Positions 1 through 37,701 of a stretch of 37,701 nt of DNA are shown in pieces. The stretch is taken from contig JBBTYK010000007.1 in the NCBI GenBank assembly GCA_038061815.1, forward strand, positions 1 to 37,701. Direction: 5' to 3'. Numbering within the stretch: position 1 is the stretch's first letter; every line of letters starts with the position of its first letter. The translations under genes were made by a program, and so were the position numbers. Source of the DNA: Patescibacteria group bacterium. GTDB taxonomy: Bacteria > Patescibacteriota > Patescibacteriia > Magasanikbacterales > JBBTXJ01. The notes below the pieces were generated by a model that was given only the letters and a program-made list of their open reading frames with translations, did not search any database and was not told where the DNA came from.

Positions 1-925
1 AATTTGTCCATTGAAAAAACCGCGCCGCCTTTATTCACTTTAGACAAATCAAATGTTTTGATTAATTCATCAAGCGCATATACTTCACGAGCGCCGCTCG
101 GATTCCAGCCGAGGAGCGCGAGAAAATTCACCAACGCTTCAGACAAATAGCCCTGTTCAAAATACTCCATCGCCGCCGCATGACCGCTCCGTTTTGATAA
201 TTTACCGCCCTCGCCGCTCAAAATGAGCGGCAGATGCGCAAACGCCGGCTGCTTCCAGCCGAACGCTTCATAAAGCAGGATGTGTTTCGGCGTAGACGAA
301 AGCCACTCTTCACCGCGAATGACGTGCGTGATTTTCATGAGATGGTCGTCTACGATATTCGCCAGATGATAGGTTGGAAATCCATCAGATTTCAGAAGCA
401 CTTGGTCGTCAACATCATTGCTGGCAAATGAAACATCGCCGCGAATTACATCGGAGAATGTAATGGTCTCATCGGCCGGGACCCGCAAACGCAGTACCGC
501 GTTGTCCGGCGCGCATTTTTTATCGCGGCAATGCCCATCATACTTTGGCGTCTCGCCGCGTTTTTTTTGCTCCTCGCGCATTTTTTCCAGTCGTTCCGCG
601 GAACACACGCACCAATATGCCGCGCCTTTTTCCGCAAGCTCTTTCGCGTATTTGCGATATATCTCAAGCCGTTCGGACTGCACGTACGGCCCGTATTTTC
701 CGCCGACATCCGGTCCCTCGTCGTACATCAAACCGGCGCGTTTCAAAATGTCCAAAATCTCCTCCAGCGCTCCCGGCACAAGACGCGCGCGGTCCGTGTC
801 CTCAATGCGCACAATGAATTGTCCTTTATGACGTCGCGCAAACAAAAAATTGTACAGCGCGGTTCGTAATCCTCCAATGTGCAAATGCCCAGTGGGGCTG
901 GGCGCAAATCGCGTTCGGACGGTCA
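1..925 (-). CDS. gltX: Glutamyl-tRNA synthetase (class I), N-terminal ~308 codons; the 3' end lies beyond the left window edge
   Basis: My own translation of the reverse complement. 925->841 reads [29 protein letters not shown] (HIGH motif). The rc of ~184-240 reads [19 protein letters not shown] (KMSKS-type loop). It is missing from the ORF track only because the frame is open at the window edge. Confidence 0.92.
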
Positions 926-940
926 TACGCGTCTATCCTA

Positions 941-1690
941 TCACGAGCGCAACGCCTTCCACAAGAAGACCGCGGTGGCGTTCCACACGCGCCGACCGCG
1001 CCACGGCTCCTTAAAAAGGCGCCACAGCCATTCAAGTCCCGCGCGGCGCATGATGCGCGGCGCGCGGCGAATGTCGCCGGCAATCATATCAAAGGCGCCG
1101 CCAACGCCCATAAATAATTTCACGCTCGGCAATTGTTTTTTATGCTGCCATATCCATTTCTCCTGCTTGCCGTGTCCGAACGCAACGAACAAAATGTCCG
1201 GTTGTGTTACGTTGATGCGGCCAATCACCTCGGCATGCGCGCGAAGGTCGGCTGCACGCACGCCATCGTGCGTTTCAAAAACCTCTGTCCCGATATGCGT
1301 GCCCACGATATTCAGTTTCGGATAGCGCCGTTTCAGTTCGTGGGCCGCGCGCATAAGCGTAGTGGGGTTGCGCGTGCCGAGCAAAAATACGCGGCTACCC
1401 TGCTCTGCCGCGATGTCGCAAAGAGCGTCTATCGCGTCAATGCCGGTGAATCGCTCTACGGCTGGCCAGCGCTTCAGCCGCGCAACCAGCTGAATGCCGA
1501 AGCCGTCAATAAGTTGGATTTCTGCGCTGTGGATGATGGTTTTGAAAAACGAGTCGCGCGTAGCGTGCACAATCATTTCCGGGTTCACGGTTACGAGCGT
1601 GGCGCTTCCGCCGTCTTTCAGCAACGCCGAACATCGCGCGAGCGCCTCGGCGCGACGAACTGGGCGAAGTTGTATGCCGGCAATTTTCAT
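941..1690 (-). CDS. tagA: WecB/TagA/CpsF-family (GT26) glycosyltransferase
   Basis: 249-aa ORF. It has family-typical segments: LVTVNPEMIV near the N-terminus, DGFGIQLVARL, QPDILFVAFGHGKQEKW, and C-terminal APRIMRRAGLEWLWRLFKEPWR. There is a 4-nt overlap (ATGA) with the upstream thpR. Confidence 0.85.
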   Translation of the reverse strand: MKIAGIQLRPVRRAEALARCSALLKDGGSATLVTVNPEMIVHATRDSFFKTIIHSAEIQLIDGFGIQLVARLKRWPAVERFTGIDAIDALCDIAAEQGSRVFLLGTRNPTTLMRAAHELKRRYPKLNIVGTHIGTEVFETHDGVRAADLRAHAEVIGRINVTQPDILFVAFGHGKQEKWIWQHKKQLPSVKLFMGVGGAFDMIAGDIRRAPRIMRRAGLEWLWRLFKEPWRGRRVWNATAVFLWKALRS

Positions 1691-2238
1691 AATGACACGC
1701 GAAGGAGCGCCGTATGTTTCGGCCCGTCGGGCAACAGCTCGCTCGCGTACAGGCCGATTTCATTCACCTCAAACTTTACCGGTTCCACCGTGATTGTATC
1801 AAGTCCCTGCACACGCACGCCACTTTGTCTCACGCGCCCGAGGGTTACGTGCGGTTTGAATGCGCGATTTTCTTGCGGGATGCCACAAGCGATGACCGGT
1901 TCGCGCACGCGGTTTGCGAGAGACGCGGCGCTCCCCTTTTCATCATCGCAATGTATGACGAGCACGCGCGGCGCGCGCATATTCGGAAATGCGTCCAGTT
2001 GTCCGAGCGTTAATGAAAACGCGCCAGCGCCCGAGAGCGCGCCAAGATTCTCCTGTACACATAGTTTCTGCGTCTCATCGCAGTCACCCAAAAACGCAAG
2101 CGTCAGATGATGCTCGCCACCCGTCCATTTAATCCTTGTACTTGTCGAAAGGTTCAACCTCTCAAGCTCCCTCTGTACCCGCTCCACCTCTCGCCGCGCT
2201 TCATCGGATAGTTTGAACGCAACAAAAAGTCGTTCCAT
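1687..2238 (-). CDS. thpR: RNA 2',3'-cyclic phosphodiesterase (2H phosphoesterase, LigT/ThpR family)
   Basis: Two H-x-T-L motifs (HHLTLAFLG and PHVTLGR) at the spacing typical of 2H phosphoesterases. I place the start at the internal ATG (MERLFVAFKL, 2238) rather than the track start at 2292, because a promoter-like site lies at 2248-2276. Confidence 0.85.
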   Translation of the reverse strand: MERLFVAFKLSDEARREVERVQRELERLNLSTSTRIKWTGGEHHLTLAFLGDCDETQKLCVQENLGALSGAGAFSLTLGQLDAFPNMRAPRVLVIHCDDEKGSAASLANRVREPVIACGIPQENRAFKPHVTLGRVRQSGVRVQGLDTITVEPVKFEVNEIGLYASELLPDGPKHTALLRVSL

Positions 2239-2247
2239 AATATGGAA

Positions 2248-2276
2248 ACTGTAGCTGATTTTTGACCAAATTTCAA
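2248..2276 (-). promoter_or_regulatory. Sigma70-type promoter for thpR-tagA-gltX (TTGAAA-N17-TACAGT), 9 nt upstream of the ATG
   Basis: The minus strand reads cagTTGAAAtttggtcaaaaatcagcTACAGTttccatattATG. Hexamers and the 17-nt spacer were counted by hand. Confidence 0.55.
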
Positions 2277-2285
2277 CTGTGCTTC

Positions 2286-2315
2286 TTGACACCCTAGCAC
2301 TCGCCTTGGTAGAGT
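2286..2315 (+). promoter_or_regulatory. Sigma70-type promoter for clpB (TTGACA-N18-TAGAGT); the -10 ends 6 nt before the ATG
   Basis: cTTGACAccctagcactcgccttggTAGAGTgctaatATG. The -35 hexamer is perfect. The -10 overlaps the right CIRCE half-site. Confidence 0.6.
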
Positions 2316-2320
2316 GCTAA
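2294..2320 (+). promoter_or_regulatory. CIRCE element (HrcA operator): cTAGCACTC-N9-GAGTGCTAA
   Basis: The sequence ctagcactc gccttggta gagtgctaa matches the CIRCE consensus TTAGCACTC-N9-GAGTGCTAA at 17 of 18 arm positions with the correct 9-nt spacer. It lies between the -35 and the start codon of clpB. Confidence 0.85.
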
Positions 2321-2321
2321 T

Positions 2322-4958
2322 ATGAACCCACAACAGTTCACCACCAAATCCCAGGAGGCCATTCAGCGAGCGTTTACCATCGCCCAAGAAAATGGCCAGC
2401 CGCAGATTGAACCGCCGCACCTTTTTTTTGCGCTCATTGAGCAGGAAGAGGGCGTGGTGCTGTCGGTGCTCCAGAAACTGAATGTCAACGTGCTGCAACT
2501 CAAAGCCGCTGTGCAAGCGCTGATAGACCAACTCCCTAAAGTAACGGGCGACGGCGCAGGCGGCGTGGGCCAGATTTTTATGGGCCACGACATGGCGCAT
2601 CTTTTGAACGCCGCGGGCGAAGAAATGAAACGCATGGGTGACAGTTTTGTGAGCACGGAGCATATGCTGCTCGCATTCATGAGCGCCCGCAGCCCCATGG
2701 AACCGGCGCTTAAAAAATTCGGCATAGATTACGATAGCGCCCTGCGCGTATTGGCAACGGTGCGCGGCACGGAAACCGTGGATTCTCCCGAACCGGAGGC
2801 AAAATATAACGCGCTGGAAAAATACAGCAAAAATCTCACCGACCTCGCGCGCAAAGGTAAATTGGACCCCGTCATTGGACGCGACGATGAAATCCGCCGC
2901 GTGATGCAAGTGCTGTCGCGGCGCACAAAAAATAATCCGGTGCTCATCGGCGAGCCGGGCGTAGGGAAAACCGCCATAGTGGAGGGACTGGCGCAGCGCA
3001 TCGTCAACGGCGATGTGCCGGAATCGCTGAAAGATAAGGAAGTGGTGGCGTTGGACATCGGCGCAGTGGTGGCCGGCACAAAATTCCGCGGTGAATTTGA
3101 GGAACGGCTGAAAGCGATGCTAAAGGAAATCAATCAAGCGGCCGGCGCGTTTATATTGTTTATTGACGAATTGCACACTATTGTCGGCGCCGGCGCTTCC
3201 GAAGGCGCAGTTGACGCGGCAAACATGCTGAAACCGGCGCTGGCGCGCGGCGAACTGCGGGCCATCGGCGCGACCACGCTCAAAGAATACCAAAAATACA
3301 TTGAAAAAGACGCGGCGCTGGAACGCCGGTTCCAGCCGGTGTTGGTTGCCGAACCGAACGTAGACGACACCGTGGCGATTCTGCGCGGCATTAAAGAAAA
3401 ATACGAAGTGCATCACGGCGTACGCATTACGGATGCGGCGATTATCGCGGCGGCGGAATTATCGGCGCGCTATATCAGCGACCGTTTTTTGCCGGACAAA
3501 GCCGTTGATTTGATTGACGAAGCCACGTCCGCGCTCCGCATGGAAATAGACTCCATGCCGGACGAACTGGACAAAATGAAACGAACGCAGATGAAATTGG
3601 AAATTGAACGGCAGGCGCTTAAAAAAGAAACGGACGACGAATCCAAAGCGCGGCTTGCGGAACTGGAGCGCGAGCTGGCGGAATTGACCGAACAAACCAA
3701 AGACTGGGAGCTGCACTGGAAAAACGAAAAAGAAATCATCGGCAACATTCGTGAGTATCAAAAAACGATTGACCGCTTGAAGCAGGAAGCGGACATCGCC
3801 GAACGCCAAGGCGAATTGCAAAAAGTCGCCGAGATTCGATATGGAAAAATTCCGGCGGCCGAAGAAGCGCTCCGCGCGGCGCAGAGAAAACTGGTTGATA
3901 TACAAAGCGGCCGCAAGATTTTGAAAGAAGAAGTCACGGAAGAAGATATCGCCGCGGTTGTGGCGCGCTGGACCCGTATTCCGGTTGCGCGCATGCTGGA
4001 AGATGAAGTCAAAAAACTCGCGCGGTTGGAAGAAGCGCTCAAACGGCGCGTCGTGGGGCAAGAAGAAGCGCTCCACGCGGTTGCGAACGCCGTACGACGA
4101 TCGCGCGCCGGCGTGGGCGAAGTCGGCCGTCCCATCGGTTCGTTTATCTTTATGGGCCCGACGGGCGTGGGCAAAACGGAACTGGCGAAAGCGCTCGCGG
4201 AATTTTTGTTCAACGATGAACAGGCGCTCGTTCGCGTTGACATGTCCGAATACATGGAAAAACACGCGATATCAAAGATGGTCGGCTCGCCGCCCGGATA
4301 TATAGGATACGAGGAGGGTGGGCAGTTGACGGAAATCATCCGCCGCCGCCCCTACTCCGTGGTGCTGTTTGATGAAATTGAAAAGGCGCACCCGGACGTG
4401 TTCAACATGCTGCTGCAAATTCTGGACGAAGGACGACTCACGGATGCGAAAGGCCGCGTCGTGAATTTCAAAAACACGGTCATCATCATGACGTCAAACA
4501 TCGGAAGCGAGGCGCTTGTTGATATCGCAATGCATAAAGGCGACCTCGGATTTGAGGAAAGCCATCATGCCAAAAAAGACATGGAAACGCGCGCGAAAGA
4601 AAAAATCATGGAGGCGCTGCGCGACCAGTTCAAGCCGGAATTTTTGAACCGCATTGACGAGGTTATCGTGTTTCATTCGCTCAAACCGGAAAACATTGAA
4701 CAGATTGTCAACATGCAATTGGAAAAAGTTGCGGCGCGGCTGGCGGAAAAGAAAATCACGATTGCCGTCAGCGATGCCGCGCGCGCATGGTTCGCCGCCA
4801 AGGGCTACGATGAAAAATACGGCGCGCGGCCGCTCAAACGCGTGATTCAAAATGAACTTCTTGACCCGCTGGCGATGAAAATTATTGAGGGAACCGTAAC
4901 CGACGGAGACACGGTAACGGTTGACACAAAAGACGACGCGCTAACGTTTGCCGCATAG
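2322..4958 (+). CDS. clpB: ATP-dependent chaperone/disaggregase ClpB (two AAA+ modules plus coiled-coil middle domain)
   Basis: 878 aa with a Clp N domain. Walker A motifs: [15 protein letters not shown] and [16 protein letters not shown] long coiled-coil M-domain (residues ~410-530) separates the two modules. C-terminal [10 protein letters not shown] motif. Confidence 0.97.
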
Positions 4959-4979
4959 TTTTGTTATACTGAACATCGT

Positions 4980-6335
4980 ATGCGGAAATGGATTATCCTT
5001 TTGTTTGTGTTGTTGCCGCTTCCGGCTCGCGCGGCGACATTCAATCCGGGAAACGTCATCTCGGATTTTGAATTGACGGATTACCTCTCCATGGGCCGCG
5101 ACGCCATTCAGACGTTTTTGGAAAATAAGAGTAGTTTTCTGGCGCGTTTCAAGGCGCCGAACGTGAACGAAACGCTTTTTGACGCCGCGCAAATCATCTA
5201 CGATGCCGCAATCACGCACAAAATCAGTCCGAAATATATTCTGGCGCTTCTGCAAAAAGAACAAAGTCTCGTTGAACACGGCCCGTCAAATCCGTCACAA
5301 AATCAGTTGGATTGGGCGACGGGCTACGCGCTGTGCGACTCATGCAGCGTCAATGACCCGCTGCCGCAAAAATACAAAGGATTCGGCAAACAAGTGGACG
5401 GCGGCGCCGGCGCGAACCGTTTCTATTTTGATAATCCCAACAAATTCGGCTTCCGCATCGGCGTAACGAGTCAGGTTGACGGTACGGCGGTGACGCCGGA
5501 AAACCAGGCAACCGCGAACCAATACATTTATACGCCGCACCTTCAGGGCAACGAAAACTTGTGGAAAATTTGGAATCGCTGGTGGACCAAAAAATTTCCC
5601 AACGGCGTAGTGCTTCGCGCAAAAGACACCGAAGAACTCTGGCTCATTAAAGACGGCAAACGGCTTAAATTCGCCAGCCGCGGCATCTTCTTGAGCCGCT
5701 ACAACCTCAACGAAATCATTGACGTCCCCGCGGCCGAATTGCAGCAATACGACGAGGGCGCGGTCATTAAATTCCCCAATTATTCGCTCGTCAAATCGGA
5801 ACGCGGCATGACGTTTTTGCTGGTTGACGACACCAAACGGCCGTTTTTGAGCGATGCGGTATTCAAAAAACTCGGCTATCATCCGGATGAAGTGGTCGCC
5901 GCAACCGATGAAGAGCTGACGGAATACAAAAATGGAAAATTCATCAGCGATGCAGACCTTTTTCCGCTCGGCGCCGTGGTGAAAAGCCCGCTTTCCGGCG
6001 AATTGTTTTACGTGCATAATGGAGAAAAAGCGCCAGTCGTGAGTGATGCGATTGTCAAAAATCGTTTTCGCAAACAGAAAACGGTGAATATCGCAGCGGA
6101 CCAGCTCACATCGTTCAAATTGGTCGCCGCGGTTAAATTCCGCGAGGGGACGCTCGTCAAAGGCGCGGACGACAAAACGGTGTACGTCATTTCCGATGGA
6201 ATGAAACGGCCCGTCCTATCCGAAGCAACCTTTCTCGGCATGGGGTGGAAATGGGGAAATGTGCAGACGGTTGACCGGTTGAGTTTGCTCATACATCCGA
6301 CTGGTCCAAGGATTGAATTGAATGTTGTTAATTGA
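4980..6335 (+). CDS. Secreted protein: signal peptide, N-terminal domain with a cell-wall-hydrolase-like motif, and four ~55-aa C-terminal repeats
   Basis: Signal peptide MRKWIILLFVLLPLPARA/AT. The segment ISPKYILALLQKEQSLV resembles motifs seen in peptidoglycan-hydrolase accessory domains. Four repeats of the pattern G.lvK....ly.i.dG.krP.....f...g......v....l, starting at VVLRAKDTEELWLIKDGKRLKF, YSLVKSERGMTFLLVDDTKRPF, GAVVKSPLSGELFYVHNGEKAPV and GTLVKGADDKTVYVISDGMKRPV. Confidence 0.7.
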   Translation: MRKWIILLFVLLPLPARAATFNPGNVISDFELTDYLSMGRDAIQTFLENKSSFLARFKAPNVNETLFDAAQIIYDAAITHKISPKYILALLQKEQSLVEHGPSNPSQNQLDWATGYALCDSCSVNDPLPQKYKGFGKQVDGGAGANRFYFDNPNKFGFRIGVTSQVDGTAVTPENQATANQYIYTPHLQGNENLWKIWNRWWTKKFPNGVVLRAKDTEELWLIKDGKRLKFASRGIFLSRYNLNEIIDVPAAELQQYDEGAVIKFPNYSLVKSERGMTFLLVDDTKRPFLSDAVFKKLGYHPDEVVAATDEELTEYKNGKFISDADLFPLGAVVKSPLSGELFYVHNGEKAPVVSDAIVKNRFRKQKTVNIAADQLTSFKLVAAVKFREGTLVKGADDKTVYVISDGMKRPVLSEATFLGMGWKWGNVQTVDRLSLLIHPTGPRIELNVVN

Positions 6336-6336
6336 T

Positions 6337-6374
6337 GGATTCTATCGTCCGCCTTTGGCGGACTCCAGAATGAC
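6337..6374 (+). repeat. Intergenic hairpin repeat, copy 1: ggattctatcg-[GTCCGCC ttt GGCGGAC]-ctccagaatgac
   Basis: Shares the 5' flank atggattctatcg and the 3' flank ctccagaaYgac with the copy at 35925-35964. The central stem sequence differs but is still perfectly self-complementary. Confidence 0.8.
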
Positions 6375-6379
6375 TTTAT

Positions 6380-8218
6380 ATGTACGCGCAGGTGGTGCCA
6401 TTGCGACGGATGCCACGGGCGTTATCCGTGCTTGATTATGGTATCCCGCGCGGAATGACGGTGTATCCCGGAGCGTTGGTTCGTATACCGTTGCGGAAAC
6501 GAACAGATTTTGGCATCGTTCATGCAATGACAGAACAGACACGGGTGACGAAGGGTATACATGATATAGAATCCGTAACATTCCCCCATTTGCTTTCAGC
6601 GCAACAACTCGCGCTTGCCGAAGACATTGCGCGCCGATACGCAACGCCGCTCACACTAACGATTGTAGCGTGCTGTCCTCCGCTCCAACCGCGGAAACTT
6701 GCCGCGGCGACGCTGGTGCCGTTTGTCACGCCGCCAAAACACGGTTTTGAACGGCGCTATGTGTGGTATCGCAACAGCGAGGAAAAAAAACGCTGGTTCG
6801 GTGAACACTGGCCTCGTGAAAATGAACAAACACTTATCATCGTGCCTGAAAAATGGCATCTCCGCGAATGGGAGGATATCGTGGGAAGTCACACCACAAT
6901 CACGAGCGACCTATCGCCGAAAGAATACTTCAAACAGTATTTCGCGATTCGCAACGGCGAAACAGCGGTGGTGCTCGGTACAAAAAGCGCGCTCTTTGCG
7001 CCATTTCATAATCTGCGACATGTCATCGTGGATTTTGAACACAGCCCTCATCACAAAAATTGGGACCAAGCGCCGCGTTATCATGCGCGCGATGCGGCAA
7101 TCCGTCTGGCGGAATTATGGCAGTGCCCGGTGACCGTCATGAGCCACACGCCATCGGTGGAAAGTGCAATGCATCTTGCCGCGCACGCGTCCATGCGCGC
7201 TGCGCATGCTACGCGCGCACTCACCATTGTTGACCTCGCCGAAGAATATAAAAAGAAAAACTTCGGTATTTTCAGCGATGCCGCGCAGGAAGCCCTGCAT
7301 CGCGCCGCCGAGGAGCGCAAAGACATCGTTGCGCTCGTGCATCGCCGTGGCGCGTACACTACCGTCGCGTGTCGAGAATGCGGACGCGTGGAACGGTGCG
7401 CGAATTGCACCCTTCCGTTGATTTACCACGAACGCGACCAACAACTTCATTGCCATCCATGCCATCGCACGCAGCCGTTGCGTGAGTTGTGCGCTTTTTG
7501 CAAAGGACCGCACGTTGCGTTCCGCGGCGCCGGAACGCAAGCGGTGGAAACCGCGCTCCGCGAGGCGCTTTGCGATACGCCCTATACGATTCACCGCATT
7601 GACGGCGACACCGACGTGCCGCATTTTAACGTGGAACGGCCTGCGGCGGTTGTCGGAACCTCGCGCGCGCTGTCCCATGTGCGTTGGGGGCGCGTGGGAC
7701 TTGTATGCGCAAATGACATTGACGGATTTCTTGCGCTTCCTGAATATCGCGCGACTGCGGAATTTGTCGGACTCATTCGTGATGTGCAATACCTGATGCC
7801 CGCGCGTGCAACCATGCTTTTGCAAACGCGCGAACCGCATCGGCCGGTGCTTGACGCGCTCGGAAGCGGAATGCTGGAACCGTGGTATCGTGAAGAGCTC
7901 CATCTTCGCGAACAGCTGCACTATCCCCCGTTTTGGTCTATCCTCAAACTCACGCACTGGGGCGCATCTCCTGAAGAATCGCGCGCGGCGGCGGCGTTCA
8001 TTGTTGCAGCGCTCACCCGATTGACCGCCGGCGCAAAAAACGCTATACTGACTCATCCATACCCCACGCACCCGCCGATACGAAAAGGTTTGTATGGACT
8101 GATTGTGCTGCTTCGTATGCCGCATGAACAGGCGCGCGAGCAGTTCCCGGCTCTGTTGGAACAATTGGCGCTCCCGGATGTGTGGAAAGTGGATGTTGAC
8201 CCATTGACGCTCCTATGA
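6380..8218 (+). CDS. priA: Primosomal protein N' (PriA)-like replication-restart protein with degenerate ATPase motifs
   Basis: Collinear with PriA. It has the Cys-rich zinc region CRECGRVERCANCTLPLIYHERDQQLHCHPCHRTQPLRELCAFCKG, GTKSALFAPF (PriA GTRSALF), PRYHARDAA, and RGAGTQAVETAL. The Walker A position reads YRNSEEKKRWF (no GxGKT), and DEEH is DFEH. Confidence 0.85.
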   Translation: MYAQVVPLRRMPRALSVLDYGIPRGMTVYPGALVRIPLRKRTDFGIVHAMTEQTRVTKGIHDIESVTFPHLLSAQQLALAEDIARRYATPLTLTIVACCPPLQPRKLAAATLVPFVTPPKHGFERRYVWYRNSEEKKRWFGEHWPRENEQTLIIVPEKWHLREWEDIVGSHTTITSDLSPKEYFKQYFAIRNGETAVVLGTKSALFAPFHNLRHVIVDFEHSPHHKNWDQAPRYHARDAAIRLAELWQCPVTVMSHTPSVESAMHLAAHASMRAAHATRALTIVDLAEEYKKKNFGIFSDAAQEALHRAAEERKDIVALVHRRGAYTTVACRECGRVERCANCTLPLIYHERDQQLHCHPCHRTQPLRELCAFCKGPHVAFRGAGTQAVETALREALCDTPYTIHRIDGDTDVPHFNVERPAAVVGTSRALSHVRWGRVGLVCANDIDGFLALPEYRATAEFVGLIRDVQYLMPARATMLLQTREPHRPVLDALGSGMLEPWYREELHLREQLHYPPFWSILKLTHWGASPEESRAAAAFIVAALTRLTAGAKNAILTHPYPTHPPIRKGLYGLIVLLRMPHEQAREQFPALLEQLALPDVWKVDVDPLTLL

Positions 8219-8751
8219 AAAAACAACTTTCTATCGTCACGCATCCCAATCATACATCGCTCCACGAGCGGTGTCGTGATATTACGCCGACAGAACTTGA
8301 AACATCGGAAATCAAGGAGCTCATTCGCAACATGATTCATACGATGTATCGAGACGACGGCGTTGGAATCGCCGCGCCGCAAGTTGGAAAAAACATCCGG
8401 CTTGCCATTATCGCAAAACACGCCCTCAAACAAACCGAAGGAGTAATGCCTTTTCCGACAAAAAAAGATTTGGTCATCGTGAATCCCGCGTACACGCCGC
8501 TCAACGCGGACAAGGCTGAAGAGGAGGAGGGCTGCCTCTCCGTTCCCGGCGTCTGGGGCGCGACGCCGCGTCACACGAAAATCATGGTGCGGTTTATGAC
8601 GCCGGAAGGCGAGCATTATAAATGCATCGTCACCGACTTTTTGGCGCGCGTGTTCCAGCATGAAACTGACCATTTGAACGGGGTGCTTTTTGTTGACCGC
8701 GCGCGAGAGACGCACGACATGCAGCAAAAACCGGATTATCCCATGATATGA
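8215..8751 (+). CDS. def: Peptide deformylase
   Basis: All three PDF motifs are present: GVGIAAPQVG, EGCLSVPG, QHETDHLNG. There is a 4-nt overlap with priA. Confidence 0.96.
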   Translation: MKKQLSIVTHPNHTSLHERCRDITPTELETSEIKELIRNMIHTMYRDDGVGIAAPQVGKNIRLAIIAKHALKQTEGVMPFPTKKDLVIVNPAYTPLNADKAEEEEGCLSVPGVWGATPRHTKIMVRFMTPEGEHYKCIVTDFLARVFQHETDHLNGVLFVDRARETHDMQQKPDYPMI

Positions 8752-9704
8752 TTCGTATTGTTTTCTTCGGCACCGATACGTTCGCAACCACTATATTGAA
8801 TGAACTCGTCAGCGTGCCTGATATACAGATTCTTTCCGTAATCACCCGGCCTGACAAACCGGCCGGACGCGGAAACAAGGTGGAGCCGCCGCTGATTAAA
8901 AAATTTGCCGAACAGCACAGCGTGCCGGTGCTGCAATTTTTGAAATTAAAAGACACTGCGATAGAACAATTACGAAAACTCAACGCCGATGCGTTCGTGG
9001 TGGCGGAGTATGGCCTTCTGATACCGTCTGCGGTGCTGGATATTTCGCCGCATGGTGTGCTGAATGTGCATCCTTCGCTCCTGCCGCGCTATCGCGGGGC
9101 CTCGCCCATTTCCTCTGCGCTGTTAAACGGAGACACTGAAACCGGCGTTTCAATTATGCTGCTTGATGCGGAAATGGATCACGGGCCGATTCTTGCGCAA
9201 GAACGCTGTGCGATTGATGAACACGACACCGCGCCGACGCTTGAAGCAAAACTGGGGCGGCTTGGCGCCGCGCTTTTGATTAAAACACTGCCGGAATGGG
9301 TTGCGAGAAAAATGCAACCGCGCGAGCAAAATCATGCACAGGCGACGTTTTGCAAAAAACTCACGCGCGAATCCGGCCGCATCGGTTGGACGCAATCCGC
9401 CGAATACATTCACCGCATGTGGCGCGCATATCTCCCGTGGCCCGGGATTTTTACGATGTGGGGTGAAAAGCGGTTGAAAATTGTCATTGCGAGCCCTTCG
9501 ACAGGGCTCAGGGTAGACCCGGCGAAGCAATCTAATGAAAATCGACCCGGCACTCCATTCCTCACTCCAGAGAAACAACTCGCCATCGCCTGCGGCACTG
9601 GTGCGCTTATCGTAGAACGCTTGCAACTGGAGGGTAAAAAAGAACTTGACGCCGCCGCCTTCCTTCGCGGGTATCCGGCATTTGTTGACACAAAACTGGA
9701 CTAA
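8748..9704 (+). CDS. fmt: Methionyl-tRNA formyltransferase
   Basis: MIRIVFFGTDTFA N-terminus. The catalytic segment is VLNVHPSLLPRYRGASPI (formyltransferase HPS/LP.yRG motif). C-terminal domain ends LQLEGKKELDAAAFLRGY. The def-fmt pair is canonical. Confidence 0.95.
   Translation: MIRIVFFGTDTFATTILNELVSVPDIQILSVITRPDKPAGRGNKVEPPLIKKFAEQHSVPVLQFLKLKDTAIEQLRKLNADAFVVAEYGLLIPSAVLDISPHGVLNVHPSLLPRYRGASPISSALLNGDTETGVSIMLLDAEMDHGPILAQERCAIDEHDTAPTLEAKLGRLGAALLIKTLPEWVARKMQPREQNHAQATFCKKLTRESGRIGWTQSAEYIHRMWRAYLPWPGIFTMWGEKRLKIVIASPSTGLRVDPAKQSNENRPGTPFLTPEKQLAIACGTGALIVERLQLEGKKELDAAAFLRGYPAFVDTKLD
9483..9536 (+). repeat. GC-rich repeat inserted in-frame in fmt (gtcattgcgag ... cccttcgacagggctcaggg ... 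gaagcaatctaat)
   Basis: Encodes VIASPSTGLRVDPAKQSN in a loop of the Fmt C-terminal domain. It shares gtcattgcgag and gaagcaatctaat with the element at 10505-10591. Confidence 0.7.
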
Positions 9705-9706
9705 CC

Positions 9707-11233
9707 GTGTACACTACCACCATGTCCCAATTCACGCGCTACACCCTGTTTTTTACAGCCGCGTTTCTGACTTTGCACGGGCTCTCGCTCCTCTCGTTTT
9801 TTGTTGAGCCGCTTCGGCCGGTGTTATTTTTTGTCTTGCTTGGAGCGGCGGCAGTTCTCGCGTTTTGGAAACCGGCGTACGCTGCGGTGCCTATTATTCT
9901 TGAACTACTCCTTGATTCAAGCGGCCATTTGTTTGAATGGCGCGGATTGTCGTTGCGATTACTGGTGTTCATCGTGACAATGGCCGTATGGACATTTCAC
10001 GCCATACGGCGCAAAGCACTATTGAAACAATTGCACACGCCATTTACCGCCATCTACGGCGCGATACTCGTTATCGTGGCGCTTGCGGCATATAACGGCT
10101 ATCTCAATGGACATGCGGTACGCGCAGTTATCGCCGACGCAATTCCGTTTTTGTATTTGGCGTTGTGGTATCCGTTACGCGCATTATTCCCTGAGCGAAG
10201 CGAAGCGGAGTCGAAGGGCAACGCTTCGACAAGCTCAGCGCACAATGTATTGGTACCACTCCTCCTCGGCTCCTTTCTCGGCGCCGCCATTCTTTCTCTC
10301 ATTGCGCTATTTCTTTTTTCATCCGGTTTGCAAGAAATCCACGGGCCGTTTTACACATGGTGGCGCGATTGGGTAGCCGGTAAAGCAACGAGCACGGGAT
10401 TTGGGTTTTATCGTATCGTAACGCCGTTGCATTTATTTTTGACCGCGCTGGTGCCGTTTGTTGTATATGTCATCCTTAAAATCCGAACTGAAGGAACTCT
10501 TCCCGTCATTGCGAGGAGTGAGTCCGACGAACGACGAAGCAATCTAATTATTAGATTGCTTCGCTTCGCCCGCGGCTTCGCTCGCAATGACAAATTATGG
10601 CTTCTTATCATCATCCTCCTCGTCCCCGTCATCAACTTCTCCCGCATCTATTTTCTCGCCATTATTCCAGCGACACTCATCATGGCATTAAAATTGCCGT
10701 GGAAAAAAGTGGCGCTAACGCTTATCATCATTGGCGCCGTTTCGCTTGCAGAATATGCTGTCGTCAATCTTGCGGCCTCGCGCGGGACATCGCTCGGTTT
10801 TGAATTTTTGACACAACAATCCCGTGGCATTATTGACCCGGAATCAGAAGCGTCGGCCTCCGCGCGCGCGGCCATACTCCCCCATTTGCTCGGGAAAATA
10901 AAAAACCGCCCGCTCTTGGGCGAAGGACTTGGCGCATCAGTCACGTATTACAATGCGTTTCTGGAAAAAGAGTCAACCACGCGGCATCTTGATTGGGGGT
11001 ATCTGGAACTTGCCGTGGAATTCGGCCTGTTTGTTGCCTTGTTCTTCCTTGGACTTCTCGTTTGGCTGTTTTATCACGGTTTTCGGAATCCTCTTGCCGC
11101 CAGTATTCTGGTTTTCCTTGCCGTGACGGCACTCACCACCCCCGCTTTGTTTCATGTGTACGGAATTACGCTTATTTTAGCGGTTTTATTGGCAACCAAC
11201 TTACTAAAACTTGACAAAGTTCAACAAGTATGA
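9707..11233 (+). CDS. Polytopic membrane protein, O-antigen ligase/polymerase (Wzy_C)-like
   Basis: 508 aa with about 12 hydrophobic segments. The C-proximal RPLLGEGLGAS motif is typical of O-antigen ligase-like proteins. The track start at 9707 is GTG. An ATG at 9722 (MSQFTRY) sits 7 nt after a TACACT -10-like hexamer and may be the true start. Confidence 0.65.
   Translation: MYTTTMSQFTRYTLFFTAAFLTLHGLSLLSFFVEPLRPVLFFVLLGAAAVLAFWKPAYAAVPIILELLLDSSGHLFEWRGLSLRLLVFIVTMAVWTFHAIRRKALLKQLHTPFTAIYGAILVIVALAAYNGYLNGHAVRAVIADAIPFLYLALWYPLRALFPERSEAESKGNASTSSAHNVLVPLLLGSFLGAAILSLIALFLFSSGLQEIHGPFYTWWRDWVAGKATSTGFGFYRIVTPLHLFLTALVPFVVYVILKIRTEGTLPVIARSESDERRSNLIIRLLRFARGFARNDKLWLLIIILLVPVINFSRIYFLAIIPATLIMALKLPWKKVALTLIIIGAVSLAEYAVVNLAASRGTSLGFEFLTQQSRGIIDPESEASASARAAILPHLLGKIKNRPLLGEGLGASVTYYNAFLEKESTTRHLDWGYLELAVEFGLFVALFFLGLLVWLFYHGFRNPLAASILVFLAVTALTTPALFHVYGITLILAVLLATNLLKLDKVQQV
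10189..10243 (+). repeat. GC-rich repeat inserted in-frame (ccctgagcgaagcgaagcggagtcgaaggg + cgcttcgacaagctcagcgcac)
   Basis: Encodes PERSEAESKGNASTSSAH in a loop of the membrane protein. The first half belongs to the same family as 22631-22660, 12311-12356 and 11797-11828. Confidence 0.75.
10505..10591 (+). repeat. 87-bp palindromic element inserted in-frame (11-bp terminal inverted repeats GTCATTGCGAG/CTCGCAATGAC; central 13-bp perfect hairpin)
   Basis: gtcattgcgag...CGAAGCAATCTAA tta TTAGATTGCTTCG...ctcgcaatgac. Arms were checked by hand. 87 nt is 29 codons, read as VIARSESDERRSNLIIRLLRFARGFARND. Confidence 0.85.
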
Positions 11234-11239
11234 TATTCT
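11211..11239 (+). promoter_or_regulatory. Sigma70-type promoter (TTGACA-N17-TATTCT) overlapping the stop codon of the upstream gene; would drive the non-coding transcript
   Basis: cTTGACAaagttcaacaagtatgaTATTCT. The -35 is perfect, the spacer is 17 nt, and the -10 matches 4 of 6 positions. It uses the same cTTGACA form as the promoters at 2286, 21431 and 35236. Confidence 0.5.
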
Positions 11240-11245
11240 TCTTTC

Positions 11246-11778
11246 GAAGAAACCCCGTTGCGGAAGGCGGCGAACGGGTGTCACTTGCTGATGAAAGCGG
11301 ATGGACAAGGACGTTCTCGTCAATCCAGATGGGAAAGACAGGGCGTCTGTGCTCCAAAGGCCACGGAACGCTTATCCGCTAGAAGGTAGGTGGGATTAAG
11401 CCGGAAGTAAAACCCGCGGGGCTCCATAAGAGGTGAAAACAGCCTCGGAGCCCCGCGGGTCGCATGCAAATCCCGCGCCGTAAAGACGATGGGCTCCCCG
11501 ATGGCCATCGGGGTAGAGTGGGAATTTCCCCCTCGTTGGTGCTGCAGCACCTCGCCGTTGGGCAACGGCGTCACTGGTTCCCTCTTGTGGGACTGGTGGG
11601 CGAGGGATTCCTTTCTTTCTCTAGGCTCGTCATGCCGCCTAGGCAGTGACGGCCTCGTCACCCTCTACCAGATGAGAATGCAACTCTCAACGGCAGAGGG
11701 ATGATACCGCTCGAAGGGATCTGGTGATCCCGAAATTGGCTCCCCTTCTCAAGCTCGGCTTGCGGAGGGGATTTTTTT
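11246..11778 (+). ncRNA. Candidate large (~530 nt) structured non-coding RNA, family unassigned
   Basis: It fills a 590-bp gap between convergent genes in a window where other gaps are under 130 bp. There is no credible ORF. It is promoter- and terminator-bounded on the + strand. Perfect or near-perfect helices: 11411-11423/11445-11457 (13 bp, extended by GAGG/CCTC), 11494-11511, 11536-11549, 11551-11568, 11626-11634/11641-11650, 11659-11664/11695-11700, 11714-11729. Confidence 0.6.
11739..11777 (+). terminator. Rho-independent terminator (TCCCCTTCTCAAGC tcg GCTTGCGGAGGGGA + T7)
   Basis: The outer stem TCCCCT/AGGGGA and inner stem CAAGC/GCTTG are followed by tttttttattt on the + strand. The minus-strand reading has no T-run after the hairpin. 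Confidence 0.75.
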
Positions 11779-11796
11779 ATTTCTGAATCCCCTCCC

Positions 11797-11828
11797 CGCC
11801 TTCGACTCGCCCTTCGGGCTCGCTCAGG
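11797..11828 (+). repeat. GC-rich repeat copy (ccgccttcgactcgcccttcgggctcgctcagg) overlapping the 3' end of the GT2 gene
   Basis: Same family as 22631-22660. The last codons and the TGA stop of the GT2 gene (..LSA*; stop is the rc of tca at 11824-11826) lie inside the repeat. Confidence 0.7.
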
Positions 11829-12585
11829 CAGAAAGATTGTGTTTCTCCATAATAATCCGCTTTGCCTCGCGATAGCGCTGCACTTCGCGCGGCATCCAGC
11901 CGAAGATGGGCCACGGAATTTTGTGCACAAACGACGGTAGCCATAAACTCATGCCGCTTTTGCGCGGTTTTATCGTAAACAATACTTCCGGCACCCATAC
12001 GCCGGTTTTATTTTGTTCCAACATCGTAAGCCACAAATCCCAATCCTGAAATTTTTTCAATGATTCGTCAAAGCCGGGGAAATCTTTTGCCCGCATTAAA
12101 CTGGTTGTGGTGATGTATGGCATTTTCCGCAAATGCTCCGCGTCAAATGGGCCGCATATAAATGTTTTGAACCCGAATTTGAAAGAGGAATACGCATACG
12201 ACGCTTCCGGATGTTCTTCCAGCGCGCGTTTCATTTTCTCCAAACAATCGGGATGCATTTTGACGTCGGCATCGCAGAAGATGACGTAGTCGACGGTATC
12301 AGTGGCATTAGATCCCTCGACTTCGGCCGGCTTCGCCGTCCTTCGCTCGGGATGACAATAAGAAAATCCTCTATTCCGTGCCGCCGCGGCGCCGCGGTTT
12401 TCTTGGTGAACAAACGTAATGGGCAGTCTGTCCTTCCACGCATCGGCCACAGATTCCGGAGCATCCGCACTGCCATCATCCACAATTACAATCCGATTCG
12501 GCCGCGCCGTTTGCCCATACAACGAAAAAAGGCACCTCCCCAGTGCCTCCGCATGATTGTAGACTGGAATTATTACGTCTAACAT
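11824..12585 (-). CDS. Family 2 glycosyltransferase (GT-A fold)
   Basis: MLDVIIPVYNHAEALGRCLFSLYGQT...IVIVDDGSAD and the DxD-like FCDADV motif. I place the start at ATG 12585 (MLDVIIPVYN), 4 nt after the stop of the upstream GT4 gene, rather than the track start at 12621. Confidence 0.88.
   Translation of the reverse strand: MLDVIIPVYNHAEALGRCLFSLYGQTARPNRIVIVDDGSADAPESVADAWKDRLPITFVHQENRGAAAARNRGFSYCHPERRTAKPAEVEGSNATDTVDYVIFCDADVKMHPDCLEKMKRALEEHPEASYAYSSFKFGFKTFICGPFDAEHLRKMPYITTTSLMRAKDFPGFDESLKKFQDWDLWLTMLEQNKTGVWVPEVLFTIKPRKSGMSLWLPSFVHKIPWPIFGWMPREVQRYREAKRIIMEKHNLSA
12311..12356 (+). repeat. GC-rich repeat inserted in-frame in the GT2 gene
   Basis: gatccctcgacttcggccggcttcgccgtccttcgctcgggatgac. 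Read on the coding (minus) strand it gives HPERRTAKPAEVEGS, just upstream of the DxD motif. Confidence 0.7.
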
Positions 12586-12589
12586 AACG

Positions 12590-13744
12590 CTATGCTCGAG
12601 ACGACGGCCGGCGGAGTGCATCCAAAATCCGCTTCATTTGCGCCCCCCACGTGAACTCCTTCTCAACGCGCGCTTTCGCGGCCTCGCCGAGCCGTTTCCG
12701 TAGCGCCTCATCCTTCATCAATTTCAACACGGCATCGCGCACCTCCTCGGGTTTCTCGCCATCCACCAGTAATCCCGTTTTATCATCTAACACCGCTTCC
12801 GGGCAACCCCCTGATTTGCCAGCAATGACCGGCTTGGCAAACAAGGCGGCTTCCAGATACACAATCCCCCACCCCTCAACATCCGCGCCAATCTGAATGG
12901 ACGGCATAACGAACACATCGCACATGGCGAACCATGCGGCGAGGTCGTCGTCCTTTACTTTGCCAAGAAAACGCGTGGCGTAATGAAGGTCATATTTGTT
13001 GATGAGTTTTCCGAGTTCCTCCGCATAATCCCCCAGCCCAATCACGCACCACACAATACCTGGGTCCGCTTTCAAAATCTCCGGTAGCGCTTCAATCACC
13101 GTTTGCAACCCCTTGCGCTTCACGAGCCGCGCCACGGACAACAGCACCTTTCTATTCCCCAGCACATACCGATTCCGCATGTTATACAGCGTGTCCTCAT
13201 GCACCGTTACGCCAATCAAATTGGCATTCGGACACGGGTACGCCACGATGACGCGGCGCACCGGAAACCCTTCCAGTTGTTTGCGCGCGAAATCGCTGTT
13301 GGCAACCACCAGTTGCGCACCGTCCAAAATCTTCCGCACCCACCATCGCTTGACGCGTTTTTGTTTTGCGAGCGACACATCAAGCCCGTGAATGTGCACC
13401 ACATACGGAATCTTGCGTAATTTTTTAATTACCCACGCCACCTGACCCATGGGCAACACGTGATGCACGATAATGTCATCGTATGATTTCGGTTTCAAAT
13501 CGCGATACAAATACCACGCGAGCCGCATCCATCGCGGAAAAATATACCGAAAAAAGAACGGCACCCGCCGGAGCTGCTGGTCTTTTTTATTTTCCTCGGT
13601 TTCCACGTCATCCTCGCCGAGCGGCTCGGCCGCCACCCACACTTCCTCGCCAGCCTTCCGGAACTCATGCACCTCATTCGTAATATATGTGGCGATGCCG
13701 CCTTTGGTCGGCGGATACTCAACCGTCAATAAAAGATGTCGCAT
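12590..13744 (-). CDS. Family 4 glycosyltransferase (GT-B, Glycos_transf_1 type)
   Basis: 384 aa. C-terminal nucleotide-sugar-binding signature EGWGIVYLEAALFAKPVIAGKSGGCPEAVLDDKTGLLVDG (E-x7-E type). Confidence 0.88.
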   Translation of the reverse strand: MRHLLLTVEYPPTKGGIATYITNEVHEFRKAGEEVWVAAEPLGEDDVETEENKKDQQLRRVPFFFRYIFPRWMRLAWYLYRDLKPKSYDDIIVHHVLPMGQVAWVIKKLRKIPYVVHIHGLDVSLAKQKRVKRWWVRKILDGAQLVVANSDFARKQLEGFPVRRVIVAYPCPNANLIGVTVHEDTLYNMRNRYVLGNRKVLLSVARLVKRKGLQTVIEALPEILKADPGIVWCVIGLGDYAEELGKLINKYDLHYATRFLGKVKDDDLAAWFAMCDVFVMPSIQIGADVEGWGIVYLEAALFAKPVIAGKSGGCPEAVLDDKTGLLVDGEKPEEVRDAVLKLMKDEALRKRLGEAAKARVEKEFTWGAQMKRILDALRRPSSRA

Positions 13745-13745
13745 A

Positions 13746-15197
13746 CTAAGCTCTCACGCGATGTACCAAATAACGAATTTCGTCAATTTTGACAAGACGA
13801 GTTAGCACTAATCCTCCACAGTATAACACGCTCCCGAGCGCCAACGTAAGATACCACGGCATGATGACCGCGCCAATCCACATGAGGAGACCTACAACGC
13901 CGGCAAGCAATCCTGCTCCGACGGCCCATCCGATTATGCGTCCGTGATGCACGAGCGCAATGCGTGGGACGAAGAAATATCCTGCCGCAAAAAGCACGAT
14001 GTTGCCGAGCAGCGCCGCGATTGCTGCGCCGATGACGCCGTATGGCGGAATGAGCAGGATATTGGCGACCACGTTCACTACCATGGCGACACCCATGGCC
14101 GTCGTTTGCATCGCCTGACGGTTGCATCCGTTGAGCAACGCGCCAACCGGAAAATCTATGAACGCAAAAATCACGCTCGCGAGTAAAATTTGCATCGGAA
14201 TAATCGCCGGCGCGTACTCGGCGGTGTAAATGGTGAGGATGATTTCTTCTGAAAACACACCGAGGAACACCGCGATTGGCATCGCCACCAAAATGAGATA
14301 TTTCATCGCGCGTTCAAACAAATACGTGAGGTGCGGACGGTCACAAATAAACGCCTCACTCATGCGCGGATATAGCGCGGCCGAAAGAGCAAGCGGAATG
14401 AATTGAAACGCAAACGTGATTTTGTTCGGAATACTGTACCATCCCACCGCCGTCGTGCTGGCGAATTTTGAAAGAAACACCGAATCGCTGTATGAATACA
14501 CGCGCGCAAAAATACCGGCAAGCGCAAAGGGAAACGCCACGACAAGCATGGATTTGATGAGCGCAGATTCCCACCGCACGCGCAGCGGCACTCCCGCGCG
14601 ATACCGCAGCATGTATGCGGCGTAGCATACATTTAAGAAGCTTGAAACGATAAATGCGATGATGAGCCACACGAGCGGCCGTCCGAGCAGGAGCGCAATG
14701 GAACCAATAATGAGCGTGCTCAACTGACTCAAAACAATCGCAAGCGCTTCATATTTCAATTTATGCATGCCGCGCAGCACCGCATAGAAAGAAAGATGAA
14801 TGGAGTCCAGTATCATGGTGATGCCGGAAAGCGCAATCAAAAGCTGCATTTCGCTTGAGTAATCCAGCAAGATTGCTACGGCCATCATGATGACATACGT
14901 AGCGGCCATAAACAGCATTTTGACGCCGAGCACGGAACTCAAATGCCGCGCCGCCTCTTCCGGTTTCCGCGCCACTTCCCTATTCAAACTGGGCGAGAGG
15001 CCAAAATCCGTAATGACCGCAAAAATGGTGGTAAACGAGAGCGCGAGAAAGTATTTGCCGGTATCCTCGGCGCCCACCATGCGCGCGATGAACGTAAAAT
15101 ACAAAAAGGACAGGACTTTCTGTCCGACAGACGCGAACGTCATGTAGGCGGTATTTTTGGCAACCGAGGCCATGGCGGTGATTACCGCTTGCTCCAC
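13746..15197 (-). CDS. Polysaccharide/oligosaccharide flippase (MOP superfamily, Wzx-like)
   Basis: 483 aa with about 12-14 TM segments. The N-terminus [30 protein letters not shown] is typical of the Polysacc_synt family. The track start overlaps rpsI by 16 nt. An alternative ATG at 15173 would remove the overlap. Confidence 0.8.
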
Positions 15198-15604
15198 TGT
15201 GGAGCGCGGCGGGCGCGCTTCAAACCGGGTTTCTTGCGTTCTTTGGCGCGGGGGTCGCGGCGAAGAAATCCTTCCGCTTTGAGAGATTTGCGCAAATCGG
15301 CATCCAATTTTACGAGCGCGCGGGCAATGCCGTGACGCACGGCTTCCGCCTGCCCGTGCAATCCGCCGCCCGCCACTTTCGCCGTGACATCAAAGGCGCC
15401 CTCTTTGCCGGCCGTGCGAAACGGTGCTTTGACCATTTCCCGCAGGGCATATACCGGAAAATAGGCGTCATAGGAGCGGCCGTTTACCGTAATCATGCCC
15501 GTGCCGTTCGGTATCAATCGAACGCGCGCAGCCGCGGTTTTGCGTCTGCCGACTGAACGGATGTACTCTGCGGTATTTCCAAGCGTGGTCATATTATGCG
15601 TCAA
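15182..15604 (-). CDS. rpsI: 30S ribosomal protein S9
   Basis: [12 protein letters not shown] near the N-terminus and C-terminal [17 protein letters not shown]. Confidence 0.96.
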
Positions 15605-15959
15605 CAGACAAATGTTTCATCAATTCTTTGCGCAATTTGTTTTTAGGCAGCATATTCCATACGGTCTTGCGTACCACGATCCTGCTGTCTTCGGCGAACA
15701 ACTTTTTGAGCGGCTTCATTTTTAAGCCGCCCGGATATCCAGAATGGTGGATGACCATTTTTTGTTCTAATTTTTTACCCGTAAATTTCATTTTATCCGC
15801 GTTAATGACCCGAACGCGATTCGTTGACGCAATATGCGGCGCAAACGAAGGATCATTTTTTCCGCGCAATAACAACGCAACCTCGGTTGCGATTCGTCCC
15901 GGCGCGCGGCCGGCGGCATCAACTTCAAATTTTTTGGATTTTGATTGTGCGGTTGTCAT
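15594..15959 (-). CDS. rplM: 50S ribosomal protein L13 (short, 121 aa)
   Basis: [45 protein letters not shown] and VWNMLPKN are L13 signatures. The rplM-rpsI pairing is canonical. Confidence 0.95.
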
Positions 15960-15960
15960 A

Positions 15961-16003
15961 CTCGGTTCCCCTCACCTTCATCCTCTCCCTCAAGGGGAGA
16001 GGA
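15961..16003 (+). repeat. Intergenic GC-rich hairpin repeat between rplQ and rplM (TCCTCTCCC tcaag GGGAGAGGA)
   Basis: 9-bp perfect stem at 15981-15989/15995-16003, preceded by cccctcaccttca. No T-run follows on the transcribed (minus) strand, so it is unlikely to be a terminator. Confidence 0.7.
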
Positions 16004-16007
16004 AAAA

Positions 16008-16358
16008 TTAAACTAACTCAATCTGCACCGCGGGCGCGTTGTCGCCCTTGCGTTCGCCCAACTTCACAATGCGCGTATAGCCGCCGCGGCGGTCGCGATA
16101 GCGCGGCCCCAGTACTTCCATGCATTTGCGCACTGCATTTTCGGTATAAAGATTCTGAATAAGCGTCCGCCGCGCGGTCAGCGTACCGCGCTTGGAAGCC
16201 GTAATCGCGCGCTCCACGAGCGGCTGCGCTGCTTTTGCCTTTGCGTGCGTCGTCTTCACTTTTTCGTACAAAATAACGCTCTCGGCAAGATGCCGAAGCA
16301 GGGCCTTGCGCGGCCCAACTTTACGGTCAAGCGTTACTTTGTGTTTCAAGTGACGCAT
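16008..16358 (-). CDS. rplQ: 50S ribosomal protein L17
   Basis: MRHLKHKVTLDRKVGPRKALLRHLAESVILYEKVKTT..GGYTRIVKLGERKGDNAPAVQIELV. Sits downstream of rpoA as in the canonical operon. Confidence 0.96.
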   Translation of the reverse strand: MRHLKHKVTLDRKVGPRKALLRHLAESVILYEKVKTTHAKAKAAQPLVERAITASKRGTLTARRTLIQNLYTENAVRKCMEVLGPRYRDRRGGYTRIVKLGERKGDNAPAVQIELV

Positions 16359-16363
16359 ACGGT

Positions 16364-17254
16364 TTAAGCTTCATCGTGTTCGTCATTGCCGGTATCTTCC
16401 GCGGCAATAATCTCGGCCTCTTCAGGCACGATAACATCCGCGCTGGCTTCACCTGCATCATCATCGCTCGCCGTTGGCGTTTCTTCTACTTCTTCTTTGA
16501 CCGGCGCGGCTTCTTTTTCAAGTTCTTCGCTTGTCGGCCCGGCCTCCGCCATTAAACCTTCGCTGTCCAAACCACCCTGTACAATGCGGAGATGGTCCAT
16601 GATGGTATCAACCGCCTGATGGAGCGCTTCTTTCGGCGACATCGTACCGTCCGTTTCAATATCAAGGATTAGTTTTTCGTAGTTGGTCACGTCTCCCACA
16701 CGCGTGAATTCCACCGAATAACCTACGTCAACAATAGGAGAAAACAACGCGTCAATGCCGATGGTGCCGATGTCCATTTCCCGACTCTTGCGCTCCTCAA
16801 CGGGCACGTACCCACGGCCCTGTTCAAGCGTCAACTCCATATCAAGCTCGCCTTTCGGCTCCGTGATGGTGGCAACCACCAAATCCTTGCTGACCATTTC
16901 AACATCCGAGGTTGTTTCAATTTTTTCCGCCGTTACCGGCCCTTCGCCTTTTGCGCGCAAACGCACTTTCACCGGTTCCCCCGAAAACACGCGCACGCGC
17001 AGACGTTTCAAATTCAAAATGATGTCAAGCACATCCTCTTTCACGCCCGCAAGCGCGGAGAACTCGTGCTGTGCGCCTTTAATTTTGACTGCCGTCACGG
17101 CCGCACCCGGCAGCGACGACAACAGCACGCGGCGCAGCGCGTTCCCGATGGTTGTGCCGTAACCGTGATAACACGGCGTAATCACAACCCGCCCCCGATT
17201 CGGGCTCTCCCCATCGAGGATTTGTACGGTTGATGGAAGGAGTAGTTTTTCCAT
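16364..17254 (-). CDS. rpoA: DNA-directed RNA polymerase alpha subunit, N-terminal domain followed by an acidic low-complexity tail (no recognisable alpha-CTD)
   Basis: NTD signatures GYGTTIGNALRRVLLSSLPGAAVTAVKI and GPVTAEKIETTSDVEMV. I place the start at ATG 17254 (MEKLLLPS), 7 nt after the rpsD stop. The last ~70 aa are E/D/A/P-rich. Confidence 0.93.
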   Translation of the reverse strand: MEKLLLPSTVQILDGESPNRGRVVITPCYHGYGTTIGNALRRVLLSSLPGAAVTAVKIKGAQHEFSALAGVKEDVLDIILNLKRLRVRVFSGEPVKVRLRAKGEGPVTAEKIETTSDVEMVSKDLVVATITEPKGELDMELTLEQGRGYVPVEERKSREMDIGTIGIDALFSPIVDVGYSVEFTRVGDVTNYEKLILDIETDGTMSPKEALHQAVDTIMDHLRIVQGGLDSEGLMAEAGPTSEELEKEAAPVKEEVEETPTASDDDAGEASADVIVPEEAEIIAAEDTGNDEHDEA

Positions 17255-17261
17255 ACGATAA

Positions 17262-17879
17262 TTATCGTGAATAAAATTCAATGATTGGACGCGGGTCAAA
17301 CAACGACTTAAGCTCCTCCGCCGCCGGTTGACCGACTACCGTGCCGGTCCAGTTACCCGGGTCCAACTTGAGCCAGCTCGGCGTTTCCTTTTGTTCCAAC
17401 GTCTGGCGAACGCCGTCAAACAGTTTCGTGTCGCGTTTTTTTTCAATCACTCCCACAACATCGCCCTCTTTTACTTGAAACGACGGTATATCGAGCTTTT
17501 TACCGTTCACCTCAATGTGGCCATGACGCACAAGTTGGCGCGCCGCCGCGCGCGTTTTAACGAATCCGAGACGATATACGGTGTTATCCAACCGGCGCTC
17601 CAGCAAATCCTGCAGCGCCAATCCCGTATCTCCGGCGCGCGCCGCAGCGCGTTCTACATAGTTGCGGAACTGCCGCTCAAGCAAACCATACAAATGACGC
17701 GCCTTTTGTTTTTCTTGCAACTGAAACTTGTAACCGGACGCAGTGTCTCTGCGCCGCATGGTGGCGCCATGTACACCGGGCGGCGCATTGCGCCGGCGCA
17801 ATGCGCAGCGCTCGCGGCCGCACACGGACATCCCGAGGCGCCGACAGACTTTGCAAGTTCGATTGGTGATTCGTGCCAT
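17262..17879 (-). CDS. rpsD: 30S ribosomal protein S4
   Basis: MARITNRTCKVCRRLG...YGLLERQFRNYV...RLDNTVYRLGF..TRAAARQLVRHGHIEVNGKK (S4 domain). Confidence 0.96.
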   Translation of the reverse strand: MARITNRTCKVCRRLGMSVCGRERCALRRRNAPPGVHGATMRRRDTASGYKFQLQEKQKARHLYGLLERQFRNYVERAAARAGDTGLALQDLLERRLDNTVYRLGFVKTRAAARQLVRHGHIEVNGKKLDIPSFQVKEGDVVGVIEKKRDTKLFDGVRQTLEQKETPSWLKLDPGNWTGTVVGQPAAEELKSLFDPRPIIEFYSR

Positions 17880-17880
17880 A

Positions 17881-18276
17881 TTAAACGCGGCGCGGTTTAG
17901 GCGGCCGACATCCGTTGTGCGGCAGCGGCGTAATATCCTTGATTGATTTCACAAAAAATCCGTTGGCGTTCAATGCGCGAATGGCACCTTCCCGTCCGCC
18001 GCCGATTCCGCGCACGAAAACCTGCAACTCTCGCACGCCATACTGGGCCACTTTTTCCGCGACATCTTTCACAACCAGAGATGAGGCGTACGGCGTCGCC
18101 TTTTTTGGGCCCTTAAATCCAACCTTGCCTGCCGATGACCAGCCCAACGCGTTGCCGGCCGGATCGGTCATCGTAATGATGGTGTTATTATACGATGCCT
18201 GAATATACGCCTTGCCTTCAGGAATCTGGCGAGCAGTTTTCTTCTTGGCTGTTTTTTCTGATTTCACTTCTGCCAT
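17881..18276 (-). CDS. rpsK: 30S ribosomal protein S11
   Basis: AYIQASYNNTIITMTDPAGNALGWSSAG..GFKGPKKATPYA...HNGCRPPKPRRV. Confidence 0.97.
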   Translation of the reverse strand: MAEVKSEKTAKKKTARQIPEGKAYIQASYNNTIITMTDPAGNALGWSSAGKVGFKGPKKATPYASSLVVKDVAEKVAQYGVRELQVFVRGIGGGREGAIRALNANGFFVKSIKDITPLPHNGCRPPKPRRV

Positions 18277-18279
18277 ACG

Positions 18280-18675
18280 TTAGGTTTTTTGCGCCGTCGG
18301 CTTGCGGCCCGACCCCATCGTGCGGCGCACATTGCCGCGCACCGTACGCGTGTTCGTCCGCGTGCGTTGGCCGCGCACCGGCAACCGCTTCGCGTGGCGG
18401 GAGCCGCGATAGGATTTAATATCAACCAATCGTTTGATGTTGGAACGCACCTCGCGCCGCAAATCGCCTTCCACCTTATGTTCCTTTTCAATAATCTGAC
18501 GAATGGCATTCGTGGCCTCGGCGCTCAAATCCTTTGTGCGGATGTTCGGGTCCACGTTCGCTGCCGCAAGAATTTTTTTCGCCAAGGATGGCCCAATCCC
18601 ATAAATGTACGGCAAGGCCGCCTCAATGCGTTTCTGTTCTGGAATAATGACACCGGCGATGCGCAACATAGGCAT
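18280..18675 (-). CDS. rpsM: 30S ribosomal protein S13
   Basis: [33 protein letters not shown]...[24 protein letters not shown]. The true start could be the ATG at 18669 (MLRIAGV). Confidence 0.96.
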
Positions 18676-18788
18676 TATCCCTGACGCTGTTTATGCTTGG
18701 GGTTCTTACAAATTACAACAACCCGCTGTTTCCGGCGTACCACCTTGCAATCTTTGCAAATCTTTTTAACGGATGCGCGGACTTTCAT
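18675..18788 (-). CDS. rpmJ: 50S ribosomal protein L36 (37 aa); too short for the ORF track
   Basis: My own translation of the rc of 18675-18788: [37 protein letters not shown]. Its stop overlaps the rpsM ATG as TAATG. Confidence 0.93.
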
Positions 18789-18847
18789 ACCTGTCAGCTG
18801 ATGCCGTGATGTGAACGAAAAAGGACTGGCGTCCTTCGTTTATAAGT

Positions 18848-19060
18848 TTATAATCGGTAGGTGATGCGGCCCTTCGTCAAATCATACGGCGTCATCTCAA
18901 GCCGAACGCGGTCACCCACAATGAGACGAATGCTGTGGCGACGCATCTTACCGGCCAAATGCGCGATAATTTGATGCTTGTTTTCGAGAACCACCCGAAA
19001 CATGCCTCCCGGCAAGAGCTCCTCTACCGTTCCCTGCATCTCAACGACGTCTTTTCCCAT
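18848..19060 (-). CDS. infA: Translation initiation factor IF-1
   Basis: 70 aa. [69 protein letters not shown] is a near-consensus S1-like IF-1. Confidence 0.97.
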
Positions 19061-19098
19061 GAATATGCGAAATTTACAGTTTCCTACGAGACAGGTAC

Positions 19099-19127
19099 AG
19101 TCTAGCAGAGCCGGTTAAAGCTGTCAA
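19099..19127 (-). promoter_or_regulatory. Sigma70-type promoter for the infA-rpmJ-rpsM...rpsI operon (TTGACA-N17-TAGACT)
   Basis: The minus strand reads gagTTGACAgctttaaccggctctgcTAGACTgtacc... . The ATG lies 38 nt downstream of the -10. Confidence 0.6.
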
Positions 19128-19186
19128 CTCGGAAAACCCTTGTGGATAACTCTTTGATATTTTTGACTGAAATAGGCCAAAAATGG

Positions 19187-19597
19187 CTAATCGCGGTACA
19201 CCCAGTAATTATACAGCAAAAAATTCCAACTGACAGAAAGCGCGACAGTGGTGATGCGGACAATTTGGTAATGAATGCCGAGCATATCGTGTCCGAGGTA
19301 CATGAAGACGATGCTGACCACATAATTTCCCGCAAGAACGACAAGGAATTTTGCGAGCTGGCGATGCGTTGATGTCGCGGTGCTTTTGAACGACCAGTGG
19401 CGGTTCATGAAAAATACGTACGCTATCACCAGTATCTGCGTTCCAAAAAGCGCGATGACCGGCCGAATACCGAAGTATTCTTTTGCGACATACAACAGCC
19501 CAACGTCCATAACGAGGCCGGTAATGCCCGTGAAAAAATAACGCGCAAAGGTTGCTTTCTTTGCGTGAATCCACGCGATGATGTTTGAGATGTTCAT
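19187..19597 (-). CDS. gtrA: GtrA-family membrane protein (polyisoprenol-linked sugar translocation-associated)
   Basis: 136 aa with 4 TM segments. ARYFFTGITGLVMDVGLLY and FFMNRHWSFKS are GtrA-like motifs. Confidence 0.8.
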   Translation of the reverse strand: MNISNIIAWIHAKKATFARYFFTGITGLVMDVGLLYVAKEYFGIRPVIALFGTQILVIAYVFFMNRHWSFKSTATSTHRQLAKFLVVLAGNYVVSIVFMYLGHDMLGIHYQIVRITTVALSVSWNFLLYNYWVYRD

Positions 19598-21402
19598 TTC
19601 TTTTGATTTGCCGTCACGATTGCTTTAATACGCCGCACGCCGGCGGACACCGCTTCCTCTTTCAAAATCTTAAAACCGCCCAGTTCGCCCGTATGTTCCA
19701 CGTGCGGACCGCCGCAGATTTCTTTTGAAAAAAATCCGCGCTTTTCATCTCCTACAAAATACACTTTCAGTTTATTGCCAAACGTGGCGTATTTGTCGTC
19801 AAAATAACCGATGGCGCCGCACGCGCGCGCTTCTTTTTCCGTGAGTTCTTCAAAATGAACCGGCAAGTCCTTTTTAATTTGCTCGTTCACGATGTCTTCT
19901 ATTTCTTTCAATTTCTCGGCCGGAATTTTCTCCCCGTAGTTGAAATCAAAACGCAGGCGCTCCGCGGTAATGTTACTCCCCTTTTGTTCTATGGATTCAC
20001 CGAGCACGTTTTTGAGCGCACGATGGAGCAGATGCGTTGCGGTGTGAAGCTGCACCACTTCAAGACTATGGTTTGCAAGTCCGCCCGCAAATTTTTGTTC
20101 CGCGCCTTTACGCGAGAGTTCCTGATGTTTTTTGAATTCCGCTTGAAAACCTGCGGCGTCAACCGTAATACCGCGTTCTTTCGCCATTTCCTGCGTTACC
20201 TCAAACGGAAATCCGTGCGAGGTGAATAAATCAAACGCAGCTTTGCCGCTCACCGTTTTTTCCTTCGCGACAATCCGTTCAAACTCGCGCAAACCTTTTT
20301 CAAGCGTTCTATTGAATTTTTCCTCTTCGCGCTGCAGTTCCTCCGCAATGCGCTTCTTGTTGTGTCCCAATTCCGGATACGCAGCGGTGTATTCCTGCGC
20401 CACGATCTCGCCGATGTCACGCGCAAACGATTGCGTAATGCCCAATTTTTTACCGTGCATGATGGAGCGGCGAATGAGACGTCGCAACACATATCCTTGG
20501 TCAACATTTGACGGCGTTACACCGCGCTGGTCGCCCAAAATAAATGCGGCGGTGCGAAGATGGTCGGCAATCACGCGCATAGACCAGCGTGTTTTCGGGT
20601 CATCCGTATAATTTTTGCCGGACAGTTCTTCAATCTTATGCAGGATGGGTAAAAACAAATCGGTTTCAAACGGCGACTTTTCGCCGTTCAACACCGCCAC
20701 CACGCGGTCAAGTCCCATGCCAGTGTCCACGTTTTTCTGTTTGAGTGGTTTGAATGAACCGTTTGCTTGCTTATCGTACTCCATGAAAACGTCATTCCAG
20801 ATTTCAACCCACTGTTTGTTATCGGTATCAAACTTTTTTGGCGCAACGCCACCGCCTGACCAATAAAACATTTCCGTATCCGGCCCACACGGCCCCGTTT
20901 GTCCCGCCGGACCCCACCAGTTATTTTCTTTCGGCAAATACGCGATGCGTTCTTTCGGTATGTCAAGTGTCTGCCACAATTTTGCGGACTCTTCATCGCG
21001 AGGCGCGTCTTTATCGCCCGCAAACACGGAAACCGCTAATTTTTCAAGCGGAATGCCGAGCCATTTTCTGCTCGTCAAAAATTCAAAACTCCACGCAATG
21101 GCTTCTTTTTTGAAATAATCGCCGAGCGACCAGTTGCCGAGCATCTCAAAAAACGTGAGGTGCGTGTCATCGCCCACTTCTTCAATATCGCCGGTGCGGA
21201 TGCACTTTTGCACGTTCGCAAGCAGGGTGCCTTCCGGGTGTTTTTCACCCAAAAGATACGGCACCAGCGGATGCATGCCGGCGGTGGTGAAAAGCACGGT
21301 AGGGTCATTTTCCGGAATAAGCGAAGCGGACGGGATAATGGCGTGGCCCTTCTCTTTGAAGAAATCAAGATATTTTTTGCGGAGTTCTGCGGCGGAAAGC
21401 AT
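19594..21402 (-). CDS. alaS: Alanyl-tRNA synthetase, short form (catalytic + tRNA-recognition + editing domains; no C-Ala domain)
   Basis: N-terminus LRKKYLDFFKEKGHAIIPSASLIPENDPTVLFTTAGMHP. Editing-domain zinc ligands HTATHLLHRAL and CGGPHV. It is 602 aa and ends about 25 aa after the CGGPHV motif. Confidence 0.93.
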   Translation of the reverse strand: MLSAAELRKKYLDFFKEKGHAIIPSASLIPENDPTVLFTTAGMHPLVPYLLGEKHPEGTLLANVQKCIRTGDIEEVGDDTHLTFFEMLGNWSLGDYFKKEAIAWSFEFLTSRKWLGIPLEKLAVSVFAGDKDAPRDEESAKLWQTLDIPKERIAYLPKENNWWGPAGQTGPCGPDTEMFYWSGGGVAPKKFDTDNKQWVEIWNDVFMEYDKQANGSFKPLKQKNVDTGMGLDRVVAVLNGEKSPFETDLFLPILHKIEELSGKNYTDDPKTRWSMRVIADHLRTAAFILGDQRGVTPSNVDQGYVLRRLIRRSIMHGKKLGITQSFARDIGEIVAQEYTAAYPELGHNKKRIAEELQREEEKFNRTLEKGLREFERIVAKEKTVSGKAAFDLFTSHGFPFEVTQEMAKERGITVDAAGFQAEFKKHQELSRKGAEQKFAGGLANHSLEVVQLHTATHLLHRALKNVLGESIEQKGSNITAERLRFDFNYGEKIPAEKLKEIEDIVNEQIKKDLPVHFEELTEKEARACGAIGYFDDKYATFGNKLKVYFVGDEKRGFFSKEICGGPHVEHTGELGGFKILKEEAVSAGVRRIKAIVTANQKK

Positions 21403-21408
21403 GAGAGT

Positions 21409-21437
21409 ATGATAGCGGAATTCCTAGGGCTTGACAA
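21409..21437 (-). promoter_or_regulatory. Sigma70-type promoter for alaS (TTGTCA-N17-TATCAT); the -10 ends 6 nt before the ATG
   Basis: The minus strand reads caTTGTCAagccctaggaattccgcTATCATactctcATG. Its -35 overlaps the -35 of the divergent + strand promoter. Confidence 0.55.
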
Positions 21438-21459
21438 TGACGTTCTTTGATGCTATATT
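21431..21459 (+). promoter_or_regulatory. Sigma70-type promoter (TTGACA-N17-TATATT) for the orphan gene
   Basis: cTTGACAatgacgttctttgatgcTATATT. The -35 is perfect, the spacer is 17 nt, and the -10 matches 5 of 6 positions. The SD GGAAGGAGG follows at 21476-21484. Confidence 0.7.
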
Positions 21460-21491
21460 TTTTACACAACCTTCCTGGAAGGAGGAACACT

Positions 21492-21917
21492 ATGGCGAGC
21501 GGTAGCGAGTGGAAAGAGGTGGAGATCGTAGGGCCGAGCACGCGCGAAGCGCACAAGGAGGTGTTCCGGTTTCGAGCGCTGGTGCCGCACGATTTCAAGG
21601 ACCTGAAGGAGCGTAGCGGCCCGCACTGGGCCGTCTGCATCACCGCTCCTGGCGGGGAGAGCGTGACGGTGCTGGACAACGAAGGCGAGGTGCACTTTTT
21701 CTCCAAGGTCCTCAAGGTCGTTGCCGAGATGCTCTACGGTGCGGAGCTCTACCGTCTGGACGCGCAAGTGGAGCGCGTACCGAACGGGATGGGTCATCCC
21801 TATCCGGGAATCGCGATGTCCCTTCGTGGCACCGCGGAACGGGGACAGCCCAAGCTGACCACGAAGTTCCGTCCAGACAACGGCGGCATCGGCGTGGAAG
21901 TGGAAATCACCCGCTAG
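21492..21917 (+). CDS. Hypothetical protein, 141 aa, no recognisable family; atypical composition
   Basis: The start ATG is 7 nt after a strong SD (ggaaggagg). It has its own promoter and terminator. In the first 60 nt I counted 39 G+C, against 27 of 60 for the adjacent alaS. Lys codons are 7 AAG to 1 AAA, whereas neighbouring genes favour AAA. Confidence 0.65.
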   Translation: MASGSEWKEVEIVGPSTREAHKEVFRFRALVPHDFKDLKERSGPHWAVCITAPGGESVTVLDNEGEVHFFSKVLKVVAEMLYGAELYRLDAQVERVPNGMGHPYPGIAMSLRGTAERGQPKLTTKFRPDNGGIGVEVEITR

Positions 21918-21926
21918 AGACGAACG

Positions 21927-21975
21927 CGCCGAGTGTGATTCTTGCGAAAGCAGGAATTGCCTCGGCGTTTTTTTA
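21927..21975 (+). terminator. Rho-independent terminator (CGCCGAG...ATTCTTGC gaaa GCAGGAAT...CTCGGCG + T7)
   Basis: A long hairpin, 7-bp outer stem and 8-bp inner stem with one G-U pair. It is followed by tttttttatt, whose last bases overlap the mnmA stop codon (rc of tta at 21973-21975). Confidence 0.75.
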
Positions 21976-23064
21976 TTGAATGACTCCCCCACCCAAACAT
22001 TCGTCGTTTTTGTAAAACACCGCAAACTGGCCGGGCGTGATGGCGCGCTGGGATTTTGAACAAATAACGAGGATATTTTTTCCTTGTTTCTGGATGGTGC
22101 ACCGCTGTAATTCCTGGCGGTGGCGGAAGCAAACAGCGCAGGTAAACGGCAAAACAGGCGCCTCAACAATCCAGTGTACATCCCCTACAGTAATTTCACG
22201 TGTAAATAAGCGTGAATCATTTTCCGGTCCAACGATGAGTTCGTTTTTCTTACTATCTTTTGCAACAACATACTGCGGCTTCCCGTTACTTTTTTGCGCC
22301 AGTCCGTGCCGCTGGCCGATGGTGTAATATGCCAAACCATCGTGCTCTCCAATCACCGCGCCGGCCGTCGTAACAATTTTTCCCGGCTTCGGCTTGATTT
22401 TCTGTTTCAAAAAATCCTTCATGTTGATTTCGCCGATAAAACACACGCCCATTGACTCCGCGCGTTCCGCGGTTGGCAAACCAAATTTCCGCGCAAGGGC
22501 GCGAACCTGCGGCTTGGTGTAGTCCCCAATGGGAAACAATGTGTTGGCAAGCTGCGCTTGAGTGAGTTGGTGAAGGAAGTAGGTTTGGTCTTTATTGCGG
22601 TCTTTGGATTGGAGGAGATGGTATCGTATACCCTTCGACTCGCCTCCGGCTCGCTCAGGGACTAATTTTGCATAATGCCCTGTCGCAATTTTGTCCGCGC
22701 CCAGTTTTTTTGCGGCCTTTAAAAACGACCCGAATTTTACCGTTGTGTTGCAGACAACATCCGGATTTGGCGTGCGGCCGGCGCGATATTCGCGGAACAA
22801 ATAATCCACCACGCCTTTGCGATATTCTTTTTGAAAATCCAACACCACAAGCGGAATGCCGAGGCGCGCCGCCACGCGCTCCGCATCACGCACATCATTC
22901 TTCCAATCACAAACACCCTGCACGTCTTTCGTATCCGTCCAGTTTTTCATGAAGGCGCCAACCACCTGATGCCCTGCGCGCACCAGAAGCGCCGCAGTCA
23001 CCGATGAATCAACGCCGCCTGACATGGCAACAATAATTTTATTCCGCACTTTCTTCGCCCGCAT
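21973..23064 (-). CDS. mnmA: tRNA-specific 2-thiouridylase (tRNA U34 2-thiolation)
   Basis: PP-loop IIVAMSGGVDSSV, then GHYA.., and C-terminal QFAVFY..ECLGGGVI. I place the start at ATG 23064 (MRAKKVRNKIIVAMSGG). The track's 47-aa N-terminal extension is not MnmA-like. Confidence 0.93.
   Translation of the reverse strand: MRAKKVRNKIIVAMSGGVDSSVTAALLVRAGHQVVGAFMKNWTDTKDVQGVCDWKNDVRDAERVAARLGIPLVVLDFQKEYRKGVVDYLFREYRAGRTPNPDVVCNTTVKFGSFLKAAKKLGADKIATGHYAKLVPERAGGESKGIRYHLLQSKDRNKDQTYFLHQLTQAQLANTLFPIGDYTKPQVRALARKFGLPTAERAESMGVCFIGEINMKDFLKQKIKPKPGKIVTTAGAVIGEHDGLAYYTIGQRHGLAQKSNGKPQYVVAKDSKKNELIVGPENDSRLFTREITVGDVHWIVEAPVLPFTCAVCFRHRQELQRCTIQKQGKNILVICSKSQRAITPGQFAVFYKNDECLGGGVIQ
22631..22660 (+). 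repeat. GC-rich repeat inserted in-frame in mnmA (cccttcgactcgcctccggctcgctcaggg)
   Basis: On the coding (minus) strand it reads cct gag cga gcc gga ggc gag tcg aag ggt, which is PERAGGESKG. It is 30 nt, or 10 codons. Confidence 0.75.
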
Positions 23065-23104
23065 ACACAAAACCGTAGAGTGAGAGTCAAGCGCCACGAC
23101 GTTC

Positions 23105-24580
23105 TCACGGCACTCGGGCGGATGCCGTGCCGGAATACGGAGAATTGCCGATGCGATTGTATGCACGCACGCGATAGTAATACACGCCTGCCGGCAAACC
23201 GGCATCCGCGTATGAGGCGGTTAAAGCACCATCAAGAGAGGCAACCTGAATGAAACTCTGCTCGTCAACGCCGCGCTCCAGCAAAAATCCTTCCGTGTTC
23301 GTCGTGCTCCTCGTCCATGTTGAAACGAGAATGGTGGTACTCGCGGTTACGCGGAGATTCGCAGGAGCGCCGGGCGCGCGCGTATAACGAACCAAACGAT
23401 TACTGGCGGCGTACGTGGCGGAGCGGCCGCGCGCATTTGAGGCATAGATACGATAAGATAATCCGTCATCCGATGGTGCGCGGCGGTCAACATACGATGT
23501 GGTATTCGCCAGCGCGAACGATACATCGCGCACCGAACCGCGGTCATCGAAACGTTCAATGCGGAATTCCTGTTCATTTGTTGAATGGTCAATCCACTGA
23601 ATCACAACACCCTCATTAGTAGATGACGCGGCGGCGTTCGTGGGCGCTGCCGGCGGATTCACGGCATTTACTGCCGCAACTACCCCCGAAGACGCTGAAA
23701 AACCGACCAAATTAAACGCGCGAACACGATACTGTATCGTTTGGTCGCGCGGAATTGCATTGTGTTGATATGATGTCGCATTTGCCGCCGGACGCGCGAG
23801 TTCTGCCCATGGGCCGTCTGGACCGGTTACGCTTGATTCTACGACAAAACCATCTTCATTATTCGCGTTGTCACGCCAACGCAACATATTGGCAGCATTC
23901 TGATTCGTCGCGCGCAACTCTGTCGGCGCAGCCGGCAGCAACAATGGCCGATATTTCAAACGCACCGCAACGCGGCTCACGCGAGCGCCCAATGCCCCTC
24001 CGGCATATTCAAAACCAACCTGTAACGTACTTGTGGCCACCTTGGTAAAAACCGCTCTGCCCGTAAGAAAAACAGCAGATAATTCCACCGGCTCAACTCC
24101 TGATGCTCGCACCTTTCTTCCGCTGACAACGCGGCCGTTATTGATACGAGCGAGTGTGGTTATTTCACTTCGCGTATTGCCCTCGCTTGCGTTTGACGCG
24201 CACAATCGCATCTCAATAGCGGTTACTTGAGCAAAATCTGGAACGCGCCCAATGTCAACGGTAAATAATTCCTTTTTGCGGGCAGTCAATGTGGAAAGAT
24301 GTGTCGCCGTTCCATCACACGCTTCTTCGTTCACCATCGTCGCATGAACATCAGTCCCCTCAACAGACGGCGCCCATTCATTTTTGACGCCATCGCTAAT
24401 GGGCAAAAGCGTTTCGCTGTATAGCAACGCCGGAACTCTCGCGACTCCCTGGGCTTTGGATACGCGCGGCTGTAAGGAAACTGATACAAGGTTGGTGGTT
24501 ATTAAACTCACGCCAAGTACAAGCAACGCCGCGAAACCTATCTTTTCGCCGATACTAAAAAGTGGGGTCTTCTTTTTCAT
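23105..24580 (-). CDS. Membrane-anchored/secreted surface protein with three fibronectin type III-like repeats
   Basis: N-terminal hydrophobic anchor IGFAALLVLGVSLITT. Three ~95-aa repeats each start with P.AP(T/A)(E/N)L.. and end with a Y(R)V(R)A.N..G.S strand: IQYRVRAFNLVGFS, LSYRIYASNARGRS, YYYRVRAYNRIGNS. A strong SD (aaaggagg) precedes the ATG. Confidence 0.8.
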   Translation of the reverse strand: MKKKTPLFSIGEKIGFAALLVLGVSLITTNLVSVSLQPRVSKAQGVARVPALLYSETLLPISDGVKNEWAPSVEGTDVHATMVNEEACDGTATHLSTLTARKKELFTVDIGRVPDFAQVTAIEMRLCASNASEGNTRSEITTLARINNGRVVSGRKVRASGVEPVELSAVFLTGRAVFTKVATSTLQVGFEYAGGALGARVSRVAVRLKYRPLLLPAAPTELRATNQNAANMLRWRDNANNEDGFVVESSVTGPDGPWAELARPAANATSYQHNAIPRDQTIQYRVRAFNLVGFSASSGVVAAVNAVNPPAAPTNAAASSTNEGVVIQWIDHSTNEQEFRIERFDDRGSVRDVSFALANTTSYVDRRAPSDDGLSYRIYASNARGRSATYAASNRLVRYTRAPGAPANLRVTASTTILVSTWTRSTTNTEGFLLERGVDEQSFIQVASLDGALTASYADAGLPAGVYYYRVRAYNRIGNSPYSGTASARVP

Positions 24581-24645
24581 AACGAACCTCCTTTAATACT
24601 AACGGAGGTAGTATAGCATAAACCGCCAACGGTGGATAAATGACA

Positions 24646-25371
24646 TTACTGAAGCAACGAAATAATCTTTTGTATCAAAGCCGGGTCGGTTTTGAACAAA
24701 TCCGTCCCATGCGCCGAACCGCGATAGCGCAAAACCTCCGGCTCAACCGCTACCATGCGGCCAGCGAGCGTATTGACGGTATCAAATGAGTACGTATCTC
24801 CTTCTGCCGCCGCGAGCAACACCTTTTGAAAGGGCGCGATGTGCACACCGGCGCGTTCAGCGTTCACGCCGCGATATTCAAGACCCGGCGACAGCGCTAC
24901 GATAGCCGGTATCTTGGTATGTTCAGAGCCGTACACCATCGCGAGATTTGCGCCGATGCTCGCGCCGACGAGCGCAATCGTTTCTTCACGAGCGCCTTTT
25001 TCTTTCAGCCATGCGACTGCGGCTTCAACATCGCGCATCTTTGCCTGTTGTTCCGTATCGGAAAATTTTTTGTAATCAAGCGCGCCGCCCTGCGATGCGA
25101 TACTCTCTCCATGTCCGCGAAAATCTATTGCGAGCGATGCCACACCCGCCGTCTGTAACGCTTCCGCAAGCGGATGCCAACTTTCTTTGGAGGCCGGCAT
25201 CATGTGCAAGAGGAGCACAAAACGTTTGGACTCTGGCGCCGCATACCAATTCCCGACAATCGTGATTCCATCGCTCGTTTGAAATGAAATTTTTTCCATA
25301 GTAAGTGGTGATTTAGCGCAGCCGAAACCAAGCAATAACAAAATACTAATAAACAGGACTGCTTTTCCCAT
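24646..25371 (-). CDS. Secreted alpha/beta-fold hydrolase (dienelactone-hydrolase/S9-like)
   Basis: Signal peptide MGKAVLFISILLLLGFGCAKS, nucleophile elbow GASIGA (G-x-S-x-G), and HG near the C-terminus (GSAHGTD). I place the start at ATG 25371, which overlaps the tdk 3' end by 26 nt. The track's longer N-terminus is not hydrolase-like. Confidence 0.75.
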   Translation of the reverse strand: MGKAVLFISILLLLGFGCAKSPLTMEKISFQTSDGITIVGNWYAAPESKRFVLLLHMMPASKESWHPLAEALQTAGVASLAIDFRGHGESIASQGGALDYKKFSDTEQQAKMRDVEAAVAWLKEKGAREETIALVGASIGANLAMVYGSEHTKIPAIVALSPGLEYRGVNAERAGVHIAPFQKVLLAAAEGDTYSFDTVNTLAGRMVAVEPEVLRYRGSAHGTDLFKTDPALIQKIISLLQ

Positions 25372-26029
25372 ATGGATTCTCCAGAATGACGGGTTGGCGT
25401 AAGGCGACCGTCGGCAGCGGGCATACTTTTCCAGGCACCATGTGATGCCGAACACAGCGCGCTTCGTATGATTCTTGCGAACCGATCATTTTGATGGGGT
25501 CGGAATACTGCGCAGGTTCGCCGCCGACGAGCCGTTGCGTGCGCGTTGCTTCGCGGCCGCAGCGTTCACCCGCATCACTGCGATACGTGCACACCGCGGA
25601 CAATTTCACAATAAAATCCGCGCGCACCAACAGATCCGCCATAGTGCGGGTGGAACCAAACCCAAACGGAAACGGCTCGCCGCGAAAATCCAAATTGAGT
25701 CCGGCGGCCATCACGCGCTTCCCCTGGTCAACGAGATGGCTGATGTAGTCAATGATGACGTCGTCAAAGAATTGAACCTCGTCAATAACGATAAACTGCG
25801 TTTCCGGCTGTACCAGCGCGATGAGGTCGCGGGTCCGACAAACCGGTATCGCCTGCATGTCGCTGCCGTCGTACGATGCCAGTTTGCCGCGCTGCGCATA
25901 ACGCGCATCCTCGCCAAAATTAAACAATTGCATTTCTTTTTCTGCAATCTGTTCCCTCCTAATCTGCCGAATCAATTCCGTGGACTTGCCGCTGAACATC
26001 GGACCGGTAATGACGGTGAGGGTGCTCAT
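25346..26029 (-). CDS. tdk: Thymidine kinase
   Basis: MSTLTVITGPMFSGKSTELIR (P-loop), VIDEVQFF (Walker B), and the zinc-ribbon-like C-terminal part C..R..C.. of type II TK. Confidence 0.93.
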   Translation of the reverse strand: MSTLTVITGPMFSGKSTELIRQIRREQIAEKEMQLFNFGEDARYAQRGKLASYDGSDMQAIPVCRTRDLIALVQPETQFIVIDEVQFFDDVIIDYISHLVDQGKRVMAAGLNLDFRGEPFPFGFGSTRTMADLLVRADFIVKLSAVCTYRSDAGERCGREATRTQRLVGGEPAQYSDPIKMIGSQESYEARCVRHHMVPGKVCPLPTVALRQPVILENPYGKSSPVY

Positions 26030-26042
26030 ACCGGTAGTGTAC

Positions 26043-27656
26043 CTATTTCTTCAAATCTTGCAATGAGATGCCCGGCGCGTTTGGGTCAACGATGATGACA
26101 TTCTCAATCTGCCGCGAAGGCTGCAACTGACGCGGCTGACCACCGCTCTGCGGTTGACCGCCGTCTTTCTTTTTATGATGACGCTTGCGCTTATGGCGCG
26201 CGCCGTCAGGAGACGCCGCAGTATACGATGGAACGCCAGGGACAACAACGACCGGCCGCGGCGGAGGCGGCAGCACCTTGATAATCTCAATCCCCGCTTC
26301 CTCATCGTTCTCATCACGACGCGGCGTTACCGGCTGTCCGGGCGCCAGTTCACCAAATCCGCTCCATCGCGCAACTTTTTCTTCAATGACCTGCCGGCTG
26401 CGGCCATACCGTTCGCGCGAAACCGCAATCACCCTCTCCGTGCTCCCCGTGCGCTGCGCAATGGGCGGCAGCGTCAAGGCCGAGAACGGCTGCGACGCCA
26501 CGCCGTCAATCATAAGCCGCAAATAAATCTGATACTTCGGCAGATTCACGAGGTCAACAATCAAAAATTGCGGGTCAAATTCTTTTTCCAGCGCCTCGGC
26601 GTCCTCCGCGCCGATGCGGAAGGTAATCAGCGTTCCCACGTTGCCGAACACCGCATAGCGCACTTCTTCCGTCAGCTGCTCAATATACTGGTGCGCCATG
26701 ATGAGACTCAAATGATACTTGCGCGCTTCTGACAAAATGTTCGCGAACGACTCGGTGGCGAAATTTTGAAACTCGTCAACGTACAGGAAAAAATCCGGCC
26801 GCTCCGCTTCCGGCATATCCACGCGTTCCATCGCGGACAACTGAATTTTCGTGACAATCATGCCGCCCAACAATCGCGAATTATCCTCACCGATGCGTCC
26901 CTTTGACAGGTTCACAATCAAAATCTTGCCGCTATCCATAATTTCGCGGATATTGATGGTTGACTTCACCTGCGCGACGATATTGCGGATGACGGACGCG
27001 GACAAAAACTGTCCGATTTTGTTCTGAATGGCTGCGGTGGCTTCCGATGCAAACTTATCTGTGTACTTTGCGTATTCATCAACCCAGAACGCTTTTACCA
27101 CCGGGTCTTTGATTTGCGCAACCACCTTTTTACGATACACGGCATCGGCGAAAATCCGGTTGACGCCGAGCAACGTGCTTCCCGGACAATCCATGAGCGC
27201 CAGAATGGCGTTGTTCAGCAAATACTCCATACGCGCGCTCCACTGGTCAACCCAGATTTTTTTGAACACGCCCATGAGGCCACCGACCACCAAATGTTTG
27301 TGGTCAGGATTGATGGTTTCCAAAATGTTGAACCCGATTGGATATTCTAAATCGGCTGGATTGAAATACACCACGTCGTTAATGCGGTGAGGCGGAACGA
27401 AATCAATCATTTTTTCCGCGAAATCGCCGTGCGGGTCAACGAGCGCAAATCCGTGGCCGGCATACATATCCGACAACACCATATTTTCCAGCATCGTGGT
27501 CTTTCCCATGCCGGTTTTTCCGAGCACATACATGTGCCGCCGCCGGTCATCCAGTTTAATGCCAAAACGCCGGTTCTCATTCCGGAAGTTCGTCTGCGCA
27601 AACAGAGCGATGTCTTTTGTCACAACGGGTGTATGCAACGTTTGCATATTAAACAA
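26043..27656 (-). CDS. FtsK/HerA-superfamily P-loop ATPase, type IV secretion coupling protein (VirD4/TraD/TraG)-like, without N-terminal TM segments
   Basis: Walker A HMYVLGKTGMGKTT (nt 27498-27521) is followed by ALVDPHGDF. Walker B plus the TraG-D_C-like block is FFLYVDEFQNFATESFANILSEARKYHLSLIMAHQYIEQL...VFGNVGTLITFR. The C-terminal tail is Pro-rich and basic (HKRKRHHKKK). Its start overlaps the stop of the upstream gene by 8 nt. Confidence 0.8.
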   Translation of the reverse strand: MFNMQTLHTPVVTKDIALFAQTNFRNENRRFGIKLDDRRRHMYVLGKTGMGKTTMLENMVLSDMYAGHGFALVDPHGDFAEKMIDFVPPHRINDVVYFNPADLEYPIGFNILETINPDHKHLVVGGLMGVFKKIWVDQWSARMEYLLNNAILALMDCPGSTLLGVNRIFADAVYRKKVVAQIKDPVVKAFWVDEYAKYTDKFASEATAAIQNKIGQFLSASVIRNIVAQVKSTINIREIMDSGKILIVNLSKGRIGEDNSRLLGGMIVTKIQLSAMERVDMPEAERPDFFLYVDEFQNFATESFANILSEARKYHLSLIMAHQYIEQLTEEVRYAVFGNVGTLITFRIGAEDAEALEKEFDPQFLIVDLVNLPKYQIYLRLMIDGVASQPFSALTLPPIAQRTGSTERVIAVSRERYGRSRQVIEEKVARWSGFGELAPGQPVTPRRDENDEEAGIEIIKVLPPPPRPVVVVPGVPSYTAASPDGARHKRKRHHKKKDGGQPQSGGQPRQLQPSRQIENVIIVDPNAPGISLQDLKK

Positions 27657-29154
27657 CAGGCAAGTTGGGCGGCGGAGCGCCGGTTGCTTCTGCGGGCGCC
27701 TCGTGAGGCGCGGCGGCGGGGGCAGAGGCGCTCTCCCCTTCGTGCGGATGTCGTTTCTTATGAATCAATCCGATATCAGAACTGAACGGCGGCGGCGCTT
27801 CCGCGGTTGCCGATTTAATGGGAATACCGTGCGGCGCATCCTCAAACGGAATCTCCGTCGGCAAATATGACGGCGGCTGGGCGCGCTTCGCCTCAAGACG
27901 TTTCAACAGCGGCGTCTTCACCGTCATCACCGGGAAGTGCCACAACGTAGCCAGTTCTTCCGTGTTCAAAATAAATTCGTACCGTCCGGCCCACGTGCTC
28001 CGTTTTTGATACGCTCGCATGATTTTGGTGGCGCGGATATTTTTACGCGCCTCGGTAAAAACATAATGCGCGGCAACACCGGTCATTTTGTAATCCGGTT
28101 TCAAACTATTTGACGATTCATCGGAGAACTGTTTGATTGCGCCCACCAATCCATACATCACGCGGCTCTTGTCAAAACGCTCTTTCTCCGCCACATACAC
28201 CGCGCGCATTTTGCAGTTGAATCCAATTTTTGACACCTTAATTTCAACATCTTCAATAGTTTTCCGCTCGCCGGGCGTCAGCGCAAACATGCCAAAGGTC
28301 AGCTTCTCTTCCTTGGCCGACTCGGCGAACAATTCCAGCCCGAACCCGCTCGCAATCTCGCGCACGAGCGCAAACGGAAGGTCGCTCAATTTTTGAATCC
28401 ACGTTTCCTTTTTCTTCACTTCTTTCCCCATCAATTTTTTTGCCATTTCAAACCCTTTCGCTTTCCATGACTGCCCGATAGGTTTCACTAAAATCTGCAA
28501 CCACATCTGCTCCCCTTTCCCGATGCGGCTGAAGGATTCCAGCAACGCCGCCATCGGGTCCTTAAAGTATTCTTTGTCGTTCGGGTCGGCGAACGCTTTG
28601 TACGTTTTAATGGGGTAGTAGTGATTTTCCGTCAAGACCCATTCTACGCCCCAACAGCTATGAGTATCATTGGGATATTCAGTGGGAATACCTTTTACAT
28701 AATCCTCCACTTCGGTAATTTCCGCGTCGGGATACTGCGCATAAATGGCGGATTCCACGAGGTCGCGATATTTCTTCTCCGTGCGAATGAGAAACTGGGT
28801 GTATCCTTCAATGCTGACAATCTCAAAACTAAACCATCGCTGGTACTGTCCTTGCCAATATTTTTCCATGAGGTCTCGCGTGGCATGGCCGCCGGCAAGG
28901 TGCGCAAAGATATTTTCTACGGCGAGCGGCGACTGCACGTTATCTGATGGAACGTCAACGGCAAGCAATACCCACTGAAATCCGGACTGATATTTTCCAA
29001 CGCGCGTGTTGTAAAACACATAAAACCCCATCCAAAAAACGATAGGAAACAAGAAAATCCATCCGCCGATGCGTGTGCCGAATACGAGCACATCCCACGT
29101 GCTCGCCGTCGCTGCCATGTCGAGAAATTGCAGCCACGCGTCAGCGTATGACAT
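27649..29154 (-). CDS. Membrane-anchored protein of unknown function (501 aa), translationally coupled to the coupling-protein-like ATPase
   Basis: There is one clear N-terminal TM segment (GGWIFLFPIVFWMGFYVFY), then a ~380-aa soluble region (FSFEIVSIEGYTQFLIRTEKKYRDLVESAIYAQYPDAEI...), then a Pro/Ala-rich tail. I recognise no family motif. It lies 3 nt after the upstream small gene. Confidence 0.7.
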   Translation of the reverse strand: MSYADAWLQFLDMAATASTWDVLVFGTRIGGWIFLFPIVFWMGFYVFYNTRVGKYQSGFQWVLLAVDVPSDNVQSPLAVENIFAHLAGGHATRDLMEKYWQGQYQRWFSFEIVSIEGYTQFLIRTEKKYRDLVESAIYAQYPDAEITEVEDYVKGIPTEYPNDTHSCWGVEWVLTENHYYPIKTYKAFADPNDKEYFKDPMAALLESFSRIGKGEQMWLQILVKPIGQSWKAKGFEMAKKLMGKEVKKKETWIQKLSDLPFALVREIASGFGLELFAESAKEEKLTFGMFALTPGERKTIEDVEIKVSKIGFNCKMRAVYVAEKERFDKSRVMYGLVGAIKQFSDESSNSLKPDYKMTGVAAHYVFTEARKNIRATKIMRAYQKRSTWAGRYEFILNTEELATLWHFPVMTVKTPLLKRLEAKRAQPPSYLPTEIPFEDAPHGIPIKSATAEAPPPFSSDIGLIHKKRHPHEGESASAPAAAPHEAPAEATGAPPPNLPVV

Positions 29155-29157
29155 GCG

Positions 29158-29325
29158 CTAATCCGGAATAAGAAAACTAAAAATGGTAATAAATACCACC
29201 GGCAAAAAAATGAGCGCCATCCACCACCATCCTTGCTGGCCCGCGTAGTATGAGCCGACAAACACCACAAAAAACAGCAGGGTGGCGAGGGTTGAATAAA
29301 TTGCGCGCCAAACTCGGTCCTCCAT
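29158..29325 (-). CDS. Small two-TM membrane protein (55 aa from ATG 29325; the track gives an 83-aa version from a GTG at 29409)
   Basis: MEDRVWRAIYSTLATLLFFVVFVGSYYAGQQGWWWMALIFLPVVFITIFSFLIPD has two hydrophobic helices. The longer GTG-initiated version would start inside a 10-bp perfect hairpin, so I prefer the ATG. Confidence 0.5.
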   Translation of the reverse strand: MEDRVWRAIYSTLATLLFFVVFVGSYYAGQQGWWWMALIFLPVVFITIFSFLIPD

Positions 29326-29341
29326 AGTCGAATAGACACGA

Positions 29342-29409
29342 GGACTAAACTGCTTTAGTCCGAGTGCGATGAGACGGGCATTATCGTGCTCGTGCTGCTG
29401 CACGAGCAC
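29342..29409 (-). promoter_or_regulatory. Two perfect hairpins in the leader of the three-gene module (8-bp GGACTAAA/TTTAGTCC and 10-bp GTGCTCGTGC/GCACGAGCAC)
   Basis: Stems at 29342-29349/29354-29361 and 29386-29395/29400-29409, each with a 4-nt loop. No T-run follows either on the minus strand. An extended -10 (TGgTATACT, rc of 29423-29431) lies just upstream. Confidence 0.55.
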
Positions 29410-29452
29410 ACCTTATAACGACAGTATACCACAACAACGAGGCTGTGGAAAA

Positions 29453-30346
29453 CTAGCGGCTGCCAACCCGATACCACGAAACGAGGAGCGGGCTCGCGAG
29501 GAAGATGGATGAGTAGACGCCGGAAATAAATCCGATAATAAGCGCCAGCGCAAACGGCTGGGTGCTGGCGCCGCCGAAGAAATACACCGCGATGAGCGAC
29601 AGCAGCGTGGTGAGCGTGGTATTGAACGAACGAGTGACCGTTTGCTCCACGCTTTCCGCAACCACCGTTTCAAACGGGTCATGGCGCCGCTTGAGCAAAT
29701 TTTCGCGAATACGGTCAAAGGTGACGATGGTGTCATTTACCGAAAATCCAAAAATGGTGAGCAGCGCCGTAACAAACAGCGCGTCCACCTCAATACCGGC
29801 AAACCGTCCAAGCACCGCAAACACGCCAGCGGGAATCGTGATGTCATGAAGCAGCGCGATAATCGCGCACAAGCCGTATTTCCACGAACTCACCGGCTCC
29901 GATACGCGGCGAAACGTCCATGCGATATACACAATAATCGCAAGCATAACGAGCACGATGGCGTAGAGCGTATTTTCGCGCAATTCTTTGCTGATGGTGG
30001 GGCCGATAGTGTCAAACCGCTCCTCGTGCCACTCGTTCGCGAATGCTTGATTCAGCGTTTCCGTCAGCGCCTCGTGTTTCTTCTCGTCAATAAACGCCGC
30101 ACGCACGAGATACCCCGCCGTTCCCAGCGGCTGGACCGTCGCGCGCTCCACGCCCGCATCCGTCACGAGCTGTTCAACGCGCGCCTTATCCGGCCGCGCG
30201 CCCGTGAATTGCAATTCCGTGAGCGTGCCGCCGGTGAAATCAATGCCAAAACGCAACCCAAACACAGCAATCGCAACAAGCGAAACGAGCGCCAATCCGC
30301 TGGAAAGGAGAAACCAATATCGTCGCGTGGTCACTACATTCACCAT
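29453..30346 (-). CDS. secF: Protein translocase subunit SecF
   Basis: LRFGIDFTGGT at the start of the periplasmic domain, and a C-terminal 6-TM core with FGFSVNDTIVTFDRIREN. I place the start at ATG 30346 (MVNVVTTRRYWF), directly after the secD stop at 30348-30350. Confidence 0.93.
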   Translation of the reverse strand: MVNVVTTRRYWFLLSSGLALVSLVAIAVFGLRFGIDFTGGTLTELQFTGARPDKARVEQLVTDAGVERATVQPLGTAGYLVRAAFIDEKKHEALTETLNQAFANEWHEERFDTIGPTISKELRENTLYAIVLVMLAIIVYIAWTFRRVSEPVSSWKYGLCAIIALLHDITIPAGVFAVLGRFAGIEVDALFVTALLTIFGFSVNDTIVTFDRIRENLLKRRHDPFETVVAESVEQTVTRSFNTTLTTLLSLIAVYFFGGASTQPFALALIIGFISGVYSSIFLASPLLVSWYRVGSR

Positions 30347-30347
30347 A

Positions 30348-32399
30348 TTATTCAACTTTTTTACGCGCGCCGAGCACGAGCCACGTTCCTTCTTTGATGT
30401 ACGGCTCAAGAAAACGCATGAATACGCGCGTAACGGTAATGGCGGAAAACATGCTCACGAGCACGCCGATGGCGAGCGTCACCGCGAATCCGCGCACCAC
30501 GCTCGTGCCGAACCAATACAAAATGGCGCAGGCAATCAACGTGGTGACGTTGCCATCGCGAATAGCCAGCCATGCACGCGCAAATCCTTCGGTCACTGCG
30601 CGCGCATACGTCCTGCCGTCGCGCAGTTCCTCTTTCATTCGTTCAAAAATGAGAATGTTCGCGTCAACCGCCATGCCGAACGACAAAATGAGACCCGCGA
30701 TGCCGGCGAGCGTTAGCGTCACCGAAAGTAATTTGAACAGCGCAAGCAGTACCAATCCATACACGATAAGCGCCAAGCCGGCCATCACACCCGACAATCG
30801 GTAATACAAAATCATAAACAACAGCACGAGCAAAAGTCCAACGATGCCGGCGCGCAGACTTTTTATGAGCGATGCGTGTCCCAAAACCGGCCCCACGGTT
30901 GATTGGCTCACAAGCTGTACCGGCAGCGGCAGCGCGCCAGCGTTCAGGCGCTGCGCAAGCGTCTTCGCTTCGTCAATGGAAAAACTGCCGGTAATCACGG
31001 CCTGACCGCCGCTGATTTTCTGCTGTACGGTTGGAGCGCTGATGATTGAACCGTCAAGAAAAATTGCCACTGGTTTGCCGATATTGCGGCCGGTGATTTC
31101 TTCAAACAAATCGCCGCCTTCATTATCAAATTGAAGTCCAACCTGCACCTCGCCGGTTTGCTGGTCAAACTGCACGGTCGCGCGGTCAAGCTGTCTTCCT
31201 GACAATGCTGTCCGCAGCCATGGGTCAAGTTCCGGCGCGATTTCCTCCGCCGTGGTGCGGTCAATCATGATATGGCGCGCCTCATACTGCTTTTCCTTGA
31301 GCTGCGCGTATTTATAAACGAGGTGAAAACCAAACGGCGTTTCCACAGGGTCGGAAATGGCGCCTTCCGGCAACGCAAAGGCAGCCTCTTCAAAATTGGG
31401 CGTCATCGCGCCGCGTCCGAATTCGCCGAGGTCGCCGCCAAGCTGCGCGCTACCGGAATCATCGGAATTTTTTTGAGCGAGTTCCGAAAAGTTGGCGATG
31501 GTCGCCTGCGCGCGAAGAGATTGCGCCTTTTCCAGCGCTTCGTCGCGCGTTCTATCCGATTGACATCGTTCCGCGCCTTGAAAACACACAAGGATATGGC
31601 GCGCAGAAACGGAACTGACCGCCACCCGTTCGCTTTCCACTTTGATGATGTGATACCCGATGTCGCTCTCCAATATATCGCGCGCCACCGCGCCCACCCT
31701 TCCTTTTTGCTGCGCAAACTGATAGAGCTGCTTTTGCAGCGTTTCTCCGGCAGAACTGACGAACCCAATATATCCGCCGCTCTCTTTCGTTTTTACATCC
31801 TGTGAAAATTCCTTCGCGTAATCGGCAAAATTTTTCGCACCTGACAGTACGATATTCAAAACTTCTTTCGCTTTTTTGCGCTCCGCGTCATTCGCGTCGC
31901 CGAGCTGTTTTTTCTGCGCATCCGTCAACTCCGGCTGCGGATTAGGATTTTGTTCCTTAAATTCAAGCAACGGCGTTTCGCCGATTTCCTTGATTGCCTG
32001 TTTCAAATCAATGACGCCAGGTAAATCCACGATGACGCGATACGTTTCGCCCGATACGTTGGTCTGCACAAGCGGTTCGGAAACGCCCATGGCATTCACG
32101 CGGCGTTCAATAACATCGCGCGCGCCGGCAACCGCGTCATCGCGCTCCGATGAAGGCACGCCTTTCGTGTCCACTTCATAGGTGAGATGCGCGCCGCCCT
32201 GCAAATCAAGACCCAAACGGTAATCTGGAATGTTCGGCTGCGGGAGCGAAAGGCCCGAACGCGCCTTTATTGCGCCGACAAGACGCTCATACGGCGCCGG
32301 AAAATCAAAAACGAGCGCTCCGAACATCAGCACAAGAATACCGAACAGCGCCCACTTGACGTTCATTCGGCTCATTTGTTTTGATTCCTGCTTTTGCAT
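30348..32399 (-). CDS. secD: Protein translocase subunit SecD with two parvulin-type PPIase domains inserted in the periplasmic P1 head
   Basis: SecD signatures: LGLDLQGG, DGSIISAPTVQQKISGGQAVITGSF, and the TM core GMAVDANILIFERMKEE. Residues ~155-372 contain ARHILV..GGDLGEFGRGAMTPNFEEAAFALPEGAISDPVETPFGFHLVYK (parvulin signature). A preceding degenerate copy is FADYAKEFSQD..SGGYIGFVS......GYHIIKVE. Confidence 0.9.
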   Translation of the reverse strand: MQKQESKQMSRMNVKWALFGILVLMFGALVFDFPAPYERLVGAIKARSGLSLPQPNIPDYRLGLDLQGGAHLTYEVDTKGVPSSERDDAVAGARDVIERRVNAMGVSEPLVQTNVSGETYRVIVDLPGVIDLKQAIKEIGETPLLEFKEQNPNPQPELTDAQKKQLGDANDAERKKAKEVLNIVLSGAKNFADYAKEFSQDVKTKESGGYIGFVSSAGETLQKQLYQFAQQKGRVGAVARDILESDIGYHIIKVESERVAVSSVSARHILVCFQGAERCQSDRTRDEALEKAQSLRAQATIANFSELAQKNSDDSGSAQLGGDLGEFGRGAMTPNFEEAAFALPEGAISDPVETPFGFHLVYKYAQLKEKQYEARHIMIDRTTAEEIAPELDPWLRTALSGRQLDRATVQFDQQTGEVQVGLQFDNEGGDLFEEITGRNIGKPVAIFLDGSIISAPTVQQKISGGQAVITGSFSIDEAKTLAQRLNAGALPLPVQLVSQSTVGPVLGHASLIKSLRAGIVGLLLVLLFMILYYRLSGVMAGLALIVYGLVLLALFKLLSVTLTLAGIAGLILSFGMAVDANILIFERMKEELRDGRTYARAVTEGFARAWLAIRDGNVTTLIACAILYWFGTSVVRGFAVTLAIGVLVSMFSAITVTRVFMRFLEPYIKEGTWLVLGARKKVE

Positions 32400-32456
32400 G
32401 TTGGAGAATAGTCTATCTGAACGGCCTCAAAAACGCAATGCGAGTTACGCACACCG

Positions 32457-35165
32457 TTACGCTGCGTGACACTTTTTATATTTTTTCCCTGAACCGCACG
32501 GGCAGGGTTCGTTGCGGCCAGTTTTCGGCATCGGTTCAGCGCTCTTTTGCGCTCCCCCATCCCCGTTCTCCCCTTTTACCGCGCCGCGCATCTGAATCCC
32601 CTGTTTTTCAAGCAATGACGGCGCCATCACCGCGGCCGCGCCCATTTTGAAGATGGTGTTCGCCACATCATGCTGTATGGCGCCGAGCAATTCCTGATAC
32701 ATATAATACGTCTCTTTCTTGTACTCAACCAGCGGGTCGCGCTGGGCATATCCGCGCAAGCCGATGCCGCCGCGCAGATGGTCAATGGCAACCAAATGGT
32801 CAACCCACAGCGTGTCAATGGTGCGAATCAACAGCATTTTTTCCAATTCGCGCATGATGTCCGGATTGTCAACCGCCTGTTCCATCGCATCATACGTGCG
32901 CCGCGCCGCATCCGTGCACACCGCCACCGCGCGATTCACCGCATCCTCCGCGCCATGCTCCGCCGCAATCTTTTTCAGTTCATCAACCGTCACCGGCGCC
33001 AGCGGAATTATTTTTGAGAGCGCCTCAACAATCGCATCCGTTTCCCAGCCGTCCGCGCCCGCATGCGTTTCAATGACGCCGCGCACCTCTTCATCAACCA
33101 TTGTAAGAATTACGTCTCGAAGCGCGCGATATCCTTCGCTCGTTACTTCCAGCACGCCTTCCGCCAATTCCAAAATCTCGCGACGGCGGCGATAAATCGC
33201 CTCGCGATGTTTGTTCAACACGTCATCGTATTCAAGCAAGTGCTTGCGGATGTCAAAGTTGTGGCCTTCCACTTTCTTCTGCGCGGTTTCAATGGCTTTG
33301 CTCACCATGCCCGCCTCAATCGGCACATCTTCCGGCACTTTGAGCCGCGACATCATGGAACCGATGCGCTCACCGCCAAAAATACGCATCAAATCGTCTT
33401 CCACCGATACGTAAAACTGTGTGAAGCCCGGATCACCCTGCCGACCTGAACGACCGCGGAGCTGATTATCTATGCGGCGCGATTCGTGACGCTCCGTACC
33501 GAGCACGAACAATCCGCTCGCTTCACGCACGCGCGCTGACTCATCCGAATCCGGCGGATTGCCGCCGAGCACAATGTCAACACCGCGGCCAGCCATGTTC
33601 GTGGCAAGCGTCACGGCGCCGGCGCGTCCCGCCTGCGCGATAACCTCACCTTCACGTTCGTGGTTTTTCGCGTTCAGCATCTGGTACGGAATGCCCTCGC
33701 GTTCCAGCAACAACCCCAACTCTTCGTTTTTCTCAATGGAGATGGTGCCGAGCAACACCGGCTGTCCGCGTTCATGCAACTCTTTGACATGTTTCACTAC
33801 TGCGGCAAACTTTGCCGCCTCGGTGCGATAAATCCTATCCGGCTGGTCGGCGCGCCGGTCCGATTTGTTCGTGGAAATCACCACCACTTCCAACTTGTAA
33901 ATGTTCGCGAATTCCTCCGCCTCGGTCACGGCCGTGCCCGTCATGCCAGCCAATTTTTTGTACATGCGGAAATAATTCTGGAACGTAATCGTGGCCATAG
34001 TCTGACTCTCGCGCTGGATTTTCACGCCCTCTTTAGCCTCAATCGCCTGATGCAATCCTTCCGAATAGCGCCGACCAGGCAATTTGCGGCCCGTGAATTC
34101 GTCAACGATAACCACTTCGTCGTTTTCCACCACATAATGGCGGTCGCGCTGAAACAGCGTCTGCGCGCGAAGCGCCTGTTCCACGTGATTGGCCATCCGC
34201 ATGCCGCCGGCCGTGTAAATGTTTTCCACGCCGAGCCACTGTTCCATTTTTTTGATGCCTGCATCGGTGAGGTACGTTGAACGAAGTTTTTCGTCAACTT
34301 TATAATCATCTTCTTTCACCAAACGCCGCGCGAGTTCGGCAAATTTGTAATACAGTTCCGTTGCTTCTTCCGCAGGCGCGGAAATGATAAGCGGCGTGCG
34401 CGCTTCGTCAATTAAAATGGAGTCCACTTCATCAACAATGGCATACCCGTGGCCGCGCTGCGACATTTCCGCGAGCCGCCCCACCATGTTGTCGCGGAGA
34501 TAATCAAAACCGAATTCGTTGTTGGTGCCGTAGGTGATATCGCACTGGTACGCTTCCTGCCGCGCGCATGGACGCAGGTATTCATATTTCACTTTGAACG
34601 AACCGGTAGTGTCGCGTTCCGTGTCCTGCGTACTACCCTCATCGTGTTCTTCCGATTTACTGCGATACGACGGGTCATACATAAATGTCGCGCCCTGATG
34701 TTGAATGACACCGACCGAAAGACCGAGCGCATGGTAAATCTGCCCCATCCACACGGTGTCGCGGCGGGCCAAATAATCGTTCACCGTCACGAGATGCGCG
34801 CCCGTTCCCGCGAGCGCGTTGAGATAGAGCGCGAGCGTTGCGGTGAGCGTTTTTCCTTCACCCGTGCGCATTTCCGCAATCTGTCCGCGATGGAGCGCGA
34901 TGCCGCCTTTCAACTGCACATCATAATGACGCTGACCGAGCGTGCGTTTCGCCGCTTCGCGCACAGCGGCGAACGCTTCAGGAAGCAAATTATCAAGAGG
35001 TTCTTTTTCGAGCCGCTTCCGGAACTCCTCCGTTTTCGCCTTCAATTCATCATCCGTCAAGCGCACAAAATCCGGCTCAAAAGCGTTGATTTTCGCGACA
35101 AGAGGGTCCATCTGCCGCACAACTTTGGCGTTGGGATCCCCAAAGATTTTCGTCAATAGAGACAT
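32457..35165 (-). CDS. secA: Preprotein translocase ATPase SecA
   Basis: 902 aa. [19 protein letters not shown]-terminus, Walker [42 protein letters not shown], and the C-terminal zinc finger [13 protein letters not shown]. Confidence 0.98.
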
Positions 35166-35235
35166 AATAAAACCACGGCTATCCTACCACAGACAGCCGC
35201 GTTTGGGAAGGGCCGAGCTTTAACGCGGTCAACCC

Positions 35236-35265
35236 TTGACACACACCATCATCACTTGCGATAAT
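35236..35265 (+). promoter_or_regulatory. Sigma70-type promoter (TTGACA-N18-GATAAT); the -10 ends 8 nt before the ATG at 35274
   Basis: cTTGACAcacaccatcatcacttgcGATAATacctctatATGgagg. There is no SD between the -10 and the ATG. Confidence 0.6.
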
Positions 35266-35273
35266 ACCTCTAT

Positions 35274-35594
35274 ATGGAGGAAACAAACAAAAAACTAGAC
35301 GACATTTTGGAAATTGTGACGTTCATCAAAGATAACGCGGCCATGCAGAGCGACATGGACGCGAGGTTTGATGAATTGAGAAGCGACATGGACGCGCGGT
35401 TTGATGAGGTGAAAAGTGAATTAAGTGCAATACGCACGGATATATCGGACATCAAACAACGGCTGACAGCGCTGGAAAAGCGCACACTGGAAGATGCTAA
35501 TGTGGCAGCGCAGGACATTTTGGAACTACGGCAACGCGTAGATGAGCTGGAACGAAAGCTCACGATTCTCGAACACGCACATCAGCCGGCATAA
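35274..35594 (+). CDS. Small coiled-coil protein (106 aa), function unknown
   Basis: Heptad/hendecad-like charged pattern throughout (DARFDELRSDMDARFDEVKSELSAIRTDISDIKQRLTALEKR..LRQRVDELERKLTILE). It has its own promoter. Its 3' end overlaps the convergent hpf by 13 nt. Confidence 0.65.
   Translation: MEETNKKLDDILEIVTFIKDNAAMQSDMDARFDELRSDMDARFDEVKSELSAIRTDISDIKQRLTALEKRTLEDANVAAQDILELRQRVDELERKLTILEHAHQPA
35349..35414 (+). repeat. Tandem 33-nt (11-codon) direct duplication inside the coiled-coil gene
   Basis: agcgacatggacgcgaggtttgatgaattgaga / agcgacatggacgcgcggtttgatgaggtgaaa, which reads SDMDARFDELR / SDMDARFDEVK. Confidence 0.9.
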
Positions 35595-35917
35595 AAACCA
35601 CCTCGTCGTTTTGCGAGACGTCTTTCTTTCAAATCAACCAATTGCCGTTGCAGTTCATCGTGCACTTCGTCAATCGCGGCGTATAAATCTTCGCCTTCTT
35701 CACGTGTGCGAACAACCGCAACGCCGGGAGCGCGCACGTGCGCTTCACAGAAAAATATCTGCCCCTTGTTGTGATGCCCCGTGGTTTTGCCAACCTCAAC
35801 ATCAACATTCGCCGTATCCGTATGCAGATACTTTTCCAGCGCCTGCATTTTTTTCTCCACCTGCGCGGCGATGGCGGCGGTCAATTCTATTCCCATGGTT
35901 TGGATGCGGATGTTCAT
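35582..35917 (-). CDS. hpf: Ribosome hibernation promoting factor / RaiA family (short form)
   Basis: 111 aa. MNIRIQTMGIELTAAIAAQVEKKMQALEKYL...VEV.K......GQIFFCEAHVRAPG..VVRTREEGEDLYAAIDEVHDELQRQL matches the sigma54-modulation/S30EA fold pattern. Confidence 0.9.
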   Translation of the reverse strand: MNIRIQTMGIELTAAIAAQVEKKMQALEKYLHTDTANVDVEVGKTTGHHNKGQIFFCEAHVRAPGVAVVRTREEGEDLYAAIDEVHDELQRQLVDLKERRLAKRRGGFYAG

Positions 35918-35924
35918 AAATTAT

Positions 35925-35964
35925 GGATTCTATCGGGCCGACGTCCGTCGGCCCTCCAGAACGA
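35925..35964 (+). repeat. Intergenic hairpin repeat, copy 2: ggattctatcg-[GGGCCGAC gtcc GTCGGCCC]-ctccagaacgac
   Basis: Same flanks as the copy at 6337-6374, with a different, perfectly paired 8-bp stem. It lies between murB and hpf. Confidence 0.8.
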
Positions 35965-35968
35965 CAAA

Positions 35969-36925
35969 TTAAAACCCGATATATTGTATCTCCTCCTCCA
36001 AATCAATGCCGAATTTTTCCGCAACGCGCTCCTTCACTTTCAACACCAGCGCGCGAACGTCCGCGGCGGTGGTGTGACCCATGTTCAAAATAAAATTGCC
36101 GTGCACATCGGACACCATCGCATCGCCGATGCGCTCGCCTTTCAAACCCGCCTGCTCAATAAGCCAACCGGCGGAAATGCGTTTTTTCGCCAAAAACTCT
36201 TCCGGCACATTTCCCCATCGCGCGTCCGGCTCTGAAAACTCATAATTTTTGAAGACGCATCCGGTGCTCGCGGCGCCCTTCGGCTGTGTTTTGTTGCGTT
36301 TATCCAGATATTCCATCATCTTTTTTAACCCGTTGCGTTCAGCATCCAGTTTCAATTTCAACGTGACGCCAAGCACAATCCCGCCGTTTTCTTTGAAAAT
36401 GCTGTGGCGATAACGAAAAGCGCATTCCGCGTTTGAAAACGTGTGCGCCTCGCCGTCCACGAGCGCATCCACGGATTCCACTACATCTTTCATCTCGCCG
36501 CCGAACGCGCCCGCATTGCCGCGCACGGCGCCTCCCGCAGTGCCGGGCACGCCAATCCCCCACTCAAATCCCGTGAGACCGCCGTCTATGGATGCGCGCG
36601 CCAGCGCCGCCGTCAGAATGCCGCCATCGGCAATGACGCGGTCATCCGCAACGCTGTACGCATTCATTTCTATTTTAATCGCCATGCCGTCAAATCCTTC
36701 ATCCGCAACCAGCATGTTGCTTCCGCCGCCGAACACAAAATACGGCAACGAGTGTTCGTGCGCGAGCGTAAGCGCTTGTTTCAGTTCGTCCACGCTTTTC
36801 ACCGGCACGAGATACTTCGCCGGCCCGCCAATTTTGAATGTGGTGTACGCGCCAAGCCGCGCGCTCTGTTTCGCGTTGGGGAATGCGGCTTCAATTTGTT
36901 CCCAGATTTTGTCATTGCTGGACAT
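35969..36925 (-). CDS. murB: UDP-N-acetylenolpyruvoylglucosamine reductase
   Basis: FAD-binding domain TTFKIGGPAKYLV..., GGGSNMLV, and GAGGAVRGNAGAFGGE. The C-terminal domain has SAGWLIEQAGLKG. Confidence 0.94.
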   Translation of the reverse strand: MSSNDKIWEQIEAAFPNAKQSARLGAYTTFKIGGPAKYLVPVKSVDELKQALTLAHEHSLPYFVFGGGSNMLVADEGFDGMAIKIEMNAYSVADDRVIADGGILTAALARASIDGGLTGFEWGIGVPGTAGGAVRGNAGAFGGEMKDVVESVDALVDGEAHTFSNAECAFRYRHSIFKENGGIVLGVTLKLKLDAERNGLKKMMEYLDKRNKTQPKGAASTGCVFKNYEFSEPDARWGNVPEEFLAKKRISAGWLIEQAGLKGERIGDAMVSDVHGNFILNMGHTTAADVRALVLKVKERVAEKFGIDLEEEIQYIGF

Positions 36926-36932
36926 AGAAATT

Positions 36933-36977
36933 AGATCCCTCGACTCGGCCCGACTTGTCGGGCCTCGCTCTGGATGA
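36933..36977 (+). repeat. Intergenic GC-rich hairpin repeat between murC and murB (GGCCCGAC tt GTCGGGCC core, flanked by ATCC...GGAT)
   Basis: agatccctcgactcGGCCCGACttGTCGGGCCtcgctctggatgac. It shares ccctcgact and the gatgac end with the in-frame copy at 12311-12356. Confidence 0.75.
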
Positions 36978-36979
36978 CA

Positions 36980-37701
36980 TCATACCAACTTTCTCGCTAC
37001 TATATCAATATCCCCCGCGCCCATGATGACCACCACATCATCCTTTTTCATGTTGGCGCGGAGCCAGGATTCAGTTTCATCAAGCGTAGCGGTATATGCC
37101 ACTTTTCTTCCATCCTGAGCGAGTCCGCCTGGGCGGACGAGTCGAAGGACTGCATCCGCCAATTTTTTTGACGTCACATCATGGTCTTTATCCTCCTCAC
37201 GTCCGGCCACGTCATAAATCTCATTCAAAACCAACACATCCACCGGCGCGCGCGAAAGCGCGTCCACAAACTCTGTGAACAAATTTTTTGTTCTATTGTG
37301 CTGATGGGGCTGGAACACCAAAATCACGCGCCGTTTTGGATACAATTCCCGCACCATCTTCATGGTCTCGCGGATGGCCGTGGGATGATGGCCGTAGTCC
37401 GAATAGATAACAGCGCCGTCACGCTCCCCCACCTTTTCAAACCGCCGCCAAATGCCGCGAAACTCCGCGGCAACGCGCTCAATCACCGGTTTCGGCACGC
37501 CGACAAGCGCGGCCGCCATGCCCGCCGCTACGGCATTTCGCACATTAAACGCGCCCGGCACGCCAACTGCCATCTTTTCCGATTCCTTCCCAAACACCCG
37601 CGTCTCCCCCTTCCATTTCAACTGCTGGCAGCCGTAATCATCTGACGAACGAATGAGCACGCCGTCCTTCGGCAATACATCAACAAATTCCTGATACACC
37701 T
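36980..37701 (-). CDS. murC: UDP-N-acetylmuramate--L-alanine ligase, C-terminal ~240 codons (5' end beyond the right window edge)
   Basis: Mur ligase central and C-terminal domain motifs: PGAFNVRNAVAA, IYSDYGHHPTAIRETM, VLVFQPHQHNRTK, VLVLNEIYDVAGRE, VVVIMGAGDI. The frame stays open to the window edge. The murC-murB order is canonical. Confidence 0.92.
   Translation of the reverse strand, partial: VYQEFVDVLPKDGVLIRSSDDYGCQQLKWKGETRVFGKESEKMAVGVPGAFNVRNAVAAGMAAALVGVPKPVIERVAAEFRGIWRRFEKVGERDGAVIYSDYGHHPTAIRETMKMVRELYPKRRVILVFQPHQHNRTKNLFTEFVDALSRAPVDVLVLNEIYDVAGREEDKDHDVTSKKLADAVLRLVRPGGLAQDGRKVAYTATLDETESWLRANMKKDDVVVIMGAGDIDIVARKLV

Follow-up and report, generated by a model that had tools for sequence, protein, structure and literature searches.

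What lies in the long gap between two convergent genes of a surface-glycan locus in a Candidate Phyla Radiation (CPR) genome is the question raised by this sequence. In the window, by which we mean the whole stretch of 37,701 nucleotides that was analysed, the ORF of a Wzy_C-like gene ends at 11233 and that of a GT2 gene, on the minus strand, at 11824, and the genes are tightly packed across the remainder, so that the preliminary description was right to point to this gap as unusual.

It had also placed a promoter and a terminator on the plus strand at the two ends of the gap, and both are found there and kept in homologous loci (Table 1). The extended -10 takes its TGn from the TGA at 11231-11233, which is also the stop codon of the Wzy_C-like gene, and a sigma-70-type promoter of this kind would overlap the last codons and the stop of that gene. 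Sites of such quality are expected by chance 1.0 ± 1.2 times in the stretch, and a lone match is therefore at chance level; the promoter is credible because TTGACA and TGnTAnnnT are kept in the homologous loci. The same arrangement is present in L004, L006, L009, L010, L011, L060, L061 and L063, even where the downstream sequence differs, and in L007, a related locus without the RNA, the -35 box is degenerate (TAGACA). At the other end, the arms of the terminator hairpin (11741-11754 and 11758-11771) are 86% complementary and are followed by T7 at 11772-11778, 46 nt from the convergent GT2 stop codon. All homologues end in a GC-rich hairpin followed by a run of at least 6 T, the sequence of the hairpin being different. 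An own promoter and an own terminator, both conserved in relatives, meet the criterion for an independent RNA gene. According to these signals, and not to any measurement, transcription would start near 11246 and end at 11741-11778, giving an RNA of about 530 nt. On inspection, no terminator was found between the Wzy_C-like stop codon and the RNA, so that read-through would also make the RNA a 3' UTR of the upstream operon.

Table 1. Positions of the proposed RNA gene, its signals and its predicted structural elements in the window.
Feature	Position	Strand	Remarks
Structured RNA gene	11246-11778	+	promoter-to-terminator unit, ~530 nt, CPR genome
Promoter	11211-11239	+	TTGACA-17-TATTCT; 10/12 matches, TG present
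-35 box	11211-11216	+	TTGACA
-10 box	11234-11239	+	TATTCT
Module A	11246-11395	+	~150 nt; alignment A3 and covariance model R1
Module A, P1 hairpin	~11252-11281	+	
Module A, P2	11282-11289 with 11385-11392	+	
Module A, GA-rich internal loop	11290-11295 facing 11381-11384	+	GAUGAA facing AGAA
Module A, P3	11296-11302 with 11374-11380	+	
Module A, three-way junction, variable hairpin	11303-11348	+	
Module A, hairpin	11349-11371	+	GUGCUCC-AAAGGCCAC-GGAACGC
Linker	11393-11411	+	GGGAUUAAGCCGGAAGUAAA, with conserved UAAGCCGGAA
Module B, hairpin B1	11412-11460	+	conserved base ACCCGCGGG/CCCGCGGGU, hypervariable tip
Module B, conserved block	11461-11492	+	UCGCAUGCAAAUCCCGCGCCGUAAAGACGAUGG
Hairpin B2	11494-11516	+	CCCCGAU-GGCC-AUCGGGG
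Four-way junction	11520-11607	+	alignment A7, model R2
Junction closing stem	11530-11536 with 11600-11606	+	CCCUCGU with GCGAGGG
Junction arm 1	11538-11551	+	GGUGC-UGCA-GCACC; invariant, palindromic
Junction arm 2	11553-11570	+	CGCCGUU-GGGC-AACGGCG
Junction arm 3	11571-11599	+	
Pyrimidine tract	11608-11622	+	UUCCUUUCUUUCUCU
3' domain	11623-11735	+	helices CGUCAUGCC/GGCAGUGACG, CCCUCU/AGAGGG, GGGAUC/GAUCCC
Intrinsic terminator	11741-11778	+	14-bp imperfect hairpin then U7

The sequence between these signals folds far better than expected from its composition. The minimum free energy (MFE) of the full RNA is -255.7 kcal/mol against -206.5 ± 7.0 for shuffled sequences (z = -7.05), and excess stability is also found for the homologues L004 (z = -8.9), L006 (-6.6), L009 (-7.8) and L011 (-6.4). 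For the minus strand the value is -234.2 kcal/mol (z = -6.75), i.e. the plus-strand fold is better by 21 kcal/mol, and the conserved helices hold many G-U pairs, which would be A-C on the opposite strand. Both observations favor the plus strand, as does the GC skew, which is positive in the RNA region and negative in its flanks. All the helices listed in the preliminary description exist, with coordinates given there about 2 nt too low, and several of them are specific to the strain: CGTCATGCC/GGCAGTGACG, CCCTCT/AGAGGG and GGGATC/GATCCC occur only in the window strain and in relatives 93-99.8% identical to it. GGTGCTGCAGCACC and CGCCGTTGGGCAACGGCG are invariant and are thus neither supported nor refuted by the relatives. 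No support was obtained for a helix proposed to close the whole molecule by pairing its 5' and 3' segments, since the MFE fold places the 5' segment in a local hairpin, which the relatives, as read from their sequences, can form too, and since conservation of the 3' domain does not extend beyond the window strain.

The helices of module A were compared between lineages. In the alignment of six sequences (A3), which includes 32 pairs with 93.7% of the cells paired, changes on both sides were observed in 14 of the 32 pairs, against 6.0 ± 1.6 in shuffled alignments (0/500) and 0 to 4 in slid controls, which suggests, at the level of sequence comparison, that these helices are backed by compensatory change. 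The known sequences all come from one narrow clade and the shuffle controls ignore relatedness; with so few sequences and without this correction, the covariation is suggestive and not formally significant. A hairpin loop of 9 nt containing GGCC is conserved in this module, and the covariance model R1 built on it matches the family only. In L011 and L064, module A stands by itself and is followed by a terminator of its own. The linker that follows it differs by a 4-nt indel (GUAA) between the window on one side and L033 and L060 on the other.

Module B shows another pattern, in which invariant blocks stand beside hairpins that are replaced as a whole. Hairpin B1, the 13-bp stem of the first description, has perfect arms of 14 nt and folds as a 19-bp hairpin (z = -8.6). 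Its position holds hairpins of different sequence in L033, L009 and L004, and in L033, which is 93% identical, the entire tip is replaced with the pairing retained, so that this stem is supported by whole-hairpin replacement in relatives. As MAFFT misaligned the variable tips, the hairpins were folded singly instead. Within the block that follows, CCGUAAAGACGAUGG is invariant in all five carriers of module B, the invariant block being of 25 nt. The counterpart of hairpin B2 in L004, L006 and L009 has the same CCCGA/UCGGG core with a different tip. In the four-way junction (A7), nearly all of the 25 pairs are invariant, two pairs in arm 3 being compensatory; GGAAU/AUUCC can extend the closing stem, judging from the sequence and the MFE fold, but the longer variants may have these closing strands paired with inserted sequence. 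The model R2 of this junction matches only the window, L033, L004, L006 and L009. The pyrimidine tract downstream reads UUCCUUCCCU in L004, L006 and L009, and the predicted folds of the longer variants have the 3' part of this tract paired, closing a three-way junction. The 3' domain is found in the form of the window only in the window, L033 and L035 (identical here) and aligns weakly with that of L004, L006 and L009. Among these last three, 12 compensatory pairs were observed in module B. Most of the module is either invariant or specific to a lineage, and its fold therefore rests mainly on thermodynamics. The 3' domain also holds a partial copy of module A, 11648-11678 resembling 11310-11335.

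Homologous regions, whose absence would have counted against the preliminary description, were found: the same RNA occupies the same site, between the Wzy_C-like and GT2 genes, in four other lineages, with module losses and a mosaic pattern of divergence. In L006 only module B is present, starting at the 3' strand of P2, and L007 is syntenic with a gap of 16 nt, no RNA and no match to R1 or R2. Behind the same promoter, L061 and L063 carry a different structured RNA, L010 an unstructured sequence, and L062, whose Wzy_C gene is 50% identical, the 5' half of a tRNA and a group I intron (Intron_gpI, 37.9 bits, E = 8e-7). The R1 and R2 models found nothing in L010, L061, L062, L063 and L007, nor elsewhere in the window. 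Scans for exact patterns returned one locus in genome contigs, of the same species as L009, 47 loci in metagenome contigs, of which 40 were chance matches in GC-rich coding DNA, and 0 loci in viral contigs, and blastn against phage and plasmid collections gave no match. As these wider searches need exact words, distant relatives may be missed, and with only five to six distinct sequences both the power of the covariation analysis and the estimate of the distribution are limited. Based on the loci compared, the RNA appears to be dispensable and is known in few related lineages. Its function appears accessory rather than essential, the losses seen in relatives being those of module A, of module B or of the RNA as a whole. 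Such recurrent loss would be expected of a decaying or selfish element no less than of an RNA with an accessory function.

To place the RNA among known families, all 4227 families of Rfam 15 were searched at the gathering score over the whole window and at E ≤ 10 over 11100-11900. No match was obtained over the window at the gathering score, neither 11100-11900 nor the longer homologue taken by itself gave anything credible at E ≤ 10, and with both gathering and permissive thresholds the window, the RNA alone and seven other loci returned only noise. The best match, to a Tymovirus tRNA-like element, had the wrong orientation and reached 24 bits for a cut-off of 40. Among these 4227 families, no covariance model of OLE, ROOL, GOLLD, HEARO, raiA or another large RNA matched, and no riboswitch family matched in the window or in the longer homologue. 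A significant hit to a known family would have refuted the novelty first claimed for this RNA, and none was obtained. The RNA is new at the level of the family only, no catalogued family being matched, and no described RNA of such kind in CPR bacteria was found by searches of full-text literature.

On balance, and without strong confidence, we favor the interpretation that 11246-11778 is a gene in its own right, encoding a highly structured non-coding RNA from an undescribed family, most likely acting in trans. This is in agreement with the observed signals and their conservation, with the excess folding stability, the compensatory changes and the lack of coding constraint, and with the absence from Rfam, whereas expression, action in trans and a binding partner are inferred. 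The reading of the locus as a stand-alone structured non-coding RNA made in the preliminary description is supported, and none of the refutation tests run overturned it, with the corrections that the RNA consists of two separable modules, that it is dispensable and present in few lineages, that its 3' third is variable between lineages and that it could also be a 3' UTR by read-through. In the architecture that we propose, module A would be a three-way-junction domain and module B would comprise the B1 hairpin, the invariant block and the four-way junction. The RNA would most likely act as a folded molecule, in which the invariant elements would form a binding surface for a protein or a nucleic acid, or tertiary or intermolecular contacts; this is an inference, and the data gave no sign of a partner or target. 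CPR genomes being very small, a structurally selected non-coding gene of 530-680 nt is costly and presumably does something.

The lack of coding constraint is what leaves almost no room for a missed protein-coding gene or a pseudogene. The gap does contain ORFs of 43-113 aa, those of 61-113 aa lying on both strands, and gene callers annotated an ORF of 84 aa in L002 and one of 168 aa in L004, but the reading frames are not kept among the homologous regions and differ from one homologue to another, and a search of 5.8 billion proteins with the spurious 168-aa product of L004 recovered that product only. Relatives, close strains included, differ by indels of 1, 2 and 4 nt and by frame changes without the codon-periodic substitution that would have revealed a protein, and the promoter, the terminator and the compensatory changes all fit an RNA; the initial statement that no credible ORF is present can thus be maintained. 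A very divergent RNase P RNA, tmRNA, SRP RNA or 6S RNA, missed by the covariance models, is highly improbable as well, even if the size suits an RNase P RNA or a tmRNA. By eye, UAAGCCGG resembles the 5' strand of RNase P P4 without the bulged U, and GGGCUCCAUAAG resembles the E. coli GGGCUCCAUAGG; AAGCCGG is like the P4 5' strand, and the four-way junction with two short hairpins is reminiscent of P7-P10. However, the requirements of P4 (GGAAAGUCC... with ACAGAA..CCGGCUUA) and of CR-I to CR-V are not met: AAGCCGG lacks a conserved partner, the sole CGGCUU being in the loop of the window-specific terminator, absent from L004, L006 and L009, and the other conserved regions are missing in our reading. 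No RNase P, tmRNA, SRP or 6S model matched at E ≤ 10 over 800 nt, nor in the four homologues, and SRP RNA and 6S RNA models had no match in the window or its homologues. ARAGORN detected no tRNA or tmRNA in the window, neither tRNA-like domain nor tag frame, and nothing relevant in the loci searched. Moreover, a housekeeping RNA would not be absent from this site (L007), halved (L006, L011) or so variable between close relatives.

The turnover at this site could also mean that the RNA is decaying or selfish and without host function, for example the remains of an intron-bearing tRNA or of a mobile RNA gene, an explanation that we regard as improbable. The changing content of this site, i.e. 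type I RNA, another RNA (L061, L063), the tRNA half and intron of L062, the unstructured sequence of L010 or nothing (L007), the losses of modules and the mosaic divergence are in its favor. Yet the compensatory changes in module A imply selection for pairing across lineages whose flanking Wzy_C proteins are 68-76% identical, and blocks of 15-25 nt are invariant. The Intron_gpI model, which recognizes the catalytic core (P3-P9) and detects L062, has no match in the window at E ≤ 10, nor in L004, L006 and L009; exons, of a tRNA or otherwise, are lacking on either side of the RNA, and sequence similarity to the L062 intron is absent. Flanking and tandem repeats were not found, and the phage, plasmid and viral collections gave no match. 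Somewhat less improbable, and still unlikely, is a cis-acting element of the glycan locus, either a structured 3' UTR that stabilizes or ends the def-fmt-Wzy_C transcript or an antisense leader; in the latter case, transcription that fails to terminate at 11778 would continue through the convergent GT2-GT4-flippase operon, which would thereby be repressed. In Listeria and Clostridium, antisense RNAs under riboswitch control act in this manner. The position between convergent genes is strictly conserved, the terminator lies close to the GT2 stop, no terminator was found ahead of the RNA, and the promoter is kept where the downstream RNA differs, so that transcription into the gap could matter more than any particular RNA. 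In L004, L006 and L009, CCYCGUG occurs in both the 5' strand of the junction and the 5' arm of the terminator, which makes alternative pairings conceivable, but the hairpins of the terminators are by far the stronger structures, and the motif is arranged differently in the window. With their long, local hairpins and 6-8 U, the terminators look constitutive, a convincing antiterminator was not found, riboswitch families gave no match, known leaders are far smaller than an RNA of about 530-680 nt made of two independent modules, and L007 keeps the same operons without any RNA.

The favored reading, that of a trans-acting structured RNA, can be compared with known systems. The window RNA is like OLE, ROOL, GOLLD, raiA and HEARO in its length of hundreds of nt, in its numerous helices and multi-way junctions, in its invariant blocks set among variable hairpins, in the lack of an obvious function, and in a patchy distribution with modular gain and loss of domains. 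In contrast, the window RNA has no associated protein gene such as oapA for OLE or IscB for HEARO, no phage or tRNA neighborhood, no match in Rfam, and, as known so far, a far narrower distribution, its five to six sequences all belonging to a single CPR clade. Likewise, it is of the size class of RNase P RNA, but lacks its model match, P4 partner and conserved regions and is dispensable in relatives. With RNAs of the MicL/DapZ type it shares a promoter overlapping the end of an upstream CDS and a terminator that would also serve read-through mRNA; those RNAs, however, have about 80-300 nt and a short single-stranded seed used with Hfq, whereas the present one, of 530-680 nt, is almost wholly paired and no seed or target was identified. 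The tRNA group I intron of L062 follows the same upstream gene, with a promoter in the same position, and is also a structured RNA of several hundred nt; it differs by the intron match, the tRNA exons and the sequence.

Large structured bacterial RNAs are few, and the ones already solved, RNase P, OLE, ROOL, GOLLD and HEARO, have each given unexpected biochemistry. We put forward only tentatively, as a possibility more doubtful than the gene itself, that the window RNA is the first member of a new RNA class, large (0.5-0.7 kb), modular, with tertiary structure and found only in Uhrbacteria/Magasanikbacteria-like CPR; a promoter-driven, conserved 'RNA slot' in the envelope glycan locus would hold structured RNAs that vary with the lineage, and GGUGC-UGCA-GCACC, the GGCC loop and the junction would mediate a specific activity (RNA-only self-assembly, catalysis or envelope-related binding) and not simple base-pairing regulation. 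The locus suggests a turnover of RNA genes at a fixed promoter, and close relatives with both modules, with one, with another RNA or with none constitute a natural experiment.

Some motifs and candidates were considered apart. In module A, CUGAUGA (11288-11294) faces AGAA (11381-11384), with the letters CUGAUGA...GAAA of a hammerhead core. A hammerhead was rejected: the loop lies between two helices only and not at a three-helix junction, the first C, which is essential, is replaced by U in L004, L009 has CCGAAGA in place of the motif, and no hammerhead model matched. The letters of a kink-turn are present in the same GAUGAA/AGAA loop, and in our own reading the standard register breaks covarying P2 pairs in the window and in L004. 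CCGUAAA-GACGAUG, GGUGCUGCA and GUUGGG...CAACG resemble 16S rRNA by eye; a fragment derived from 16S rRNA was discarded in the absence of any SSU model match even at E ≤ 10. An anti-Shine-Dalgarno sponge was likewise not retained, since looking in the window for sequences complementary to the pyrimidine tract was uninformative and the tract is partly paired in the longer variants. A mobile-element insertion and a TIGR or CRISPR-like array were set aside for want of flanking and of tandem repeats, respectively.

In the window, the genes on the plus strand follow the order ClpB, a 451-aa ORF, PriA, def, fmt and a 508-aa Wzy_C-like membrane protein, and converge on minus-strand genes for a GT2 glycosyltransferase, a GT4 glycosyltransferase and a Wzx/MurJ-like flippase. 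The closest named relatives of these genes belong to Candidatus Uhrbacteria and Candidatus Magasanikbacteria from groundwater. The 508-aa protein (9707-11233) has no Pfam match at E<=0.001, PF04932 (Wzy_C) being present in most of its homologues, and the 451-aa ORF (4980-6335) that separates ClpB from PriA matches nothing in Pfam either; in the relatives, a protein of similar length (435-453 aa) occupies its position. The 590-nt gap noticed between the convergent Wzy_C-like and GT2 genes is real, their ORFs ending at 11233 and 11824.

In the absence of transcript data, we propose that 11246-11778 is most likely a real gene for a structured RNA whose family is not in Rfam (Table). The predicted fold of this RNA reaches -255.7 kcal/mol compared with -206.5 +/- 7.0 for dinucleotide shuffles (z = -7.05, none of 100 shuffles being as good); for the complementary strand, the energy is -234.2 kcal/mol (z = -6.75). 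The plus strand of the region is G-rich and its flanks are C-rich. Since many pairs of the 5' module (module A) are G-U in some sequences, the plus strand is fixed as the RNA strand. The inverted repeats listed in the preliminary description are all present, but about 2 nt downstream of the positions reported for them, and no support was found for the helix supposed to join the 5' and 3' ends.

Table. Features of the type I RNA and -10 regions of the compared loci (L handles, loci of relatives).
Feature	Window position	Strand	Description
Promoter-like site	11211-11239	+	TTGACA-17-TATTCT, TG upstream; sole such site in 10800-12200
-10 region, window and L060			TGATATTCT
-10 region, L004			TGATATATT
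-10 region, L006			TGATATTGT
-10 region, L009			TGATACTGT
-10 region, L011			TGATAGACT
-10 region, L010			TGCTATAGT
-10 region, L061			TGATATAAT
-10 region, L063			TGCTATAAT
Module A	11246 to ~11395	+	5' hairpin; P2; internal loop; P3; three-way junction; conserved hairpin
Module B linker			contains UAAGCCGGAA
Module B hairpin B1	11412-11460		
Module B block			AAAUCCCGCGCCGUAAAGACGAUGG; CCGUAAAGACGAUGG within it invariant in 5/5 carriers
Module B, 3' of block			hairpin B2, four-way junction, pyrimidine tract, 3' domain, terminator
Four-way junction			closing stem; GGUGC-UGCA-GCACC; CGCCGUU-GGGC-AACGGCG; third arm
Terminator	11741-11771	+	hairpin, 14-bp imperfect, then seven T

Syntenic loci at graded distance were collected through homologues of the Wzy_C-like protein and GT2 and then through their contigs; identities refer to the Wzy_C-like protein unless stated. 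Homologous regions exist: the RNA, here called type I, is found in the same gap in four lineages, the groups of L004 (with L003, L005 and L020; Uhrbacteria RIFCSPLOWO2_02_FULL_51_9, 76%, gap of 768 nt), L009 (with L012, L024 and L039; 69%, 668 nt), L006 (a MAG labelled Magasanikbacteria, 68%, 630 nt) and L033 (with L055 and L035, strains sharing 93-99.8% DNA identity with the window). L060 (69%) carries the 5' part of the RNA up to its contig end, and L011 and L064 (68%) the 5' module only. Scans for exact-word patterns added only strains already in these lineages, with one locus in genome contigs (same species as L009), 47 in metagenome contigs, 40 of which are chance matches in coding DNA, and none in viral contigs. 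As such scans need exact words and cannot find distant relatives, the narrow distribution is a lower bound, and the sample comprises no more than five to six distinct sequences, all of one clade. The contig of L012 (CAZWRL010000002.1) is titled 'uncultured Gammaproteobacteria', a label that looks wrong because L012 is identical to L009 across the 701-nt RNA region and matches its ORF layout. Several metagenome contigs (L060, L061, L062, L033, L055) end inside or beside the intergenic RNA region, perhaps owing to variation among strains at this site or to uneven coverage.

The promoter-like site and the terminator of the preliminary description are both present. One such promoter site is expected by chance in 10800-12200, and a lone match is no proof by itself. 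All RNA-carrying loci, however, combine a TTGACA close to the 3' end of the Wzy_C-like gene with a downstream TGnTAnnnT, and all type I RNAs end in a GC-rich hairpin with six to eight T, the hairpin sequence of the window differing from those of L004, L006 and L009; both signals are credible because of this conservation and not because of a single consensus match. The Wzy_C-like gene of the window stops with a TGA (11231-11233) that also serves as the TGn of the extended -10, and its last codons include the -35 TTGACA, read as Leu-Asp (within KLDK), so that protein end and promoter are superimposed.

Covariation was observed in module A. RNAalifold on six sequences gave 32 pairs, with 93.7% of the pair cells being standard pairs, and 14 of the 32 are changed on both sides, compared with 6.0 +/- 1.6 for shuffled partners (14 reached in 0/500 shuffles) and 0-4 after sliding the partners by 1-3 columns; these shuffle controls do not correct for shared ancestry. 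Six of the seven P3 pairs covary. Between P2 and P3, GAUGAA faces AGAA in the internal loop, the three-way junction includes a variable hairpin, and the conserved hairpin reads GUGCUCC-nAAGGCCAC-GGAGCAC. In module B, 12 of 120 predicted pairs are compensatory among L004, L006 and L009. Hairpin B1 keeps its base but not its tip: in L033, otherwise 93% identical to the window, the entire tip is replaced with pairing kept (GGGGCUCC/GGAGCCCC to GGGGGUUCC/GGAACCCCC, and GAGG/CCUC to AAGGGA/UCCCUU), and L009 and L004 carry further different hairpins. The four-way junction is nearly invariant, with two compensatory pairs in its third arm. L004, L006 and L009 contain an insert of 110-250 nt, missing from the window, that separates B2 from the junction and with which their junction strands may, on predicted folding, pair instead; the exact topology of the junction is therefore uncertain. 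The window 3' domain (11623-11735), which holds three of the helices first noticed, is found only in the window strain group. Part of module A is duplicated in it, GACGTTCTCGTCA..CCAGATGGGAA (11310-11335) recurring as GACGGCCTCGTCA..CCAGATGAGAA (11648-11678).

The two modules are separable. In L011 and L064, module A (123-134 bits with R1, its covariance model) is directly followed by a terminator and nothing matches R2, the model of the four-way junction; L006 begins at the P2 3' strand and has module B only, and L007 has neither. Between the window and L033, differences are confined to 11272-11466 (45, in the RNA 5' half) and 11875-11947 (18, mostly third-position changes in GT2), the intervening 408 nt being identical. 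The two strains co-occur in Hainich groundwater, and this patchiness points to inter-strain recombination, or else to a chimeric assembly.

We consider both a divergent housekeeping RNA and an overlooked protein gene very improbable. Across the entire 37.7 kb, none of the 4227 Rfam 15 families reached its gathering score in cmscan and ARAGORN detected no tRNA or tmRNA; on 11100-11900, relaxing the threshold to E<=10 yielded only noise (best match 24 bits, minus strand, a plant-virus tRNA-like element with a cut-off of 40), which upholds the initial view that no housekeeping family fits; homologous regions of the relatives have no Rfam match. RNase P RNA, tmRNA, SRP RNA, 6S RNA, group I and II introns, self-cleaving ribozymes, OLE, ROOL, GOLLD, HEARO and raiA are excluded to the extent that covariance models can recognise them. 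Full-text literature searches gave no description of such an RNA in CPR bacteria. A gene-caller does propose a 168-aa ORF in L004, whose only homologue is itself; the gap has no ORF >113 aa, frames over conserved blocks differ among the window, L004, L006 and L009, and indels of 1, 2 and 4 nt separate close strains, in agreement with the earlier judgement that no ORF is credible.

A cis-acting role in the glycan locus, as 3' UTR or antisense leader, is unlikely in our assessment. No terminator is seen ahead of the RNA once the Wzy_C stop codon is passed, so read-through would make it a 3' UTR too. We consider a decaying or selfish element somewhat less probable still, pairing in module A being maintained by compensatory changes. 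The function appears accessory, because relatives lost one or both modules. A trans-acting folded RNA is the reading towards which we lean, by a little over even chances. Invariant elements within a fast-changing scaffold suggest specific binding or a tertiary role, and two of them carry self-complementary loops (UGCA, GGCC) that permit, without showing, self-association; no evidence was found for catalysis, ligand or target.

The same site has other occupants. In L007 (49%), it is empty (5383-5399), with convergent genes 16 nt apart, a degenerate -35 box (TAGACA) and no match to either RNA model in the 9.4 kb examined. L010 (48%) has ~600 nt (4332-4990) between the conserved promoter and a hairpin-plus-T-run terminator, a stretch whose folding is not unusually stable (z = -1.0 to -1.6), which does not resemble the other RNAs and has no convincing ORF. 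L061 (62%; 3245-3540, z = -5.8) and L063 (GT2 64% identical; 2035-2470, minus strand, z = -8.45) carry a different structured RNA in the same slot with the same promoter, absent from Rfam; both copies contain the block CUGAUGCC-hairpin-GGCACAGA, whose hairpin has undergone compensatory changes. They also have hairpins ending in UGCA or GGUGCAC, which recall arm 1 of the window junction, and this RNA may be a highly diverged relative of the one in the window. In L062 (50%; 2338-2747), the same promoter position is followed by a tRNA 5' half (GCGGGGTAGAGCAGTCTGGCAGCTCGCCGGGCTC), which looks like the Met/CAU type, split at the anticodon by a group I intron inside which the contig ends; the Rfam model Intron_gpI scores this intron at 37.9 bits (E = 8e-7), short of its gathering score of 50.

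Follow-up and report, generated by a model that had tools for sequence, protein, structure and literature searches.

In a groundwater bacterium of the Patescibacteria with a tiny genome, secF and tdk are separated by three genes of the minus strand, within the 37.7-kb stretch of DNA analysed here as a whole (the window). The first (29158..29325) encodes a small membrane protein of 55 aa when read from the ATG at 29325 (MEDRVW...), or of 83 aa if it starts at the GTG at 29409 (ORF 29158..29409). Its stop codon is followed after 3 nt by the ATG of a second gene (27649..29154), encoding a protein of 501 aa. The TAA of this gene either overlaps by 8 nt the TTG start of a third gene (26043..27656), encoding an ATPase of 537 aa of the type IV coupling protein (T4CP) type, or precedes by 1 nt the ATG at 27647, the start chosen by the public gene calls, which gives 534 aa. 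After a further gap of 13 nt comes tdk (25346..26029). By hydropathy, the small protein has two transmembrane helices, the 501-aa protein a single N-terminal one and the ATPase none. Upstream, only 43 nt separate secF from the 83-aa form of the small ORF, and a promoter-like site (29423..29451, minus strand; TTTCCA-17-TATACT with a TG upstream) stands between secF and the small gene; it may serve the trio as its own promoter, for which a consensus scan only (9/12 matches) provides weak evidence. Direct reading of the junctions upheld the original prediction of three tightly coupled minus-strand genes. Judged by their homologues (>2,800 for the 501-aa protein, >8,000 for the ATPase and at least 28 relatives with the motif of the small protein), these are real genes and not chance ORFs.

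The ATPase and its two membrane partners

The ATPase presents, on the minus strand, a Walker A motif GKTGMGKT (residues 46-53, 27498-27521), the motif VDPHGDF (residues 73-79, 27420-27440), an all-alpha domain (residues 117-241, 26934-27308), a Walker B motif FFLYVDEF (residues 289-296, 26769-26792), a TraG-D_C-like block ARKYHLSLIMAHQYIEQL (residues 311-328, 26673-26726) and a disordered basic and proline-rich tail (residues 446-537, 26046-26321), at the end of which stands a conserved motif, VIIVDPNAPGISL (26061-26099). The Walker residues were unchanged across 60 homologues. The protein scored above the Pfam cut-offs for TrwB_AAD_bind, DUF87, TraG-D_C and T4SS-DNA_transf, its PDB sequence matches were DotL and TrwB, and its hhalign comparison with TrwB (94% probability, E 1.4e-7) extended over 264 columns, spanning both Walker motifs and the all-alpha domain between them. 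The AF2 model (pLDDT 80) had TrwBdeltaN70 as its top Foldseek match (E 1e-12, TM-score 0.61-0.65), followed by HerA, DotL and Cag-beta, and by more distant matches including SIR2-HerA, DndH and TdpAB. Against VirB4 (TrwK), the profile match was confined to the P-loop, and the Pfam scan gave no AAA_10 or CagE match. The ATPase fell far below the NCBIfam equivalog cut-offs (38.7 against 250 for CD1115 and 38 against 366 for TraD); among PADLOC models, it matched mad8 (E 3.5e-18) and, weakly, those of HerA. Taken together, sequence and model comparisons identify the nucleotide-binding and all-alpha domains of a genuine type IV coupling protein, nearest to TrwB, in agreement with the earlier assignment to VirD4/TraD-like ATPases devoid of the N-terminal membrane anchor.

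The 501-aa protein, initially described as of unrecognisable family, belongs instead to Pfam PF26449 (DUF8128), a family of 3,248 clusters at 50% identity; the assignment is a precomputed one, given for the 100%-identical protein P0001 and for every homologue. The transmembrane helix given by hydropathy (residues ~22-48, with a core at 30-48, 29011-29067) is followed by an alpha/beta domain predicted to be cytoplasmic (residues ~58-410) and by a disordered proline-rich tail with two PPxxLP motifs (27859-27876 and 27658-27675), all on the minus strand. This domain is read as cytoplasmic because the fused paralogs described below have, by hydropathy, one N-terminal transmembrane helix and none before the ATPase, and provided that the ATPase is itself cytoplasmic, which we assume. 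The AF2 model (pLDDT 82, pTM 0.74) was compared with the PDB by Foldseek: all 12 matches at E<=0.001, as well as the one at rank 13 (7e-3), were chains of full-length TrwK/VirB4 entries (E from 4e-5, probability 1.0, TM-score ~0.29), and none of the 50 matches listed was a C-terminal-only structure of VirB4 or another P-loop ATPase. The protein gp155 of phage G, VirB4-like by Pfam, also matches the DUF8128 model. No similarity to TrwK, TrsD or TrsE was found at the sequence or profile level, and the resemblance of the cytoplasmic domain to the N-terminal domain of VirB4, suggested by the model at a TM-score of about 0.29, is one of structure only. DUF8128 had no match in PADLOC, and a search of IMG/VR viral contigs gave no close relatives.

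In the small protein, the short loop joining the two transmembrane helices carries a conserved G-W-W-W motif (29221-29232). Its 28 aligned homologues start with MED or MSD, share an invariant W-W and have starts that align with the internal ATG at 29325, pointing to the 55-aa form. Of 80 related loci, roughly 34-40 have it upstream of DUF8128, and in about half it is absent from that position. No significant similarity to VirB3 (TrwM), TrsC or PrgI was detected.

Fused relatives and chromosomal setting

Both modules are found in one protein of ~810-910 aa in paralogs from Magasanikbacteria, on a Bacillales plasmid and in the Bacillus phages G and SPO1 (phrog_5156). In an 839-aa protein from Magasanikbacteria, DUF8128 occupies residues 40-399 (hhalign 99.9%, E 4e-31) and the T4CP domains residues 407-762; a search with this protein gave 3,224 significant relatives, and all 120 among the matches listed were of ~825-910 aa with PF26449 and PF10412. 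On the 824 positions of the phage profile phrog_5156, DUF8128 aligns to 76-358 and the ATPase to 407-804. The same order was observed in the 883-aa protein of a Shouchella clausii plasmid (WP_248290882.1; DUF8128 at 97.5%, then the ATPase at 99.9%), and gp156 of phage G matches both. The protein WP_331738717.1 of an actinomycete (Embleya) plasmid is probably another fused form, with an N-terminal match to DUF8128 that is weak (28% probability). The fused paralog has a single N-terminal transmembrane helix and no other. The two window proteins align, one after the other, to the fused proteins of phages, plasmids and Magasanikbacteria (~855-aa paralogs); these constitute the actual family of the module, from which the window form differs by its two genes and its additional small membrane partner. 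On alignment, the DUF8128 and ATPase genes are thus a split version of one fused gene, and the two forms are equivalent. These natural fusions strongly back the early suggestion that the 501-aa protein anchors the ATPase in trans. In the literature, we found no experimentally known function for the fused proteins, nor any publication describing the partner proteins or how split and fused forms relate; one paper notes just orphan T4CPs in Patescibacteria, and the module appears uncharacterised, as first stated.

The fused versions of plasmids and phages adjoin replication-relaxation (Replic_Relax) genes and three of the four also VirB4, TrbL or other conjugal-transfer genes, whereas the CPR versions do not. 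The Embleya plasmid cluster contains TrbL_4, PrgI, VirB4, T4CP, Replic_Relax and NlpC/P60, and that of Shouchella T4CP, Replic_Relax and conjugal transfer genes; in SPO1, gp27.4 is followed by the Replic_Relax protein gp27.3, and the order in phage G is TrbL_4 (gp153), the VirB4-like gp155 and gp156. The Pfam ORF scan of the window gave no replication-relaxation gene, and none was seen next to the CPR paralogs.

In ABY1-class Patescibacteria, the gene order secA-secD-secF-(small)-DUF8128-ATPase-...-mnmA-alaS is conserved, and this neighbourhood, including the trio, is vertically inherited and housekeeping-like. The survey of relatives that the original prediction had proposed showed a conserved and syntenic module: the ATPase adjoins DUF8128 in 47 of 75 loci, a same-strand secF is found upstream within 2.5 kb in 51 of 68, and many of the 595 related loci confirmed in species-representative genomes (80 examined) have the identical chromosomal position. 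Within the neighbourhood, conservation is highest for the ATPase, whose median identity of 65% across ABY1 loci is above that of SecA and AlaS. In these reduced genomes, the order of genes is maintained all the way from murB to rpoA. The base composition of the window is uniform, and it contains neither tRNA genes nor an integrase; given also the recurrent chromosomal position and the housekeeping neighbours, a mobile element was rejected. A link with nucleotide salvage had been proposed from the position of tdk. It fails because only the two closest relatives have tdk immediately after the ATPase; in two others tdk is found downstream at a distance of 2-3 kb, and everywhere else it is missing.

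The Pfam scan of the window, which covered ORFs of at least 150 aa not inside a longer assigned ORF, agrees with the original prediction that VirB4, VirB6, relaxase, pilin and prepilin peptidase genes are all missing from it. Three of the scanned ORFs (4980-6335, 9707-11233 and 21462-22181) had no family match. The further idea of a minimal machine with no type IV secretion system (T4SS) does not follow, since ABY1-class Patescibacteria generally encode a VirB4 T4SS elsewhere on the chromosome and its absence from 37 kb says little. These T4SS loci co-localise with comF, recG and radA. Across the phylum, T4CP homologues have been reported in 2,918 of 3,035 genomes (about 96%) as orphans, only 148 of 5,713 being near virB4, and VirB4 in 2,417 of 3,035; at least 501 of the 3,035 genomes thus have a T4CP homologue with VirB4 undetected, some of which may be explained by MAG incompleteness. 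In Southlakia epibionticum (Se), the t4cp homologue was reported as non-essential and the T4SS as essential, and the Se T4SS cluster has no recognisable coupling protein.

Comparison with known machines

T4CPs such as VirD4, TrwB, TraD and DotL share with the window ATPase the Walker A and B motifs, the inserted all-alpha domain and the TraG-D_C block, and TrwB and DotL are its best matches in sequence, profile and structure. Unlike them, its polypeptide lacks the N-terminal anchor of two transmembrane helices; a separate upstream DUF8128 protein (one helix and a cytoplasmic domain of ~350 residues) and a two-helix micro-protein are present instead, and the module is chromosomal, vertically inherited, unusually conserved and not located beside VirB genes or a relaxase. 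VirB4/VirB3 (TrwK/TrwM of R388) and TrsD/TrsE of pGO1 present the same order of a small membrane protein, an N-terminal-domain protein and an ATPase, and VirB4 is the sole significant PDB match of the DUF8128 model; Patescibacteria are also reported to carry a stand-alone TrsD with remote homology to the N-terminal portion of VirB4. The window ATPase is nevertheless of the T4CP type, DUF8128 has no sequence similarity to TrwK, TrsD or TrsE, and the small protein cannot be recognised as VirB3 or PrgI. The parallel initially drawn with the Ced system stands for the architecture: CedD combines a transmembrane segment, a VirB4-NTD-like domain and a HerA/VirB4-like ATPase, the VirB4-like N-terminal domain of Ced (CedB/CedD) is spread over two polypeptides, and there are small two-helix partners (CedA1/A2). 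It does not extend to membership, as the NCBIfam CedD model gave 28 bits against a cut-off of 600 and matched only around the P-loop, the Ced ATPases are of the HerA/VirB4 clade and not T4CPs, and the operon has no gene for a CedA-like polytopic channel.

A proposed split coupling protein and its alternatives

We favour, with moderate confidence, the reading of the trio as a split T4CP of the DUF8128 subfamily, forming one three-piece coupling or translocation motor for a T4SS encoded elsewhere. The ATPase would provide the hexamer-forming nucleotide-binding and all-alpha domains of a TrwB/VirD4-like motor, and the DUF8128 protein its missing N-terminal module, with a transmembrane helix and a VirB4-NTD-like scaffold docking the ATPase at the membrane; the 55-aa protein would most likely pack on this helix and complete the anchor. 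The complex would hand its substrate, in an ATP-driven manner, to a chromosomal relaxase-less T4SS. This substrate is probably DNA, because fused relatives occur in conjugation clusters beside replication-relaxation genes and because comF, recG and radA co-localise with the T4SS loci of ABY1. The link with a T4SS is drawn from family membership and from the context of distant relatives. Several observations count against it: the window has no T4SS gene, VirB4 is undetected in the T4CP-positive genomes counted above, Southlakia is reported to dispense with its t4cp and has a T4SS cluster devoid of recognisable coupling protein, and a conservation above that of SecA is unusual for a conjugation-type T4CP. 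The three-piece arrangement is weakened by a small protein that has no detectable VirB3 homology and is missing in about half of the loci. The likeness of DUF8128 to VirB4 being one of structure only, at a low TM-score, and the lack of replication-relaxation genes in the window or by CPR paralogs also count against the proposal.

The wider distribution of T4CP homologues than of VirB4, their near-constant separation from virB4, the very strong purifying selection on the ATPase, its housekeeping neighbours with no marks of a mobile element and the dispensability of a t4cp homologue where the T4SS is essential would all be expected of a core Patescibacteria translocase acting at the membrane with no T4SS channel. 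In such a machine, either the DUF8128 helix and the small protein would form or gate a conduit or the motor would handle DNA at the membrane; it might serve to take up DNA, to export it or to clear chromosomes in the manner of FtsK. Archaeal CedB/CedD indeed drive DNA import with few partners. We hold this to be possible and rather doubtful: three transmembrane helices per protomer are a thin basis for a channel and no CedA-like partner is encoded in the operon, known T4CPs need a VirB-type channel, and the non-CPR DUF8128-type relatives examined adjoin VirB4, VirB6/TrbL or other conjugal-transfer genes (in SPO1, a replication-relaxation gene only).

The conserved spot directly downstream of secA-secD-secF would be explained if the small protein and DUF8128, with the ATPase, worked alongside SecDF/SecA to export proteins or handle membrane proteins. 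The close linkage to secF in most loci and the 43-nt gap agree with this, as does the retention of the secDF-small-DUF8128 linkage in Magasanikbacteria even when the ATPase is relocated. Such a role is improbable in our view, as gene order from murB to rpoA is conserved throughout and adjacency to sec genes need not imply a common function, a promoter-like site separates secF from the trio, non-CPR family members have no linkage to sec genes, and the ATPase fold with its all-alpha domain is of the DNA or substrate coupling type. We give very little credence to a decayed conjugative element or prophage remnant, or to an anti-phage defence ATPase of the HerA/mad8 type, despite the fused relatives on plasmids and in Bacillus phages, the mad8 and weak HerA matches in PADLOC and the presence of SIR2-HerA, DndH and TdpAB among the more distant structural matches. 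The trio is not accompanied by further MADS, SIR2 or Dnd partner genes, DUF8128 is not matched by PADLOC or closely related to IMG/VR viral proteins, and integrase, tRNA genes and compositional shift are all absent from the window. The invariant catalytic motifs and high conservation indicate genes that are not decaying and, with the same position among housekeeping neighbours in many loci, largely refute this reading.

Gene order and conservation of the trio

The three minus-strand reading frames were recovered by ORF calling in the window as they had been described: a small ORF (29158..29409, (-)), read from its conserved start, the ATG at 29325, as a 55-aa protein which begins MEDRVW; a 501-aa ORF (27649..29154, (-)) encoding a DUF8128 protein; and the ATPase ORF (26043..27656, (-)), of 537 aa from a TTG or 534 aa from the ATG at 27647, which is the start taken by public gene calls. 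Reading the sequence bore out the tight junctions: 3 nt separate the small gene from the 501-aa gene, the stop of the latter and the start of the ATPase form TAAtATG (with the TTG taken as start, the two genes overlap by 8 nt), and tdk begins 13 nt past the ATPase. A putative promoter for the trio lies at 29423-29451. The motifs quoted earlier for the ATPase were all found in it. By hydropathy, the small protein has two transmembrane (TM) segments, the 501-aa protein a single N-terminal one and the ATPase none. In gene content the window is of housekeeping character; this part of a Patescibacteria genome carries clpB, priA, def, fmt, glycosyltransferases, rpoA, rpsD, alaS, mnmA, tdk, secF, secD, secA and murB, with neither tRNA genes nor Rfam families detected in it. 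The same genes were also recovered in groundwater metagenomes from Hainich.

Scanning species-representative genomes confirmed at least 595 related loci, and the 80 that we examined are titled Magasanik-, Uhr-, Falkow-, Komeili- or Parcubacteria. The trio is syntenic in relatives and the same order recurs, namely secA-secD-secF-(small)-DUF8128-ATPase-...-mnmA-alaS-...-infA-rpsM-rpsK-rpsD. The ATPase gene directly follows DUF8128 in 47 of the 75 loci with enough downstream sequence (44 by script and three with overlapping starts), and secF lies upstream in 51 of 68. Broken operons keep parts of this arrangement: one Magasanikbacteria genome carries a stand-alone ATPase gene upstream of mnmA-alaS, apart from secDF-small-DUF8128. 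Within its neighbourhood the ATPase gene is conserved best, with a median tblastn identity of 65%, followed by SecA (59%), AlaS (58%), SecD (49%) and DUF8128 (44%). The proposed linkage with tdk and nucleotide salvage was rejected on this synteny, tdk coming immediately after the ATPase gene in the two closest relatives only. Many of these Patescibacteria MAG records (loci L007-L009, L011, L029 and others) are mistitled 'uncultured Gammaproteobacteria bacterium', a labelling artefact which could mislead taxonomy-based surveys.

The ATPase as a type IV coupling protein motor

Several lines of evidence converge on the nature of the ATPase. Its Pfam scores exceed the cut-offs for TrwB_AAD_bind (38.3 bits vs 20.5), T4SS-DNA_transf (23.8 vs 20.1) and TraG-D_C (24.7 vs 22), DUF87 is likewise over its gathering score, the nucleotide-binding domain of the FtsK/HerA superfamily passes curated domain thresholds, and the Walker residues are invariant across 60 homologues. 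The nearest solved relatives by sequence are DotL and TrwB. Using hhalign and R388 proteins taken from NC_028464, the 60-sequence ATPase profile aligned with TrwB over 264 columns (94% probability, E 1.4e-7), a stretch that begins at Walker A, takes in the all-alpha domain and ends at Walker B, while the alignment with the VirB4 of R388 (TrwK) covered the P-loop only. The AF2 model (pLDDT 80) found TrwBdeltaN70 as its best Foldseek match (E 1e-12, TM 0.61-0.65), then HerA, DotL and Cag-beta, and VirB4 is not among its top 50 structural matches. Residues 117-241 are all helical in this model and correspond to the inserted all-alpha domain typical of type IV coupling proteins (T4CPs). The ATPase is a T4CP-type motor, and the VirD4/TraD-like identity first proposed for it holds at the level of Pfam thresholds, profile alignment to TrwB and structural match to TrwBdeltaN70.

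The same results rule out that the ATPase is a split C-terminal domain of VirB4. The VirB4-type C-terminal ATPase (AAA_10 / P-loop_TraG) is absent from it, Pfam giving no match to AAA_10 or CagE_TrbE_VirB at E<=1, and a weak partial match to TrsE (68% probability, 87 columns) reflects the shared superfamily only. Membership of FtsK/SpoIIIE was also rejected, with FtsK_SpoIIIE at 16.2 bits vs a cut-off of 24 and over residues 40-63 only. In the literature, Saccharibacteria TM7x has an ftsK gene. Against the NCBIfam equivalogs CD1115, TraD and TrbC the ATPase reaches 36-39 bits vs cut-offs of 250-800, and against the CedD model NF053655 it reaches 28.2 bits vs 600, over residues 15-87 only; because these scores are far under the cut-offs, the ATPase falls outside all named T4CP subfamilies. 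In archaea, CedD combines a TM segment, a VirB4-NTD-like part and a HerA/VirB4-like ATPase, and the N-terminal domains of CedB and CedD together make one VirB4 N-terminal domain. The window operon has no polytopic membrane gene of the CedA channel type.

The absence of an N-terminal TM anchor noted at the outset was confirmed by hydropathy: no hydrophobic segment was seen in the ATPase polypeptide, against two in TrwB tested alongside. Neither T4SS genes (VirB4 and others) nor a relaxase gene were found in the 37.7-kb window. At its other end, residues 446-537 (26046-26321, (-)) form a disordered, basic, Pro-rich tail terminating in DPxxxGISL, a motif that the consensus of the family retains. 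Relatives have a zinc-ribbon (PF23477 zf_Tbcl_2) in this tail (L001:9516-11462 and L003:9404-11254); in one Magasanikbacteria genome the zinc-ribbon has its own gene (97 aa), located two genes downstream (L095:12506-12799). The nearest relative of the ATPase outside Patescibacteria lies on a plasmid of the alphaproteobacterium Sulfitobacter mediterraneus (NZ_CP081110, L097:6986-8173; 41% identity, E 1e-93); it is a 395-aa stand-alone T4CP-like protein amid transposases and a recombinase, with neither DUF8128 nor T4SS genes nearby.

DUF8128 and the small protein in split and fused forms

The 501-aa protein had been described as of unrecognisable family, which was wrong: PF26449 (DUF8128) is precomputed on P0001, the database protein 100% identical to it, and on nearly all of 120 listed homologues. 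The family comprises 3,248 clusters at 50% identity; NCBIfam gave nothing for the 501-aa protein, and we found no mention of PF26449 or DUF8128 in the literature. An AF2 model built from 67 homologues (pLDDT 82, pTM 0.74) is confident and predicts that a long helix at the N-terminus precedes a series of alpha/beta subdomains reaching residue ~410. Compared with the PDB by Foldseek, this model gave 12 matches at E<=0.001 and a thirteenth at 7e-3, all of them chains from cryo-EM entries of full-length TrwK/VirB4; these matches have E values from 4e-5 and probability 1.0, yet a TM of only ~0.29, and weaker matches are ESX EccE-like chains. Since the 50 listed matches include no VirB4 structure restricted to the C-terminal domain, nor TrwB, HerA or any further P-loop ATPase, the match is probably to the N-terminal domain of VirB4, which DUF8128 would resemble according to its predicted structure. 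Sequence profiles gave no such signal: hhalign of DUF8128 with R388 TrwK, pGO1 TrsD, pGO1 TrsE and phage G gp155 was negative each time, and neither a profile search of PDB sequences nor weak-match Pfam scans of 67 family members returned anything relevant.

Fused proteins relate DUF8128 to the ATPase. In some Magasanikbacteria loci lacking an ATPase gene beside DUF8128, an 839-854-aa protein is encoded ~8 kb away. Its residues 40-399 align with the DUF8128 profile (99.9%, E 4e-31), and the T4CP domains occupy residues 407-762; PF26449, PF10412, PF01935 and PF12696 occur together on all 120 listed relatives of this paralog, out of 3,224 significant ones. The phage profile phrog_5156, a single profile of 824 positions, aligns with both window proteins in order, DUF8128 at positions 76-358 (E 7e-17) and the ATPase at 407-804 (E 4e-62), and with the fused Patescibacteria paralog at positions 75-808 (E 1.5e-86). 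These alignments show the DUF8128 and ATPase pair to be a split gene, the phage library giving independent support. The fused paralog has one TM segment, at its N-terminus, and no further one, from which it follows that the DUF8128 domain is cytoplasmic, taking the ATPase as cytoplasmic. Judging from the fusions, the missing anchor of the ATPase is presumably supplied in trans by the DUF8128 protein together with the small protein.

This second, fused paralog (~840-880 aa) was located at L056:18055-20574 (-), L064, L030, L088:10001-12574 and L089:10001-12634, in a housekeeping neighbourhood of cysS, dnaX and pilM with flanking ORFs of no family. The same genomes possess a stand-alone DUF8128 gene after secF without adjacent ATPase, and on one 1.23-Mb chromosome the two genes are ~10 kb apart.

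About half of the loci have a gene for the small protein, with its G-W-W-W loop, ahead of DUF8128; they belong to the window's clade and to the Magasanikbacteria. The small protein agrees with VirB3 in position and two-TM topology only: hhalign of a 28-sequence profile gave a probability of 3.5% to TrwM, limited to the WWW tripeptide, and of 0.3% to TrsC, Pfam VirB3 and PrgI did not match, and the identification with VirB3 / PrgI was rejected.

Outside Patescibacteria, the fused form occurs in phages and on Gram-positive plasmids. Bacillus phage G gp156 was retrieved by Foldseek through its N-terminal half (E 2e-17), by tblastn through its C-terminal half (E 2e-38) and by hhalign (96.8%), and structure and sequence searches added SPO1 gp27.4 with its relatives in CP-51, JL and Shanette. 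An 883-aa protein from a Shouchella clausii plasmid matches the DUF8128 and ATPase profiles in order (97.5% and 99.9%), and an 812-aa T4CP from an Embleya plasmid has an N-terminal domain which is weakly DUF8128-like. On the Embleya plasmid the order is TrbL_4 (VirB6-like), PrgI (VirB3-like), VirB4, the 812-aa T4CP, Replic_Relax (PF13814) and NlpC/P60; on that of Shouchella the neighbours of the T4CP are Replic_Relax, a large ATP-binding protein and conjugal transfer proteins, and ParM, a primase and a topoisomerase are encoded nearby. These conjugation-type neighbours on plasmids and phages place the DUF8128-T4CP family in the coupling-protein position of a Gram-positive-type DNA-transfer apparatus.

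In SPO1 (L091, 92636-95356, gp27.4 and neighbours), three tiny TM ORFs (gp27.5-27.7) precede gp27.4, a fused DUF8128-like and T4CP-like protein, and gp27.3, a Replic_Relax protein, comes after it; an actin-like ALP protein is encoded nearby. In phage G (L092, gp151-gp156), tiny TM ORFs, the TrbL_4 protein gp153 and the VirB4-like gp155 precede gp156. These large Bacillus phages encode T4SS-like gene sets. Two corresponding candidates in Patescibacteria were rejected: an IMG/VR scan, made with patterns of close DUF8128 relatives only, found no relatives in favour of a viral origin, and none of the genes that follow the fused paralog looks like Replic_Relax.

Possible roles of the trio and other features of the window

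Patescibacteria are host-dependent, and the T4SS is essential in the one species of the phylum that is genetically tractable. VirB4 was reported in 2,417 of 3,035 Patescibacteria genomes, and 5,713 VirD4-type T4CP homologues in 2,918 genomes (~96%), of which just 148 are near virB4 (Quinonero-Coronel et al. 2025). The same study reported that T4SS loci of class ABY1 co-localise with comF, recG and radA, and that TrsD, the phylum's most abundant T4SS component, is remotely homologous to the N-terminal part of VirB4 (Quinonero-Coronel et al. 2025). The essential T4SS cluster of Southlakia epibionticum has no recognisable coupling or relaxase proteins (Wang et al. 2023).

The family membership, the equivalence with fused proteins, the topology and the conservation are established here. 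The best supported reading of the trio is a three-piece coupling motor. The TM helix of DUF8128 and the hairpin of the micro-protein would anchor a cytoplasmic VirB4-NTD-like scaffold, this scaffold would keep the T4CP hexamer at the membrane, and ATP hydrolysis would power substrate delivery. We infer that the three proteins form a physical complex, that the motor docks to a T4SS encoded elsewhere in the genome and that DNA is its substrate. The main rival is an autonomous translocase, independent of any T4SS. It is favoured by T4CP homologues being more universal than VirB4, by their unusually high conservation and by the reported dispensability of t4cp in S. epibionticum despite its essential T4SS; the survey that noted this added that exaptation 'cannot be ruled out' (Quinonero-Coronel et al. 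2025). Carried to its full extent, this rival would make DUF8128-T4CP a near-universal, T4SS-independent membrane translocase of Patescibacteria, a VirB4/VirD4 'intermediate' with a VirB4-like N-terminal domain on a coupling-protein motor, which alone with its small TM partner would translocate DNA or nucleoprotein across the membrane of these host-dependent cells or shift it along that membrane. We consider this extended proposal unlikely; if true, it would offer a living model for coupling proteins arising from VirB4-like ancestors.

Three other roles are less likely than the coupling motor. One would link the trio to Sec, on whose genes it often borders; another would see in it the remnant of an element, and the base composition is even across the window. 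A third would be defence: PADLOC matched the ATPase to mad8 (E 3.5e-18) and, weakly, to HerA models, and gave no match for DUF8128 or the small protein. A HerA/MADS defence system was rejected, since these matches concern the ATPase only, partner genes are missing and the neighbours are housekeeping genes.

Both the T4CP family and the occurrence of orphan T4CPs in Patescibacteria were known before. As far as the tools show, what is new is that DUF8128 is the N-terminal module cognate to these T4CPs, together with its predicted VirB4-like fold, the three-gene split form that includes a conserved micro-protein, and the homology to the proteins of SPO1, phage G and Gram-positive plasmids adjoining Replic_Relax; none of the papers on the Patescibacteria T4SS, the S. 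epibionticum T4SS and Ced describes DUF8128, the small partner or the relation between split and fused forms. Orphan T4CPs thereby acquire an anatomy, with a dedicated DUF8128 module, fused or split, to which one large clade adds a two-TM micro-protein, and a tie to a family of ~810-910-aa proteins, so far uncharacterised, from Gram-positive plasmids and the phages SPO1 and G. A Pfam domain of unknown function gains a role as the N-terminal module of a T4CP subfamily, and the question of the 'missing coupling protein' becomes testable through T4SS docking, DNA binding and the homologues of culturable Bacillus phages and plasmids as a model. No new principle is demonstrated, and the gene concerned is near-universal in Patescibacteria.

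Other genes of the window have features of their own. Three ORFs have no Pfam family at E<1e-3 (4980-6335 (+), 451 aa; 9707-11233 (+), 508 aa; 21462-22181 (-), 239 aa). For the PriA-like protein (6380-8218 (+), 612 aa), Pfam gives the 3'-DNA-binding and Cys-rich domains only and no helicase domain at E<1e-3. The alanyl-tRNA synthetase (19594-21402 (-), 602 aa; 617-629 aa in relatives) consists of the catalytic core and SAD without a match to the C-terminal domain. Between tdk and mnmA, a secreted fibronectin-III-repeat protein and an alpha/beta hydrolase are encoded (23105-24580 (-) and 24646-25455 (-)), and hydrolase-like matches downstream of the ATPase also occur in loci L007, L061, L078, L080 and L085 (tblastn) and L096 (Pfam). 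In SecD (30348-32399 (-)), finally, the first periplasmic subdomain is separated from the P1 head by an insertion of two PPIase domains of the parvulin type (Rotamase), a fusion common to every ABY1 relative examined.

What the first reader, a model, noticed from the sequence alone, without database searches (positions are those of the whole stretch)
31284..31937. SecD with two parvulin-type peptidyl-prolyl isomerase domains inserted into its periplasmic head
SecD here is 683 aa. Between the conserved P1-base strand (..VDLPGVIDLKQAIKEIGETPLLEFKE) and the conserved P1-head segment (..GKPVAIFLDGSIISAPTVQQKISGG..) lie about 215 extra residues.

The second half of that insertion is a textbook parvulin domain: ARHILV...A.ATIANFSELAQKNSDDSGSAQLGGDLGEFGRGAMTPNFEEAAFALPEGAISDPVETPFGFHLVYK. 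The first half looks like a more degenerate copy: AKNFADYAKEFSQDVKTKESGGYIGFVSS...GYHIIKVE.

In model bacteria, parvulin-type chaperones are separate proteins that act at the exit of the Sec channel: PpiD in E. coli and PrsA in Firmicutes. Here the foldase appears covalently built into the moving head of SecDF. That would couple proton-driven substrate pulling to prolyl isomerisation or holdase activity. I do not know of a characterised SecD-PPIase fusion.
Basis: partly seen in the sequence, partly recalled or inferred. Interest (0 to 1): 0.65.

Follow-up and report, generated by a model that had tools for sequence, protein, structure and literature searches.

The report
SecD carrying a built-in tandem parvulin foldase
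This candidate-phyla-radiation bacterium has two parvulin-type prolyl-isomerase domains, one of them circularly permuted, spliced into the outer domain of the secretion motor SecD. Chaperones that are separate proteins in model bacteria are therefore fused to the secretion machine here, an arrangement that is conserved in relatives but has not been described or tested.

Summary
The 683-aa SecD (30348..32399, minus strand) carries a 243-residue insert (residues 151-393). Pfam finds two Rotamase stretches in it (E 1.4e-38) between SecD_1st and SecDF_P1_head.

It is not an artefact. All 120 best homologues, down to about 50% identity and from many independent assemblies, share the architecture. 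About 100 clusters at 50% identity span the junction. All relatives that carry a taxon name are Patescibacteria (CPR).

- **Site.** The insert sits in the short linker between the P1-base strand (LLEFKE) and the first P1-head strand. It is not inside the head.
- **Permutation.** Other CPR lineages carry one parvulin at the same site. In those, the canonical first strand with the catalytic His ('ASHILI') follows the last strand, so the domain is circularly permuted.
- **Tandem.** The window protein is a tandem of that unit. Domain 2 (262-366) reads as a canonical parvulin with intact catalytic residues.

The most likely function is a tethered extracytoplasmic foldase/holdase for Sec substrates. 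No activity has been tested and no paper describes the fusion. I class it as a new variant of a known kind.

The parts
30348..32399 (-). secD, 683 aa. Gene callers on other contigs start at Met9, giving 675 aa.
   Evidence: ORF. TIGR01129 scores 404.9 bits against a cut-off of 244.4. SecDF structures are the top sequence and fold hits. A 100% identical protein (P0001/P0122) occurs on other contigs.
32304..32363 (-). TM1 of SecD (residues 13-32), which places everything up to about residue 493 outside the cytoplasm.
   Evidence: The AF2 model has a helix at 2-32. Sequence NVKWALFGILVLMFGALVFD. SecD topology is taken from the solved homologues (PMC5974789).
31950..32237 (-). N-terminal part of the P1 base (residues 55-150), ending in the strand LLEFKE.
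   Evidence: Pfam SecD_1st 92-151. Aligns to Tt SecDF 28-116. AF2 strand E145-150.
31221..31949 (-). The whole inserted module (residues 151-393) in the base-to-head linker.
   Evidence: Boundaries from alignment with insert-free CPR SecDs and from the Pfam domain limits. Block-mean pLDDT is about 88-95 over residues 161-380.
31842..31922 (-). Long helix alpha-1 (residues 160-186), which leads from the base strand into domain 1. It is conserved in the one-domain and two-domain forms.
   Evidence: AF2 H160-186. T159 is invariant and N170 is 58/60. The same helix is seen in the single-type model, H137-162.
31632..31922 (-). Core of parvulin domain 1 (residues 160-256). It is divergent and has no first strand of its own.
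   Evidence: Alone it scores Rotamase 55 bits, matching profile positions 8-96 of 97. H250 is Asn in 30 of 60 homologues.
31302..31616 (-). Parvulin domain 2 (residues 262-366). It has canonical strand order and intact catalytic-site residues H268, S312, D314, M332, F336 and H359.
   Evidence: Rotamase profile positions 1-94, 86.9 bits alone. Residue conservation. Pin1's PPIase domain superposes over 114 columns at rmsd 2.5 A, TM 0.79-0.82 normalised to the target, 37% identity.
31563..31586 (-). Cys272 to Cys279, an invariant C-x6-C pair in the beta1-alpha1 loop of domain 2. It may form a disulfide.
   Evidence: Both Cys are 60/60 in alignment A1. Only a subset of two-domain cluster representatives have the pair. 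Coordinates verified.
31260..31286 (-). Trailing strand YEARHIMID (residues 372-380), inferred to be the permuted first strand that completes domain 1.
   Evidence: AF2 gives one continuous strand, E357-380, at pLDDT 93-94. Moving this strand in front of domain 1 extends the profile match by +6.5 bits for Rotamase_3 and by +5.4 bits against my own HMM, above all 30 shuffled controls. In single-parvulin SecDs the homologous position reads 'ASHILI'.
30924..31220 (-). P1 head (residues 394-492).
   Evidence: Pfam SecDF_P1_head 396-491, E 2.8e-33. Aligns to Tt SecDF from residue 157.
30405..30923 (-). TM2-TM6 of SecD (residues 493-665), including the GMAVDAN motif.
   Evidence: Pfam SecD_SecF_C 495-661. 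Aligned to Tt 'GAAVDGN'. D579 and N581 are invariant.
29453..30346 (-). secF, with its likely ATG at 30346, one base after the secD stop codon TAA.
   Evidence: Pfam SecD_SecF_C 5.4e-57 and Sec_GG. Junction sequence read.
32457..35165 (-). secA, directly upstream on the same strand.
   Evidence: Pfam SecA_DEAD 1e-122 and the other SecA domains.

Best explanation
The gene encodes the SecD subunit of the SecDF protein-export motor of a Patescibacteria (CPR) bacterium.

**Anatomy.** A 243-residue module of two parvulin-type peptidyl-prolyl isomerase folds has been spliced into the short linker that joins the P1-base strand to the first P1-head strand, on the outer face of the membrane. The building block is a circularly permuted parvulin with the order alpha1...beta4, then beta1. 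It occurs as a single copy at the same site in SecD of other CPR lineages. The window protein is a tandem of that unit.
- Domain 2 is made of the first unit's trailing strand plus the second unit. It reads as a canonical parvulin and keeps all active-site residues.
- Domain 1 is a divergent copy. Its missing first strand is supplied by the strand that follows domain 2, so the two domains are interlocked by two long strands.

**Inferred mechanism.**
1. An unfolded secretory protein leaves SecYEG and is captured by the SecD P1 head.
2. The tethered parvulin module sits next to that capture site. It binds the emerging chain, and domain 2 catalyses cis/trans isomerisation of prolyl bonds.
3. Domain 1 serves mainly as a binding or scaffolding domain.

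The module would thus do in cis what PrsA, PpiD or SurA do as separate proteins.

**Shown versus inferred.** Shown: the domain content, the insertion site, conservation of the architecture, and conservation of the catalytic residues. Supported by models: the permutation and the interlocking. Inferred only: PPIase activity, chaperone activity and any coupling to head movement.
For: **Architecture.** Pfam and NCBIfam scans, alignment to solved SecDF, and Foldseek hits to SecDF (E 5.5e-24) and to Pin1's PPIase domain (rmsd 2.5 A over 114 columns).

**Not an artefact.** All 120 best homologues, at about 50-100% identity and from NCBI, JGI, ENA and Logan assemblies, share the Pfam set. An identical protein occurs on other contigs.

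**Active site of domain 2 across 60 homologues.** H268 59/60, H359 60/60, S312 60/60, D/E314 60/60, M332 55/60, F336 60/60.

**Permutation.**
- Single-parvulin SecDs match Rotamase only from profile position 8-15, and the motif 'V[KR]ASHILI' follows their last strand.
- Moving that strand to the front extends the match to position 1 and adds 4.3, 8.1 and 8.0 bits.
- With my own HMM it beats all 30 shuffled prefixes in 6 of 7 cases.
- The AF2 model of a single-type SecD shows a beta4-turn-beta1 hairpin at block-mean pLDDT about 86-94.
- The window model instead shows two continuous 24-residue strands, 248-271 and 357-380.

**Functional precedent.**
- PpiD photo-crosslinks to Asp-359 in the SecD P1 head and is non-redundant with SecDF (PMC7793623).
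- AlphaFold docks the parvulin domains of SurA on the SecDF P1 head, and SurA-holotranslocon complexes are seen by EM (PMC9987972).
- The M. pneumoniae PPIase lipoprotein Mpn444 crosslinks to SecD (bioRxiv 10.1101/2024.09.05.611430).
- The P1 head binds precursor proteins (PMC5974789).

**Gene context.** secA-secD-secF lie together on one strand.
Against: - No activity has been measured for any member.
- Domain 1 has lost the catalytic histidines in most homologues (N250 in 30/60, R376 in 41/60).
- Some single-copy lineages have fully degenerate domains (P0179, P0191, P0233, P0270). Catalysis is therefore not required for the insert to be kept.
- Parvulin domains of PpiD and of SurA (P1) are known to lack PPIase activity (my own knowledge).
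- The strand pairing that interlocks the two domains is inferred from DSSP strings. I could not read the model coordinates.
- pTM is only 0.48, so the position of the module relative to the head, the base and SecYEG is not predicted reliably.
- I could not check whether these genomes lack stand-alone parvulins.
Confidence: 0.7

Rival explanations
1. The module is a non-catalytic chaperone or docking domain. It binds unfolded chains or partner proteins but does not isomerise prolyl bonds, as with the parvulin domain of PpiD or the first parvulin domain of SurA.
For: Domain 1 is degenerate in most homologues. Several single-copy lineages have lost the catalytic residues yet keep the insert (P0179, P0191, P0233, P0270). 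PPIase activity is dispensable for the in-vivo function of SurA (abstract of PMC2556385 as listed, and my own knowledge).
Against: Domain 2 keeps every catalytic-site residue in 59-60 of 60 homologues that are only about 50% identical overall. The well-preserved single-copy forms keep 'ASHILI', 'SEDPGS' and 'FG[YFW]H[IV]I'. This pattern points to selection on the active site.
Confidence: 0.2
2. The insert is mainly mechanical or regulatory. It would act as a strut or lid at the base-head hinge that restricts or gates the swing of the P1 head, or that contacts SecYEG, the cell wall or the S-layer. Substrate folding would play no part.
For: The insert sits exactly in one of the connections between the base and the head. 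The same linker accepts unrelated inserts in Chloroflexi, including low-complexity ones. The site is therefore permissive, and an insert there need not be a foldase.
Against: A purely mechanical role does not explain the conserved parvulin active site. It also does not explain why several CPR lineages carry a parvulin at this site, rather than some other fold.
Confidence: 0.07
3. Assembly chimera or frameshift: two separate genes, secD and a parvulin gene, have been joined artificially.
For: None found. The window comes from a metagenome-type assembly, so this had to be considered.
Against: The parvulin module is nested inside SecD, with SecD sequence on both sides in one frame. The same nested architecture appears in more than 120 homologues from independent assemblies, in 13 of 80 loci from a genome scan of one genome per species, and in about 99 of the best 150 cluster representatives.
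Confidence: 0.01

Closest known systems
SecDF (T. thermophilus 3AQP/5YHF, D. radiodurans 5XAN/5XAP; E. coli SecD and SecF)
   Same: TM1, P1 base, P1 head and TM2-6 are all present, with a separate SecF next door and the conserved TM4 'GxAVDxN' motif. The protein scores well above the TIGR01129 cut-off. Foldseek and phmmer both rank SecDF first.
   Different: It carries 243 residues of tandem parvulin in a base-to-head linker that is 13-17 residues long in minimal SecDs and about 40 in Thermus.
PrsA (the lipoprotein foldase of Firmicutes)
   Same: PrsA is an extracytoplasmic, membrane-tethered parvulin that acts on proteins leaving the Sec channel in single-membraned bacteria. PrsA models give the best parvulin hits in NCBIfam (92 bits) and in the PDB (6VJ4, E 1.2e-15).
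   Different: There is no lipobox and no N/C chaperone domain. The score is far below the PrsA cut-offs (92 against 343). The tether is SecD itself, and the parvulin unit is circularly permuted and duplicated.
SurA (two tandem parvulin domains, P1 inactive and P2 active)
   Same: Both have two consecutive parvulin folds, with the first degenerate and the second catalytically intact. SurA aligns across both (query 183-362). AlphaFold docks the parvulin domains of SurA on the SecDF P1 head (PMC9987972).
   Different: The N- and C-terminal core chaperone module that defines SurA is absent. The score is 75 bits against a cut-off of 394. The domains here are interlocked through permuted strands and are not inserted in a chaperone core.
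PpiD/YfgM at the E. coli Sec translocon, and Mpn444 of M. pneumoniae
   Same: Both are membrane-anchored PPIase-domain chaperones (a parvulin domain in PpiD) that sit beside SecYEG and physically contact SecD. PpiD crosslinks to the P1 head (PMC7793623). Mpn444 crosslinks to SecD.
   Different: Those are separate polypeptides that associate non-covalently. Here the association is covalent.
Single-parvulin SecD of other CPR lineages (loci L008-L012 and L073; clusters P0156, P0168, P0194 and others)
   Same: They share the insertion site, the long alpha-1 helix and the permuted strand order. They are clearly homologous to the window's module.
   Different: They have one unit where the window protein has two. 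Their beta4 and beta1 strands form a hairpin, whereas in the window model these run on as two long strands linking the two domains.

Membership tests
SecD (TIGR01129, protein translocase subunit SecD) | Whole-protein HMM score above the curated cut-off | tested here: met
   404.9 bits against a cut-off of 244.4. The match spans residues 62-661 across the insert.
SecD (TIGR01129, protein translocase subunit SecD) | Topology of TM1, a large extracytoplasmic P1 (base and head), then five TM helices, with the RND-type fold | tested here: met
   Pfam SecD_1st, SecDF_P1_head and SecD_SecF_C. AF2 helices 2-32 and 504-667. Foldseek to 5YHF, 5XAN and 3AQP at E 1e-20 to 1e-24.
SecD (TIGR01129, protein translocase subunit SecD) | Conserved TM4 Asp motif used for proton conduction, and a partner SecF | tested here: met
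   'GMAVDAN' aligns to Tt 'GAAVDGN'. D579 and N581 are invariant. secF is adjacent. Proton conduction itself was not tested.
Parvulin / PpiC-type PPIase (PF00639, PF13616) | Profile score above the gathering threshold | tested here: met
   132.2 bits against 21.7, in two stretches. Domain 1 alone scores 55 bits and domain 2 alone 86.9 bits.
Parvulin / PpiC-type PPIase (PF00639, PF13616) | Fold with the order beta1-alpha1-alpha2-alpha3-beta2-alpha4-beta3-beta4 | tested here: met
   Domain 2 meets it: Pin1's PPIase domain superposes at rmsd 2.5 A with TM 0.8 normalised to the target. Domain 1 and the single-copy relatives have the same elements in a circularly permuted order, with beta1 last.
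Parvulin / PpiC-type PPIase (PF00639, PF13616) | Active-site residues: two His on beta1 and beta4, Asp or Cys after alpha2, and the Met/Phe proline pocket | tested here: met
   Domain 2 has H268, D314, M332, F336 and H359, conserved in 55-60 of 60 homologues. Domain 1 in the window has H250, D201 and H376, but the family consensus has lost both His.
Parvulin / PpiC-type PPIase (PF00639, PF13616) | Measured cis/trans prolyl isomerase activity | not testable with these tools
   Needs a biochemical assay.
PrsA foldase (NF002827, NF002846) | Whole-protein score above the cut-off, a lipoprotein signal, and an N/C chaperone domain flanking the parvulin | tested here: not met
   92.4 bits against 343, and 82.5 against 361. 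Only the parvulin part matches. There is no lipobox, and the N-terminus is SecD TM1.
SurA (NF008038) | Whole-protein score above the cut-off, and an N- plus C-terminal core chaperone module | tested here: not met
   75 bits against 394. The match is confined to residues 235-362.
PpiD | An N-terminal anchor followed by a SurA-like chaperone domain with an inserted, inactive parvulin | not tested
   No PpiD model appeared among the 25 NCBIfam families shown out of 34 matched. The flanks of the insert are SecD, not a chaperone domain.

The most novel reading that the evidence does not exclude
The fusion acts as a natural 'Rosetta stone' showing that parvulin chaperones work directly on the SecD P1 head. 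The circular permutation would also be functional. It moves the attachment points to the beta1-alpha1 loop beside the catalytic cleft, so the active site would face the substrate-binding cavity of the head. Proton-driven swings of the head would then feed the emerging chain through the isomerase, giving mechanical coupling of translocation and folding catalysis in one polypeptide. In genome-reduced CPR bacteria this would replace free PrsA-type foldases.
Probability: 0.25. Interest if true: 0.8.

Novelty: new variant of a known kind. Interest (0 to 1): 0.62.

Why it matters
How proteins are handed from the Sec channel to extracytoplasmic folding factors is still debated. Contacts of PpiD, SurA and Mpn444 with SecD are recent findings based on crosslinks, low-resolution EM or AlphaFold docking.

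A conserved natural fusion of a parvulin to SecD, next to the substrate-binding P1 head, is independent evolutionary evidence that these two activities belong together. It also offers a single-chain system in which to study the hand-over by structure, mutagenesis and single-molecule work on head motion.

I found no published precedent for a circularly permuted parvulin, or for a tandem in which one domain borrows its first strand from beyond the other. Both are of interest for domain evolution.

For CPR biology, the fusion suggests how very small genomes keep secretion-coupled folding.

Tried and rejected
- **Assembly or frameshift artefact.** Rejected. The insert is nested in frame and conserved across independent assemblies.
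- **Filing as PrsA or SurA.** Rejected. The scores are far below the curated cut-offs and the defining chaperone modules are absent.
- **Census by genome scan.** I replaced it with a junction-spanning profile searched against 1.84 billion representatives. Many of those hits are fragments, so the figure of about 100 clusters is approximate.
- **Origin from a neighbouring gene.** No stand-alone parvulin ORF lies within about 10 kb of secD in any of the 80 loci, and none is elsewhere in the window.
- **Foldseek on the single-type model.** No parvulin chain appeared in the top 50. This fits a permuted order defeating a sequential aligner, but it is not evidence on its own, so I did not use it.
- **Strand pairing.** A simple 2-residue-turn register in the single-type hairpin would not put the two His opposite each other, so the exact register stays open.
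- **Whole-genome absence of prsA, ppiD and surA.** This could not be tested, because only 10-kb flanks are retrievable.
- **Shuffle control.** One locus (L010) had a single shuffled prefix that scored higher than the real strand.
- **Literature.** Six full-text searches found nothing on a SecD-parvulin fusion or on permuted parvulins. Subscription journals are not covered.
Full report
**1. What is there**

The finding lies inside a 683-aa ORF at 30348..32399 on the minus strand. Its coordinates, 31284..31937, translate to residues 155-372.

Pfam places the domains in this order:
- SecD_1st, 92-151
- two Rotamase stretches (PF00639, E 1.4e-38, 132 bits against a cut-off of 21.7; best stretch 268-362)
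- SecDF_P1_head, 396-491
- SecD_SecF_C, 495-661

NCBIfam's SecD model TIGR01129 scores 404.9 bits against a cut-off of 244.4, with the match running across the insert.

phmmer against PDB sequences puts T. thermophilus SecDF first (3AQP, E 1.2e-86). Residues 55-148 align to Tt 28-116 and residues 393-664 to Tt 157-425, so about 245 residues here stand where Thermus has about 40. PrsA, SurA and Pin1 chains match the region in between.

**2. Context**

secA (32457..35165) lies directly upstream. secF follows secD, with its ATG at 30346, one base after the secD stop codon.

The rest of the window is ordinary housekeeping: clpB, a priA-like gene, def, fmt, glycosyltransferases, a flippase, rpoA, alaS, mnmA and murB. 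There is no tRNA and no other parvulin ORF.

Among the closest named relatives are 'Patescibacteria group bacterium' (the P0005 cluster, 77% identity) and 'Candidatus Magasanikbacteria' (about 51%). The organism is therefore a CPR bacterium. CPR cells are generally regarded as single-membraned (my own knowledge), so the module is extracytoplasmic rather than periplasmic in the strict sense.

**3. Not an artefact**

All 120 best homologues share the same Pfam set. They are about 50-100% identical, 658-716 aa long (one is a 996-aa SecDF fusion), and come from NCBI, JGI, ENA and Logan assemblies. A 100% identical protein is encoded on other contigs. The parvulin sequence is nested in frame between SecD segments.

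**4. Exact insertion site**

I aligned the P1 region with insert-free CPR SecDs. The insert lies between the base strand '...LEF(K/R)E' and the first head strand '(W)xxTxL(S/T)G'.

In the 80 loci from a genome scan of one genome per species, this linker is 13-17 residues in the shortest SecDs and up to 295 in the longest. It is an insertion hot spot. Some Chloroflexi carry 90-200-residue inserts there, either low-complexity or without any Pfam match.

The module is therefore at the base-to-head junction, not inside the head fold.

**5. The unit is a circularly permuted parvulin**

I classified the 80 loci with HMMs cut from my alignment:
- **Two parvulin domains.** Five loci, with titles of Uhrbacteria, Parcubacteria and Patescibacteria, plus two labelled Gammaproteobacteria that are probably mislabelled.
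- **Peregrinibacteria.** Two SecDF fusions with a very degenerate first copy.
- **One parvulin at the same site.** Six loci, titled Buchananbacteria, Kerfeldbacteria, Moranbacteria, Patescibacteria group bacterium, Saccharibacteria and Lysobacteraceae; the last label is probably an error, since the SecD is of the CPR type.
- **No insert.** The remaining 67 loci: other CPR, Chloroflexi, Cyanobacteria, Melainabacteria and others.

Pfam matches the single copies only from Rotamase profile position 8-15, so the first strand is missing on the N-terminal side. The alignment shows where that strand went. After the last strand ('FGYHIIKK') and a variable acidic linker comes 'V[KR]ASHILI', the textbook first strand of a parvulin with its catalytic His. 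The P1 head follows immediately.

Three tests support the permutation:
- **Pfam re-scoring.** Moving the strand to the front extends the Pfam match to position 1 and adds 4.3, 8.1 and 8.0 bits in three proteins. Domain 2's own genuine first strand contributes a similar 4.1 bits.
- **Shuffle control.** With my own canonical HMM the gain is 2.5-8.8 bits. It exceeds all 30 shuffled-prefix controls in 6 of 7 cases.
- **Model.** An AF2 model of a single-type SecD (P0156) shows 'GFHIIKKTDEREA', a two-residue turn, then 'EKEVKASHILIK', as a beta-hairpin at block-mean pLDDT about 86-94.

**6. The window protein is a tandem of that unit**

The secondary-structure elements run in this order:

| Element | Residues |
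|---|---|
| alpha1 | 160-186 |
| helices | 191-198, 202-205 |
| beta2 | 210-214 |
| alpha4 | 220-232 |
| beta3 | 237-244 |
| beta4 | 248-255 |
| beta1 ('ARHILV') | 264-271 |
| alpha1' | 285-298 |
| beta4' ('GFHLVY') | 357-363 |
| beta1' ('YEARHIMI') | 372-380 |

Pfam reads beta1 plus the second unit as a canonical Rotamase, which I call domain 2. Pin1's PPIase domain superposes on the model over 114 columns at 2.5 A, with TM about 0.8 normalised to the target.

That leaves domain 1 (160-256) without a first strand of its own. The model gives two continuous 24-residue strands, 248-271 and 357-380, at pLDDT 88-95. The simplest reading is that they pair with each other across both domains, so that 372-380 completes domain 1.

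Moving 368-381 in front of domain 1 extends the profile match. The gain is 6.5 bits with Rotamase_3 and 5.4 bits with my own HMM, above all shuffles. I could not read the coordinates, so the pairing remains an inference.

**7. Catalytic competence**

Across 60 homologues that are about 50% identical overall, domain 2 keeps these residues:

| Residue | Conservation |
|---|---|
| H268 | 59/60 |
| S312 | 60/60 |
| D/E314 | 60/60 |
| M332 | 55/60 |
| F336 | 60/60 |
| H359 | 60/60 |

An invariant Cys272-x6-Cys279 pair in the beta1-alpha1 loop fits an extracytoplasmic disulfide. It is present only in a subset of the two-domain representatives.

In domain 1 the corresponding histidines are Asn (30/60) and Arg (41/60) in the family. 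The window protein happens to keep both, H250 and H376.

Some single-copy lineages are fully degenerate (P0179, P0191, P0233, P0270). Domain 2 is therefore probably an active isomerase. Domain 1, like SurA's first parvulin domain, is probably a binding or scaffold domain.

**8. How common**

I searched a 96-position profile spanning the SecD-base/parvulin junction (residues 119-214) against 1.84 billion cluster representatives. It found 1561 proteins at E <= 1e-3, 123 at <= 1e-10 and 11 at <= 1e-30.

By my count about 99 of the best 150 cover both sides of the junction, and many of those are fragments. The remainder match only one half of the profile: the parvulin half (often in several stretches, as in multi-parvulin proteins) or the SecD-base half. 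Thirty-one full-length representatives fall into single, degenerate-single and double classes.

The fusion is thus an established but restricted family, on the order of 100 clusters at 50% identity. Every relative that carries a taxon name is CPR.

Public annotation calls these proteins plain 'SecD'. NCBI names three fragments of one cluster 'SecD', 'MMPL family transporter' and 'peptidylprolyl isomerase'.

**9. Mechanism**

Established background, from the review PMC5974789: SecDF uses the proton gradient. Its P1 head has a cavity that crosslinks to precursor proteins, and it swings between membrane-facing and upright forms.

Parvulin chaperones are already known to meet SecD non-covalently:
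- PpiD crosslinks to Asp-359 of the P1 head and is non-redundant with SecDF (PMC7793623).
- SurA binds the holotranslocon, and AlphaFold docks its two parvulin domains on the P1 head (PMC9987972).
- The PPIase lipoprotein Mpn444 crosslinks to SecD in M. pneumoniae.

The CPR fusion makes this association covalent. My best explanation (confidence 0.7) is a tethered foldase/holdase that receives chains captured by the head, with domain 2 catalysing prolyl isomerisation.

The rivals are:
- a purely non-catalytic chaperone or docking module (0.2)
- a mechanical or regulatory strut at the hinge (0.07)
- an artefact (0.01)

The low pTM of 0.48 means the position of the module relative to the head is not predicted reliably.

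**10. Comparison and novelty**

The protein is a member of the SecD family and contains genuine parvulin folds. It is not PrsA (92 bits against a cut-off of 343) and not SurA (75 against 394), and it lacks their defining chaperone modules.

Six full-text searches found no description of a SecD-parvulin fusion or of a circularly permuted parvulin. Subscription journals are not covered, and domain databases will display the Pfam architecture without comment.

I rate it a new variant of a known kind, with interest 0.62. A Sec specialist would find a natural SecD-foldase fusion, and its permuted interlocked tandem, notable and experimentally useful. Both components and their functional association are already known, however, and no function has been shown here.

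Noticed in passing
window 31563-31586 (-), Cys279 and Cys272: An invariant C-x6-C pair (60/60 in alignment A1) sits in the beta1-alpha1 loop of parvulin domain 2 and may form a disulfide. Only a subset of two-domain cluster representatives have it; others read 'HILIQYVGAEQA' or 'HILIAYKGAE'.
   Followed up: partly
L047:9833-11782, L052, L066:9758-11602, L039, L069, L041, L078:8852-10948: The same base-to-head linker of SecD is an insertion hot spot in Chloroflexi. L047, L052 and L039 carry 133-198-residue inserts; Pfam was run on L047, L066 and L078 and matched nothing in their inserts. L066, L069 and L041 carry Thr/Ala/Pro-rich low-complexity inserts. L078's extra sequence looks like a duplicated base segment.
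   Followed up: partly
window 31650-31652 and 31272-31274 (-), H250 and H376: The window's domain 1 keeps both positions equivalent to the catalytic histidines, although the family consensus has lost them (Asn 30/60, Arg 41/60). Domain 1 might therefore still be active in this lineage.
   Followed up: no
window 26043-29154 (-): A VirD4/TrwB-like coupling-protein ATPase (26043..27656) overlaps by 8 bases a 501-aa ORF with N-terminal hydrophobic segments and no Pfam match (27649..29154). The pair lies directly downstream of secF and may belong to a type-IV-like secretion or DNA-uptake system.
   Followed up: no
L006:5251-8697, L007:865-4062: Peregrinibacteria encode a single-chain SecDF (1066-1149 aa) with the same module. 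Their first parvulin copy is almost unrecognisable and carries extra inserted segments, and the trailing strand reads 'YKFASILY' or 'YKYEILEF'.
   Followed up: partly
L001, L002, L016, L022, L027 (titles 'uncultured Gammaproteobacteria'); L009 ('Lysobacteraceae'): These MAG records carry SecD genes of the CPR type, three of them with the parvulin insert. The taxon labels in the record titles are probably wrong.
   Followed up: no
protein cluster P0005 (members P0125-P0127): NCBI names three partial fragments of one SecD cluster 'MMPL family transporter', 'protein translocase subunit SecD' and 'peptidylprolyl isomerase'. Automated naming depends on which piece of the fusion was assembled.
   Followed up: yes
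window 4980-6335 (+), 9707-11233 (+), 21462-22181 (-), 23105-24580 (-): Three sizeable ORFs (451, 508 and 239 aa) have no Pfam match. A fourth, of 491 aa, has only a weak C-terminal fibronectin-III hit just below Pfam's cut-off.
   Followed up: no
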